Shown here: one piece after another, positions 1 to 64,000 of the stretch
How positions within the stretch are numbered: the first letter of the stretch is position 1
Layout of the letters: the number at the start of each line of letters is the position of its first letter
Source of the DNA: Utricularia gibba
Taxonomy: Eukaryota > Plantae > Magnoliophyta
Reading direction: 5' to 3'
Assembly: GCA_002189035.1 (NCBI GenBank)
Contig: NEEC01000008.1
Coordinates: 434,001 to 498,000, forward strand
Length of the DNA: 64,000 nucleotides
Made by a program: the position numbers and the translations under genes
Notes under the pieces: generated by a model
Databases searched by the model: none
Seen by the model: the letters and a program-made list of their open reading frames with translations, nothing else
What the model was told of the DNA's origin: nothing

Positions 1-3000
1 GCTAGTGACTTTGCCAGCAGCTCCCTGCAGTTTAAAAAAATCATTCATTTCTTCAATATGACAGTGAGCTAGTGAGCTTGCACTTGTATTCTTGCCAAGT
101 ATGATCCAACACATTTCCGTTTCAATGACTGAGCATGTGAAGGAAGAAGAAGAAGAAGAAGAAGAATAAACGAGGAAGCTGGAGTACTAACCATTCCTTG
201 CAATTCCGATATCTCAGACTGAGGAGGTAATGAAGCTACAGAGTTTTCCCTTTCATGCATTTTTTCTAAACCCCTCGCTGGGTTGGAGTTTTCATATGAT
301 TTGGCCTTGTTTGACAAATCAGCCATATCCTTGGGGCACCAAGTTCTTCATTCTTTGATCGTAGTATCTCAGATTTGAGTGTAATAGCCATAACCAGTTG
401 ATCAAGCATCGACAAAAGCTGTACTGAATCATGCATTTTCTTTTCATCCAGCAAGTCCGTTCCTCCTAACCTCTTAATCAGTCTTATTAGATCTGATTCA
501 ATTTCCAATAGCTTGTTCATTTCTTCTGAGTCTGACATGTTTTCTGCTTTTCCCTTAACTTGTTTTCTCAGTGATACAATTTCTGGAATCTGTTGATCAA
601 CCAATGACTTCAGCTCCTCGTTTTCTTTTAAAAGAAAGTTCACCTTGTGAAGATACTCATTGAAACTGTCTATAATGTAACACAGTTTCCGAAGATCTAT
701 TGAGTCGTGAGCATCTCCACCCGAATTAGCAGACTCCATGGGGACTGTGATGCCATTCAATTTTTTAAAAATGGCATTCAACTGAGATTCTGGGAAGAGA
801 GGGTCCATTTCTGCAAGAAAAAAAACGAAGCCAGCTGTTGCTAAGTACATTGTAATGAAAAATACCAGAGAGCAAGCATAAGAAGAGCATCAAACTCTTC
901 ATCGAATTAGAATCCACATACCCTGAAATTTTGACAATGAAGCAGACAGGTCGGCTTCTCTCTTCCTCAGTTCATCCATTTTTTCTTTATAGTCATCTAT
1001 TTGAATAGAGTACAAGTTCTTTTGGGCCTCCAAATTATCCTCCAGTTTCCAGATCTGCTTTTTGTAAGATTCGCTTTCTTTGGAAGCTTTATCGAAATTA
1101 ATCTGCGTTACTTCCAATCTGTCCTGCAAATCTCCTGTCATCTCTGACATCTTATGGAATGAATCCTTTAACTGTTGGATGAGATCACAAATGTGTCTTG
1201 TCGCAATTAAAAGTTTCTCAGAGGCCTCGATATGGTTGGTGACAAGTGCTGTGGGAGTCTGCTGCTCGACTGTTTGGAAATCTACAGCCATATTACCTTC
1301 AAGCTTAATCAGTTCACTGATAGATCCCAATACAGGAAAACTATTACTCAACATTTCAGTGGCATCAGCGCAAGCGGAGGATAAAAATCTGTTATCACTC
1401 TCAATTGATGCAATAATTTCCTCTTGTTTTTGCTTATCAAGATCCAACTCCATAATATTTTGCTTGAGAACTTTTGTGTAATTTATTATACTTCTTATTC
1501 TATCTCTTGTAACATGCAATCTTCTCAACAGACTAACATATGATTCGTCGATGCAACCTGATAAATTGCCAAATTTATCAGCCAGCATCTTTCCTTTCTG
1601 ACACAATCTTTCATTTGCCTTCTCAATCTGAAGTGATAGGTCACCAACGTCAACCACATCAATTTCATTTTCAAAACTTTCCGAATTCCAAGAACTAACC
1701 GGGCTACTTGAATAACTAGTTGATACGGGATCCTACATATTGCAAAGAAGAGAAGCAGAGTTAATTAGACAAAACAAGAGATTCGCATAACCCAATGTAG
1801 ACTTCATTGCTCAAGTGATGTTATTTTTTTTGAATGAATAAGATATTTAACAAAAAAAAAATTACCTCCACATCAAAACGGATTTCTAAATCAGGCTCCA
1901 TTTCAGTAAAACAATCTCTGATATCTTTAAATAAAGAATCAATATTCTTCAAACTCTCGATGTGTCTTTCAGAGTAATGTGCAATCAAGGATGGAAGTGT
2001 CTGATCTTTCAAAAGCAGCTGAAAATTATTAAGAATGACAGCAGTGTCCAATGAATTATTCTCTATGCTGCCATGGGTCCTTGCTAACTCTTGTGTGCAA
2101 GATTCCAACTTTACGGAAAGAGATGAAATCTCTTGTTCATTAACTATTTTTCCTTGAACGAGTTCCTCAATTTTATGTTCAGCATCTACTAGGGAAGCTT
2201 CAAGCACCCTGATCGTACTGGAGGATTCAGATATCATGCTAAAACTTGATTCAACTTCAATCCTCAGTTTATGTATCTCTTTGCTCAAATCAGCCCTACC
2301 AAGTTCCAGCTCGTTGTTCTGTTCAGCAAGTATAGCTATATTCTTCTGGGCTTGAGATAATGCATTTTCTAGTGTCTCAATTGTTTTTCCAGCGTCAAAA
2401 AGTTTAACAGTCTGATGCGAAAATTCCTCCTCTAAGAACCGCAGCTTCTCTTCAGCAATATTTTTGCTTTCTACAGTAGCATCTCTTTCATTAATGAGCT
2501 GGGATATGTTATCCCTTGCTTGCGATAGATGGTCTTCAAGTGCTCTGGCATTTAGTGAAACCTTTTCCAGCGAGCTTGAGTGAGAGGCAGCTCTCTCCTT
2601 TTCCTCATGCAATTCCTTCTCAAGCAGAGCTCTCTCACTTTCAAGCTCCTCCTTCTCATTCAAGAGCACAGATTGGTTGTTTTCAGCAACCAACAAGGCA
2701 TCTTCCAAGGATTTTATTATTGTTTGCATGCTTGATAGCTTCCCAGATAAAAAACTTGATACATCCCTTACTTTCCTCAGCTCTTCTTCAGCCTCCATCT
2801 TTGCCATTTCGTTTTCATTCAGGTGATTTGAAATCCATCTCAATTTTCCAATAGGCTCCTCAAAAACTACATTGTCTGAAATCGTAATACTTTCAATGAC
2901 CTCAAGGATACTTTTTAATGTTCTGTTGCTCTCTGAAAGATACTTCTCAAGCTGATCCACGTGATCCTTTGCAGAGACAAGCTCTTTCTGCAACACGGGA

Positions 3001-5846
3001 ATCAAATCAACTTCCTGTGTCAATTTAGCAATTTGGCCCAAAGATGCATTATACTGTGATATGTTTTGCTGTAGTTCAGACTTCAAGTTCTCAATTTCTG
3101 AGTTTCTTTCATTCAAAATAGTTTTAAAATTTTCCTTTTCTTGAGCAAGCCCTTTGCCCTTTTTGATTGCCATAGACAATTTGTCCTTCAGTACAGCACA
3201 CCTATCCTCCAGATGACTAATGTTTTTGTGCATAGCCGCCTTGTCATCAATTAATGCCTTTAGCTCCAGAGTCTTTTTTTCAAGTTGACCTGACAAATAA
3301 TCCATTGTCTCCCTATCCAAGAGATCTTCCTCAACAACTAGCTCATAGAGACTCATCCCCTGATACGTCACATAAATAAAACTCTGTAAATCTTCAAAGG
3401 TTTCATCATAATGAGATGGCCTGAATAGCGTATTATTTTCTTTTATTTTTCCAAGACATATATCAAAAATAGTCTTCATGTCAGGGGCTCTGGATGGGTT
3501 TCATCCCGTGCATAATCTACATTTCCAGATGCCTCCAGCAGCCAATTCAATAACCTGTCTTTATCCATTGCAATAAGGCGTTCCCTTTCAACAGCCCCTT
3601 CATGTTGCTGTCTTAAATTCTCGGATTCTAATTTAATACAAGCCTTTTCATGTGACTCAGCTGAAAGCAAAGCCTTCAGGTGATTGACCTCCTCAAGATG
3701 ACGTGACCTTTCCATCTCAACAGCTTTCTCGTATTCCCGTCTCAAGTTCTCCAGCTCCACCAGGAGGTCACTCTTCTCCTGCAAATCAGCTGAGTGTGAT
3801 TCTTTAAGCATATCGATCTCAGTATTTAAAGATTCTCTGGCTCCAGCCATTTCACGTCTTAGCCTCTCACTATTGTCATATTCTTCTCTCAATTCCTTTC
3901 CTTCTGCCTCAAGACAGAAAATCTCTAGAGTCTGAGCCACAAGAAAAACCGTAAGATTAGAAATCTCAAAATCCGAAAATTCTTTAATTTTAGCTAACTC
4001 AGAATGCAACTTCGCAGCTTCTTGTTTAGAGTGATCAAACGATTCAACAAGCCAATTTATACGGCTATCTAATTCACTTGATGCCACTGATTCTGGAAAA
4101 TCTAATGACAATATGGCATCATATAGTTTATGGTACTCAGTTCTTAAATATTTGTTCTCATGGACAAGCAAACTAATTTGGCCACCTATCTGTTCAGATT
4201 GTAATTCCTCAGAAGCCATGCTCTCAGATAATATTTCTCTACATTTTTGAAGTATAAGCTCCTTTTCTGAAAGCAATTCCTGCATCGAAGATGAGGACTC
4301 TTCAATGGCCTCAAGCAATTCCTTAGTTTTTTCTGCAGCTTGTAGAGCAGTCGACTTGTCTTGCAGTTCAAGGAGCACCTTTCCAATTCATTTGTTTTCT
4401 CAGCTAGCAATTGCTTGAGTGAGTCCCTTTGCTGTACCAATGCCTTTCCTTTTGTCACAGCCATGCTAAGCTTCTCCTTTGTGTTAGCATACCTATTCCT
4501 TTCAATTTCAACTTCCGCAGTCAGTCGTTGATTTTCTCCATTAAGATGTTCCAGCATTGATCTATGCTTGTCTAACTCATGAACTATTTTACTTTTTTCA
4601 TCTTGTAAATTGCTTATACCAGCGTGCAGATTTGCCTCTTTTGCTCTTGATTCTAGAATAAGATTACGTGCTATTGCAAAAGTTTCCCATTCACTAATTA
4701 TACTTGAATTGGAGCCAACCTCAATCAGTGATTGCCGAAGCTGCTCAGTTTCAGAAGCAAAAGCAACATAACCTTGAACCAAGAATGCAATTGATTTCTC
4801 CATGTTTTCCATCTTTCGAGTAAGAGTTTCTTCTGATCCTTCTTGATAGTATACCATGGAAATAGAAGTCAGCATCCTGTTTGCAACCTCCTCAATGAGA
4901 GACATATCAACAAGTTTAGCATTGAGAGAGTCGATCTCATGGTCTTTTTTCTGCAGTACGGAGTGAAGTTCAGCTATTCTCTTCTCATTCTCTGAAGCAC
5001 TTTTAAAAAACCGAGAGCACTCAGTTAACATCTCAAGCGAAGAGACATTGGACCCTGCATTGATTGCATTCTGTTTTACCGAGGGGGTTTTCATATGCTC
5101 ATCATATTCATAAGGCTCTCTCCGTTGCTCGTTATATGCCTTCACTTGGAAATACAGATGAGCAAGTTCAGTCATCAACACTCTTTTTTCTTCCTGCATG
5201 GAAAAAAGTGTTCCATTTAGCTCATAATTCATTCAAGTGACTAAACCAGGACGGACATATTCAACAGTAAACCTCATAATCATTGAAGTTTATTTCCTTC
5301 TCTTCTAAACCCATGTCATGGGTGTCATGCAATTGCTTTACATCATAGATCAATTGTGGTTGTTTAACCTCATTTTTCGATTCATCATCTTGAACAACAG
5401 GCATGTTATCCTCGTCATTTTGCTGAGATGATGTCTCAATTTCGTCCGGACAATCAACAAACATATCATCCCTACCACCATCCTCCAGTATACTTCCATT
5501 GTAATGCACTTCATGGGAAGATTTTGCTCCAGCTTCATCATCAGCCCCCAAAGGATCTAACTGCGAAGCAAGATCACCAAAGCACATCATATAGGTTGTG
5601 AAAGAATACCTGTTCACTACGGCAAAAAGATAGCGCCTCAAACAGTACACGGACCAGAATAACTAAAACTCAACTCCCAGTCTGCATGCTTACGCTCCCA
5701 AAACTAAAAAGATACCGAACCTGATGAGCAGAATAGCCAGCATCTTCAGCATCAGCTCCACTGTGAATAGGCAATCCATTATCCAACCCACCAGACTCTC
5801 CTTCTACCGAAGCCCCATCTTCATCACGACTATCAACCATCTCCAT
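1..5846 (-). CDS. TNO1: TGN-localized SYP41-interacting protein 1 (TNO1)-like long coiled-coil protein; 3' end lies beyond the left edge; three apparent 1-bp frameshifts
   Basis: GT-AG exons read by hand: 5846-5721, 5560-5273, 5193-1866, 1732-922, 810-192, 24-<1. Recalled TNO1-family motifs: DMFVDCPDEI, KEKLSMAVTKGKALVQQRDSLKQ, DKLSMAIKKGKGL, LFKKLNGITVP, QSEISE. The frame breaks at 4372-4373, 3484-3487 and 333-336; each is repaired by adding one G to a G run, and I saw no in-frame stops elsewhere. Confidence 0.88.
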
Positions 5847-6354
5847 TAATCATCACTCAATCAGATCCGTTCCTTTTTCTTCCAACAGGAAAAAAATTAA
5901 AAAAAAAAAGAAACTGCGCTTGGGAATCCCTGCAAACTGGGAAAAGAGCAAAAGAAAATCGGATTCACTTAACGGATCTTGGCAATGGCACCGGTACCGT
6001 TGGGAGGGAAGAAGTGATTATTGCACAACACGTCTAAATACAATTGTCGGTATTTACCAAACGACGGCGTATTCTGAATCTCGGAGCGACATGCGCCTTA
6101 ATGAATCTCGGGCCATGTGATACCCATTGGGCCTCTGGTTTGAGCTGGCCCACATAACATTGCAGGCATAATGATAAAAATAGAAATTTCTGTTTTCTAT
6201 GAGATAAGCGGATAAACCTGGCCCACCGGTCGTTTCCTAGAATAAAACCAACGGATCGCGGTTTCCAGTCCCTACACCGGCCACTAGTCGTGCTCTGCTT
6301 TCATCGCTTCTGTAGTTTTCGTCGGGGCGTAGCGCTGTAGATCCTCTTGAAGTT
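5847..6354. promoter_or_regulatory. Shared divergent promoter of TNO1-like and GAPC with site II (TGGGCY) elements
   Basis: 508 bp between the two ATGs. TGGGCC at 6128-6133, GGCCCA at 6147-6152 and 6220-6225. No clear TATA box seen. Confidence 0.6.
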
Positions 6355-8255
<1,901 letters not shown>

Positions 8256-11200
8256 GAGCTTTCTGGTTCATATTTCTAGCTGCATCTTGTACGGCTCGGC
8301 CTTCATCGTTTCCCTTGAAGAAATAAGGCGATTGTGTGGACGTTTCTGTTAGATAGAACCCTATGCTCTCAGTGTTTCAGAATCCGCCACATGCTCAAAA
8401 TGAAGAATCAAGAGTTACTGCAAGTTTTGTCTTACACGAGTTTTTCTTTGAAATAAGGAGACCAGCGCATATTAAAAAATAATTCATGTTTTTTTTTGTG
8501 TTCAAAAGTAATGAGGTGGTTAGCCAGACCAGACAAGATGGGTTAGTGTGTGATTATTATTTAAAGGTAAAAGATGAATTTGAAAAAGTTATTAAAGTAT
8601 TAAAAATAATTTCTTAAATTAACAATAACTAGAGTGCAAAAGCTTAATTATTATATATGCATGAATATTTTTAAATTTGTGAATTTATATATTTTGATAT
8701 ACAATTATTTTTTATTAAATGAGAAATTTTGTACACTCTTTCATTATTTATATATCAATTTTTAATAGTTTATAATTATCTAACACCCTATGATATAGTG
8801 ACTTGGTAACAACAGCCCTTCGGTTAGGTTTGTTACCCCGGCCACCTCACTCACAGCTCCGTCAACCTCTTACCCTTGTGAGATGTCTTGGCTTTGCATT
8901 TTACCTAACTAACCAAGTTTACTTGCATTTTACCTCACTCACAACATTTATTTGCATTTTACTTTTATTAAAAATAAAATAATTTTGTAATTTTATCAAA
9001 TAGTATATTAATATTCCTTTTTTAAAAGATTACAAAATCTACTTAACAAAATAATAAAATGTAATACATTATTTTTTTCAAAAAAATTTAATGCTATATC
9101 AATGATAAAAAAACATAAAATAAATTTCATGAACAAATATCAAACATATGATAAGATAGAATATCAAAAATAGATTATATAACAAATTTTATTGTTAACA
9201 TATATTATATATCAAAAGAAATTAATATATAAGTTAAATGAGTATTTTCTTTCAAAGATATCTTTTATTTACATTACAATTAAATATATTTTATATTTTC
9301 AGAAAAATGTAAAAAAATCAATTTAATAAAATATACTTAAGTAAAAATTAAATTAAAAATCATGAATAATTTAAGTTTAGTTTTATCGTATATTCAATAT
9401 AAAATCAAAAATACTTGTTATATAAATACAGATAACAATTAATTATGTTATATAAATAAATTATTTAATTTATTAAAAATTGAAAATCGATTTCAAATCT
9501 TTTGCATAATATTATTAATGAAAAAAAAAATTATTTATCAAAATAAAAATTAGAACAACATCAAGGAGTAATATATGTAATATATAAAATATTGATTCGA
9601 TATTAAAAAATTATATTGTGGAAACTTTTAAGTAAAAATAAAATATTGAATTAAAAATAAAATATAATATAAAGCAATTCATTTTGTTTTTCACATTTAT
9701 ACTAAAATTTTTATTCAAAAATAAAATAAATTACGGATTTGATTTCTTGATAAACTTTATCATACAATTGATAAATATTTTATCTTATTAAAAAATTATT
9801 TATATTTTACTTTATCAATAAAATTAATTCGTGTTTTACTTTATCATAAATCCAATTTAATTTTTAATTATTTTAGATAAAATGTAATGCAAAATCATAA
9901 AATATAAATTTAAATAAAAGAAATATACAACATAGGTATTATATAATGTCGATTTTCAATAAATACATTATATTTTAAAATATATTAATACAACAAATAT
10001 ATAATTAAATCATAAAATGATATATTAAATGTAATATTTCATTTGTTTTGTAGTCACAATAGACTGCACACCATTTGGCAAATACAATATTTTCTTAATA
10101 GTTGTGTCACCTGCGATTAACATGCCATTCTCATGAATGATGATGAGAGTGTTGATGAATTTAGATGTGACAATGAGGCTCATGCAAAAAAGGAAGAGTT
10201 TGCCTCATGATTTCAATGATGTTCCTCATATGATGAATGTCTAAATGTGGAGTTATTTGGAATAGAAAAATGTCTTGATGATAGAATAGTAAGCATTGAA
10301 GATTCTTATTCATGAAATAATAGAGGTCTAGAATTCAAATCAATAGAACTTAATTCATATGCCTTATTTTGACGACATCTAATTCTTTGTTAAACATTAG
10401 TAGATCTCTTATATCTTTTTGTATTATCACGATAAGTTTAATTTTATGTCTTTATTGATCAATTGAAAGTCGAAAAGGTGTTGGCACCCACTCATGTTTA
10501 TCTTGTATTGGATGGATTTCAAAGACGTAAGTATTTATTAAAAAAAAAAGTCAGATAATTGTTATTTACTTTATATTTTGGATTTATTCGAAAATTGTGA
10601 TAAGTATTCACATATAACAATATATTAGTTAATAGTTTAAATTTGTATCAATAAGTAGTTTACCTTTTACATATAATGTATAGATATCGATATATTTGTA
10701 AAATTTCGCAATCATATTCATGCTTTTGAACTTTAACTTTATAAGTTTCTAGTGAATTTGTAACTTCTAATTTGATTTCATCTTGTTGAGTAGTAACATC
10801 ATATACTATGCAAACAAGATATTTTAATAATTTAGAACACTCTTCATATTTCTTATTAATCTTTTCATCTAATGGAATTCCTTTTTTGTCGTATACTTAT
10901 TGCAGCGTTATATTTGTGAAAATATTTACTTCCCTTATCAAATGCAACCTAGAAACATGTGTCACGATAATGAATATAAATATAAAAATTTTGTGTATAT
11001 TAACCTATACAATTATCATTGACGGTAATCATCGAGCACCATATAAGATACCGTTGAGAGCCTTAACATGATTGGTAGTCATTATCGTATTATGATTTCA
11101 ATAAAAAAGAAATAAATATAATTTCATATATTGGTATACTTCATCGTATAACAATGTTCATTATTGTAATGGAATATTTTTTATATAGTCAAAATATTTT

Positions 11201-11380
11201 GAAAATGAACCTCTAATTAAATTAAATATTCCTTTTGACTTTCAACCAATTTTATTCATACAATTCTTTCGTATGTGATATACACAAAAACGATGAACAA
11301 CATATGCATGAGTGAAATGTCTATATATTTTGAAAGTTGCCAAAAGTCCAAATCTATAATTATGATGATATAAACCTTAA

Positions 11381-11393
11381 GGGCCAGTTTGGT
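11381..11393 (+). mobile_element. Possible orphan PIF/Harbinger-type terminal inverted repeat
   Basis: TAA followed by GGGCCAGTTTGGT, resembling the GGGCCTGTTTGG end of Tourist/Harbinger elements. I found no partner end. Confidence 0.3.
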
Positions 11394-11797
11394 AGATAGG
11401 GTTGGAATAAATTGGATTATAGTTATTTGGGATATTTGATGGGTTTACATTTACTTAAGTTTAAGTAATTTGCATGTTTGGTAAATTGGACTGCAAAAAA
11501 ACTGATAAGCATATAGAAATCAATATATATATACTTATCTTTTTATTAATTTACATTTTTCATCTTTAAATAATATTTCATTTTTAATATATTTTTTCAA
11601 AACCACCGTCCCTTTTCTATACCATCGATTCCAGAGCAGAGGGGTAGGGTTTATCAATTCCCTCCACAAGCACATCTGTAAGCATTGTTGTTGCGGGTGC
11701 CTAGTGTATTCATGTAGATGAGGGGCTCGATGGAGAAAAAAGTTAGGAGTTAATTTGAAAAATACCCACTATAATTTAACTGTGTGATAAAAGTACC

Positions 11798-12313
11798 TAT
11801 TAAGGGCGAAAATCGGTATACCGGACTGGGCCGATTTTTGGGTTATGAACGGCATCGTTTCTTTCCGTCGTCTGCTCAGTTTGATCGGATGAAATGGAAA
11901 TATGTGAGGATTTTTTACATGGAAACCACCGTGAGGCGGAAAAACCACGGAGTTGTCGGAGCTCGTCGGAGAAAATGTTTATTAAACGGAGATGGTGGAG
12001 AAAGGTACAGATTGGGAGGCTTGGGATCGAATCCCTTCTCCCGTCATGATTCCTTTTATTTATAGGGGAGGCCAGTCTATCCGATTCTTTGCCTTTGACG
12101 GTGTCGGTTACTTTTGCGCCTACTATGCGACCCAGCTTTCCAAACATTGGCCGCCTATTCCACCGTGATTCGGCTGCTTTTCAGACTGTGTCAGACGGCC
12201 ATCGCTGTCAAATTTCTGACACATATCGGCCTGCTGACTGGCATTATCCTATCAAGGCTCCTTTTCGTAGCCTTTCAAAATCCGATCATCCCCACCCGAT
12301 TTACACCCCATCA
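11798..12313 (-). mobile_element. Solo LTR of a Tat/Retand-type Ty3/gypsy family
   Basis: 5-bp TSD GTACC (11793-11797 / 12314-12318). Minus strand starts TGATGG and carries a CTATAAATA box. Clearly homologous to the LTR at 46495-47007; both translate spuriously as RKNHG...GGLGSNPF. Confidence 0.85.
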
Positions 12314-12386
12314 GTACCGATCTTATGTTGAAAAAAATAGCCGTAGTTTGTGAGAGAGATTGGTAGTGGGTACTTTAATAAAAGAC

Positions 12387-13604
12387 TGATGAACGTTGGA
12401 ATGGGTTGCTAAATGTCGCAGTTTAGCACATTCAACGCATCAAAAGAAATTTATAAACCGAGCTATTCTACTACACAAATCACAAGAATTAATGTAGTGT
12501 GGCAAGCAAGGGTCGAATCCACAAGGAATGGTTGCAATTTTCTGAAGTTCAACACAATTACCTAAAACAGGGGGTTTTCTGGAATTTAAGTCTAATGCGG
12601 GTAAGACGTAAAATAACAGTTCTTGGAATAAACGAGTTGCAGGGATGAAGAGGGACTGAAATTAACGTGAAGGTGCATAAAACATAAAATAAAAGTAATT
12701 TGGCTCGGTTTTACACCAGGGTCTAGCTCTTGTGTCACTCAAGAGAGCCCTTAGGCTTAAACCCAGCTTGGAAGCTTGAAAACAGAGTAATAGTTTGCAG
12801 AAACAGAGCATGGTTCGCATGAACAGTAAAAGCGCGTTAAACTTAAAGGCAAACATGGAAAGCTTAAATAGAAACATGTTTATAAACTAAGGTAAGGTCT
12901 ACAACGAGTTTCCAGTTCATAGCAAGGTACCGAAAAGCATCAGAAAGCATAAAAACAACGGCAATAACAGTAGCAAGTTCAAGTAGAAAAGGGAGTGCAG
13001 AAATCTATAAATAAAAGTTGCAGGATGCTTCTGTGGGCTGGAGATTTGTTGGAAATCGAAGTTCTGGCCAGAACGGTGGTATAGACACGCAGATCTGGAG
13101 GTCGCCGGAGACTTGCACCGGAGAAACGGAGTTCTCCTTGCTCCCGCTCGCTCCTGTTCGCTGCCTGTGCACTCTGCGTGCATAGTGTTCTCTCCTTCTT
13201 CTCTCCCTTCCTTTTCCTTTTTGCAGCTAAAAAGTAAGGGTAGCTTCGTCTTTTCCTTAGGCTTCTAGAAGGGAGATCTCTGCTCCATATCTTATCTCTT
13301 CAGAAGGGTGGCTACTTTCGGCGGAAAGTGGCTTTTGCACAGCTTTTCTGTCCCTTCTGACTTGTCAACGCGGAAAGTGCGCTGCTACAGTACTAGCTCT
13401 TACCCTAGTAAGACTTAAAACATAGACTGGACAAAATACTAGAGTTTTTGGCTCAATTGTTGCCAATTGAGCCTATTTTCACAATAAACACATTCTAGTA
13501 GACTAAATACGCAAAAGAAGATAATTTAGCATACTAAATAACATTTATCCTTACAAAATATGCTTAAAAACATATATAAAAACATAATAAAAATGGTGTT
13601 ATCA
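12387..13604 (-). mobile_element. Athila-like solo LTR
   Basis: TG...CA ends and 5-bp TSD AAGAC (12382-12386 / 13605-13609). GCAAGGGTCGAATCCACAAGGAA motif near one end, as in Athila-type LTRs. Confidence 0.8.
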
Positions 13605-13779
13605 AAGACCCAAAAAGTTGGAGTTGTAGGATTGATGGTTAACCGTTGTGAAGGATGTCAGTACAACAGCAGGTTTTCGAGACAAGGGTTTTGCAATTTT
13701 GTTAAATAATAATAATTTAAATTAATTAATAAAAAGGGTTTTTTAGTCTTAGTTAGGACTAAATCATAGATTTAGTCCC

Positions 13780-14470
13780 AACCTTCTAATAGTACTCTTT
13801 GAGCAATGCAGCACAAGTCGGCAACACAAATCTCAAGGAGCCGGATATGAACAGTGTAGTGGAACAGGATGAGGCAAAAGTTTGAAAAGAATAACACAAA
13901 ATCCAAAGAGATGAAAAAGGAGGATTTTGAAAAAAAAGGGGATAAGATGGAAAGAGAAAAAAATTTTCCCCATTGGAGACATACGACACAGCTTTCTGAA
14001 GATTTCTTCTGGGAGAAAGAAGGAAGGGGGACGATAACCTAGAAGAACCAATTTCTTTTTAAAGATTTTCTTTCATTCTTGATAAATACTGTTTCTAGTT
14101 GAAACTAGTTTTAGTTTTACTGCGTGAACCATTTGTCTTTTCTATTTCTATTATCCACTATTTGTTGTGAGTGAAACCAGAATGTTGCTTAGGATAAGTT
14201 ATGAAAATGTTTTCCTTTCCCTTGTTATGAGTGGCTAAGTGCTTAGAGGGATGCCTTGGGACCAAAGGGGTATAATATGATAATCAATTATTTGACCTTA
14301 TTAACCATAGATCACACCACTTCCTTAACAAATTAGGATAGATCTAGTAGGAGGAAGTAGTGAAACCCATATTAACAATCCTAATTAGAAGCAAACCAAA
14401 GATTAGGGGGAAAACAAAAGTCCAGGTAGACCTAGACTTTGTCTATCTCTAAAATGCATTCTAATACATA
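13780..14470 (+). mobile_element. Probable degenerate Athila-like LTR fragment
   Basis: Purine-rich block followed by a T-rich block and a TTATGAGTGGCTAA motif that I associate with Athila LTRs. No ends or TSD defined; boundaries approximate. Confidence 0.35.
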
Positions 14471-17400
14471 AATCTATTTGTTCTTCATCATAATAATTAA
14501 GTGGAATACTTGTATCAATGTTGTATGTCCACATAAATAACTCAGTATTTGGACAAATTTGATTTATATATACTTCATCATTCATCAATTCGTCTTGTTG
14601 TTCCAATATTTCATTGAAGTTAGGTATTTTTTCTCTTCATTCATACTAATCTCTTCATCAGCATATATATTATCAGGGATATCTATATTCGTTTGATTTA
14701 AATTTTCATCTCCATAGACACCAGTTGTACCCTTATCGCAACAATAATTTGTATAATTCTCAAAAACATAAAAAGATGAATGTGAAATATAATCTAAAAT
14801 AAAAAAAACTACAATAAGCACATTAGAAATTTAAATTTATGTCAAGAAAAAGTATTTAATTAATAATTATAATAGTTCAAAAAAGAATCAACATAATTCA
14901 AAAAAAAATGTAGTATTTAATTGGATAATTATAGATATACGAAACATTAATATATTAACACGTGAAATTGAAATATAACAAAAATAATGCAATAAAGAAT
15001 TAAAATATAATATGTCATACTAAAATATAAAAAATTATTTTTTATTAAATATTGAAAAGTCAAATGCATATATATGAATATATCTCTATAATTAGTAAAT
15101 TCTTTGTATTGGTTGTATTCTTAAAAAGGATTATAATCATTAGGATGATAAGATTGTTGGGTAGTTATTTTCCTATCTTCTTATATGTTTTTGACTTCAT
15201 GATATATATATATATAAATATTTTAAAATTTGAAAGTTAACAATAAATATAATTCTAAAAAAAGAATACTTAACTCCAATAATTGTAGTTCTTCTATCAT
15301 CAGCATTCCTTAAAATATACATGTCAATCTCAAATGATGAATTATTTGGATTAAAAAGAAATTGTATTGGTTCTTTGTCAGAAATATTAATATAGCTTGC
15401 AATTATGATACTTTTATCATTGAAGTTATTAATCAATTAAATATAATAAATATTAATCATTATTCTAATTTCATTCTCAATAATGTTTAACAAATTTTTC
15501 AAAGAAATTGTCCATTTCACTAATACAATCTTTAGGTAATCTCGATCATAACTCACATATCTATTTACAAAGGCCATGGGATAAAGATGTAGTAGATTTT
15601 TGTGATTGTAAGAAAATATAAAGTTAGATAATAATGCTCTCATCTTCTATCATTATATAAGTAATTTAAAAAATATATTAATTATTTATTTCATTAAAAA
15701 TGAGAATTATTAGTGACACTAGCATGATGAAAATTAATTATTTTAGTCTAACAAATCTGAAAAAATAAAATTATATTTTTTATTTTTATTATCTTATACA
15801 TGTTGTGGATAATATCTCATTTCTTAATATATATTATATATTTTTATTTTTATCTTACAAAGTGATTTTTTTATTACTCATATTGTATAAAAAACACTTT
15901 TATCAAATAGAGTAAAATACATACATGAATTTAAATATAAGTTATTTTACAAAATGTTGATATGAATAGAATAAATTAAATAAAAGTTTAAGTGAAAAAA
16001 AGAACAAGGATTTAATTTTTATCAAGTGTGGGTCAATCAAAGCATGAATAAGCATATAATGTAATGATGAAACAACTTATGTTAGAAGAATGGGTTTTCA
16101 GTATAGCTATTAACACCCGTTTTTCTTAATTTCTGATACATTTAATTCTATTTAGAGGTCAAAAGTAGAGGAAATAAATTTATTTTTTAATTGAATAATG
16201 ATATAGATAATTTTAATGTTAAATATTAAAGAGAAATGGAAAATATAAATTTAAATTTCAAACTTTAAATCATTAAATTTTAAATTTTAAAACTTAAATC
16301 GAAAACAAAAAACTAAATACTAAATATCAAATCTTATTAAAATTGAAATCTTACATTTTAAATTCAAATTATATTCTTAAAAATATTAATGTAAGAAAAA
16401 AATGCAACTAACAATTTTGTTAAGAATATAAATATGAAAATCATAAAATGAGGTAAAATACAAAAAGATCTAATTTTTTGATAATTAAAAAAATATTTAC
16501 ATAGGTAGCATAAATTACAAAGGAAATAAAAAAGTTGGGGTATTTGTCACATTTGCCTCACACACCGCACGTTTAATGCCCATGGGAAAAAATCAGGACA
16601 CTTTTGATTGGCCAATGATTTGCAAAACATAAGTCAAAACACAATGTTTCTGTACCATTCATCCTACAGAAAAATATCATGCGGTGATGACAATATCATA
16701 TGCTAAGAACCTATGACTTTTTGCACCCCACTAGCATTGATTTACCTCATCATCACCTCCTCCCCAGCGGTGCATTGAGTCTCCCTATCTTTAAGTTTGG
16801 ACCTTTGTATGAAAAGGAGTTAGCCAATGGTAGATTTCTATCAATTATGCCTCATAGATAAAGCAATCGAAACACCCATAGGTCCAACCGACATAAATCT
16901 CGTGAGCACTTGTGTTACCGTTGGTAGAGGGGTCCAATCATGGTACCCATTTCAATGCCACCCTCATGGGCTCTAGACTTCCACTATCCCGATTCGACTG
17001 TTGAGTAGACTTCCACTATCCTGATTTGGAGAGGCATGCATGTGTAGGAAGTGTGCATCGGGGTGCTGACATGCCAAGGAGTCCGGGAAGGGCACGTATG
17101 GTATGGGTTAGGTTGAGTGTCTCGAGTGACTATGTTGCGTGTCGTTTCTTCAACAAATTTTAAATATTTTAAAACGTAAAACACTAGAAAGCGTAGTACG
17201 AGTATCGATCTCAGGGAGTTGTTTTTCGTGAAAAGTGTTTGCAAGCAACTTCTACAAAATGTCACGATTTTGTAAAAGGGGGTTTTTAAGATTCAAAAAT
17301 GAAAGATACAATCTAAGTAATGGGCCTTGACTACGGGACGCAGTTCCTGGGAATAAGACTCTATCTCCTTCCTTTGTCCGTCCTTGCCTCAGTTTTCACT

Positions 17401-19288
17401 GATTTCTTCTGAATAGCTGGTTATAGGAGCAAGGAATAGCCTACTCTCCCTTATACTCTGATTGACAAGGAGGCACGTGAATAGCCTCATGTGATTCCCC
17501 TTGGACGATTAGGAAGACAAGAGGATTGCCTTCGATTGCCTTCAAAACCGAATTGTGTGCGTGTGCCCAGCTGTTGCCAATGGCCAGTGGCAGGTTCGAG
17601 GTCACAACCTGTCCACTGTCGCGGTACTTAGGCCACAAACAATCTGCTACTTCTCTCGAACCAGCAGGGTTGGAGTTGGTGCTCTTCACCTTGATCTTCA
17701 CCAAAATCCGCGAGAAGTGGCCTGCTACTCATGGACCTTGACTAAGAGTCGTTACAGAAAGACTATAACAAGACGCGTGGAAGTAAGCGGAATCCGAATG
17801 GAATTCAGTGAAGAACCGAGTGTATTGCTCAGGACTTGGAAGGAAACTTCATCTACTTCCCAGAAACTAAAGGTTTTAGCCCGAAAGGGCCATGGAAAAC
17901 AGAAACGAAAGGAAACTAAGTGTTCTTCCTCCTTGAGGGGAGGAAGAACTCAAAAGTTTTAAGTACAAGGGAAAATGTTCAAAAGTCCTCAACTAAGTGT
18001 TCTAAGTGGCTTTTATATGACTTCCCACGTGCATTAACTCCTTTGGGTCCCCTTCCCATCATTCCTTCTGTCTTGCGTGCGCCAACAGACTTTCTTTGCG
18101 TGCAAGTTTGCGCCCAATAATTGCTGCAGACTCTGACATGCCGTAAGTCATGGATCTTAACCAGTGTCAGTCTTCCGCCCACAATCATTCCAACTTGCGT
18201 ACAAGGCACGGAAACTCATAGTTTGATCACCTGCAATACTCCTGCAACACTCCTGACAGTCTCCTGACATGCCTCGGTCAAAGTGTGAGAAAAAAATGCA
18301 TAAAATATACACAAAATGGGAAAATAGGAATTTTCTAGTAAAAATCAAATACTTAATAATAAGACTCATAATTGGACGACTTAGCACTTAATTAATACAA
18401 TAATACCTAAATAATAACTAGAAAATGACACTTAACATATTCCCCCACACTTAAATCATGCTTGTCCTCAAGTATGAAAATCATAGCAGTCCACGAAAAA
18501 GGGCAGAACCTAAGTCATGATGCATTACTAAGGTATACTCATTTCTAGAGCAGGTATTTACTCCAATTCTTTTCCTATCCTTCAATCAAATCAAGGCAAG
18601 CCACTCAAGTTCACATGTATCAAAATAAGATTTAACCAATGACTACTTATACACTAACAATATCAAGGTAGAAGCAGCAAAGAACATACATTATAGTGAC
18701 TCAAGACCTTTTTTTTTTCTTTTTTTTTTTTTGTTAGAGGTCCCCGCTTTGGGGAAGAATATTTGGATTACAAAACCTCATGTGTGGTGTTAACCACGGT
18801 TTCGCCAAACATCCTTACCTTTGGCACCCCTATTTTTTTCTCTCTCTCTTTTTTTTTTTCGGTCTGGTCACTATAGAAGCAGCAAAAGTTTATTCACAAC
18901 ATAATATATACAAGGACTGAAAATGTAATCATAGCCATGGTGTAATCTTTCCTAAAACATGTAACAAAAGCTTGATATCTAGGAAGAAAAATAATTGGAG
19001 TATTTTCCTAGCAGCAAGGAATTCATGAACCTAAGCATAATCAATTCTGAAAATTCTAGCCTTATTCGTGGGAGCAAATGTACTTGAGGAGCATAGTGGG
19101 GATTTTTCACAAACAAAAACAAAAAGGAAAATCAAAACATGGAGCACGAAAACAGAAAAAAAATTCAACAAAGTTTCACATATACGTCCTAATGCCCAGA
19201 AAATACTAGAAAATAAAAAGAAACATAAACTCCTCCCCCACACTTAATTTTGAGGATGTCCTCATCATCAAGTGCAGCGGAGGGTACC

Positions 19289-20972
19289 TTAATTATGGGG
19301 CATGCGGTAGTGTGAAGCAGTAGCCATAAGAGTGTCCAGCTTCGTGGAAAGCGCAGAAACTTGTGCCTGGAGACTCTGAATAGCTAGCAGCAAGGTGTGC
19401 TTGGTGGGGCTGGAGGGTGCAGTGCTCAAAGGAATGTCTGTTGGCGTACTATATGGATTCACAATGGAAGGAGGCATAGAAGTAATGGTACTTTTGGTAC
19501 CCGCTTGAACAAAAACGGCCTTCCCCTCAACCTCCTTCAGGTAGCTGCAAGAAAACAGGTCATCTAAATCTAGATAACGGAGATGATTATCTACCTGAGG
19601 GGTCTGTTTTTCCAGGTTCACTTTCAAGTGTTGGGCAAGCTTGGTGATGAGTGAAGCAAATGGGAGCACTCTTTCATTCTTGGCGGTGATGGAATGCATT
19701 TGAGTTGCAATCCACCATCCCAAGTTGATGGGGAGCTTCTTCATCATCGCCCACAGAAAGAACACGATCACCTTGGCAATGATGCTGGTGCCTTGTTGGG
19801 TTGCGCTGTAACAGCCTCCCAAATACCTGTTCAACACTAAAAGAGCAGGGGCCCTCAAGTAATGGGCCTTGAGTTTGCGTACAGAATATGGGGCTCACAG
19901 ACAGACATTGAAGCATATGCATTCAGCACATTAAAATGTTCAGGATAATCACAGAAGGCTTGGAGGTAACGAGTAGTGGCTAAATCAGATTCAGAAACGA
20001 AGCCTAAAGCCACATTAAAATCATTGATAGACATACGAAAATTTTTGCCTGCAAGGCGGAAAGAAATCAAATTTTCAGCAAGGGGATTTCCAGCCACATC
20101 CTCAAACACAAAAGTAGTGTAAAATTCAAAAACAAGTTTGAGGTAAACTGGAAGACTAATTTCAAAAAATTGTCGCCACTCAGCAGAAGCATCAAATAAG
20201 CGATTAATATCAGCAAGTAGATTCAAATGCACCAAAGTAGGCGTATGCAACTTAAAATCAAAAAAAATTCTGCGCGACGTCAAGAGATTAAATAGAAGTT
20301 GAGCATTCTTATCTGAAAATTTCACAGTGTTTTTCAGCTGAGTTCAAGCAGGGGACTCCAGTGCTCGATCTCGCCAGAATTTTGTGCGACCGCGCTGTCC
20401 TTTACCTCGCTGTGTGGGCTGAGTTGCTTCATCTACATCCTGTTCTCCGGGAAGGAACTCTAGGCATGGCCTTTTATTAGCGGCACGCTCCATTTCAGAG
20501 ATCCAAAGATCGACCTCTTCGTCGATGTTGATCTCTTCAGGGGAATCTTCGTCCTGTGCTGGAGAAGGGGATGAGTGAATAATAGGAATTTCTTTTTCCG
20601 TACCTTTTTCTCTAGCAAGTTCTTCCGGTTGTATGGGCTGCGGGCTCTCGGGAGCAGAAATTGCTGCTGGGAATTTGGTTCTGAGGACTCAAGTGTGTCG
20701 GCAGCAACAATAGCGGCAACAGGGACTGGGTACCACTCCAGGTACAGCACCGGAGACACAATGGTAAGAGGCATGGCTTCAATCGGAACAGACTCCGTCG
20801 CAGCACCTAGAGATGGCTCATGAGCAGTGGGAACAGAAGCGTCTGCTGGGTTGTTGGTGCGGCGACGCTGGCTCCTTCTGGATGGTCCAGCAGCAGCAGG
20901 TTGACGCTTTCGAGTTGCTGCCTTAGCAGCACTTGTGCTTCGGGTAACCGGAGATGTGGGGCGTCCAAACAT
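19289..20972 (-). pseudogene. Athila extra 3' ORF (so-called env-like / ATHILA ORF family), interrupted
   Basis: Lies between integrase and the PPT. Disordered N-terminus, then WRQFFEISLPVYLKLVFEFYTTF...ISFRLAGKNFRMSINDFNVALGF, LRAPAL, INLGWWIATQM, LPFASLITKLAQHL. The track ORFs join after +1 base at 20669-20671 and 19890-19893, leaving one stop near 20343. Confidence 0.8.
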
Positions 20973-21262
20973 GGTGGGTCGGAAAATCAGAGAATTTCAG
21001 GCGAGAGAAGGAAGAATTGAAGCGTAGGCACAATAGTGAAGTGGGGTAACGGTTAGTAAAAATAGGAATGCCAAAAGAGAAAAAGGGAGATTGAGTGTAG
21101 AAACAGTTAAGGGAATAAGTGGTGGCGTGGGGCAGGTGAAAGTAAAGTCACTTGGAGTAGTGGGTGATAAAAACGAGGAAATAATAACGGTTACGAAATT
21201 AAAGTCATGGGTTGCCTCCCATGCAGCGCCAATTTACAGTCATTGGCCGACTGTGACACCTG

Positions 21263-24200
21263 TTAATGGCCCTCGACTAGCAGTAAGCTGCACACACTGT
21301 GCGGCTTAAACTTCTCATAAAATGGCTTCAATCGGTGTCCATTCACCTTAATGCTTTTCCCTGTCTCAAATGAGCGAATAATAACAGCACCAGAGGGAAA
21401 AACATTCACAACTTCATAAGGTCCAAACCACTTAGAACGCAATTTACCGGAAAGAGTTTCAAGGTAGTATCAAATAAGAGAACTTTTTGACCTACAAAAA
21501 ATTGCTTCCCATGTAACTTACTGTCATGGTAGCGTTTTACCTTTTCCTTGTGCAGGAGCTGGTTAGTGTAGGCATTGAGGCGAATTTCATCCAGCTCATT
21601 TAGGTCTAAAAGTCTGTTCTCCCCAGCTTGATCACTAGTCAGGTTGCATGACTTGACGGCCCAGTATGCCCTGTGATGCAATTCAAAAGGTAGATGACAT
21701 GTCTTACCATAGATCATTCGGTATGGAGACATTCCTATAGGATTCTTGTAAGCTGTATGGTATGCCCATAGTGCATCATTGAGCCTTGAGCTCCAATCTC
21801 GCCTATTTGGGTTCACGGTACGCTCCAAGATCCTTTTCACCTCTCTATTTGATATTTCCGCCATGCCATTTGTTTGCGGATGCCTAGCTGTGGACAGGCG
21901 GTGGTTGACTCCATATTTGGCCAATGCACTCTTGATGGCATGATTCACGAAATGGGTGCCACGATCTGAAATAATGATCTTGGGATGTCCAAACCTAGGG
22001 AACAAAATATTAGTCAAGAAATTACCCACGGTTTTGGCATCATCCCTTTCACAAGCAATGGCCTCCACCCATTTAGAAACATAATCAACAGCAAGAAGTA
22101 TGTAGAGCTTCCCTTGAGAAGGCGGAAATGGTCCCATGAAGTCAATGCCCCATGCATCAAAGATCTCACACATGATAATGGGTTGAAGGGGCATTTGATC
22201 CTTGTATCCCAAATTTCCTCCTCTTTGACAATTTGGGCATGCCTTGCAATGAAGGTAGGCATCCTTGAATATGGTAGGCCAATAAAATCCAGCCTCCAGA
22301 ACCTTCTTTGCAGTAACTTTTGCACCAAAATGTCCATCGCAAGGTAGCTCATGGCAATGTGAAAGAATAGAGTGCACTTCATCTTGGGGGATGCATCTCC
22401 TAATAATCTGATCAGTTCCGATTTTCCAGAGGTATGGATCATCCCAGATGAAATTCAGGCTATCACTCCTCAATTTCTCCTTCTGGTAGTGCTGGAAATC
22501 TGCAGGAAACTGTCCAGTCACTAAAAAATTAACAATGTCAGCGTACCAGGGACTCTCGTCATGAATCATGAATAAGTGTTCGTCCGGGAAACTGTCATCG
22601 ATAAGACTTGATTTTTCTCCAGAAGTGATGCGGCTGAGATGTCTGCAACTAAATTCTCGCATCCTTTCTTGTCCTTGATCTCCAAATCAAATTCTTGAAG
22701 CAATAAGATCCATCTTATGAGTCTAGGCTTCGAATCCTTCTTGGTGAGGAGATATTTCAGGCGGCATGGTCTGAATAGACTATGACTTTGGCTCCTAGCA
22801 AATAAGATCGAAATTTTTCCAAGGCAAACACAATGGCCAGCAGCTCCTTTTCTGTAGTGGTGTAGCTCTTTTGGGCATCATCAAGGCACTTGAACGCATA
22901 GTGGATAACATGGGATTGTTTATCCACCTTTTGTCCCAAAACCGCACCTAGAGCTACATCACTTGCATCACACATTAGTTCAAATGGTAGGCTCCAATTT
23001 GGAGCCTGAATAATGGGAGCGGAAACAAGCTTCTCTTTCAAAACATCAAAGGCGTTCATGCATTTTTCATCAAAATGAAACTCAACATCTTTATGCAATA
23101 AGGCACATAGAGGAGATGCAATTTTTGAAAAATCTTGAATAAACCTACGATAAAATCCAGCATGTCCAAGGAAAGAACGTACATCTCTCACACAAGTAGG
23201 ATAAGGTAATTTTTGGATTACCTCAATTTTGGCCTTGTCAACCTCAATTTCCTTTTGGGAAACAACATGTCCTAAAATGATACCTTGTTCTACCATGAAA
23301 TGACATTTCTCATAAATCAAAACAAGGTTAGTCTCTACACAACGTTTCAGAATCAAAGACAAATTAGCAAGACATTCATCAAAGCTATTTCCATAAACCG
23401 TAAAGTCATCCATAAAAACCTCTATAATATTCTCAACATATTCAGAAAAAATACTAACCATGCATCTCTGAAATGTTGCTGGTGCATTGCAAAGTCCAAA
23501 AGGCATTTTATGGTAAGCAAAAGTTCCAAAAGGGCAAACGAAAACAACCTTAGATTGGTCCTCAAGAGCCACGGGTATTTGATGAAAACCGGAGTATCCA
23601 TCCAAGCAGCAATAATGACTCCTCCAGCAAGTCTTTCCAACATTTGGTCGATGAATGGAAGTGGGTAGTGGTCCTTCTTGGTGGCTGCGCTCAATTTTCG
23701 GTAATCTACGCACATTCGCCAGCCATTTTGCACTCTTGTAGGCAGGAGTTCCCCTTGGTCATTGGCCATGACTGTGATACCTGTTTTCTTCGGGACAACC
23801 TGCACAGGGCTAACCCACTCACTATCAGAAATATGATAGATTATACCTGCAGCCAATAACTTCAGAATCTCCTTCTTGACCACTTCAATCATAGGTGGAT
23901 TCAATCTCCTCTGGGGTTGGCGAATTGGCTTTGTTCCCTCCTCCAAATAGATGCGGTGAGTGCATATGGAGGGGCTTATTCCTTTGATATCCACCAATGT
24001 CCACCCAATTGCCTGTTTGTGCTCCTGGAGCACACTCCTGAGTTTTTCCTCCTGTTCCAGGGTTAGTGTACTAGAGATAATAACAGGTAAAGTCTCATTT
24101 TCGCCCAGAAATAAATATTTCAAATGTTTAGGCAGTGTTTTTAACTCTAGTAATGGGCATGAATAACGGAAGGAATCAGCAGTTTCTCAGGCATTTCTAA

Positions 24201-26810
24201 ACTCAGAAAAGCAACGTCAGAAAATTCAGTTTTTCAGGAAAATAATCAAGATAATTTAAAAGTTCGGAATCAGAAAAAGAAATACGATCAGAATCAAAGT
24301 TTTCAGTAAGACATTTGAGCAAGGGATCTTGCTCATGGACCATCGCTAAGTGTTCTACATCTGCGTCAGATGTAGATATTGAGCAAATCTCGTTAATCTG
24401 GTCCGGATATTGCATGGTTTTGTCCAGGCTAAAGTCCAGCACCTGTCCATCAAACTGTAGAGAAATCGTGCCGGCTTGGACATCAATTTTGGTGCCTGCA
24501 GTAGCCATAAACGGTCGTCCCAAATGATGGACTCCGAAATCATGGGATTTTCGCTCTCCATTGGAATAACTAAAAAGTCAGCAGGAAAAATCAAATTTTC
24601 AACATGCACAAACACATCATCAACTCTACCATCAGGCTTCACATGTGATCTATCAGCTAATTGACAAACAACACTAGTAGGCTCAAGTTTACCTAGCTTA
24701 GATGCAAGAGAAAGATAAAGAGATCTAGGCATAACATTAACCGATGCTCCTAAATCACACATGGCAACTGAAATTTTGGTTTCACCAATAGTAACAGGTA
24801 TGGAAAACATACCTAGATCCTTACACTTTCTTGGAAGCCTTCTCTGAATAATTGCTGAAATATTTTCAGTCAAGGGAATTACCTCTTCCACTTTTTCCTT
24901 CTTCTTGGGGTCACATAAATCCTTCAACATTTTCGCATATTTCGGCACTTGATCTATCATGTCCAGCAAGGGAATATTCACATTCACCTTCTTCATCACC
25001 TCCATGAATGCTTTCAGTCCACGTTTGTCCTTATTTTTCCTGCGAAGTCTCATAGGAAAAGGAGGTGGAATGACTAGAGACTTGGGTTGATCAACTTCTT
25101 TCGACTCCTCTTCCTTCACTTCTTTAGGTGGCGTTGGTACAGGAGTGTTCTGGACTGGAGAATCATCAGGATGCTCTAAAATAATCTCCTCATCCACGTC
25201 ATCATCGTCATCCAAGACTTCTAATTCTTTTTCGTCAGATCTGTCCACCTTAGTCATGAACCATGGGTAAGGTTCCGGTAGATCCTTCCCACTTCTTAAG
25301 GATATGGCGTTGATGTGCTCTGGGTTCTTCACTGGTTGGGATGGCAGTGCACCTTGCGTCTCCAGTCAGTTCATGGCTTGAACCAGCTGGGTAATCTGGG
25401 TTTGCATGCTTGTAATTCGTCCTTCCATGTCTTTTTGCGCAGCATGCATTTTGGTGGTGCTTTCGGCAAGGGACTTCACCAAGGACTCCAGATTATGATT
25501 TGGCTGATAAGGAACAAGAGGTTGATCTGGAACTCCAGTGATTTGCAAAGGTTGAGGCGGAGCAGTGAGAGTTTTCTGAGAAACAGCAGATGGGTTCCTA
25601 GTGATGGGGCTTGACCAGGAGGCACTGGTTGTCTCTAGCGGAAACCAGGATGATCTCTTCGCGGCATTTGGTGGTTTCCGTAATTATAACTTCCTCCTTG
25701 GTTCTGGTAGAATGCATTCACCTCTTCTACTTGCATCTCGTGTATCATAGGTCCTGGATCAGAAAGATGAGAGGTTGAAGATCCGTGATACCTTCCTTGT
25801 TGTTGGAGGAGTGATTGGAAGCCAAGCTTCAAGGTATCACTCATAGCAGCAAGTTGAGCTAAAACTTCGGAATTATCCACTTCGTGCACTGATTTTACAG
25901 GCTGGGAATTTCCTCTAGGTGCTCGGTATGAGTAGTCATAACGACTGGAAGTAGAATAAGAGTTGGCAGCCATTTGTTCGATCAATCTGCGGGCATCAGC
26001 GCTGTGGCGGTTCTCTAGTAATGACCCATTACAAGCGGCATCCATTTGTCCTCTGATCATGGGGGTCAGTCCTTCGTAGAAATGTTGTAAAATTTGACCT
26101 TCAGTAAGCCCATGCTGTGGATAAGTGTTACATATCCGGTTGAATCTGTCATAATACTCCTGTAAATTCTCTCCTTCACTTTGTAGCATGGTAGCTAAAG
26201 CTCTTCTTCCCACGGAGGCTCTTCCTAGGGGCGCATATCTATCAAGAAACTTTTGAACCATTTGCTCCCAGGTAGCAATAGAGGATGGTGGTAGTCCATA
26301 CAGCCACTCCAAGGCTCGCTCAGTGAGACTGAAAGGGAAGACCCGCAGTTTGACTTGGTTCTCCGTAGCACCTTTTGGGCGCATGGATGCACAAGCCGTG
26401 TGCAACTCTCTAAGATGACGATTTGGGTCGTCATTTTCTCTCCCAGCGAACTTAGGAAGTGTCTGGAACAAATATGGTCGAAGCTCAAAGTCCTCTTCCG
26501 CGTCAAAGATGATACAAAGTGGTCGGTCAGCATGGCTTGCGGTGATTTCTTCTTTTATGGTCCTTAGTGCTGGGCCATGATTAGTGATCGGTAGAACTGG
26601 AAAAAATTGCGGATGCTGTTGCTCCTGTTCTCCATGCATTGTGGGGACTCCAGTAGGTGGTTGAGCATCCATTTCTTCGTCAGGAGATAGATTTGAAGTT
26701 AGTTCCCTCTTTTTCGCCAGAAATGTGCGCTCAATCTCCGGATCTAAAGGGCACAAGATGTCTCGGTATGATCTTAAGCTTCGATGTCCTTTTGGTGGAG
26801 CTGAATGCAT
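21263..26810 (-). pseudogene. Athila gag-pol (gag, aspartic protease, RT, RNase H, integrase), interrupted
   Basis: PLDPEIERT, KLRVFPFSL (gag); AMCDLGASVNVMP (protease); WRMCVDYRKL, LDGYSGFHQI, EVFMDDFTVYG (RT); LMCDASDVALGAVLGQ (RNase H); HELPCDGH...CPNC, WGIDFMGPFP, HPQTNGMAEISNRE (integrase). Stops at 25635-25637 and 25366-25368, plus several 1-bp homopolymer frameshifts. Confidence 0.95.
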
Positions 26811-28245
26811 AAAAACAAAGAAAAACAGCAGCAAAACGGAAATAAAAGAAAAACAAGAAGAAAGAAAGAAAAGAAAAGAAAAGAAAAAGAAAAACTATAC
26901 ACAACACTAAACACAAAAATACACAACTCCCGGGAACGGCGCCAAAAATTTGTTACGTGTCGTTTCCTCAAGAAATTTTAAATATTTTAAAACGTAAAAC
27001 ACTAGAAAGTGTAGTACGAGTATCGATCTCAGGGAGTTGTTTTTCGTGAAAAGTGTTTGCAAGCAACTTCTACAAAATGTCACGATTTTGTAAAAGGGGG
27101 TTTTTAAGATGCAAAAATGAAAGATACAATCTAAGTAATGGGCCTTGACTACGGGACGCAGTTCCTGGGAATAAGACTCCATCTCCTTCCTTTGTCCGTC
27201 CTTGCCTCAGTTTTCACTGATTTCTTCCGAATAGCTGGTTATAGGAGCAAGGAATAGCCTACTCTTCCTTATACTCTGATTGACAAGGAGGCACGGGAAT
27301 AGCCTCATGTGATTCCCCCTTGGACGATTAGGAAGACAAGAGGATTGCCTTCGATTGCCTTCAAAACCGAATTGTGTGCGTGTGCCCTGCTGTTGCCAAT
27401 GGCCAGTGGCAGGTTCGAGGTCACAACCTGTCCACTGTCGCGGTACCTAGGCCACAAACAATCTACTACTTCTCGAACCAGTAGGGTTGGAGTTGGTGCT
27501 CTTCACCTTGATCTTCACCAAAATCCGCGAGAAGTGGCCTGCTACTCATGGACCTTGACTAAGAGTCGTTACAGAAAGACTGTAACAAGACGCGTGGAAG
27601 TAAGCGGAATCCGAATGGAATTCAGTGAAGAACCGAGTGTATTGCTCAGGACTTGGAAGGAAACTTCATCTACTTCCCAGAAACTAAAGGTTTTAGCCCG
27701 AAAGGGCCATGGAAAACAGAAACGAAAGGAAACTAAGTGTTCTTCCTCCTTGAGGGGAGGAAGAACTCAAAAGTTTTAAGTACAAGGGAAAATGTTCAAA
27801 AGTCCTCAACTAAGTGTTCTAAGTGGCTTTTATATGACTTCCCACGTGCATTAACTCCTTTGGGTCCCCTTCCCATCATTCCTTCTGTCTTGCGTGCGCC
27901 AACAGACTTTCTTTGCGTGCAAGTTTGCGCCCAATAATTGTTGCAGACTCTGACATACCGTAAGTCATGGACCTTGACCAGTGTCAGTCTTCCGCCCACA
28001 ATCATTCCAACTTGCGTACAAGGCACGAAAACTCATAGTTTGATCACCTGCAACACTCCTGACAGTCTCCTGACATGCCTCGGTCAAAGTGTGAGAAAAA
28101 AATGCATAAAATATACACAAAATGGGAAAATAGGAATTTTCTAGTAAAAATCAAATACTTAATAATAAGACTCATAATTGGGCGACTTATCACTTAATTA
28201 ATACATAATAATACCTAAATAATAACTAGAAAATGACACTTAACA

Positions 28246-28830
28246 GACTAGCATGCATAAGTGGCTAATATGCCACACACAAGGGTAGTTTCTAGGGTAT
28301 AAAACACGAGCAAGCACTCGAGCAGAGGGAGGAACGAGGGATGAATGCCTAGGCGACCGTGAATGATTTCCATGCAATGTCTAGGCAGAACGAGTTCAAT
28401 AGAACCAAGGCAAGATGAGAGCAAGCCTAGGGTGTATTCCCTCACCTCTGCATGGGCGGAGCAAGCACATAGTGTTCCATAAGTGGAAGCCAATATAGCG
28501 GCAGTATGTGATCAGGGCAAGGGCAAGCCAAGGGTGTGGCACTGATCTCCCAAGGAATGTAGAAAGATCGTCCTGGGAGAGCCATTGGAATGGATGATGG
28601 GGCTCGGCGTGCACACGAGCAACAACCTAGGGTTGTATGCCTATATGGGGAAGCAACATAGTAAGCCCCTACAATGGGGTAGTGTCTCCATGCATGATGA
28701 GTGACTAGAACACCATGCGTGGGTGTGTGGTAGCATGCGGGCCATGATGTCGGGCGAATGGACCCCCCATCATTAGATGTCTAACATTCCCTCTTGTTTT
28801 TTTTCCCGTTCATATGGTGGTGTGGAGATA
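28246..28830. repeat. Unclassified older repeat into which the Athila element inserted (continues at ~16900-17132)
   Basis: The TSD shows both flanks were contiguous. GC-richer and richer in CATG/TG than the neighbouring AT-rich DNA, similar in texture to the Tekay LTRs. No family motif recognised. Confidence 0.35.
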
Positions 28831-29831
28831 GTCTTACGAGCTAGGCATGAGGATCGAAACCGAGATTTATGAAAACGAACCGTAACCGAAACCGCAGTAA
28901 CTAGTCGTAGGTGCTTTCTAAGCACTCATATGAATCCTTATGGGTGTGTGGAAGTGAAATTTTTAATAAATATTAAATATTTAAAGAATTGATTTTTATT
29001 TTAAATAAAATTAATATATATATATGAAAAATTATTTTTTTCAACTATATTTCTAATAAATTATTTTTAGTTTAAATCTTTAATATTTTTGAGAAAATAT
29101 TTTTTTATTATTAAAAAGTGAATACATTTAAAGAATTTAGTCTTACAGTTTTACATAAAAATGAAACATAACAATGTTATATTAACATTATCTGTAAAAT
29201 AAGTAATTTGGTGAGATTTTAATATAATAATAAGAAATAAATAAATTTGATATAAGTTCAATATATAATAAATAATTTGGTATATGTTCAATGTATAATA
29301 TAATAAAAAATACATTAATTTCACTAAAATTAATAAATATTGTTATCGTCCATTTTGTAATTCGTATGATTGTTTTTTATGTTCAATTTTATAATTAATA
29401 GAAAAAACATGATTCCGTTGTTAAAAATTTGAAGCGATGCCTACGCATTAGAGGATTTCGTAGGATGTATAAAAAATGATACGAAATAATTTTCTAGTAA
29501 CGGTACCTACTAAATAAGTACTTTGGTAGGAGCTAGCCATAATAATACGAAATAATTCAATTTTACTGGAAAAAAAAAATATTGTTATCTCTTTTGTAAT
29601 TTGTATGTTTGCTTTTATGTTTAATTTTATAATTTTCGTAAAAAATGTCAATTAGTTATTAGAAAATTAAGCGATATTTGCAAAATAATTAGATTGTCAC
29701 GATTGAAATATAATACTACAAAATAAGTCAAATCTTTTGAAAAAAAAACACAACATTGTTAATGACTCTTTTCATTTTCTTCCCTTTCCTTTGGGTCTGC
29801 CTCTACCTTTTCCTTTATCTTTGCTTGTGCC

Positions 29832-32800
29832 TGTTGTTGCAAGAAAAATAGAGTCTTGGGAAGTAACAAAAAGGTAATGCTTATGAGATCACTTTGGATG
29901 AAAAACGACTCATGAACAATAAGAATGACCAAAAACCTAATTGACACACATTACTAGTAGGGTTTATATATACCCAATACCTAGGTTACCCAACAGTGGG
30001 CCACAATCATTGAAAACACACAAAAAGCCCAACAACTCGAATCCAACACTTCCATGCTAGAACTCAACACCTTTTTATCTGAAATATAACATTATGACAC
30101 AAGATTAGTGCTTTCAATCACCTTCAAGCTTTGGATTGAGGCTGATCTCCAACACTCCCCCCCAGACCGAGATCTCCCAACTTGAGAAAGTCTTCCATAG
30201 TCATGAGATTCATGTTCTTCCTTGCTAGCTCAAACTGAACTCTGTTCAAACCTTTGGTGAGCCCATCAGCAAACTGATTCCCACTCTCAACATACTGCAC
30301 TTTAATCTTCTTCTCCTTGATGTAATTCCTTATGACATGATACCTGATTCTTATGTGTTTGGCTTTGCTGAAGTTCGCCGGATCCTTGATAATGGAGATT
30401 GCAGCTTGATTATCCATAAGCAGATGTGCAGCTTCTTTTTGTATGAATCCAAGTTCGTTTAGCATCTGCCTCAACCAAACACAATAGTTCGAAGCATGTG
30501 CTGCTGAGATGTATTCTGCTTCAGCTGTTGATTGTGCTACCATTTTTGTTTCTTCGAAAACCAGACTATAGGGGTCTTATTTAAGAAGAAGAGTGCACCA
30601 GATGTACTCTTGCTATCTTCAGCCATACCATAATCACTATTTGAGTAGGCTCTAAGTTTCAAGATTGGTTTTTCACCTTCATAGGGATAGAACAATCCGA
30701 AATCAGTAGTAGATTTTATGTACCTGAAAGCTCTTTTCACAGCTGCCATGTGAGTTGTTGTTGGTTTGTTGAGGAAGCGAGATAAGACATTTACACAAAA
30801 ACACAAGTCAGGCCTTGTATGCTGGAGATAAATGAGGCTTCCAATCATACTTCTATAAGTAGTGGCATCCACATTCTTTCCCTGATTATTCTCTCCAATC
30901 ACCTGTTTGTAATCCAAAGGCGTTTTTGAAGGATTGACATCTTTGAACCCAAACCTTTCAAGAAGTTAAGAAGTTCATTACAGTACTTTTTCTGTGATAT
31001 GAATGTTCCAACACCTTCAAGTTGATGAATTTCCATGCCTAGATAGTAGGACATCATTCCAAGGTCAGTCATCTTGAATTCATTTTTGAGTAGAGCTTTG
31101 AATTCCTCAATCTTTCTTTCATTACCTGAGGTAATCATAAGATCATCCACATATAAGCTAATAAATAAACGATCATCTTCTTTTCCTTTAACATATAGTG
31201 AGTAATCACTATATGTTTTTCTGAAACCAATACCCTGGAGAAAGTTATCCATGCGTTCATTCCATGCTCTAGGAGCTTGCTTCAACCCATAGAGAGATTT
31301 CTTTAGCTTCAATACCTTGTCTTCATGACCTGACACTTCGAAGCCCTTTGGTTGTTCAACAAAAACAACCTCCTCCAACACACCATTCAAGAACGCAATC
31401 TTGACATCCATGTGATGCACTTTCCATCCATGAGCAGCTGAAATGGCAAGAAGTACTTTAATCGTGTCAAATCTTGCTACTGGTGCAAAAATCTCATGAA
31501 AATTTATTCCTTTGATCTGACTGTATCCCTTGGCTACTAATCTAGCCTTATATTTGTTGATAGAGCCATCTGCATTCATCTTGGTTTTGAATAACCACTT
31601 AAGGCCAATAGGTTTGAAACCCCTATCCTTGGGTTTATCAACTAACTCCCATGTTTCATTTTCAAGTATAAAATTCATCTCTTCCTTCATGGCCTCTCTC
31701 CATTTCGGATTTTGTACAGCCACTTCAAATGATGTTGGATCTCCTGTCAATAATCCAGCCAAAATATCAACTACAGCATCTTGGACATCATCATTCAACT
31801 TGGAGAAACTTATTGTTGGAGCCTTATTTCTATTGCTTCTTCTAATGTCAGTAACATGACTATCTTCATTATCTATTGAATCTCTGATGTTTTTGCGTTT
31901 CCTCCTTTGCCAATCATGATCAGATGGGTAATAATCTTCATCATCAGTATCAGGTTCCTCTCCATCAGATTCATCTGTTGATGAGTCTTCTGCATTCGTG
32001 CCTTGCTCCTCTTCTGGGATTTCGAAATTCCCATCTGAATGTTGATCATTGGCCTGATGAGATTGTCCATATAAGGGTTCAGAGTTTGATTCTGAATTCT
32101 CATTGGACAAGCCATCTTGATTTGTGACCATCTCCTCCTCTTGAGCTGGAAAATTCTCATCTGAATGCTGATCATTTACTTGATTTGAATTTTCATGAAC
32201 GAGTTCTGAAGTTTCTTGGTTTGTTGAATTCTTGGAAGAGAAGTTTTGAGGCATGTGTGTCCAGAGGTCTCCTTTAACATGGGTGCTATGCCTTCCAAGA
32301 CTTTTATGAGCTTCTCATCATTCAGAGCAATGCAATCATCAATTAAAGTATACCTTGCACCTTCATCAAAAGTGATATCATGGCTGAAGATAAATTTCTT
32401 CTGTTGAGGTAGATAAACATTATATCCCTTGGTAGTGTTGCTATAACCAACAAATACACCAGATACAGATTTCTTTTCAAGTTTTCCTCGTTTTTGGTCT
32501 AGTATATGAGTAAAACACAGACTACCAAAGATTTTGAGATGATCAACCTTTTTAATATTACCATGCCATTTTTCATGGGCGGTTTTTCCACTAATCGCCC
32601 TTGAGTCAAGCAAGTTCAATAGATATACAGATGTAGATACCGCTTCAGCCCAGAAATTTACAGGAAGATCTTTCTCAAACAATAGGCATCTTGACATATC
32701 AAGGATTGTTCTGTTTCTCCTTTCACATATACCATTCTGTTGTGGAGAATATGGTACGGTGAATTGATACATGATTCCCTCATTTTCATAGAACATTCTC

Positions 32801-35215
32801 ATGCTATTATTGTAGAATTCGCCTCCATTGTCTGATCTAATCATCTTCAAAGAGCATCCACTCTGATTCTCAATCATCACTTTGAATTTTCGAAAGATAT
32901 GAGGAACTTCTGACTTGCTTTTAAGAAAGTAAACCCAACAATAACGTGAATAATCATCAATGAATGTAACAAAATATTTACTCCCCCTAATGAACATTCC
33001 TTAAATGTTCCACAAACATCTGTATGCACAAGCTCTAATTTCTCCTTTGCTACTGAATCACTGGAATAAAAGGGCTTTCTACACTGTTTACCTTGATGGC
33101 ACACTTCACATATGGCATTAGCAAACTTGATGTCTTTCAATTCCTGTACTTCCTTATTCTTCTGCAATATTTTCAGATTGTTGAAGCTATAGTGCCCAAA
33201 ACGTTTGTGCCAAAGGCTTCTTTGATCCTGAAGTGAGAAAATACAACTTTTATGATCACTGACCATGATTTGGTAGAGGTTGTAGGTGGTCAACACAGCA
33301 TGGAATCAATCTTCGTTTTTGGATCAGCAACCTTAACTTTAGTGGTTATACCACCAGCGTCCTTCATCAGCTCAATGTCAAAACCTTCCCTGCTCAATTG
33401 GCCAAAGCTCAACAGGTTCTTTTTGAGGTTTGGTGAATAATAAGCATTATCAACTTGAACAATTCCTTCTTTTAGCAAGAGTAAAATGCTTCCTTTTCCC
33501 ACAATGCCAATATTTTCACCAGTGCACGTGCTTACCTCCTTCCCAATCTTTTCAAGCTTGAGAAATGACCTTGTATCACAACATACATGATAGGAGGCGC
33601 CAGAGTCCAAGTACCAGCCTTTAGCATCTGAGGCTACTATCATTAGAGCACACTCATACTCAAAAGGATCTTCAAAAGATATTTCTGGCTCATCTTCAAA
33701 GTAGGTAAAGGATGCATGTGATTTCTCTTCCCTGGAAGTAGCCTTCTTGTTATGCTCAACTTTTATTGGATTTGACATTCCACATACCTTGTCAAGATGG
33801 CCTCTTAGATTGCATTTCGTGCACAAAAGATCAGGTTTCCACCAACAAAACTCACTCCTGTGATTCTGTTTGTTACAATGCTTGCAAGCATTTGTGCTTA
33901 AAGTCCAACAATCTTCACTCTTATGGTTGGATTTGTCACAATGCCTGCACTTCTGATTGCCCATCGTTGATGTCGGGATTGACGTTGGTAATTGTTTGAT
34001 GGCTGTTGACTTGACATCCTTCACATTGTTAATTGCACCTGAGTTCATATTCATATTCTGCATTTTGGTGAGGAGAGCAGTTTCACCATAAGTTTTCTCA
34101 ACTTCATAACCATCTCTTAGCTCCAATCTCTTTTCTGTAGATTGCAACTCAATCATGAACTCTCTAAATGTTGGCTCTGGTGTAATAGGATATTCAGGAT
34201 ACAGCTGATGGAGCTTTCCTTCAATAATGTCAAGGATTTTTCTTTCTGTCTCAAGTGCACATAACTTTGGCTCGAATCTTGCAGGTAGGCTCATGATTGC
34301 CTTGCTAATCACCTTTTGATCCTCAAGTTTTTCCCCCAATCCTCGAATCTCCTTCACAAGCTTCGCAGTATGTTCATAATAGACTTTTATGGTTTCATTG
34401 TCTGACATTTTGTTCCTCTCAAAGTCCTCCAGCTTGTTTTTGCATAATATCTCTCTGAGTTTGGCATCGCCTTCATAATGGGATTTGAGAGTATCCCATA
34501 TTTCTTTTGCTGATAGACACTATGCAATATCATCAAATAGATGTTCAAAGATGGCTTGATACAAGGCATCCATTGCTTCATCTTTTCTCTGTTGAAGATA
34601 TTCAGCTTCCTCTTGCTGTTCTGATGTGGATTTGCTTGTTATTGTAATCACCGGAATCTCCCTTTCGACAACATCCCAAATCTTTCTGACCCGCAGGTAG
34701 CTGCGCATCTTTTTGACCCAGCTTCCATACTCTGAACCATCAAATATTGAAGGTCCTCTACCAGATGCCATCATAGCCACCGCTTGACAAGCTTTGGGTT
34801 GATACTTGGTAATCCACCAAGTAAAAAACGCTGAACGGTAAATAAAATACTGAAACGAACACAGGTTTGAGAACCTTACTGCTCTGATACCATGTTGTTG
34901 CAAGAAAAATAGAATCTTGGGAAGTAACAAAAAGGTAATGCTTATGAGATCACTTTGGATGAAAAACGACTCATGAACAATAAGAATGACCAAAAACCTA
35001 ATTGACACGCATTACTAGTAGGGTTTATATATACCCAATACCTAGGTTACCCAACAGTGGGCCACAATCATTGAAAACACACAAAAAGCCCAACAACTCG
35101 AATCCAACACTTCCATGCTAGAACTCAACACCTTTTTATCTGAAATATAATATTATGACACAAGATTAGTGCTTTCAATCACCTTCAAGCTTTGGATTGA
35201 GGCTGATCTCCAACA
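29832..35215 (-). mobile_element. Young full-length Ty1/copia LTR retrotransposon
   Basis: 323-bp LTRs at 29832-30154 and 34893-35215 with 3 differences. TSD GTGCC. PBS TGGTATCAGAGC (tRNA-iMet type, plus 34881-34892). PPT at 30155-30165. Confidence 0.98.
30124..34774 (-). pseudogene. Copia gag-pol polyprotein (gag, 3 zinc knuckles, protease, integrase, RT, RNase H)
   Basis: FDGSEYGSWVKKM (gag); WYLDSGASYH (protease); LWHKRFGH...CEVC, FIDDYSRYCWVYFLK, PQQNGICERRNRT (integrase); KARLVAKGYSQ, LYGLKQAPRAW, LYVDDL (RT); STAEAEY, KHIRIRYH (RNase H). One stop at 34520-34522 and five 1-bp frameshifts in homopolymer runs. Confidence 0.95.
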
Positions 35216-37565
35216 GTGCCCGCACTTGTAGAAGGTATGTCTCTTTGTTGAGCCATTGCTATAACATCGTTTTCATTCAATTGAGATTGCAATCTGTGAA
35301 GTTGTAATTCTTCCTCTAACACCTGTATTTTTTCATTCAGCTTCATTATTTCCAATTGAAAGTTGATAGATTTTTTTTGTCCAGCAATCAATTCATCGCC
35401 TTTCATCTTCAATTCAACCTTGTATACAGATTGTTGTGCTACCAAATCATCCATTCTGTTTTTGTTTTTCTAAATCTGAAACTTCAGATCTGTTATCTAA
35501 AGAAGAAAAAAAAACTAAATTAGAAAACATAAAAAAACAACTATCACATGTATTAGCAAAATAAGTTTCATTTTTATTACCCCATTTTCCATCCGTTGAA
35601 TGTGTTTATATTGGTTTAAAATGAGTTCTTTGTCATGTTTGGTGCAACCAAGAGCTTCTCATTAATATACACTTCAGCCTCCTCATGAATAGGCACTTCA
35701 TTCTCCCATCTCCATTTTCCTTTTCAGAATTCTCCTACATAAAATTTTTTTTATATTGCAAACCTTATTTATTTGAAGAGAAAATTAAAAATTTAAATAA
35801 TATTCCTACTTTATTTACATGTTGTTCATTGCTATATAAACAACAAGCAGATGACGATTTCGCCTTGATGTTTGTGCAGACCACCACTCAACGACACCAT
35901 GAATGTTTCGAAGTGCTGTCATAGTGTTAAATAAATAAGTAAAATAACATATTGGAAAAATAATGTACATTAACAAGACTTGCATCGAATTTGAGCAGAC
36001 TTCGAGATGATGTCTTCAGTCATATATCTTTTTGATTGCAAAAGACTTTTTAATGCATGTCTAGTTTCCTCATTCACATTGATTTTTTCAATACGAGAAT
36101 TTATAACATCATCCCCAGGATATGTCAATGGATAATGCCTTGAGATTTCAAAAGATATAGGTGGTACAATCCATAAAAGAAGTTTATCCCATCGTACCAC
36201 AGTTCTAGGTAGGTTTTGATAAAACCTAGTATTTGGTAATCCTTGAAAATACTATATTCCAGTAGGAGCTTTTTTTGGAAGAGATAGTGCAAAAAAATTT
36301 GACAAGTAGGTTCTACATATTCTTCTTCACACAAGTGTAAGAAGGCTAAGATAATATTATAGGAATATGGTGCTAAAAACCCAATAGGCAATCTCAAGTA
36401 GGTGAGCACATCAAGAGCAAAGGGATGAATAGGTAGTCTAAGACCAGCATCAAATGTTTTACGAGACACAAGCCAAGCATTGGAATGTTCATGAGGGGGA
36501 TTGGTGTCAAGAGGTGTGTTTTGCGGAGCAGGAATTGTCAACCAATCGGTTGGGATGAAATATTTAACACGAAATCTATCCATTCCCTAATCAATAAAGG
36601 ATACATAATAAGAATAAAATTCTAAAAATAAGGAAATGGAAAATAGCAAAACAAACATGATATTAACGATGAAAAACGCATCTAAACCCAACTAAATACA
36701 TAATTATATGAAAAGACAATTTTTAATAACTAAACCCAACTTAATATATAACGCATACTGCAGCAACAAATGCATAGAATACATTTCACAAAAATAATGT
36801 AAGTTGCAACAAAAAGATTACCCGATTTTAAGCCAACGAATTCTGGGTTTTCAGGAGCACGACAACACTGATAAGAAGAGCCTTTGTATGCAGCAAAAGG
36901 TGATGTAAACGAGGTAGGGTTCTACACTTAGATAGTGGACGCCAACTTTTTCAGAAAAGCATATTGCATAAAATAATTCACATCCATATATAGTCTAAAT
37001 CAATTGTTTAAAATAATTAAAAAAAATTGCGCCACCTACAAAATACTCATTGTTTGATGTGCCGTCCCAAATTTCAAATTTTCAGTATTTTAAAAATGAT
37101 AAACGAAAAAGGTTATGGATATATTTCATCGAAACCTACGCATTACGTGTGTTTGTATGTACCTTCTCAAAATCCAACTATTCTTACATTTTTTTAAAAA
37201 ATGAGGAGAATTTATTATACATTTAATTGTCCTAAACCCTTAATTAAACTACACATTTAAAATTTTAGTAGTTTTTGTTCATAGTAATGAAATTTATCAT
37301 CACCAATATTGTAACGTTAAAAATAATAAAAACCACATTTCTTTGCAAATATATGTTCAATATTTTTTTATAAAGCATCATAATATTTGACATTTAAATT
37401 AGAGAACAAGATATATTAGTGTCTAATGTAAATGTGGATGATTATTTATAAACTTTAATGTCATTATATTCCATTGAATTATACAATTGTAATTTTAGAT
37501 TTTTGATATATAACCAATTTAATAACCAAGTGTATGCAAGAGTATACTAGCAAAAAATGACTTAC

Positions 37566-39181
37566 CGGATTTTTCATTGATTTGTGAGGTGAATCATCAA
37601 TTAATAAGGTATTGTGACGGTCATATCTTGTGTTCAATCCATTGTTGACAGCCCATACACGATTCAACTCCTTCATGCAAACCGTGTTGCTAGGATTGTT
37701 GTGAACACGTACGCCGGTGTCCGTCGTCATGGTTTGGTCCCACATGAAAATGAGTTTGTCGAATAAGGAAGGTGGAAAGACTCATTTAGTGATTGCTTGT
37801 AGTTGCTCCCTACAAAATAAATCACTTGCAAGTGTTTGCACCAATTATAAATACCAACAAAAAAAAAAAGATGCAGCACACATACCCCCACGGGCATGTG
37901 GATGTAGAAAAACTACATAATTTGCACTAAAAATTACCTATGATATCTCAAAAATCATTAATGCACATAACACACAAATATAGGTATTGTTTTAACGTAC
38001 CTGATCGGCCATATATGATTTTATCTGGAGGGATTCGTGACCTTGATGCTCCAACCCTATAAACGATGTTTGTTAGCACACCATTTATATCCAAGATAAT
38101 CAGCTTTCGTTGAGGCTCAGAGGCACTAAAAGGAGGTCCGGTATATGCCCAACGACTCTCATACCAATCCAACTTGTTGCGAAGCTCTTCATTCTCCTTT
38201 GTTATAAATTCAAGTCTGTCATCGACATCATCGAGACCATGTGTGATCTCGTCCCCTTCAACATCATTCCCATCTTGTGTCCTCTCATTCCTAGACAAAT
38301 CTTCATTCTTTTGGGAGACTCTATGATTTTTCAACACACCACACCAATAGCGTTTTGTCCCCAGTGCATCCACAAATGGTGGTAAAATGTCAACAAAACT
38401 CATTTGCATACTTGAGAAGAGGAAAATAAGATCTTGTATATCCCTCTTGGATAAGGTATCAAATCCTACAATAAAAGTAAATTTATTAACAATATATTCA
38501 ACAAAAATATTGAATAAGAATATTCAACATGATAAGTGTAAAAATATTCGAAAAGGGTATTGAATAAAAATATTCAATCACAATAGTTTAAATAAGAGTA
38601 GATTAAAAAAAACACTCAATCATAATACTTTTAATAAAAACATTCAATACAAACATTCATATTTCTTCTAATAATACAAAGCAAGATTTACCTTTCGCCT
38701 TGCCTACTTCGCTCGAATTAGTATAAATTTGAGGAAATTTGGTTTCCTTTGGAGGACATATCCAAACAAAACTTGTCCACCATTATTCAAATCCTCTTCT
38801 CACATCCTTTACTAGCACCAACCCTTTTTTCCCCTTTAGGGTGTAGTGGTTCTTGTTTAGAGTCCTAGAGCATATACTCATAGCAAAAAAATAGCGAAGT
38901 TCCACCTCAAGATATAACTCCTCACAAATACTAACAAAGGCCAACACATATGAGATAGATCTTGGAGTCAAATGAATCTCTAAACATTCTAATATTTCTT
39001 CTAAAAAGGGCAATAATGGTAACCGCAAACTACAACGAAAATGTTCCGTGCTTAAGGCAAATCCCACTGGACCCACACGGTTTGGAATTTCATTCTCAAT
39101 CAACTCATCCGGTTCTTTGTCCCAAATCTCATCTTCATCCGGTATCAAGAATCTAGTTCTCAATTTTTCAGAAGTGTGCAT
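37566..39181 (-). pseudogene. Reconstructed multi-exon gene: TRP28-like domain fused to an FCP1/NIF-type HAD phosphatase domain
   Basis: Exons 39181-38692, 38465-38001 and 37912-37566, all GT-AG with consistent phase. TRP28 motifs RTRFLIP, SLRLPLLPFL, LTPRSI, WWTSFVWICPP. HAD motifs RKLIILDINGVL, KLIFMWDQ, KELNRVW, YDRHNTLLIDDSPHKSMKNP followed by a GTAAG donor. One stop at 38783-38785 and two in the last exon. The expected final exon was not found. Confidence 0.75.
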
Positions 39182-39859
39182 CTACAAAGATCCATAGGAA
39201 TTGTATAAAAATTCAAACTACAATAATTCGACAAGGTACTACAAATTGGAACATAGATCAGCAACCCATGGTGGAAAATAAATAACTTACCTTGTTTAAT
39301 TTACAGAACACTCCAAGTAGGTGATGGGACTGTGGGGGCGTCCAGTCGCTTTCGACTGGGGGAGGGGGAAAGAGGTAAGAAAATTTTTTTACCAGATGGG
39401 TGGGGATTAACGTGGGGAGTGGGTAAAGTGGGGAGTGGGGTGGTGATGTGCAGCGCTGTGTATGAGTGCGTGGGGATTTGGTTTAATACACCAAATCATA
39501 AGCTAATGATTACGCGCAATGATATCCCTACTTTCGTAGGTTGTCGGTAATAGCTTCCGTTGTTTTTAGACAAGGTGTGTGCCGCTTGTTTGAATCGATG
39601 CGAACCCATCGTGTAATTAATACTCCAATTTTGAGGCACCCAGAATCACTAATGTGGGCGACTGGCACAAGAAATGCAAAATTAGGCACCTGTACCCGAA
39701 ATTTGGGGATTGCGCTATCTTTGAAAGTATTCTTAATTTTCATAAATATAAAAATTTGTTGGTGCATTAATTGGAATATAAAAATCTGAAAATAAAATGA
39801 TTTTATATATCCTAATTATTACAAATTAATTTCAATAAATAAAGAATATTCGTCTATTG

Positions 39860-40260
39860 CTTAGACCATTTTCCAGACACCCACATTGCCTCGTGTGGAT
39901 GTCTGGAAAGAGAGTCGAATATCCTTTCAAGGCACCTACAAGGCCTTGTGTGGGTGTCTAGAAAGAGTGGGTAAGGCCATTTCTAGGTACCTACAACTGT
40001 TATATGGGTGCCTGGAAAGGAGTATTTGAGACAGTTTTCCAAACACCCTCTTCCCTCATGTTGGTGCCTCGGGAGGGTGTACAGGAAAGAGAGTTGGACG
40101 GCACCTACAAAATAATGTATTGTGTGGGTGTCTGGGAAGAGTGATTTCCAGGCACCCATGTCTGTTATATGGGTGCTTGGGAAGGATTATTTGAGACAGT
40201 TTTTCAGACACCCTCTTCCCTCATGTAGGTGCCTCGGGAGGATGTTTGCGAGTCTGCGAC
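39860..40260. repeat. Array of palindromic TTCCAG(G/A)CACCCA ... TGGGTG(C/T)CTGGAA modules
   Basis: At least six alternating forward and reverse copies, plus a larger internal duplication (about 39995-40075 vs 40165-40245). Related modules at 28916-28954 and 43601-43730. Confidence 0.8.
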
Positions 40261-40351
40261 CGAATTCTAGCACCCACTTTTAATTAAAAACATGAATACA
40301 ACATTTTCTTACAAAGTAATATTATTTCATGGAGCACTAAATGTTTCCAAA

Positions 40352-42427
40352 TTAGGAGTCTTCAACTTCATCTTCACTTGAACTTGAGGATAAGGTTTGA
40401 TTTCTTTTCACAGCCTCCAGCCAATCCTTTAGACAAATGCATGCCTCTACGTTCAATTTGGAGCGCTTGTGATTAAGAACTCGTCCCCCTGTACTAAACG
40501 CACTTTCGGATGCCACTATAGATGCTGAAGGTGTTAGAAGATCTTTGACCATTCTAACCAAGATAGGGTAAGTAGTAGAATTTGTCTTCCACCAACCCAA
40601 TATATCAAAGTTGTCATCATCAACACTCTCAACAATAGGAGTATTATTGTAAAGTGTTTGAAGATGATGAAGAGGAGGACACAAATGAACTATGCTTCCT
40701 ACGAATAATGTCCATTGGATTGCGACTAACAAATGTCGAATTGTTACATGCTTTAGGAATAGGAACACTAGGATCCCTATATTTAGACGCATAAAGGGAA
40801 TACATGGCACGTAGAACATTATTGGCAACAACATCTATTTCTTCACAATTTTTAATGGAAAAAGCAACATCATCCACACTAAATGATTCTGAAATACATT
40901 CAAGTAATGTTTTCAGACTTAACCCGGGGATCCAAAATAGGTGCAACAAGAAACAAATGTGGGACTTCATCAAAATATTTCAAAAAATTATTTTTCATCT
41001 TTCGCACTACATCTCCCAAAAAATCACAATCACTTTGATGGTCATAAAAAGCAAACAAAATTTTACAAATACATGAAAGCACAAGTTGAGAAGTTGGGTA
41101 GTAAATACCACTCAAAATCTTAGTACAAGAATAAAGTATTTCTAATAAATTTACTAAACCTCTTATTTTTTCAAAAATAGAATGAGTCAAGAAATTGTAG
41201 CCCGTGACTGATTCACAAAATTCAATAAGAACATGTTGATAAGGAATCAAAAGTTGTAACATATCATATGTAGAATTCCATCAAGTTGGACAATCACTTT
41301 TAAATTTACGATAAGAGATGTTCATTTCTTGACAAATCCTTTTAAAATCATCTCTTCCATTAGGGATAGTTCTAATCATACTAATTAAATTACGAATAGG
41401 AGTTAAAAAATTTCACATTCTTTCAAACCATTTTGAACACACAAATTTAATATATGACAAGTGCACCTAGTGTGGAAAAAAATGCTATTTAACATATGAT
41501 TCATGCTATTTTTCAAAATGTCTATAGCATTTGTATTTGCAGAGTCATTATCCAAAGAAATAGAAAAAATCCTATCAGATATTCCATAAAATGCTATGAC
41601 CTTTTCAATGATTTTAGCAATAGAAAAACCATTATGTGGTGATGGCCATTCTTGAAAAACTAAAATTCGTTTTTGCATACACCAAGAATTATCTACCCAT
41701 GAACATGTAATAACAATATAACTCTCATTGTTACAACCTTTCCAACCATCACAAGTCAAACAAAAATTACAATGTAGAGATTTAAAAGTAGAAATTAAAG
41801 AGTCACGTATATTTTTAAAATCCTCAAGTGCCATATGATGTGCGGTTTTCCTAGAAAAATTTTTGTATCCCAGTTGAACTTGTTTCAACATATCATTAAA
41901 AGAAGGTTTTTCAACTAATGAAAAAGGAAGTTCATTAAGTATCGAATAACGCACCACATTTACTTGAAAAAGTTTATAATTAAAAACAAAATTAGATAAT
42001 CCCACACTATTGTCACCCCCTAAACATAATCTCGTTTGACGAAACTGAGGTAATTTATCATTATGCTTCTCCCTAACATGCCTCTTATATGTACCGGTTC
42101 CCAACCCTTTTTGAAAGTGTACTCTTTACCACAATGTTTGCAAGAAATTTTTTCGGGATTACAAAAAACAAAATGTTCTCGAATATCTAGAGAATCATTA
42201 CTAGTGTTTTTCGATCTTTAACGACAAAGGAGACTCGATGAGGTAGAAGAACCCACTTCTTGAGGACTAGAAAAATCATCTTGTTCGGGTAAAGGACCAC
42301 ATGCAAGCTCTTGTAAAAATTGAAGGTCTTCCCCAAAAGAAAATTCTCTATCATTTTAAAAAACGCAAGGTATAGTAGAATCAGCTTGAGAAGCTTGAGA
42401 AGAATTTTGCAAACCAGACCCCTCCAT
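40352..42427 (-). pseudogene. hAT-superfamily transposase (BED finger, DDE core, dimerization domain), decayed
   Basis: SCKHCGK...GTGTYKRHVREKH (zf-BED); CLTCDGW, SLDNDSAN, TRCTCHILNL, APILDPRVK; WWKTNSTTYPILVRMVKDLLTPSASIVASESAFSTGGRVL (Dimer_Tnp_hAT). Several stops and frameshifts. Confidence 0.93.
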
Positions 42428-43175
42428 TCTGTAAAAAATAAAAAAACCTATTACCCTATAGGCTTCACCAATGTCGTCCAAGTGGAATTCTGAAACTTGA
42501 CACTTGAGAGTACCTCCAATCACGTAGAAGTTGAAATAGAATTATTTCTAGTAATGAGTGATGAGACAATAAGAGAAAGTAGTGGAAAACTATAAGATAA
42601 CCATATCATATATATAGACAAATTTTATTAATAAATTAATAGCAACGATTACTTTCAAAACCATGTGCAACTCCACAGTCTGCACAGTCACAAATGCATG
42701 TACTAGCCGTTGAAATAAAAATATACATAACAAATATATTTTAAATAAAAATTTCAGATATGATGCTGCCACACGAGTCTTCACATGAACATTTTAAATA
42801 TATACTTATTTTAAATATACATTGCGTTACCAATATGGATACATTAGTTTGGCAATGCATAACTAGTTATTGAGAAAAAATATATAGATAGTGAAATGTT
42901 AAAATATTTTGTGAATTATTGTTATTCTGTTTTAGCATATAAATCTATTAAGTTATAGTTCAATAAACAAGTGAACTTAATATATGTCTACATAAAAATT
43001 AATAATTTATTTTTATGTGAATAATATAAAACATATATTTCATTCTCGAATAATCACATAAATTGGAATTTTTTAAATATTAATTTTTGTTTTACTAATC
43101 TGTTTTACAACAAAAAACAACGTTCAACATAAACTTTGATTTATGTATTTAAATTTATGTATTGAATTATTTTAT

Positions 43176-43470
43176 ATTAACGCTACCTACGAAAGTAGTA
43201 ATTTGGTAGGAGTCGAATACACAAATATGTTGGACTCCTACCACATGACTTATTTCGTAGGTGCCATTAATGTGGGACATACACAGGCGTGGTTTATGCA
43301 TAACCTATGTCCGTGTGTTGGATTTCTACCAAATTACTTATTTCATACGTAGCGTTAATACAAGATACACATGGGCATCGTTTATGTATAATCCGCGTTC
43401 GTGTATTGGACTCTTATCAAATTACTTATTTCATAGGTAGCGTTAATGTGGGTACACATGGGCGTGGTTC
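43176..43470. repeat. 88-bp tandem repeat (about 2.7 copies) preceded by an inverted partial copy
   Basis: Units start TTGGA at 43230, 43318 and 43406. 43176-43222 is the reverse complement of the unit core. A further copy of the core lies at 29501-29533. Confidence 0.85.
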
Positions 43471-43849
43471 AAAGAAGACAATGAATACTCCATCTCAAAA
43501 GCCATGGATGTATATTGCCATTTGTGAACAAAAGAAATCAACAAGATGAAAAATAAGTGTATGTAATTTAAAAGAGTGTGTCGTGAGGGTATTGAGACCA
43601 TTTTCTAGGCACTCACATTTGTCGTGAGTGTGTTTGGGAAGGGGTGTTTATTAAGGGCAAAAATCGATTTAGACCCCATCAGTGCTTGATAAGATTTTTC
43701 AGGCACCCACTTCCTTTGTATGTGTGCCTAAAAAAATTTAAAAAAATAATATACATTTTTTTATTTTAATTTTAAATTTTAAAATTTTAAAATTTTTAAA
43801 ATTGTTTTTAATTTATTTTTAATTGTTTTAATTTTTTTTTTAAATCCAA

Positions 43850-44023
43850 ACCGCACGGTTTACGGTTCGGAACCGTGAACATTACGGTTCACACACGGGT
43901 TGGAACCGTCGGTTCCACGGTTCCAATTATGCCGAACCGAACCGAAACCGTACGGACATCCATCCGTTGAAACCGACTGTTTCGGTTCGAACCACGGTTC
44001 CGGTTCAATCGAACCCACCTCTA
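43850..44023. repeat. hAT-type subterminal AACCG/CGGTT repeats and terminal inverted repeat
   Basis: Dense AACCG/CGGTT pentamers ending ...GAACCCACCTCTA (TAGAGGTG on the minus strand), resembling Ac-like hAT ends. Confidence 0.8.
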
Positions 44024-45045
44024 GACTGATCCCTTACATTCTATGTAGGTGGTGAGTCAGGTAGTAGCACGGGCAAGGATGCGATATGATTGGGCGAGGA
44101 ACACTATAGCGCTAGTAGTATGTAGTGTAACTATGGCGTGCATGTGTTGTGGGCTGATGTACCACCATTTTGTGACAGTTCTCATGATGGTATTAGTATC
44201 TTATCGCTATATTTCATCATTTTCTCACCACATTTCCGCCACCCCATCACCATCTCCTCGCCATGGGGCACATGGAACCCTAAAGGGGTCCTGGTGTCAT
44301 TCGAAAGCATCCTCCCTATTATATATGTTGAATATACTAAATTATAGATAACGACACTAGACATAAAAATATTGAAAAAAACTACATTTTTTTGCTAAAG
44401 ACAGAAGATGTCCTATGATGGGGTCCGGCACCTCCAACAGCACCTCCCCCCTATGATTGTAGAACATTTCAAAACTTGTGTAATGGTAGTAGACATCAAT
44501 CTATCAAAAAAAAGTAATGTTTTTTAGGAAGTCTTGGGTAAGTTCCTTACATGTCACGTCCTTGTCGTGTCCGAGCACCTCCACGAGCCATGCCTCCGCC
44601 AAAGAGTCTTGTCCTACAGCCCCCTTCCCTGTGACGATTCGTAGCGACACCCTGATCGGGCAAACCATCACCACATGCATGCTGGTAGCATGATCGCAGC
44701 ATCACTCTCTGCACCCAAGGCATCCCATACAATGCATCCTATGCACATGCCTAGTGTAGCCTCGCCCACATGTGGTGTTCGTTCCTGCCAAGTGTGTCCA
44801 TGACCGGGGTTTTGGGCATAGAGGTTAGCATGGCACAAAAACCAGCCTTTGTTCATACTTAGCAAAATGTCAAGTTCAAATAAGAAGAAAAAAAGGGAAA
44901 ATAAGCAAATCTTGTAAGGTTCATGTGAAGCGCCCCAAGAACTACCCTGACCACCATCACTCAGCCGTCCCATCCTCAATATAAGCCACACTTATCCTAT
45001 CCATGCTCTCATTCCCGAATGCCCCTACAAGATATGTAAGGGGTT

Positions 45046-45984
45046 CAGCTGCATGCGAAAGTTGGAAAGGCGGTGAAACACGAAAAAGGCATTACAATTC
45101 AGCTGCGTGCAAAACTTAACACTTTTTCTTTTCTTTTGAGGTGAAGGGCGAACAGAAGATTCTGGAACCGGATCAGAGGGAAATGGATTTATCGAATCGG
45201 AAGTGGGAGGTGTACTAGAAATAATAGGGATATCAGGTGGAGACTGAAAGAGATGATGAAATTCTAACTCAGAACCAGAGGGGATGATGAAATCGCACCA
45301 TGCCCCCCCCCCCCCCGAATATGACCAAGGATCCCGCAAGTGGTCAATGTATCTCACGATAACATTTGGAACCGGGACTCGTATTTCACAGAGCATTCGT
45401 TGAGCCTCCGATACACATCTCTTCGAGAATCATTAGAAGGGCGAAAGCAGCCGACCTCAAAGGGACTGGGAGGCTTAATCGGGAAGTTCCATCTAGCTCC
45501 TATGAGGGGAGCAACCCAAATAAAGGAAGACCACCAATCATGATGGGTATCGGGAGGTTTAACGATGAAATCGGGATGATCTTCGAACCGGCGAAATTGA
45601 AAGTGAGCACGCCCATGCATCAGCGGCTTAGCTTTTCAAACTGCAACTTTGAAGAGTTGAAAAAAAATCCACCAAGGTCATTGCCGGATCCATACCCGCC
45701 GAGTAGAACAAGAAGGCAGTAAAGCAAAAGATTGAATTCGGGGCTAGGCAATAGAGGGGGATTATGAACATATGAAGAAATTGAACGAGTAGAGGATGGA
45801 GCGGAAATCGGAGGCCGCTTTCTAAATAGGCAATGGGGATGGGGAGATTAAAACAGGGAAGAGGCATTTCCCCAGATCCCCAAGGAATCTGACCATCCCT
45901 AGCCTGAGAAATGATATATTCTTCCGGAATCAAATATTTGGAGCGGATTGCAGGGATGCTCAGTGTGCTAGATCTTCTGCCCAT
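45046..45984 (-). pseudogene. Antisense Transposase_28 (TRP28)-like ORF of the Tat/Retand fragment, frameshifted and truncated
   Basis: RSKYLIP, ESGLRFPLHPLL, LAPNSI, PDTHHDWWSSFIWVAP; intronless; antisense to the LTR, as described for Retand elements. Confidence 0.8.
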
Positions 45985-47007
45985 TTCGTTTTCGAGAACT
46001 GAAAGGTGGAGGAAGTTGCAAAGGGGACAAACAAAGAGTAGAAACCCGTGGAGGGATTAGGATGAGAAGAAGAGGATTTCAAAAATCTAGCGGAACGTAG
46101 AACTAACCCAGGAATGCGAGAAAGATGCAGAGAAAATACGGATACTTGAAGGACTTGCAGTTTCCGATGAGTAACATGGCGGCAAACACGACGGAGCACG
46201 AATGGCGCTGAAACTTCCCAGAAGAACAAAGAAAGCAAAGGGGAGAAGTGACGGAAAAAAGGCGTATTTATAAGGGAGGTATTCGGATGGTGAAACGGCA
46301 CATCGTTTGGAGTGCCCAGAATGAGTGGGAAGAAGCGTGGCGTGCCCAGGAAGTGACGCGTGGCGAAGAAATCGTTTTGAATCAGTTTGAGACTCACCCC
46401 TGGAAGAATGATACGCTCGAAATCGGAATAGCTGGGATTCTAATTCCCCGACTTGCCCTGAAAGGGTCCATATTGGCAAATCAGAGGGGCTGAATGATGG
46501 AGTACAAATCAAATATGGTTAGATGGTCGTTGAAAAGCTGCCAAAAAATGCTCTGACAGGATCGCGCCGGCCAACAAACCGATATGTATCAGAGACACAG
46601 TCTGAAAAGTGGTTGAATTACGGCAATGCGGACGGCGATCTTCTGAAAAGAAGGATCATGATACAGGCGCAAAAAGCAACCGATAATCCTAAAATTCAGG
46701 GGCCGGTCAGTTCGACCTTTTCTATAAGTAAGAAAAATCTTGAAGAGAAAGGGGTTCGACCCTAAACCTCCCAACATGTACCTTTCTTTACCATCCCCAT
46801 CTAGTAAAGGCTTTCTCCAGCGAGCTTCGATAGCTCCGTGGTTTTTCCGTCCTCCGGCGTTTTCCACGTAAAAATCTCCGCCCACCCTTATTTTTTGTTG
46901 ATCAAATCGAACAAATTGCAAAAAAGCATAACAAGGTGCGATATCTCCGGCCGCACCTATAACCCGAAAATCGGCCCCATCATGGACACCGATTTTTACC
47001 CATAACA
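45046..47007 (+). mobile_element. 3' fragment of a Tat/Retand-type element (antisense TRP28 ORF, PPT, 3' LTR) inside the Tekay LTR
   Basis: LTR 46495-47007 (TGATGG...CATAACA) preceded by purine-rich AGAGGGGCTGAA; homologous to the solo LTR at 11798-12313. Host LTR similarity stops at 45045 and resumes at 47008. Confidence 0.8.
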
Positions 47008-50000
47008 TCGTGCAAAGCATGTTGCCTTTGGGTTGGGTGGCCATCTCCCCTTCTTGCCCCTTGATTGCATTGATCACACATCCCTTGATTCACTATGCCC
47101 TTGATCTATGCCGTTAACACAATGGAACACCCATATTAGCCTCTAAACCATATGGAGATCCCCTTACTGAATCGAAGCACCTTCTTCCTCCCCTTGGTTC
47201 CTATTATAGATATTTCCATATCTCCAAGATTTGATATCTCCTTGGATTAGGAAACTTCCCTTTGACCGTATCTTTCCATATCTCACCACCTTTCGCACAC
47301 CATGCATGCTGCAATTGTGTCTTGCACATGTTGCAAGCATGTCTTGTTTGCGCGTGATGTGAGCTTGTGTACGCACATGCTGTGCGTGTGCTATCCCTGT
47401 CTCATGCGTGTGCACGTGCACCCCCACTAGTCTCTATGTGTGCGATGCTCCATCATTCTCCCGCTAGCCTCTGCGCACGCGGTACCTCCTCTGTTTGCCC
47501 ACTAGTCTCTATGCGCACATGCTTCCCTATTCATCTGCTAGCCTTTGAGTGCTGCGCATGTTGTTCGCACGCTCTCTCGCCAGCCTCACTTACCATGCTA
47601 CTCATACGATATCTCGTCTATGTGCTATCTCGACAGCCTCTGCCACTCTTGGTACTCACACAATATTCGCGCCCCTGTGCTAGCCTCTACTACCGGGCTA
47701 CTCATGCACACCTCCGCGCTAGCCCTTGCTGCGTGCGTGCCCTCCGTGCACGCCACACATCGGTCTCTCGTGCCAGCACTACGCACCACATACTCCATTT
47801 TAATTCATCTCCAGCATCCCTCGATCAAACCATTATATTCCATTCAAACACATATAAACCAAGTAAGATCGAGGAAAAGCATCGGTACCTTATGTCGGGA
47901 TTGTCATAAACTCCCCTTTTTTATAGAAGTTTCATCCTCGAAACTTTGCCATCCATGATCGTCAAATACTTAGCTTGCATAGCCATCTCCTTCTCCTAAG
48001 TGGATTCCTCAACTCCACGCCTCATCCATTGCACTTTTACCCACCATATCGGCTTCCGATTTACCATGGTCACCTTTCGATCTAGGATCCTCAAGAGCTT
48101 TTTCTTGTAAGTCAAGTTCTCAAGTCATTTGTCCTGATCTCCATATCTAGCAAGGGAAGGTGTCTCATGAGTTATGAGATGTGGAACACATCATGCATCG
48201 CCCCCATTCTCGAGGGTAGGGCGAGTCAATAGGCCACCTCCCCTACTTGTGCTGTCACCTCTTATGGTTCAATGTACCCTGATCCTAAGTTGTCAAACTT
48301 CCCTTGACATATGACCTCTTTTCATGGAGAGACCTTGAGGTATGTCTTGTCCTCTACCTAGACTCGAGTGGTCATCAATGTTGATCCACCCAACTCTTTT
48401 GTAGATCCTAAGCCACCTTCACCCTTTCCTGGATCATCCTGACATTTTGCTCAACATCTTACACTAGGTCTGGTCCCAATATTTTCCTTTCGCTCACCTC
48501 ATTCCAATTTAGTGGTACGCGGCATCGTCGCCCATAGAGTGCCTTGAATGGTGCCATGCCTAGACTCGCTTGGTAACCATTGTTGTATGTGAACTCCGCC
48601 AGGTATATGTGTTCGTCCCATCCCCCCTGCAATTCTAGTGCGCAAGCTCATAGTAAGTCCTCCAGTACTTGTATGGTCCTCTTTGATTGTCCATCCATTT
48701 AAGGGTGGAAAGCAATGCTCATGAGCAGCTTTGTTCCTAATTCCCCTTGCAATGCTCTCTAGCAGTAGAATGTGAACTTGGCATCTCGGTCAAATACTAT
48801 GGTCGTTGGTATGTCGTGTAGGCACACAATCTCCCACAGATATACCTTGGCGAAAACATTCACACCCGAGTCCATGATGCATTTAGACCGTCATTGATCT
48901 TTGGCAACCATGCGACAAAATCCATTGTCACATCCTCCCACTTCAACATGTGTATATCTAGTGGTTGCAAGTTACCTATAGATTGCTAGTGTTCTGCTTT
49001 AGTTTGCTGGCATACTTGGCATTATGTTGTTCATTCCACAATAGAGAACCTTAGGCATGACCACCATAAGCTCTTCTTGATGTCCTGATTCATTTTCGTA
49101 TTGCTTGGGCGAATGGTTAGAGGTGAGTGATGCGCCTCCCCCAGGATTTCTTCTCTCAGACCATCCCTTGCTGGTACCCGTACTCGCCCGCGTACACAAA
49201 TAGTCCCATCTTCGCATAGGCTATATGGTCCGACCCCTTTCTCTACATCATCCTATTGTACTTCCCCTGAGTTATCCTCACCTTACACGATGCATATCTG
49301 TTCTAATAAGTTTGTAGTTAACCTAAGCATAGCCATGTCCGTATCTATCAAAATCTCTATGTCAATTCTCTGGCTAAGTCTTTATTTACCACAGGATTGA
49401 TGAGTTCGTCTGCTACTACATTAGCCTTGCCAAGTTAGTACTTTGCCTGTAAGTCATAATCCTTGATCAGTTCCACCCTCACCTTTGTCATAGGTTCAAC
49501 AATATCTTCTGGGTGAATATTTCATTCAAGCTCTGATGATCAATAACAACTCACATCGTGCTCCATATAGGTAGTGTAGTCATACTTTTAGTGCATGCAC
49601 GATTGCCGCTAACTCCAAGTCCTACACATGTTAGTTCTTCTCGTGGGGCTTTAGTTGCCATGACGCATAAATGATCACATGTCCATCTTGCATCAATATT
49701 GCGCCAAGGCCTGTGCCACACACATCCGTATATACGGTATAATCCTTGCTTGGATGTGGCAATTGTAGCACGGGTGCAATGGTCAATTTTGCCTTGAGGT
49801 GGTTGAACACATCTTGACATTGCTCCATCCACTTGAACTTGGCATCCTTACTTATGAGACTTGTTAGAGAAGTGGCGATGTTGGAGAAGTCTTGTATAAA
49901 TCATATATAATATCCAACCAATACGGAAAAAATGCATACCTCACTCGCATTCCGTGATACCCCCCACTAGACCACTGCTTCAACATTATTTAGGTCGATC

Positions 50001-53000
50001 TCTACTGCCTTTCTGCTGATCATGTGTCCTAGTAAGGAGACACTTCCCAAGTAGAAGTCTCACTTACTCATCTTCCCATACAACTGCTTCTTGAGCATCC
50101 GCTCTAGTGTTGTCCTAAGATACATGCGATGTGTCTCATTATCAAGTGAGTATATCAAGATGTCATCGATGAAGACCACCATGAAGTCGTCGAGGTAGGG
50201 CTGGAACACCCTATTCATCAAGTCCATGAATACCACAAGTGCATTGGTGAGGCAGAATGGTAGCACCACAAACTCATAGTGTCTATAGTATGTTCGGAAT
50301 GCGGTCTTTGCGATGTCTTTTTCCCTAATTTTCAGCTGATGATACATAGACCTTAGATCTATCTTCAAGAATACCATCACCTCCTTCAGATGGTCAAATA
50401 GGTCTTCGATGAGGAAGAAGATACTTGTTCTTGATGATGATCTTGATGAGCTCCCTATAATTCATGCATAGCCTCATGGTGATGTTCTTCTTTTGCAAAA
50501 TAGTACCGTTGTGCCCCATGGTGAATGACTAGGTCGCATGAACCCTTTTTTCAATAGCTTGTCTAGTTGCTTCCGAAGTTCCTTAAGTTCGGTAGTGGCC
50601 GAGCGGTAGGGCACCTTAGAGATGGGCATGGCCCCCTCAGCTAGTTCTATTCCCAACTCCAGTGCGTCCAATATGCTCCCTAGTAGTTTGTTGGGGAATA
50701 TATCCCATATTCCTCTAGTAAGTTCTTGATCCGTCCTCTTACGAATTCCCCTCTCTATCCAGGCACAAACCCTCGCATGCCTCATACTTCCACTACGTTC
50801 CATTCTCTTCTTGCCACCCAATACTCCGTGTACCGCATCCGATGTATGCGAAGTATGCTTAGCCAATCCATCTCGAGTATCACGTTGAATTTTTCCATAT
50901 ACATGACTATCAAATTTTCCTTCGTCATTGTTTCCTCCATACTCAGTGTAACTCTTGCACATAGCTCTATCATGGCTAGCTCACCCTCTCATAGAGTTCG
51001 TACCCTATACATGTTGTCATGTCTGAGTGTGTGGCACCACAACCAAACAAGACCCAAATATTGTGCGAGTTGATGATGAAAGTACCTAAAGTGATGTTAA
51101 TCTTGTTCTGCACCGTCTTTGGAGAGATGGAATACTCTTGGCTAGCTTGTGCAAGTGGTGCACGGCACAGCCAGAATTCCGTTTTTCTCCACTCCCTCTA
51201 TCTTCTTTGGGCATTCTTGTGTGAAGTGTCCCTTCTCCCCACATTGAAATCACCCGCCTATCAATAGGTGGAATTCTCTTGACTGCGCCCTTCCACAAGT
51301 CTTGCATTCTACACGTTTGATCACGTTAGGTTCGCTCGGGCTGGGGTTCGCCTTGTGTGTGCCATCTATGCTCCTTTTCCTTAATACCATGTACCTTCTT
51401 TGAAGTTCTGTTTCCACTGTGACTGTTGTTGCGACCAAATCTGCCAATCAGTGTTCTCATGTTGACATTACCCTATCTTGTATGTGAGGTATTAGTCCCC
51501 GACGGAACTACAACATCTTCAGTATCTTGCTTACCGCGATGCCTAGGTCATAAAAAAGTAGCTTCTGAAACTGTCTATGGTATTCATGGACACTCTTCTC
51601 AAGTTTCTATCTGATGATGTCAAACTCTATGATCTTCTGCAAGATCACTTCCTCTGGTACATAGTGCTCATTGAAGATTGCCTAAATTTGCCCCAATCCA
51701 TGTCACCCATCTATGTAGGGTGCTGACGCTTCCACCAGCATCCTCAATTAGGAAGAGGCCCATGAGTGATGCCCTCCCAAGAACATTCTTTACTCGATAT
51801 CTATCAGCCATGTTTCTGCTTGTTCAGCCGTGCCTCCCTCAAAAGTGAGAACCTTGGACTTCTTGAGTTTCTAGCAGTGCTCGCGCACCCGCTCCTCAAT
51901 TGATAGAGGTCTAGTGGTGGGATTTTGTGCCCCTCATTAATAACGATGCCCAATATCTTAGCGAAATTTTCCATAGTGTCGGCTCCTTTAATCAGTGCTT
52001 GATTAAGGGGCGTTGTTCACGCCCCTTGGTTCTTGATTTCCTCCTTATATTGAGCTAGCCCTAGTCCTAATACTCTTGCTTGCACACATTCTCTTGTTAG
52101 TTCTTGTTAGTTGACTCGTTACCTTTACCTTGCAGATGGCGTGGATGATACGAGTAATGGTTTATCCTTCCTATGTGGCATGCTATGAACCTCACTTTGA
52201 TTCCATCTATGACGATCAATGGCAACCCCCTAGTCAGGCAAACCATCATCGCGAGTGTGCTGGTAGCATGATCGTAGCAACACTCTCCACCCGCAGGGCA
52301 TCTTGTGCTGTGCATCCTACGCACACGCCTACTGCAGCCTCGCCCGCATGCAGTGTTTGTTCTTGCCAAGTGTGTCCACGCGCGGGGTTTTGGGCGTAGA
52401 GGTTAGCGTGGCACAAAAACCAGCCTTTATTCATACTTAGCAAAATGTCAAGTCCAAACAAGAAGGAAAAAAGGGAAAATAAGCAAATTGTGTAAGGTTC
52501 ATGTGAAGTGCTCCAAGTACTACCTTGACCACCATTACTCGATCACCCATCCTCACCATACGCCAAGCCTACCCTATCAATGATCTCATTCCCGAATGTC
52601 CCTACAAGATATGTAAAGGGTTAGTCTCGGAGGATACTTGACCTTGACCATATAGGCATATAAAGAAGAAGAAACAAGTAATCTGCATGACATCCAATGG
52701 TGGTCCTAAGACCCCTCCCTTGACCCTTGATCGATCGACGCCCCTTGATCAAATTCGAAGGTCCTCTCTTGATGATCTTTTGATCCCTATATGCACGAAG
52801 GCCCCTTGAATGGTGCAGTTCCCATGCAAAGCACGATGCCTTTGGATTGGGATGGCCATCTCTCCTTCTTGCCCCTTGATTACATTGATCATACATCCCT
52901 TGATTCACTATGCCCTTGATCTATGTCGTTGACATGACGGAACACCCATATTAGCCTCTAAACCATATGGAGATCTCCTTACCAGATCGAAGCACCTTCT

Positions 53001-54041
53001 TCCTCGCCTTTCCCTAGTTGTCCCCTTTGTTGCCACCTTTGTGAAGTGGGAGTGGAGAGGAAGAAGTGGCTTCGACTCTTCTCTTTAAATAGGGTTCATC
53101 CTCCCCTTGATTCCCATTATAGATATTTCCATATCTTCAAGATTTGAACTCTCCTTAGATTAGGAAAATTCACTTTAACCATATCTTTTCATATTTCACC
53201 ACCTTCGCATGCCATGCATGTCGTCACCGTGTCTCGCACATGTCCCATTCGTGTGTGATGTGCGCTTGTGTACACACATGCTGTGCGCGTGCTATCCCTA
53301 TCTCATGCGTGTGCGTGTGCGCCCCTGCTAGCCTCTATGCATGTGAATGCTCCCTTGTTTGCCCGCTAGCCTCTGCACACGTGGTACCTCCTCTATTCGC
53401 CCACTAGGCTCTATGCGCACATGCTTCCATGTTCATCTGCTATCCTTTGAGTGTTGCGCATGCTGTTTGCACGCTCTCTCACCATCTTTACTCGCCATCA
53501 TGCTCGTATGATATCTCGCCCGTGTGCTATCCGCATGCGCCCTGCACTAGCCTCTGCCACCCTTGGTACTCACACGACATTCGCATACACCCCGTGCTAG
53601 CCTCTACCACCATGCTACTCATGTGCTCCCCACACACACCCATGCTAGCCCTTGCTGTGTACATGCCCTCCGTGCATTCCATGTGCTAACCTCTCTTGCC
53701 AACACTACTCGTGCAATCTACCTCATTTCCATACATCTCCTAGCACCCCTTGATCAGACCCTCATATTCCATCCCAAACACATATAAACCAAGTAAGATT
53801 TAGGAAAAACATTGGTACTTTATGTCGGGTTCGTCACACTTCCCTCACTAATCCCCTTGAACACCCAAACCATTACACAATGGAATCATCATTTAGAAGA
53901 CAAGGGGGCACTGTGCTGTGCTCAATGTATTATGAATAATAGGGCCCAGTATAATATAAGGGCTAATGGGGCCCAAGTTGCAAGGACCAAGGCTGTTTTA
54001 CGGGATGCCCGCCCAAGAGGACGATTGCTTTGCCTGAGCAT

Positions 54042-54049
54042 TTTCCCGC
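54042..54049 (+). promoter_or_regulatory. E2F binding site upstream of the POLA2 start codon
   Basis: TTTCCCGC, an exact match to TTTSSCGC, about 64 bp before the ATG of a replication gene. GGGCCCA site II-like motifs at ~53942 and ~53969. Confidence 0.75.
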
Positions 54050-54112
54050 CATTTATCTGAGCCTTGTTGTCTTCCAGAATCAGTTCCCTAACGCCAAGCT
54101 TGTGACTGTGAA

Positions 54113-57100
54113 ATGGAGGAGGAAATCAAGGCCGAATTTGTCAACAACGGTTTCAGCTTCGACAATGAGGAAGAAATTCTCGGGAAATGTGAGGATTTTT
54201 GTCATTTTTACAAAGCTTTTCCCACTTTTCCACTGATAAAGGCAACCAACCTGTTTCGTCGGAATGCCTTACGAGTCTAGGTTTGGCGATTTGTATCCAG
54301 TATCAGCTAAGTGCTTCAGATCTTGTATCCAGTTGGGATGCTTACTCAATCAATAGGTAAGAATGCTTGTCATCATGCGAAGAAGGGTGGGTTTGGATCT
54401 GTCTGTCTTTGATACCCTAACTGCTGCTCTGAAATTCTGGGTGGTTAATGAATTGAGTTTATAAGGCCAGTTTCAGAATTTTTCTCAGAATTGGATTTAT
54501 ATCTCTGCTCGAAGATACAAGGCTACCAAGGCCTGATCTTGCTGTTCTTCGCCACAATTTTTCAGAGGGCTTGAGTATACCGTACGGGAGTCGCACATGG
54601 GGGCGTTCTTGGAAGAAATCCTGGACGAGCATAAGAAGAAAGTCCGAGGGAAACAATCAGGATTGCATCTGTATTATAATGAAGTGGAAATGTGAGTCTC
54701 TCGTTATGCTTCGTTTTTCATTCCCTACATGCTTATCCAGCGTGAGGATCGATGTATTGCAGGACAGCAACTAAATAACACACCCATTACACCCAACTGT
54801 GTTGACAAGTTTGACTCTTGATGTGTTGCATGAATGTTAACCCAGGTTATTGAATGGAGATTACGAGGATATGGATGCCCCATTTGACACTCCTACCGAG
54901 AAGCGAGCACTGTCACATGATAAACCTACCGATGCAACACCAGATACAAATAGAAGCAAATTTTCCTTGGAAGAAACGCTTAAATCAGTCACGCCTTTTT
55001 GCACCAGAGTGAACAAGTTTGTAGTGCATTCTACACTCAATGAGAATCTTGCTACCATGGAATCTGAGCTGGGTCCAACATATACGGGCGATGATATTAT
55101 TAAGAAGGTCCAACCGACCCAAAAGTGCTCATTCGTGATCATCCACTCACATCCTCAGCCTGGTTGCAGGTTCATGTATGATAGGATCGAAGATAAGGTC
55201 ATGAATGTTTCATTTACTTGAGTGATTCTAGCTTCGTATGTTTTCTAACTTGATATTGTTTCTTATGTAGTTTAATTTCTTGGAAGATCGCATAAGAAAG
55301 CGGGCCATTGCTTATGCCTCTTCCGGGCATTACGAGGAACCTGTTGACCCCTCGGTGGCTTCTCAGGCATTTATTTATTTATTATTTTGCTTGTGATATT
55401 CCTTTTCGCAGTGCTTTTATTATGTCAAAGATAAATAGGCTTCCTATTTCAGAAAGGTATTTTTGCTGTTGGCATGATCTGTTGTGAGGAAGAGGGTCAT
55501 CTGAAAGAAAAGCCTGTTCTTCTTCAAAGCAGGTAATGTCAGCTGCTTAAATTAAGGCAACCTACTGAATATCGGTTATATTGACCTGTTTATATTGATT
55601 TACCTTTTTGGATGCTTTGATAGTGTAGAGCATTCTGGTGGGCAGCGTGTTCGCCTGGACTTGCAAAAGCTGAACCTGTTTTCAGTTTTCCCTGGTCAGG
55701 TTAGAATGATTTCTCATTTGGTGACTGAAATATTGAATTTTTTTTTATGCTGTAGTTCATTCGGCATCATAAAAGCGTGTTTGCCTTGCAGGTAGTAGGA
55801 ATTGAAGGCCATAATCCAAGTGGGCATTGTCTTATTGCATCTAAGATTATTGATCACATTCCTTTACCGATTACAAAAACTGAAGAAAACCCTGACAAAA
55901 CACAGGCACTGGAAAGTGCTCCACAGTTAACCAACGCACCACAAGATATGCCCCATTTGTCGATGGTATGCATGCTGAAATTATGCCTTTTGGAAAGAAT
56001 TTTTCATCTCCTGTATAATGGAGAATTTAACAGATCATTGCTGCTGGACCTTTTACGACGAGTGATAATTTGCTGTTTGAGCCACTGTCTGAACTTCTGT
56101 CATATTCTCTAAGAAAGCAGCCTCATGTCCTGCTGCTGGTGTGTGCCGACTATGTCTTGTCACTCAGCTATTCGCTCTATCCATGGCTTAGAACATGAAT
56201 ATGATGGAAGCCTTTTTCTTTTTTTCATAGCTAGGGCCCTTTATTGATTCTGACCATCCAGACCTTAGAAAGGGAACTGCACCTCAGACCTATGATGAAA
56301 TGTTCCGCACAGAGATCCTTGGAAAGGTGATGCAAAATAGAAATGGATGAGTTATTGCTGCTTTGTGTACCTTACTGCCTTATCCTTACTCCTGTGTCCT
56401 GTGATGTTTATGCAGCTTCAAGATTATGTTGAGTACATGGGTCCTGGTGTTCGGGTTATTCTTGTGCCGTCTCCCAGGGATGCTCATCACGATTTCGTAT
56501 TCCCCCAGGTTAACTTAGCTTCATTCTGAATCCAAAAAAGACAGTGGGCTATGTCGCTTGAGAGTTATTTTCGATACTTTGCAGCCAGCGTTTGAAGTTC
56601 ATCCCAAGGACTCCAAGAATCAGGTGAAGCATATAAGCTTCTTGGCTAACAGATATTTATGTTGCTGAGATTCGCAAATGCGTTTGTCTTCATTCTTCTC
56701 CAGATTCACACCATCTCCAACCCTGGTGTTTTTTCTGCTAACGAGGTGGGCCATTTAAAACATCTGACCTCACTGTTCTGTTTTTTTTGCTAACCACATT
56801 AATAAACTTTGAAGGTGAAAGTCGCCTGCTGTTCAGTTGATGTACTGAAGCAGTTGAGTGCAGTAGAGATATCTCGAAATCCAGGGGCCTCCAAGCAACG
56901 GTTGGCAAATCTAGCAAAGCATATCTTGAACCAAAACAGGTGATGATGCTACTAAATACTTCATCCTCGAGGAACTACTTGCCTAATTTCATTATTTCTA
57001 TGCTTTCAGCTTCTACCCTCTATATCCACCCGCCGAAGAAGTTCCCTTTGACTTTTCTCTTGCAAAGGACGCTCTCGACATCTCGTCGATCCCAGATGTA

Positions 57101-57408
57101 CTAGTCTTACCTTCTGACTTGGCACAATTTGTGAAGGTAATGTCCTGTTTTTCTGCACTTGTTTTCAAGAGCTTGTAGAAAGGTTGCTCCTCTGGGCACA
57201 GAAAACTACGACACCCCACCGAAGCTAGACTTGAAAGGATTACTCAACAGGTGCTCTCCCTCGGAGAAGAGAACAGTGGACAACAGCAACTTGAGTGCAT
57301 TTGTGTCAATCCAGGGCGGCTTGCTAGAGGTGAAGGTGGAGGTTTTTTGCAGAAATCAACTACAGAGGGAACGCCCGCTCAACAATCGCATCAATCATTC
57401 GCATATAG
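54113..57408 (+). CDS. POLA2: DNA polymerase alpha subunit B (p70/Pol12 homolog), 16 exons, intact
   Basis: Exons 54113-54188, 54281-54356, 54566-54691, 54846-55197, 55271-55366, 55453-55532, 55624-55699, 55792-55965, 56034-56138, 56231-56326, 56416-56508, 56585-56623, 56704-56745, 56815-56939, 57010-57136, 57251-57408. Motifs MEEEIKAEF, FMYDRIEDK, FSVFPGQVVGIEGHNPSG, IIAAGPFTT, LGPFIDSDHP, SFYPLYP, PDVLVLPSDL, VNPGRLARG. Confidence 0.95.
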
Positions 57409-57662
57409 TTTCACAAGTATTCATTGAGAAAGACCTAGCGACATTGTGGTAAGCCTTGTGACTACTGTCAAATTTCATGATTGACAACAAGCAGGAGTAT
57501 GGAATATGCATGAAGTATATTACCGCCCAAGTCCCCTGCAAAATCACCCCAAAATATATTTTCATACTGATCGTGATGAACAAATTCCATCAAATAACAA
57601 AACAAGACTGGGACCATGTTCATGATCTCACCTTCATGCTTTGCGAACTAACACTAGCACAA

Positions 57663-58845
57663 TCATGAACGTGCTTGAGAATGCTTCTTTGAATTATTCC
57701 TACGGCGAATCTTGACGAATGCATTCTCCATGAACTGCATATTTTATGTATAGCAGTGAGTTCAGGAGCCAAACTTAAGCTTCAAGTGAATGACAAGGAC
57801 ATGCCCCTTCAAATTGGGAAGCAAACCACAGAGTTCACCTGAGAATCGTCTGTGTATGATGGGTTCTCAGTCCAAAGCCCCTCAAAATTGTAATAAGCCC
57901 TTGCCTTCTCATCCACCGCGTGAACAATCAGCTTACCTGCCAAAATAGTCATTTTCGATGTTTCTTCGCAATTCAATTCAATTCAAAATCTATGTTGCCC
58001 AAAGGCTCAATGGCCCATGCTACAGTGACAGCCAAGGGAAATCAGAAGGAAAATAAGACAACCACTATCATGGCACAAAATCACGCACTAATCCATGGCT
58101 ATTAGGGTAATCTAGCTCAGCAAAATGCACTAATCATTACTACAAAAATAACTTGCCCAAATTTCATGGAATCTGAGTGGTCTCTTTCATGAGACAATTT
58201 GAGGTTCGAAATGAACGTAAGTATACCAGAGTCTATAACAATCCATTTGCCACCCTCTTGCCCAACCACTGAAGGTAACAATATCCTCTTGGCTCCCTTC
58301 TGCTTTTGCTTTACCTATTCATTTGAATGAAAAATTCCTTTACCAATGACAAGACTGTGAAGAGGAACAACCCCAAAACCAGCAAATCTTGGCGCCATAT
58401 TGAAACTAGAAAACATCAGAAAAATTGCGTGTATTGATATTCACTGTTTAAACAAGTCACCAAAAACATATCAATTACAACCATACTAACGTAAGGATAA
58501 CTCTGTGGCTACCTGATAAACTAGGGCTTGAGCAATATTGCGAACATGCCATGGAGATCTACCGGTGGCAACGACCATGTAATCGGCGAATTCATAACGT
58601 TTTGGAACTTGAATAACTCTCACATCATCCGCTCTGACATCTTTGAGTATTTTCTCGACCTCTGACAAGCTCAGCTGCTCCGTTTCCTTCTCTGCGACAG
58701 CTACCCCGCCTCCGTCGCCTTCTCTGTTAACGGGCGACGTAGGAAAATGAGGATCCTGAATAAAAGAAGAGGCGAAGGATCTCCAATTCTGTGTGATCCC
58801 TGATGGAGTACGATTTAGACCACGGCCGCGTAAAACCCACCACAT
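57663..58845 (-). CDS. Iojap-related / RsfS (ribosomal silencing factor) protein, mitochondrial type, 4 exons
   Basis: Exons 58845-58513, 58314-58227, 57936-57839, 57734-57663. Motifs LSEVEKILKDVRADDVRVI, DYMVVATGRSPWHVRNIAQAL, WIVIDSGKLIVHAVDEKARAYYNFEGLW. Arg-rich N-terminus resembles a presequence. Confidence 0.92.
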
Positions 58846-58912
58846 GGCGTACCCTCGTCGCCGGCGACTTTATGAGAAGCGTTTTTATGTTCTACCCCGC
58901 AAGTTAGGATGT

Positions 58913-58946
58913 TGGGCCTACGGGCCTCCTTTTTCAAATTCACGTG
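58913..58946. promoter_or_regulatory. Site II (TGGGCC) and G-box (CACGTG) upstream of the Iojap-related gene
   Basis: TGGGCC at 58913-58918 and CACGTG at 58941-58946, within about 100 bp of the ATG. Site II motifs are common in promoters of nuclear genes for mitochondrial proteins. Confidence 0.45.
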
Positions 58947-60384
58947 ATTAGGTCCAGGCCATCCAAATATGATGCCATTTCTCACCATGCATCTTAGTCG
59001 CGCTTGTGATCCACGTCCTCCGGCCTGTTTCGTTCAATTTATAGAAAAATCATTCTTAAGAGTTTTTATTAAAATAAAAATTAATTTTTTTGTATCTTTT
59101 TAAAAATAAAAATATATTTATTTATTTATTTAATAATGAAATCATTTTTAAAACGTTCTTATATAAATAAAAATTGTTTCAAATAAAAATCAAATTCACA
59201 TGCACGCTTTAAGGGATTACATACGACACTTCGTATAAATTATGAAAACAATAATGTAAAACCATATATATTCCATATACTTCTTTAGTTCAAATAAATC
59301 AATATCCATAATTCCATGTCTAGTTGTCGATACCTCTGTAGTCGGGCGTCTTTCTCAAATACGAACAAGAGGCAATTCATCGTGTCTGCTATCCAGTTGC
59401 TCTTGCCACTTTGTAAGGTCATTGTCAAATTCATCGTCTTCCCCTTAGTTTCTAGGTGCAACACCGACAATGTGGGTGAAGGGTGCGGATCCCCGTTGTG
59501 TATGGTTTATGAGTTATCCGATTCGTTTCTTTTGTGCCCTTTGATCAAAGGTTGACCAAAGATGCTTCTAATTGTTATATCTTTTGTTGCTTCCCTACTT
59601 TCTCAATGAGATCTATATTTCTATTTTGTTTTCGGAGCTAGGGTTTCCATATTTATTTATTCTGGTATATTTATTTGTCATAATTGATACTTGTCAGTTC
59701 ACATCAAGTTCAAATGGAGTTCATGTCTAGGAGCATTCATCCCAATCTTTTGACTATTATCAAATACTTGATCTGAATGATGTGACTAGTGAGTATATCT
59801 ACAATGATTTCCTACAAAAAAATCTAAACGATTATGGGGAATTTGACTTCACTCCGACTCAAATATCGGTGGTGATTTAATGCTAAAGTACAAGAATGAC
59901 TACAAAGTGTATGGTGCAAATGTTCTCTCTGAAGAAGATTATGAAAACTTGGATTTTGAGTTAGAAGAGGAAGCACAAAAAGAAGACTTAGGAGATTTGG
60001 TAGAGAGGGGAGGGGGAGCCTTCCAGAAGAACCACTTTAACAATCACTTTGCGTTGAGATTTCTTTCAAGGGACAAAGGTTTTCCACCAAAGAAGATTTT
60101 CATAGAGAAGTTGAAGAATTTTCTATACAAATTGAAAAGGAGTACACAATAGTTGATAGTGAACCAAAGACACTAACCATGATATGCAAACATCTCAAAC
60201 AAATCAATTGCAAATAGAGAATTCATGCTGCTTACCATAAAAGGATTGAGGATTGGAAAATTACTAACACCGACCCTCACACTAGCACACGGCTCGGTGA
60301 TGGTTTTTTTTTGACACAAAAATATTAATGCAACATATATTGTGAAGATAGTGAAACCATTTGTGGAGATATATATAGATAAAA

Positions 60385-61870
60385 GTGTTGGTGTATGTGT
60401 TCTACAGAAAATCAACTCATTGACAAATTTTTCTTTTGTTATCTTGATATTTATTTTGAATTGTGATCAAGTTTATATCACTGATAAAATCCTTTACTTG
60501 ATCTATATGCTATAAAAATTATGATGAGATAATAATGTGAAAGTCTTCAAACATTTATGTTCAAATTAAAAATTCAATGGCTAGAGTATTTGTGAAATAA
60601 AGATATCACAAATGTGGATAAGCTAGCACATATTGAATTCTCTAAATTATTTAGACAATGATTCTTACAACTGATGTAATGAGATTACTAGAACCAAATG
60701 TGTGGGTGTCGATTAGAGAATAGATCTACTGGATGACTCATCTTCGAGATGCTACTATGAGAAGCTAATCAAGTGTCAGTAGCAAGATCTCGAATATAAT
60801 AGTCATGCAAGTAATCTTAGACTTGAGGTCAGCGAAGTTATCTTGATCTTAAACTCGCATTTTCGCTCATGAATAATGGAAGTCTAACCATGACTTGTCT
60901 AGTATGAATGAGAAGGGATGTGATTCCTTAAGGTTGGAGATAGTTGATGGATCAATAAAGGATTCATTACTCATGTTAACTATGAGATCTTATTTCAAGT
61001 AATTGCATCAAAGCTTAACATTAAATCTTGGGTCCAAGGTAATAACACTCAAAGAGTTTGAGCAGATCATTGAGTGATAGTACTTAAATGCAATTATAAG
61101 TTCGATATATCAGAAAGACACATACCCATGTTTTGGTATCGAATGAGATATATGTATGATGAAAATTGTTCATTGCATGGTGGCTAGTTATGGAAAGGCT
61201 CAATAGTTCACCTAATTATTCTTACATCTTGGGGATCATGATATGTTGCTAGACATCACTCATGATCGATAATGATGGATTTAATTATTTAAGAATTAAT
61301 TAATAAATTCATTATTACAACATTGATTGAAGAAGCCTATAGGGTCACACACAATAATGGAGTCACTCATCGATATAAAATAGAATGATACTATTACATA
61401 AGATTTAATTAGTAAAGTGGATAAATTAAATAGAGAGTTATTTTGAGATTAATATTGATTAAACTCAAAATAAAAGATATGATATAGATAAGATTTGGAA
61501 CATATATATATCTTCACAAGATAAGATCTTTACGGAGATTTCATTAGATATATTACAAATATTTATATAATATAATCAGAAAGATTCAATCCGTAAAGAT
61601 TTTCATATCCTCGTTTTCTCAACTAGCACTTGAGGATATCAACCATAATTCTGTGGACTTGAGAAGGTTATCGACAGAGTGCTACACGTGTAGATAACAT
61701 AGAGGTCGTCTACTGTTGGCGGTTAGTGAACAACAGAATCCACTGAAAGGTATTTTCAGTATCTTTTTATCTTACGTATACCATATTCCAAGATCTATCT
61801 TTGGGGTTTCTCAAAAAAATTTTAAATTTTGCTGTTTTTCTAACATGCAATGTGTACAAGAAATCTAACA
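60385..61870 (+). mobile_element. Solo LTR of an Angela-like Ty1/copia family, decayed
   Basis: Starts TGTTGGTGTATGTG and ends ATCTAACA. Flanks TAAAG / AAAAG match at 4 of 5 bases. Internal GGGGATCATGATATGTTGCTAGAC and CCTATAGGGTCACAC motifs that I associate with Angela LTRs. Confidence 0.6.
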
Positions 61871-62879
61871 AAAAGGTGGTAGTTGTAATTACTGTTATTG
61901 AAATTAGTACTAGATATAAAATCTCATATCAGCATGCATGATATAGACTACATAAGACTTTCAAGATCATTTATTGCACTAGGGAGGTGCCTTTACAATT
62001 AGGAGTAAAAGATGTAAACATGCACTAATCATTTCCATATTTTGAAGCATTCAAAACTATGTATTATTACATTATGTTACAACTACACTAGACTTATACT
62101 CAAGTTCTAACTACGTTCAACAACTCAATTGGGCATTCAAGCATACATGAAAATTTCATCAATAAGAGTGCTTTCAAAGATTGAATAAAGGACCTTAACG
62201 CACCTTGGCCTTCGAAAGGTTGCTGATTGTCATTTCTTCTTTTTTTTTTTTTTTTTTTTTTGTCTACATAGATTGAGATTGAGGAGTTGTCAGTTCTACC
62301 CAAACAATTGTTATTTCTCTCCTTGTATGTAGAGTATGGGCCAAGCACTCCTCTCTTTATTTCTCCTAGGATTTCTGCTACTCCTCTGAGTTGTCCCAGT
62401 ACCCCTCCTTCTTCTCGTTACTCTGTCATAGACACACTTGATGTATCAAGATGTATGGCTTCATCGGTTTTCTCTTGATGATGCTTTTCTTGGACTTTTT
62501 TTTCTATGTCTATGACATCCTTTCATTACAACCAATTTCTAAGAAGAGAGAAGACATGCTAGTTCATAAAAAAAATTTAGAAAGCACAATTCCAATTACA
62601 TTGCACATGCCGCTAACTCATGCAAATGGTAAGGTGAAAACTCATGCTCATTGATAGGTAAAAAGCTATAGCATAATTCCTGCATCATGTACATCATGGA
62701 AAACATCACACATACACAAGGAAATTCCACAAACAACTAACAAAATTCTTCTAATCCTAATACCAAGTTACTAAATTATTCCTAACCTTGATTAATACCA
62801 AGAAAATAAAATAATAATAATAATAATAAAACACACAAAATGTAGTAATTGTTACTTGATTAAGGAGGAGTCCTTCACT

Positions 62880-63800
62880 CCCTACTTACTTCTCGCAACA
62901 AGTCCCCAAGCTTATAATAAACCATATCTATCCTTTCCTTACAGCAGCAATTTTTCTCATTTTTCGGTTTGTCTGGCCCCTAAGAGGTGCTTTCTTTTTC
63001 TTTGTGTTGATTTGCCTCATTGAAAAGGCCTTCAAGAGACCTAAAAAAAAAACCTCCTCCTCTAACTTGAATAAAGCTAGCAATTTTAGGAAAATATGCA
63101 TTTAAAGGAGATAATTTCATTTCTACATGAAAGAACTCTAACTCAGAAATTTTATCAAAGCACAACCTTTGAGGAAAAAAAGTGACAATATTACTGAACC
63201 CAAGATGGTTTATGGTATTCCTCCAATAATCCTTGTTCACCTTTTCTACTAAAATCGCTCCTAGATTCAAGATTTCTTGTACAACAAGCACCATATGATA
63301 AATAAATCACATTTATAAAGAGAATTAAATCGTAAGGTTCTACCAAAAAGCACAGCAGAAATAAGTAGGTGAACATATCGCATAGGAGGGTCTATGAATA
63401 AATCAGCTTTCGTCCCCTTAAATTTAAATTATGACATGTTGATCAGTTAAAATTCTATACAACTCCTCAGCATCAAATAATCAAGATAGTCAAATAGGGA
63501 AGTAGCAAATTCATGCAATTCAACATGGTGTTTTGAATAGAATCCTAAAGCTACATTCCACATTTAGTAATCGAAAGTGAAAAATTCTTTCCTAGCAGTT
63601 TAAACGTGATGGCTGATAGTGCAAGCATAGTCTCCAATTTCTCATGACAAAAAGTAAAGGCAAATTCATGCATCAACTTAACATAAGAAGGATGATTCAT
63701 ATCACACAAAGTAAAAAGTGAAAAATTCTCTAGAATTGAATGAACATCCATACCTATATCTAATTCCACTAATATTTCGAAATCTATAATTCAATAAGAC
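62880..63800 (-). pseudogene. Decayed Athila-like 3' extra ORF and PPT-proximal region; element continues to the right
   Basis: HPSYVKLMHEF...AITFKLLGKNFSLSIT aligns by eye with LPVYLKLVFEF...LISFRLAGKNFRMSIN at 19855-20325. CCCCAAGCTT at ~62904 resembles an Athila PPT region. Confidence 0.6.
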
Positions 63801-64000
63801 ATCACCTTTGCCCCTTTTACCTCATTGTACCTCGCTAAAAATTCTTTATCATCAAAGTGGAGGTATTTGAGGTTGAGCATCTGTGCATGTTGCTAGTCAT
63901 TTTCTATTGCGATTTCCCTTTCCTTTCTTCTTCGTGTCTACCTGATCTCAAAAATAATGTGACAATGTTAGGCAAATTTTTTCTCTTTTCATTTGTACAT

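Follow-up and report, generated by a model that had tools for sequence, protein, structure and literature searches.

The 64-kb stretch of Utricularia gibba DNA analysed here (the window) contains, at 28842–44023, a single mirrored unit of the hAT superfamily in a decayed state. When a nested Ty1/copia retrotransposon is subtracted, the unit measures 9,793 bp, in agreement with the length of about 9.8 kb given in the first-pass annotation. It comprises a transposase pseudogene and two genes that encode TRP28 domains (gene 1 and gene 2), all of which lie on the minus strand according to their matches to PF05699, PF14372 and PF04195, as the annotation had also stated. No second copy of the element was found within the window, and a comparison with Rfam gave zero matches across 28000–45000. 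The only LTR pairs found belong to the copia element (29832–35215) and to an Athila-like gypsy element (17133–28245).

Both ends of the unit carry clusters of the motif AACCG (or its complement CGGTT), as the first-pass annotation had noticed. The left terminus (TAGGCATGAGG...) and its short subterminal array occupy 28842–28896, with four motifs at 28858–28890, and GC content falls sharply just interior to this terminus; the right array and terminus (...CCCACCTCTA; reverse complement TAGAGGTGGG...) occupy 43846–44023, with 15 motifs at 43849–44001. The window holds 69 matches in total, at most three per 200-bp bin elsewhere, so that clusters occur at the ends of the unit only. The two arrays are unequal (45 bp on the left vs. 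175 bp on the right), the left one being so much shorter that truncation of this end, or a recombinant origin of the copy, is possible.

Interior to the AACCG arrays lie two palindromic motif families, hp1 and hp2, which within the window are confined to the unit and are arranged in mirrored order, each arm reading from the outside in as terminus, AACCG array, hp1 palindromes and hp2 palindromes. The hp2 arrays (29175–29718 on the left, ATTAACGYTACCTAC...TTTGGTAGGAG, nhmmer E 2e-14 to 2e-8; 43169–43452 on the right, consisting of inverted pairs of 88-bp units with a hairpin z of −7.7) are the only regions detected by the nhmmer profile, and the previously proposed pairing of 29501–29533 with 43181–43213 is well founded (BLAST, 83% identity over 48 bp, E 2.5e-7). 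For hp1, the corresponding pairing of 28916–28954 with 43601–43641 fared unequally: the right-arm copies (43595–43740) are sound (nhmmer E 1e-6 and 1e-5), whereas the left arm retains a single degenerate copy (28915–28954) with a weak match (E 0.29) and a weak hairpin (z −1.8). This family proved to be a palindromic one of about 40 bp, and its strong internal array at 39863–40245 had gone unmentioned in the first-pass annotation. The internal array, detected by nhmmer, has a period of about 165 bp and palindromic units (hairpin z −5.6, −5.4 and −3.0), and it is located between the 3′ end of the transposase gene and gene 2. Six matches were counted vs. 0.35 expected, and hp1 arrays stand upstream of the transposase and also upstream of gene 2.

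At the extreme ends, no 8-bp target-site duplication (TSD) is recognisable and the terminal inverted repeat (TIR) is weak. The 8-bp flanks, TTACGAGC and GACTGATC, match at three of eight positions, the best offset within ±8 reaching six of eight. A 25-bp TIR alignment is marginal against shuffles (p about 0.05); of the two ends, TAGAG on the right conforms to the hAT consensus 5′-YARNG and TAGGC on the left does so only in part. The right end, TAGAGGTGG, presumably resembles the TIR of rice Dart. Alternative termini were considered and rejected: an inverted similarity that lies just outside the ends, GAT(C)AGTC, lacks significance (p 0.28), and no offset yields a TSD. The flanks gave no paralogue spanning the insertion point, i.e., no empty site. 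In accordance with the earlier claim that no internal TIR exists, the terminal 15–16-mers have no internal copy at up to three mismatches; that just two AACCG arrays are present disfavours one hAT nested in another.

The transposase pseudogene (40352–42523, minus strand; three-frame reading) retains a C-terminal hAT dimerisation domain (PF05699, E 2.5e-21, 40352–40834) and a hAT-type RNase-H-like (DDE) core (PF14372, E 5.5e-9, 40900–41262), in which the motifs WNSTY and LDPR are readable. A BED-like finger, CKHCGKEY...GTGTYKRHVREKH, can be read across a frameshift near 42100 and has no Pfam match. In addition to this frameshift, the gene has suffered a 1-bp deletion at 41404, two frame changes at 40640–40900, and a premature TGA at 41283–41281 inside the motif TRWNSTY.

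Gene 2 (37479–39181, minus strand) begins with a TRP28 exon (39181–38692), which is joined in frame across a GT-AG intron (38691–38467, read from the sequence) to NIF/FCP1-like HAD exons (38466 to about 37480). Its TRP28 domain scores just above the gathering cut-off of PF04195 (E 6.2e-6, 26.8 bits vs. 26.2) and matches PF04195 proteins by BLASTP at 5e-10. The NIF part gives a weak match to PF03031 (E 0.049, 13.7 bits, below the cut-off of 21.8), and in language-model features it resembles NIF clusters (0.92). The catalytic motif DxDx(T/V) of FCP1/SCP reads D-I-N-G-V in gene 2, the second Asp being replaced by Asn, and a PDB sequence search with the NIF-like pieces gave no match. Taken together, these results make the domain NIF-like and probably no standard catalyst. 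Gene 2 is interrupted by a TAA at 38785–38783 and by further stops within 37800–37900.

Gene 1 is split into a main part (35221–36583, minus strand; PF04195, three-frame reading) and its final 19 codons plus stop, which contain an AT-hook, GRGRPKGKGRK (29772–29831, minus strand), and which were severed from the main part by the copia element. The main part consists of a TRP28 exon (36583 to about 36280), a middle exon with WDKLLLWIVPP, and a coiled-coil exon (35454–35221). The TRP28 match is clear (PF04195, E 9e-12, 45.5 bits; gathering cut-off 26.2), with BLASTP values against PF04195 proteins of up to 1e-15. In this copy the gene is broken, since its frame changes by 1 bp near 36300 and is stopped by a TAG at 36254–36252. 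The copia element (29832–35215, minus strand) is bounded by 329-bp LTRs that are 98.5% identical, has TG..CA ends and a perfect 5-bp TSD (GTGCC, at 29827–29831 and 35216–35220), and encodes RVT_2 (2.5e-82) and rve; a copia-type gag is matched weakly, below the cut-off. When it is removed together with one TSD copy, the frame of gene 1 continues from 35221 into ...TSAGTSKDKGKGRGRPKGKGRK and the stop codon. The copia element is a later insertion into gene 1 and is foreign to the hAT family. The left hp2 array ends at 29718, only 54 bp from the gene 1 stop at 29772, which leaves no space for the end of another element beside gene 1.

The TRP28 domains of genes 1 and 2 are only 29–30% identical to each other; thus, they are old paralogues and do not derive from a fresh duplication. 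In an exhaustive phmmer search of 1.8 billion representatives, the matches were all remote TRP28 proteins, none exceeding 40% identity, and there was no hAT near these relatives in their contexts L001 and L002. The N-terminal TRP28 domain has a confident predicted fold; this model had no fold relative in the PDB (Foldseek E > 1, best Z 2.6) and, in the ESM Atlas, recovered nothing but plant TRP28-type clusters. Retand retrotransposons carry TRP28 as an antisense ORF, located between pol and the 3′ LTR. The study that described it knew of no similarity to other transposable elements, predicted DNA binding, and left its origin and function open (PMC11963269).

Other copies of the family are visible in public DNA reads. 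Contigs of 130–430 bp from four low-coverage DNA runs (four studies) were mapped to 36100–42099, a segment that runs from within gene 1, through gene 2, to within the transposase gene. All 30 of its 200-bp bins are covered, by 367–3235 contigs at 85–100% identity, and only 3–8% of the contigs pass into dissimilar sequence. Loose ends do not cluster between gene 2 and the transposase; contigs cross 39100–40350 without a shared break point, and two joints (39000>41683 and 39028>41175) connect gene 2 directly with the interior of the transposase in a manner resembling Ds-type deletions. The hp1 array also varies in copy number among copies (joint 39927–40278). Cargo and transposase sequences are therefore both highly repeated and, at short range, collinear. 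At the lesions of this copy, nearly all contigs of other copies read GAA for the gene 2 TAA (38785 A>C) and TGG for the gene 1 TAG (36253 T>C), a 1-bp insertion appears near 36303–36305 of gene 1, and an extra A follows 41404 in about half of the contigs. The premature stops checked in both cargo genes are private to the 28842–44023 copy. The coverage, the direct joints and the sense codons at these stops together point to a single amplified family that includes both the cargo and the transposase. The searches made retrieved no second complete copy with both ends, three genes and a TSD: a word-based protein search gave no match for the TRP28 ORF or for a 233-aa transposase ORF, and none came from metagenome scans in which the hATC ORF or a 22-mer of the right terminus served as the query. 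With three broken genes, a younger copia element in gene 1 and no TSD, the copy itself is dead.

We consider it probable that 28842–44023 is one copy of an abundant hAT family of about 9.8 kb, whose full-length form has three co-oriented genes. The first-pass annotation had proposed a hAT family with accessory genes; the position of the TRP28 genes between the arms, the lack of second ends and the collinear contigs speak for this, and the missing TSD, the marginal TIR and the short left AACCG array of this copy speak against it. A different reading is that the cargo is a passive passenger, i.e., that a hAT captured TRP28 genes from Retand or another transposon together with a host NIF-like gene, by a Pack-type transduplication of no benefit to the element. 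The NIF-like part does resemble a host gene family, TRP28 is known elsewhere as a gene of Retand (PMC11963269), and the open frames of the consensus would mirror only a master copy and would be expected after a recent capture too. However, the cargo genes are complete and spliced, each has its own start, all share the orientation of the transposase, and none is a fragment; TRP28 and NIF are joined across an in-frame intron; the low identity of the TRP28 domains to each other and to all others implies long separate histories as open frames; and hp1 arrays precede gene 2 as well as the transposase. This makes passive capture unlikely in our estimation.

Even less probable is a composite origin, in which a TRP28 element became nested in a small hAT, or an ectopic recombination or rearrangement fused a left-end fragment with a right-end element from related hATs. 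The absence of a TSD, the weak TIR and the unequal AACCG arrays would fit such an origin, and the hp1 array at 39863–40245 looks like an inner arm, as though a transposase-only ancestor had ended nearby. On the other hand, 29719–39863 is not bounded by further termini, by LTRs or by long repeats in either orientation, inverted or direct, the contigs traverse the interval between gene 2 and the transposase without a common break and some even fuse the two, and three motif families are common to both arms in mirrored order. A Retand element as the carrier of TRP28 was likewise rejected: the arms on either side of the cargo are those of a hAT, and no LTR pair or gag-pol surrounds it.

Under the favoured reading of a three-gene hAT family, the full-length element would encode a transposase with a BED finger, RNase-H-like core and hATC domain, a spliced TRP28::NIF(FCP1)-like protein, and a spliced TRP28/coiled-coil/AT-hook protein. 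The corresponding subterminal motif of Ac is AAACGG, and that of Tag1 is AAACC. By analogy with these elements, the transposase would act by cut-and-paste and the AACCG repeats would be its recognition sites, and they are more likely to serve the transposase than the accessory proteins. Mobility of the whole 9.8-kb unit is something that we infer. The two TRP28 proteins may be element-encoded helpers that influence how the element is transcribed or its chromatin. Hints of such a role come from the AT-hook, from the NIF/CTD-phosphatase-like domain, and from the palindrome arrays, private to the element, that stand before the genes.

The unit shares with Ac, Tam3, Tag1 and Dart the hATC dimerisation domain, the RNase-H-like domain, short TAG ends and subterminal motif arrays, and its putative BED-like finger would be a further common feature. 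Those elements measure 3–5 kb, compared with about 9.8 kb here, and they differ from the unit in that it has two spliced genes downstream of the transposase and extra palindrome arrays, and this copy lacks a TSD. Accessory genes beside the transposase are found in VANDAL MULEs (VANC), MuDR (mudrA/B), CACTA (TNPA/TNPD) and PIF/Harbinger (two ORFs), and the non-coding parts of VANDAL21 hold private short-motif arrays like those described here. By analogy with VANDAL and VANC, an anti-silencing or regulatory function of the TRP28 cargo may be envisaged; the first-pass annotation had drawn this analogy and had proposed the repeat arrays as candidate binding sites. Unlike VANDAL, however, the unit belongs to another superfamily, its cargo has no VANC homology, and the arrays are all that is seen here. 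A pairing of a transposable element-associated domain with a phosphatase-like domain is also found in MAIN/MAIL1 (PMD), which act with the phosphatase PP7L, and in PMD-PP7 fusions, with a role in silencing transposable elements; these are host genes with PMD and PPP domains, unrelated to a transposon cargo of TRP28 and HAD/NIF. The first-pass annotation knew of no hAT family with a cargo like the TRP28 pair, and limited literature searches agree: for a hAT that carries accessory genes or TRP28, the Retand paper (PMC11963269) was the only relevant result.

The TRP28 protein of Retand (Ty3/gypsy, Tat lineage) is built like gene 1, in that a coiled coil follows the TRP28 domain at the N terminus (PMC11963269). 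By contrast, the unit has no LTRs, gag or pol of its own, and its TRP28 genes contain introns, are co-directed with the transposase and in one case are fused to NIF. These two unrelated classes of transposon, hAT and Retand, may thus share one helper module. It is tempting to speculate further, at rather long odds, that TRP28 is a mobile helper module common to DNA transposons and Retand, which would bind palindrome arrays specific to each element and, with a NIF-like partner, counter silencing or steer transcription, and that the antisense gene of Retand derived from a nested DNA transposon.

Textbooks present hAT elements as DNA transposons with a single gene. If a high-copy hAT family does maintain two spliced accessory genes, hAT would take its place as a multi-gene system beside MuDR/VANDAL, CACTA and PIF. 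Its hAT carrier would be a second, independent genomic setting for TRP28, hitherto described only in Retand, and a DNA-transposon carrier would offer both a hypothesis for the origin of Retand TRP28 and a simpler system for functional tests.

The unit at 28842-44023 probably represents something new, a multi-gene hAT in which the transposase and both cargo genes carrying a TRP28 domain (Transposase_28, Pfam PF04195) lie between one pair of arms and, as the first-pass annotation had claimed, all on the minus strand. The transposase (42523-40352, minus strand) combines a BED-like finger with an RNase-H-like domain of hAT type (5.5e-9) and a hATC region (2.5e-21), and is broken in several places: the finger has a frameshift near 42100, 1 bp is deleted at 41404, the TRWNSTY motif contains a TGA (41283-41281), and the frame changes twice more between 40900 and 40640. 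The novelty proposed for a hAT with such cargo agrees with limited literature searches on hAT elements with accessory genes, which found none. The only treatment of TRP28 in transposons that a literature search found is the study of the Ty3/gypsy Retand elements, in which the domain sits in antisense ORFs and the TRP28 ORF is stated to lack known similarity to other TEs (PMC11963269).

Gene 1 (36583-29772, minus strand) opens with its TRP28 exon (9e-12), followed by a middle exon, one that encodes a coiled coil, and a tail with an AT-hook (GRGRPKGKGRK), which is the architecture of ordinary TRP28 proteins of ~500 aa. In the present copy the reading frame shifts near 36300 and is interrupted by a TAG (36254-36252), and the tail is in frame only when a nested Ty1/copia element is taken out. 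This copia (29832-35215, minus strand) has LTRs of 329 bp (98.5% identical, TG..CA ends) and a perfect 5-bp target-site duplication (TSD), GTGCC, and codes for RVT_2 and rve, with a weak copia-type gag match below cutoff; without it and one TSD copy, the unit measures 9,793 bp.

In gene 2 (39181 to ~37480, minus strand), a TRP28 exon (PF04195, 6.2e-6) is followed by NIF/FCP1-like HAD exons, and a GTAAAT donor near 38692 joins a TTGTAG acceptor near 38467 in frame. The Pfam match of the HAD domain, on a later exon, is weak (0.049), the language-model look-alikes of the NIF-like part are NIF clusters (0.92), and its pieces gave no sequence matches in the PDB. Because its motif reads DINGV, the domain is probably not a standard catalyst. 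Stops are found in the present copy at 38785-38783 (TAA) and near 37800-37900. The intron contains AATATTCAA-type units repeated in tandem every ~50 bp (38491-38673), and length variants of this array occur in contigs of other copies (joint 38511-38604). Upstream of gene 2, at 39330-39460, is a G-rich tract (GGGGGAGGGGG..., GTGGGGAGTGGGG), which is absent from some family copies (joint 39320>39458, two runs).

The TRP28 domains of genes 1 and 2 are 29-30% identical. A third TRP28 ORF (45628-45984, minus strand, PF04195 5.7e-5) lies beyond the unit, in a GC-richer repeat to its right. This repeat (44629-47906) has a 78-91% identical copy 7.6 kb further on (52207-53836), which is without 45046-47010, the segment bearing the TRP28 ORFs. 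The closest TRP28 relative (P0001) was modeled with AlphaFold from an alignment of 44 sequences including the three window domains (A1), and the model is confident over residues 10-160 of the predicted N-terminal fold (pLDDT >88). No relative of this model was detected among PDB structures (Foldseek E > 1; VIA best Z 2.6). In the ESM Atlas only plant TRP28-type clusters match, among them an At3g60930-like cluster. At 266-5232, a series of long minus-strand ORFs (194-552 aa) has only weak, coiled-coil-type Pfam matches; these ORFs could represent the coiled-coil portion of a further accessory gene from a TE.

The arms mirror each other. The 64 kb contain 69 AACCG/CGGTT motifs, which form clusters only at 28858-28890 (n=4) and 43849-44001 (n=15), so that the repeats claimed for both ends are found at those ends and in no cluster elsewhere. 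Two motif families had also been proposed to be common to both arms, and both are confined to the unit. The first, hp1, is a palindromic unit of ~40 bp (TTTCYAGRCACCCAC...GTGGGTGYCTRGAAA) present as a weak copy at 28915-28954, as a strong internal array at 39863-40245, and again at 43595-43740; its pattern is matched 6 times where 0.35 matches are expected, its hairpins reach z-scores down to -5.6, and 9 of the 12 half-sites in the window fall within the unit. The second, hp2, is located at 29175-29718 and 43169-43452 (nhmmer E down to 2e-14), and nhmmer found none outside these intervals. Each arm therefore consists, from the outside inwards, of terminus, AACCG array, hp1 and hp2. The terminal sequences, TAGGCATGAGG on the left and, in reverse complement, TAGAGGTGGG on the right, align only marginally (p ~0.05). 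The unit is classed as a hAT element with no 8-bp TSD found at its ends in the present copy (flanks 3/8 alike, best nearby offset 6/8). Just outside the ends, 28824-28841 and 44024-44036 show a loose inverted likeness (GGAGAT-AGTC versus GGGATCAGTC) that does not reach significance against shuffled sequences (p 0.28); on the left, the outer GGAGAT-AGTC stretch is set apart from TAGG by 8 additional bases (TTACGAGC).

The unit stretch is AT-rich (GC 23-40%, versus 43-47% in the flanks). Its left neighbor, an Athila-like Ty3/gypsy element (17133-28245, minus strand; LTRs ~1,300 bp, 97.2% identical), stops 600 bp short of it and contains gag, RT-RNaseH and integrase; downstream of the integrase lie ORFs with matches to ATHILA ORF-1 and Transposase_32.

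A second copy of the unit was found neither within the window nor in protein or metagenome collections. Contigs from four public DNA runs of the same organism (four studies) were mapped to 36100-42099 at >=85% likeness. In each run all 30 bins are covered, by 367 to 3,235 short contigs, many of them 95-100% identical; such coverage in such small runs indicates a high-copy repeat. Just 3-8% of these contigs run into unlike sequence, and the loose ends among those listed concentrate within the hp1 array, whose copy number varies, with no such accumulation where gene 2 borders on the transposase. In two contigs gene 2 is fused to the transposase interior (39000>41683, and 39028>41175 with 34 other letters between), as would be expected for internal-deletion derivatives of one composite element. 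On this contig evidence, cargo and transposase have been amplified together and are collinear over short distances. C>T and G>A predominate among the differences, a pattern shared with methylated repeats. At 38785 and 36253, nearly all contigs have the letter that converts the stops of the present copy to GAA and TGG, and about half have an extra A behind 41404, the frame-change site of the transposase; judging from the letters at 38785 and 36253, the cargo frames of the copies' ancestor were open at the sites checked.

The cargo might alternatively belong to a separate element with its own ends, nested in the hAT. Such ends were not found within the unit: the terminal 15-16-mers of both sides are not repeated inside it, as had been claimed, there are two AACCG arrays and no third, and no LTRs or long inverted repeats bound 29719-39863. 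Together with the gap of only 54 bp between the left hp2 array and the stop of gene 1, these observations disfavor a nested foreign element. Given that no TSD is present, that the TIR is weak and that the AACCG array on the left is short, the left end may be truncated, or the unit may be an ectopic recombinant of two family members.

The transposases of Ac and Tag1 bind subterminal repeats, and by this analogy the AACCG arrays are most simply regarded as putative transposase binding sites. It is possible that the cargo genes are passive passengers. A predicted role of the cargo proteins in the chromatin or transcription of the element itself is suggested by the hp1 arrays upstream of the transposase and of gene 2, by the AT-hook of gene 1 in combination with the very AT-rich arms, and by the CTD-phosphatase-like domain in gene 2.

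Follow-up and report, generated by a model that had tools for sequence, protein, structure and literature searches.

A copia-interrupted locus in Utricularia gibba, probably the relic of a transposon accessory gene with a TRP28 domain and an AT-hook-like tail

The window, by which is meant the whole 64-kb stretch of Utricularia gibba DNA that was analysed, contains three co-oriented coding pieces: a TRP28 domain, a long helix and a basic tail with an RGRP core. A Ty1/copia retrotransposon has inserted into the last coding stretch of this plant transposon gene, which ends in the AT-hook-like tail, and the locus lies within an AT-rich, transposon-like unit of roughly 15 kb (roughly 28.8-44.0 kb of the window) with AACCG-rich ends. 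Coordinates of the individual features are collected in Table 1.

Table 1. Features of the interrupted locus and of the unit around it, in window positions
Feature	Position	Strand	Basis
AACCG cluster, left, 4 copies; probable left end region, host DNA transposon	28858..28894	.	
Basic C-terminal tail SKDKGKGRGRPKGKGRK plus stop (29774-29772)	29772..29826	-	translation; RGRP core 29804-29793
GTGCC TSD, second copy	29827..29831	.	
Ty1/copia LTR retrotransposon, 5,384 bp	29832..35215	-	LTRs, TSD, internal domains
GTGCC TSD, copy adjoining the copia element's 5' LTR	35216..35220	.	
Helix ('coiled-coil') ORF, 78 codons, ATG to TSD	35221..35454	-	translation, AlphaFold
Open stretch (93 codons) in the shifted frame that continues the TRP28 protein by homology	35973..36251	-	G..FQ..LP.....W...PP pattern
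ORF of 152 aa (ATG 36583) with TRP28/Transposase_28 domain	36125..36583	-	PF04195
TAG stop, in frame with the homologous continuation	36252..36254	-	opposite F of relative P0035, gapless alignment
Homopolymer run (T7 on the + strand), frameshift break	36270..36276	-	alignments to relatives
hAT transposase fragments in separate ORFs, same orientation as the TRP28 genes	40352..41262	-	PF05699, PF14372
AACCG cluster, right, 15 copies; probable right end region, host DNA transposon	43849..44005	.	

The inserted element shows the textbook features of a Ty1/copia element nested in another transposon, and nothing unusual: it shares with such elements a 5-bp TSD, TG..CA LTRs and a tRNA-iMet-type primer site, found here beside the 5' LTR. 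Its two LTRs (29832-30154 and 34893-35215) begin with TG and end with CA, and differ at 3 of 323 positions. The internal ORFs match the Pfam families gag, Pol_BBD, rve and RVT_2 (E = 2.5e-82 for RVT_2) and give the domain order gag-PR-IN-RT-RH, rve preceding RVT_2 in the coding direction. Unlike an intact Ty1/copia element, this copy is defective, its interrupted polyprotein being broken into at least six ORF pieces.

A previous sequence-only reading had placed the GTGCC TSD within a coding frame, and the two TSD copies do indeed flank a copia element that sits inside an open frame. Translated from the ATG at 35454, the upstream flank ends in ...STSA and the next codon begins on the first base of the TSD; the downstream flank, translated from the first TSD base, reads GTSKDKGKGRGRPKGKGRK and reaches its stop at 29774-29772. 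Both flanks thus read the TSD in the same codon phase, so that the frame without the copia element ends ...STSA-GT-SKDKGKGRGRPKGKGRK-stop, which bears out the proposal that joining the flanks restores the frame and yields a basic tail containing RGRP. The insertion point lies 19 codons ahead of the stop, 17 of these codons being beyond the TSD.

The AT-hook is reportedly an R-G-R-P core with basic flanks that binds in the minor groove of AT-rich DNA. The tail, which reads GKGRGRPKGKGRK, contains such a G-R-P/R-G-R-P core flanked by K/R residues. An RGRP core with at least four flanking K/R residues and no intervening stop occurs once in the six frames of the 64-kb window, whereas 30 shuffles yielded no example. 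An hmmscan of the 20-residue tail stretch at E values up to 10 left AT_hook unlisted; this model is very short, and HMMER filters drop weak matches. The RGRP core with basic flanks, unique in the window, is confirmed; an AT-hook assignment by Pfam is not. The RGRP motif was found in none of the 51 public TRP28 relatives.

The helix ORF upstream of the insertion was modelled by AlphaFold, from the single sequence, as one helix spanning residues 2-70 (mean pLDDT 90.1). By eye, about 3.5 heptads (F-I-L-I-L-L) can be discerned. A crude a/d heptad score came to 8.8 against 7.5 +/- 1.5 for shuffles, and was reached by 96 of 500 composition-preserving shuffles. What had been described as a heptad-rich exon is accordingly retained as a long predicted helix, but its heptad score does not rise above that of shuffles. 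Ahead of the ATG of this ORF, at a distance of 15 bases, there is an in-frame TAG (35472-35470). No public relatives of the helix ORF were found by word-index protein search or among viral and metagenome contigs, and it has no similarity to the C-termini of the TRP28 relatives; the exons were searched one by one.

The ORF at the other end of the locus matches PF04195 over residues 40-101 (E = 9e-12; 45.5 bits against a gathering cut-off of 26.2). It has 51 distant plant relatives, the best of them 40% identical (E = 1.7e-8); no close relative was present among 1.84 billion representative proteins, a word-index protein search with this ORF returned nothing, and no relatives of the locus were found in viral or in metagenome contigs. 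Among 54 aligned sequences, R49, P51 and P72 do not vary, and G47, F81, C85 and F97 hardly do. The ORF keeps the G, R and P of the family's G-L-R-x-P-L-H-P-F block as well as the later P, F and C; after the conserved P, where most relatives have N, it has Y. When an alignment was supplied to AlphaFold, the resulting model was a compact helical fold (pLDDT 91.6). The family profile matched none of the PDB sequences, and searches with the model identified no known fold, Foldseek returning nothing and VIA-align a best Z of only 3.9.

The reading frame of the family covers only about the first 104 residues of the TRP28 ORF. The claim of a TRP28-like first exon is upheld by a domain match above its cut-off, but qualified by the broken frame of the ORF. 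The alignment to relative P0035 runs gapless across the break (114 columns, query residues 29-142); in the tests of the break, an X stood in for the frameshift and for the stop codon, for alignment scoring only. Colinear extension in the shifted frame lengthened the alignments with 18 of 38 relatives, and the mean score gain was 5.2, compared with 0.93 +/- 0.50 (maximum 2.03) for shuffles and with 0.84, equal to the shuffle level, for the frame of the ATG. Alone among the frameshift tests, colinear extension told the frames from shuffles: for the region downstream of the TRP28 domain, neither a profile nor piecewise blastp separated them. The frame change at 36252-36276 was also considered as an intron and rejected, being far too short and having no GT..AG. 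The frameshift, situated in a homopolymer run, could be an assembly error; the in-frame TAG cannot have arisen in that way.

The TRP28 ORF and the helix ORF lie on the same strand about 500 bases apart, with no other gene signal between them. The exon chain that had been proposed to lead from TRP28 to the coiled coil was not recovered, since no GT-AG path between the two ORFs has decent signals: with a donor score of at least 4/8 and an acceptor pyrimidine fraction of at least 0.55 there was none, and only contrived chains could be drawn. The strongest acceptor, at 35496, is just upstream of the helix ORF and suggests an internal exon whose frame has since been lost. This copy cannot make a protein of all three pieces, because of the frameshift and TAG, the unreadable link between TRP28 and helix, and the copia insertion. 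The idea of a gene hidden merely by its copia element must therefore be given up, given the frameshift and TAG in its TRP28 part and the lack of a credible splice path; since the gene was already broken outside the copia element, it is to be seen not as a working chromatin gene but as the remains of a member of a little-known family of transposon genes.

The surrounding unit has a low GC content (0.32-0.37). AACCG clusters occur only at the two ends of the unit, and palindromic subterminal repeats of about 59 nt at 29174-29718 are matched by inverted counterparts at 43168-43450. The unit houses a second, co-oriented TRP28 gene, together with matches to the C-terminal dimerisation domain Dimer_Tnp_hAT (PF05699, E = 2.5e-21) and to hAT-like_RNase-H (PF14372, E = 5.5e-9); these hAT domains are in separate ORFs, so that the transposase gene must be disrupted or else contain introns. 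Both proposed ends of the presumed hAT element are rich in AACCG and have a TAG-type terminus, with an alignment of only 67% and weak terminal inverted repeats, and the 8 bases that flank them mismatch, so that no 8-bp target duplication was found; the exact ends are for these reasons approximate. The gypsy element closest to the locus, on the same strand and with its LTRs at 17133-18437 and 26951-28245, ends 1.5 kb away, and membership of the TRP28/helix gene in it was rejected, the gene being outside its LTRs. The setting is a transposon-like unit, and the locus a passenger or accessory gene of a transposon rather than a chromatin gene of the host.

The most likely explanation of these results is that the locus is what remains of the third, accessory gene in a hAT-like DNA transposon now dead, and that this gene once specified a three-part protein. 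The intact gene would most probably have encoded a small transposon accessory protein: an N-terminal TRP28 domain with a compact helical fold, then one long helix of a kind that could pair with another, and finally a C-terminal AT-hook-like tail, whose RGRP set among K, R and G residues could dock in an AT-rich minor groove. The element's own AT-rich ends are a candidate target for this tail. The defective Ty1/copia element would have inserted later, in the same orientation as the gene. The anatomy of the locus, its breaks and its transposon setting are observed, and from them we infer that the three pieces were once one protein; that this protein bound the DNA of its own element may be conjectured.

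There might instead be two genes here, a broken TRP28 gene and an independent helix plus AT-hook ORF running from 35454 to 29772 (about 97 aa without the copia element). The TAG 15 bases ahead of the helix ATG, the absence of a decent splice chain and the dissimilarity of the helix ORF to the C-termini of TRP28 relatives all fit this arrangement. Many of the TRP28 relatives of about 500 aa, however, have C-terminal coiled coils (PMC11963269), and the closeness of the two ORFs on one strand, with no gene signal between, and the acceptor at 35496, which suggests an internal exon with lost frame, also argue for a single gene, so that we regard two genes as unlikely, though worth keeping in mind. 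Much harder to sustain is a domesticated host chromatin gene with TRP28, coiled coil and AT hook that was disabled only by a recent copia insertion. The insertion is indeed young, judged by its 3 LTR differences in 323, its flanks are exactly in phase, and the homopolymer frameshift might be an assembly error; but the TAG in the homologous frame, the want of a credible splice chain, the position of the locus, with hAT transposase fragments on one side and subterminal repeats of transposon type on the other, and the lack of close relatives among the 1.84 billion representative proteins together make such a gene very improbable. Nor is it at all likely that the tail is a chance open stretch of purine-rich, low-complexity sequence that was never part of a protein. 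An open run of only 17 codons past the TSD is not rare, no Pfam AT_hook match is reported, and RGRP is absent from all 51 relatives; yet the frame of the tail is exactly the one handed over by the upstream ORF, and the motif with its four or more K/R residues is found only once in the six frames of 64 kb and never in the 30 shuffles.

A decayed accessory gene of a hAT-like transposon being the preferred reading, its annotation should read nested-transposon relic, not host gene. On the sequence comparisons made here, the combination of TRP28, helix and AT-hook tail appears mildly novel. It is conceivable, if distinctly doubtful, that intact members would form an undescribed class of transposon accessory proteins (TRP28 plus oligomerising helix plus AT-hook) on hAT-like and perhaps Mutator-like elements, sharing TRP28 with Retand, and that they would bind the AT-rich subterminal repeats of their own element and so aid the transposition complex or counter silencing.

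Among proteins with AT-hooks are HMGA and the plant AHL proteins. The tail, in which RGRP is preceded by G-K-G-R and followed by K-G-K, is much like hook 2 of HMGA and the type-I context of AHL proteins. It differs from both in having a single hook, at the extreme C-terminus, in a gene with neither a PPC/DUF296 domain nor an acidic tail; this hook is absent from the Pfam scan output and its binding is putative. As regards function, TnpA of En/Spm binds subterminal repeats, while VANC, from the Mutator-like VANDAL elements, binds to the element that encodes it and alleviates silencing. Like the genes for these proteins, the gene described here is an additional gene, the second or third, running in the direction of the transposase in an element with repeated subterminal motifs, and by analogy a role as a small oligomerising DNA binder is plausible. 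There is no relationship of sequence or fold to TnpA or VANC, and the resemblance is one of genomic logic only.

In the analysis of TRP28 in PMC11963269, the domain is described only from Retand retrotransposons (Ty3/gypsy), and no similarity to other known transposable elements is reported; a TRP28 domain with a coiled-coil partner is a known architecture of transposon genes, and the antisense TRP28 ORFs of Retand include Smc-like ones (PMC11963269). The gene here has the same N-terminal domain as those ORFs and is likewise borne by a transposon (PMC11963269; PMC6317226). A coiled-coil region often follows the TRP28 domain, with Smc-like matches in Retand ORFs, and DNA binding is only predicted for the Retand ORFs and the present gene alike. 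In Retand, however, the TRP28 ORF is placed between pol and the 3' LTR, antisense to gag-pol, whereas the present gene is not so placed and lies instead in an AT-rich unit that contains fragments of a hAT transposase; it exceeds 40% identity to no public TRP28 protein, carries an RGRP basic tail, and is a broken copy. The presence of TRP28 twice, co-oriented, in what is probably a hAT-like DNA transposon is a modest but real extension beyond Retand, and beside one of the two copies lies a helix followed by an AT-hook tail. Intact copies, should there be any, would offer a testable handle on the role of TRP28, for which an AT hook would point to a DNA or chromatin target.

The minus-strand reading frame at 36583-36125 bears a TRP28/Transposase_28 domain scoring 45.5 bits against a Pfam cut-off of 26.2, so that the TRP28-like first part proposed by the sequence-only reading is borne out by the PF04195 check. 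Its residues 1-105 (36269-36583) are predicted to form a small helical domain (pLDDT 91.6, pTM 0.77) in a model built with a 54-sequence alignment. No solved structure was matched by Foldseek, the best VIA-align Z score among 48,161 PDB representatives was 3.9, and the family had no match among PDB sequences. Searched exhaustively, a set of 1.84 billion representative proteins yielded 51 matches, none at E 1e-10 or better; the best is 40% identical (E 1.7e-8), and the named relatives are uncharacterised grass proteins. Word-index protein searches with this frame and with the helix-encoding frame downstream of it found nothing, and viral and metagenome locus searches revealed no relatives. TRP28 has been described as an antisense ORF of Retand gypsy elements, of unknown function and with DNA binding predicted (PMC11963269; PMC6317226), and PMC11963269 reports that it lacks similarity to other known transposable elements. 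A literature search found no report of TRP28 in a DNA transposon, nor of TRP28 joined to an AT hook.

In every relative, alignment in the frame of the ATG stops at about residue 104. When a script read through the sequence, placing X for both the frameshift and the stop, and aligned it locally with 38 relatives, the shifted-frame continuation raised the score in 18 of them, the mean gain being 5.2 against 0.93 ± 0.50 for 60 shuffles (maximum 2.03). Continuation in the ATG frame gained 0.84, which is not above its own shuffles. The alignment with P0035, a distant TRP28 relative, is gapless over 114 columns and spans the frame break. The homopolymer frameshift could be an assembly error; the in-frame TAG cannot be explained in that way. 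The proposal of an intact gene hidden only by the copia element does not hold.

The helix ORF, 78 codons long, is modelled as a single helix (residues 2-70, pLDDT 90), and the prediction shows a long, amphipathic-looking helix that is likely to be a coiled coil. Its crude heptad score was reached by 96 of 500 same-composition shuffles, so that of the proposed heptad-rich coiled-coil exon the long helix stands, but the heptad signal lies within the range of shuffled sequence. As to the proposed exon chain from TRP28 to the helix, among all GT..AG pairs, with up to three introns, a donor score of at least 4/8 and an acceptor pyrimidine fraction of at least 0.55, no stop-free path connected ATG 36583 with the helix frame. 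Removal of these thresholds gave only contrived paths, one with a 13-nt micro-exon and another with a weak donor that interrupts the TRP28 domain at residue 89. The best nearby acceptor (35496) runs into stops in all three frames, and an in-frame TAG lies 15 bases 5' of the helix ATG. A common transcript is thus a suggestion, which draws on co-orientation, the spacing of about 500 bases and the C-terminal coiled coils present in many TRP28 proteins.

The window is plant DNA carrying nested transposons. The LTRs of the copia element have TG...CA termini and show 3 differences over 323 positions, and a tRNA-iMet-like primer site, read from the sequence, adjoins the 5' LTR. Internal ORFs match gag, Pol beta-barrel, integrase and RVT_2 (E 2.5e-82 for the last), and since the polyprotein is broken into at least six ORF pieces this copy is defective. 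On one flank the helix ORF, from ATG 35454, terminates in ...STSA, and the following codon begins at base 1 of the duplication; on the other, reading from base 1 of the second GTGCC copy gives GTSKDKGKGRGRPKGKGRK and then a stop at 29774-29772. Because both flanks begin a codon on the same base, the handover across copia is in phase, as had been claimed, by codon arithmetic on the two separate flanks rather than on a built joined sequence. All six frames of the 64-kb window together contain one stop-free RGRP core flanked by four or more K/R residues, and 30 shuffles produced no such motif, which places it above background; RGRP is found in none of the 51 TRP28 relatives. A Pfam scan of the 20-residue tail stretch did not list AT_hook, although that model is tiny.

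Features of the locus and its surroundings
Feature	Position	Strand	Remarks
Ty3/gypsy LTR retrotransposon	17133-28245	minus	LTRs 17133-18437 and 26951-28245, 1.3 kb, 97.2% identical
AACCG cluster, 4 copies	28858-28894		left side of block
Palindromic subterminal repeats, ~59 nt	29174-29718 and 43168-43450		inverted orientation; repeat comparison
Target-site duplication GTGCC (5 bp)	29827-29831 and 35216-35220		flanks copia
Ty1/copia element	29832-35215	minus	LTRs 29832-30154 and 34893-35215
Homologous continuation, shifted frame	36251-35973	minus	93 open codons; TRP28 family pattern
In-frame TAG in continuation	36254-36252	minus	P0035 has F there
Homopolymer run, 7 bases	36270-36276	minus	family pattern changes frame
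Second TRP28 gene	~39181-37566	minus	inside AT-rich block
AACCG cluster, 15 copies	43849-44005		right side of block
Third TRP28-like ORF, weak	45628-45984	minus	PF04195 23.7 bits, under cut-off

The locus lies within an AT-rich block (GC 0.32-0.37), and AACCG clusters are confined to its two sides. The block contains minus-strand fragments of a hAT transposase (dimerisation domain, E 2.5e-21; RNase-H-like fold, E 5.5e-9). The gene shares its strand with these and with the second TRP28 gene, and about 50 bases separate the stop of its tail from the subterminal repeats on the left. No 8-bp target duplication was found at the proposed element ends and the proposed termini align only weakly. At 43228-43490, three tandem 88-nt units (72-83% identity) hold a palindromic CTACC...GGTAG motif that recurs inverted near the left end (29174-29718); these units are candidate protein-binding subterminal repeats. 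Another partly palindromic family, of ~25-32 nt (TTTCCAGGCACCC...GGGTGC type), occupies 39860-40250, in the interval that separates the hAT fragments from the second TRP28 gene, and 43595-43730, near the right end. The second TRP28 gene is broken too, since from 38783-39181 down to ~38732 it has an in-frame stop directly before the W..F.W..PP block (E*WWTSFVWICPP). The third, weak ORF lies in a GC-richer repeat block, parts of which have copies, 84-91% identical, at a distance of ~5.9-7.6 kb (44629-47900 compared with 52207-53836), and its surroundings may be a Retand-type setting. Elsewhere, the gypsy element, which predates the copia element, contains ORFs for gag and integrase. The sole apparent non-transposon gene seen is a minus-strand run of long, coiled-coil-rich ORFs (194 to 552 aa) at 266-5650, with weak Pfam coiled-coil matches, which look like exons of a large golgin- or myosin-tail-like host gene.

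The sequence-only reading was largely right in what it observed, and right in its architecture of TRP28, helix and AT-hook-like tail, but wrong in taking this for a hidden intact gene. The present copy is dead three times over, through the frameshift and stop, the unreadable middle and the copia insertion, and the locus is the relic of a mildly novel variant of a transposon gene. An intact family member would most likely have been a small transposon accessory protein, paired through its helix and held by the AT hook to AT-rich DNA, for instance the element's ends, by way of the minor groove, with the TRP28 domain contributing some further activity. Such a mechanism would share its logic, but no sequence, with TnpA of En/Spm or VANC of VANDAL elements.

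Follow-up and report, generated by a model that had tools for sequence, protein, structure and literature searches.

A probable transposon-associated gene family joining a TRP28 domain to an NIF/FCP1-like HAD domain, read from a dead copy in Utricularia gibba

Why should a domain of retrotransposon reading frames be spliced, in frame, to a phosphatase-like domain in the neighbourhood of a DNA transposase? The question is raised by a locus on the minus strand of a TE-rich stretch of Utricularia gibba DNA, 64,000 nucleotides long and referred to here as the window. We consider it probable that what lies here is one dead member of a repeated TRP28-NIF-like gene family associated with transposons. 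The intact gene would be an accessory gene of DNA transposons in Utricularia gibba, present in many copies and containing introns, and its protein would start with a TRP28 module, continue with an acidic helical linker and end in an NIF/FCP1-like HAD domain.

How is such a gene laid out? The ATG of the TRP28 exon lies at 39181 and is preceded by a candidate 5'-UTR intron (39182-39290), suggested by a donor AACAAG/GTAAGT at 39290 and an acceptor TTTGTAG/ATG. From the ATG a frame of 132 codons runs to a TAA at 38785-38783, and past this stop the same frame resumes through the segment WWTSFVWICPP...GKAK as far as a donor GCGAAAG/GTAAAT, with the last exon base G at 38692 and the GT at 38691-38690. 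Exon 1 (38692-39181) is followed by a predicted GT...AG intron 1 (38466-38691), which ends in the acceptor TTATTGTAG/GA, so that exon 2 begins at base 38465. The G at 38692 and the GA at 38465-38464 form a Gly codon and the two exons are in phase, the spliced peptide reading ...WWTSFVWICPP...GKAKGFDTLSKRDIQDL. This in-phase junction, 38692/38465, had been proposed in an earlier note on the same DNA, and it is confirmed from the sequence; the coordinates and peptides quoted there are likewise all correct. Because no RNA match was obtained, the predicted splice is backed by sequence signals only. Exon 2 (38001-38465) holds 154 open codons in DNA of ~37% GC and would encode the last part of the TRP28-type module, then a helical linker of acidic character and, near its end, RKLIILDINGVL, with a HAD motif I of the form LDINGV (38094-38077; D at 38091-38089, N at 38085-38083). 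Its last base, 38001, is followed by the donor TCAG/GTACGT and by a region (37782-38000) without a frame open throughout, which we read as a second intron and/or decayed coding sequence. The third coding piece (37566-37781) is NIF/FCP1-like and runs in one frame from VFPPSLFDKLIFMWDQ to NTLLIDDSPHKSMKNP; it contains FMWDQ, a Lys at 37673-37671 and LLIDDSP, with the DD at 37598-37593, and ends in CCG/GTAAGT with the donor at 37565, from which a third intron would start (37448-37565). The second intron follows ...GRS in phase 1 and the third follows ...KNP in phase 0; from these two positions the earlier note had suggested capture at the DNA level, which we treat as a possibility. Six donor-type hexamers of the form GTA[AC][AG]T occur in 2.2 kb of the minus strand, where the rate across the window would predict 1.4; three coincide with the ends of the open frames of the coding pieces and a fourth is that at 39290. 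Further upstream, ~200-300 bases from the ATG, lie G-rich GTGGGGAGTGGG-type repeats (39390-39482).

The copy at 39181-37566 is dead, since it carries the in-frame stop at 38785-38783, has no open frame at 38000-37782 and lacks a recognisable last exon. Stops and the absence of a last exon had been described before, and both are borne out: apart from the TAA in exon 1, inspection of the 900 bases after the third piece revealed no recognisable last exon. For the second intron the earlier description stands in part, in that its donor TCAG/GTACGT is present and a clean acceptor joining exon 2 to the FMWDQ frame is not. The in-phase acceptors at 37912 and 37809 lead to a stop after 22 and 27 codons, respectively, the weak acceptor at 37780 is the only one that yields FMWDQ...NP, and a TGA at 37784-37782 stands directly before the FMWDQ piece in the same frame. 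A T-run at 37859-37869 differs in length between copies, and other copies show indels at 37841 and 37858-37859. For want of a clean acceptor, and given the variable T-run, some of the second intron may instead be coding sequence, now decayed, that once specified the central part of the HAD fold. A 61-aa open piece at 37912-37730 (FVGIYNW...) was recognised by neither Pfam nor the ESM Atlas, and it is our guess that it corresponds to the missing motif II region.

Is this arrangement peculiar to one broken copy? The earlier note had named adjacency of the two domains in this copy only as a result that would speak against a fusion, and the data from other copies show a many-copy repeat with contigs tiled across all exons. 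Contigs of two DNA runs of the same species, X3 and X2, were aligned to 37300-39500 at 80% identity or more. Matching contigs numbered 934 in X3 and 373 in X2, spread over all identity classes from 80 to 100%, and 37522-39500 was fully covered. Individual contigs overlap one another all the way from exon 3, through the second intron, exon 2 and intron 1, to exon 1, such that the layout common to the copies is read from tiled short contigs rather than from a single spanning record. Summed depth, which is not copy number, is ~1130-1270 in exon bins for X3 and 130-160 for X2; over intron 1, where contig depth falls below that of the flanking exons, it is ~490 and ~30, respectively, although AT-rich introns may align worse. 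The resulting ratio of exon to intron 1 depth is 2.4-2.6 in X3 and 4-5 in X2. From this better preservation of exons than of introns among the copies we infer that the family was under coding constraint during its spread. More than half of the differences among copies are C>T or G>A changes, the usual mark of methylated repeats, and an intron-less 38692/38465 joint is absent from the DNA contig joints listed.

The copy in the window also has changes of its own. Among the listed exon sites at which the majority of copies differ (n = 20), 6 are synonymous and 14 are not, and for this reason the private changes of this copy look neutral. The first base of the exon 1 stop codon is another letter in most of the depth in both DNA runs, which places the stop in this copy or its near kin. 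On the downstream side, most copies stop aligning at 37522, where depth falls from 755 to 135 in X3 and from 156 to 1 in X2; the loose ends give the same consensus in both runs, and it follows that most copies continue differently below this point. The consensus has no match elsewhere in the window. A clean truncation at 37522 was considered and dropped, because the last 13-15 letters of the consensus resemble window sequence ~13 bases further on and a small local duplication is involved.

An alternative hypothesis is that the repeat never worked as a gene, being instead a functionless Pack-type chimera of host NIF exons and a TRP28 fragment that was passively amplified, with the in-phase splice as a by-product. 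The capture and shuffling of gene fragments is common in plant DNA transposons, this copy is dead, the predicted motif I is without its second Asp, and no expression was seen: none of the seven RNA runs listed contains the stretch and two that were examined directly gave 0 contigs, which does not by itself prove silence. However, a passively carried chimera sits poorly with an exon depth 2-5 times the intron depth among hundreds of contigs, with 154 codons open in exon 2, and with three coding donors that are canonical and placed at the frame ends. We regard a Pack-type origin as distinctly unlikely and retain the reading of a transposon-associated gene that was probably under coding constraint.

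What, then, are the two halves of the predicted protein? The TRP28 reading of exon 1, taken up from the earlier note, narrowly passes the Pfam check: PF04195 (TRP28/Transposase_28) scores 26.8 bits on the 132-aa reading frame against a gathering cut-off of 26.2, with residues 45-95 aligned to profile positions 4-58 of 69. It shares 30% identity with the domain of a second TRP28 ORF (36583-36128; PF04195, 45.5 bits). Relatives of exon 1 in the word-indexed protein collection numbered 0, and AlphaFold2 gave the TRP28 ORF a pLDDT of 36 from a two-row alignment. TRP28 is the characteristic domain of the antisense ORFs of Retand elements (PMC11963269, PMC6317226), as the same note had correctly stated; it is a domain of unknown function for which DNA binding is predicted, and the word "phosphatase" does not occur in the Retand survey (PMC11963269). 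The predicted protein shares with Retand TRP28 ORFs an N-terminal domain above the Pfam cut-off and a helical or coiled segment after it, a segment likewise found in the neighbouring TRP28 gene at 36586-35194. It differs from them in that the gene has introns, stands beside a hAT transposase and carries an NIF-like HAD C-terminus. Moreover, Retand TRP28 ORFs lie antisense between pol and the 3' LTR, whereas the TRP28-NIF gene is not so placed: no LTR pair or gag-pol surrounds the interval 35193-44628, and the LTR elements of the window are separate insertions.

Two further TRP28 stretches occur in the window. The second TRP28 gene (35194-36586, minus strand) combines the PF04195 match with a W..LLLWIVPP segment and a coiled-coil region; 1 kb separates it from the TRP28-NIF gene, which lies upstream on the same strand, and a Copia element interrupts it at 35192. 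The third is a stop-ridden, TRP28-like stretch at 45507-45948 on the minus strand, which includes HDWWSSFIWVAP and falls within an old LTR-element region (44629-53531).

The C-terminal half was assigned from separate pieces. FCP1/SCP enzymes (the NIF family) are Asp-based protein phosphatases of the HAD superfamily. On the 72-aa third piece, the only stop-free one, the NIF profile PF03031 reaches 14.0 bits (E 0.042), short of its cut-off of 21.8, the pieces having been scored unjoined; the match spans profile positions 81-125 of 160 and no other Pfam family was matched. Neither the motif I piece nor the middle piece was matched to PF03031 by Pfam. In the ESM Atlas, a feature search that gives no E-value, PF03031 was found in 97 of the 100 clusters nearest to the third piece (best 0.91, 185 shared features), and the best cluster for the 42-aa LDINGV piece was also NIF (0.90, 176 shared features), followed by PNK3P, MDP-1 type, T5 dNMPase and HAD_PNKP. 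NIF is thus the top family in the Atlas searches of both HAD pieces. The two pieces also stand in the order expected of a HAD domain, motif I before motifs III and IV. We read the Lys of CMKEL (37673-37671) as a putative motif III and the DD of LLIDDSP (37598-37593) as a putative motif IV, and both fall within the stretch aligned by Pfam.

Could the NIF reading be a false positive, with the second half a rapidly evolving stretch of a TRP28 protein that is unrelated to HAD domains? The sub-threshold Pfam score and the Atlas hits without an E-value would allow it, as would the failure to find relatives by sequence: PDB searches with both HAD pieces gave 0 matches, an exhaustive phmmer search of 1.84 billion representative proteins gave 0 relatives of exon 2, and the word-indexed protein collection gave 0 relatives of the third piece. 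But three colinear lines point the same way, namely Pfam positions 81-125, 97 of 100 Atlas clusters with NIF, and the match of the LDINGV piece to NIF and other HAD families, and the expected order is kept from the nucleophile Asp through the Lys to the DD. We judge a false positive very improbable. Scans of metagenome contigs for relatives gave 0 matches, look-ups of the exact proteins for encoding contigs returned no record, and tblastn with the gene pieces revealed no second NIF copy in the window.

The presence of the fold and its activity are separate questions. The predicted domain resembles FCP1/SCP in having a nucleophile Asp in motif I and then a Lys and a DD in order, and differs in remaining below the family threshold on the available pieces and in its motif I, which is D-x-N-x-V in place of DXDX(T/V); neither the middle of the domain, where motif II belongs, nor its end can be read in this copy. 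The substituted residue, the second Asp of the motif, corresponds to Asp98 in CTDSP1 (PMC7281111). Among the sites listed for the other copies (40 of 500), the Asn codon of motif I shows no majority difference. We accept the predicted NIF-like HAD domain with a reservation over the missing second Asp. Because that Asp of DxDxT is replaced by Asn, catalysis is doubtful, and a domain with a motif I of D-x-N-x-V would more plausibly be a pseudo-phosphatase, or a phosphatase of impaired activity, than an enzyme of the normal kind. The claim with which the analysis began, an FCP1/NIF phosphatase fused to TRP28, can be kept as a spliced, in-frame NIF/FCP1-like gene, with "phosphatase" amended to "phosphatase-like".

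Which element would carry such a gene? Remnants of a hAT transposase in several broken frames (40355-42217, minus strand) lie 1.2 kb upstream of the TRP28-NIF gene on the same strand and comprise a BED finger, an RNase-H-like fold and a dimerisation domain; PF05699 scores 75.7 bits and PF14372 36.6 bits, and zf-BED, at 17.6 bits, is below its cut-off. The word-indexed search returned one relative of a hAT piece, a 39% identical fragment on a 1.6-kb contig. A convincing hAT-type end is found at 43845-44024 (minus strand), where the terminus ...CCCACCTCTAG is accompanied by 14 subterminal AACCG/CGGTT motifs. The candidate for the opposite terminus, TAGGCATGAGG... (28842-28900, plus strand), contains AACCG four times in a stretch of 45 bases, a density that chance would rarely give. 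The model of a hAT element from 28842 to 44023 was tested by end-to-end alignment and by a search for a target duplication: the two ends, 28842 and 44024, have a similarity score of 21 against 17.2 +/- 2.6 for shuffles, which is not above chance, and no 8-bp target duplication was seen for them.

A repeated motif offers a further clue to the extent of the element. The 13-nt sequence TTCCAGRCACCCA has 15 matches in the window against 2.6 expected; 11 copies, often in inverted pairs 8-13 bases apart, form a cluster (39630-40214) between the stop of the transposase and the TRP28-NIF gene, and the others, at 28720, 28941, 43603 and 43697, put two near each candidate hAT end. The motif may be a subterminal binding site of the transposase. 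Its distribution fits a hAT element of ~9.8 kb (with the Copia insertion removed) that has the gene inside, and equally fits one of ~4.6 kb that ends near 39400-39600 and leaves the gene outside. Whether the TRP28-NIF gene is cargo of this particular hAT element is, in our estimate, an even question; if it is not, it would be a fragment placed beside the transposase through nesting or rearrangement. The earlier placement of the gene "inside a transposon" is half supported: a transposase lies 1.2 kb upstream, and the search for a second end enclosing the gene gave no secure one. Remnants of Harbinger or MULE transposases were absent from 35193-44628 and from the other non-LTR parts of the window.

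The setting also bears on the idea that we are dealing with a pseudogene left by a normal host gene, or by a TE-derived gene since domesticated, which has transposons only as chance neighbours; introns of a host-gene-like kind and the lack of proven terminal repeats around the gene speak for it, but hundreds of diverged contigs in each of two runs, a methylation-type mutation spectrum and 0 relatives among representative proteins, which would be unusual for a conserved host gene, make it extremely improbable.

If the locus is a dead copy of a transposon-associated gene, what might the intact protein have done? One hypothesis is that the TRP28 module would target the protein to DNA or chromatin, where the NIF-like HAD domain would bind, or weakly dephosphorylate, a target carrying phospho-Ser, for instance a silencing factor or the Pol II CTD, and that the carrier element would gain more transcription or less silencing. 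We offer this role in the service of carrier elements tentatively, as one that is possible and still doubtful. A wider form of the hypothesis, in which the TRP28-NIF-like gene would be a portable TE-serving factor taken up and kept by three unrelated cut-and-paste superfamilies (hAT, PIF/Harbinger and MULE) in one genome, seems to us unlikely; under it, a targeting domain of retrotransposon origin would deliver to the element a domain akin to CTD phosphatases, which may lack catalysis, so that the element is transcribed more readily or silenced less.

Plant DNA transposons are known to carry accessory genes, among them VANC of VANDAL MULEs and the ULP1-like protease of some MULEs and CACTAs, and VANC sets a precedent for a TE-serving, anti-silencing role. 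Like these, the TRP28-NIF gene is an extra, intron-containing gene beside a transposase that would be amplified with its element; it differs from them in its domains and in being known from sequence alone. We rate the family as a transposon accessory gene. We found no relevant literature on a TRP28-NIF fusion, or on NIF, FCP1 or a phosphatase tied to Harbinger, hAT or TRP28.

The closest parallel in architecture was cited accurately in the earlier note: the plant mobile domain (PMD) proteins MAIN and MAIL1 pair with PP7L, MAIL3 is a PMD-PP7 fusion, and the PMD/PP7L module acts in TE silencing and gene expression (PMC7156037). PMD is found in Ogre elements as TRP28 is in Retand (PMC6317226), such that each pairing unites a phosphatase-type domain with a domain from the extra ORFs of non-chromovirus gypsy elements. 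The analogy is one of architecture only, since PMD is not TRP28 and the sequences are unrelated; PP7 is a PPP metallophosphatase whereas the NIF-like domain belongs to the HAD type, and MAIL3 is a host gene under selection whereas the TRP28-NIF gene is repeated and TE-associated. Few transposon accessory proteins are understood, and VANC and PMD/PP7L have a bearing on whether mobile DNA in plants is silenced or tolerated. In a TRP28-NIF fusion, an extra-ORF domain from retrotransposons would have joined a phosphatase-type domain for a second time, independently of PMD/PP7L, and TRP28 would gain a testable partner. The copy in the window documents the layout and the damage, and places the gene directly behind a hAT transposase.

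The remainder of the window is largely made up of other elements. A young Ty3/gypsy element (17133-28205, minus strand), with LTR segments 98-99% alike, encodes gag, RT, RNase H and integrase, and has an extra ORF (19858-19292) on which PF20167 (Transposase_32) scores 37 bits, the cut-off of 45 not being reached. A young Copia element (29832-35192, minus strand) has LTRs 99% alike and RVT_2, and the LTR segments of the older element at ~44629-53531 are 84-91% alike. Long open frames of 552, 300, 348, 252 and 194 aa form a chain at 266-5650 on the minus strand; they gave only weak coiled-coil-type Pfam matches and 0 known TE domains. Finally, a glyceraldehyde-3-phosphate dehydrogenase exon (7527-7796, plus strand; Gp_dh_C, 68 bits) places an ordinary host gene ~30 kb from the TRP28-NIF gene.
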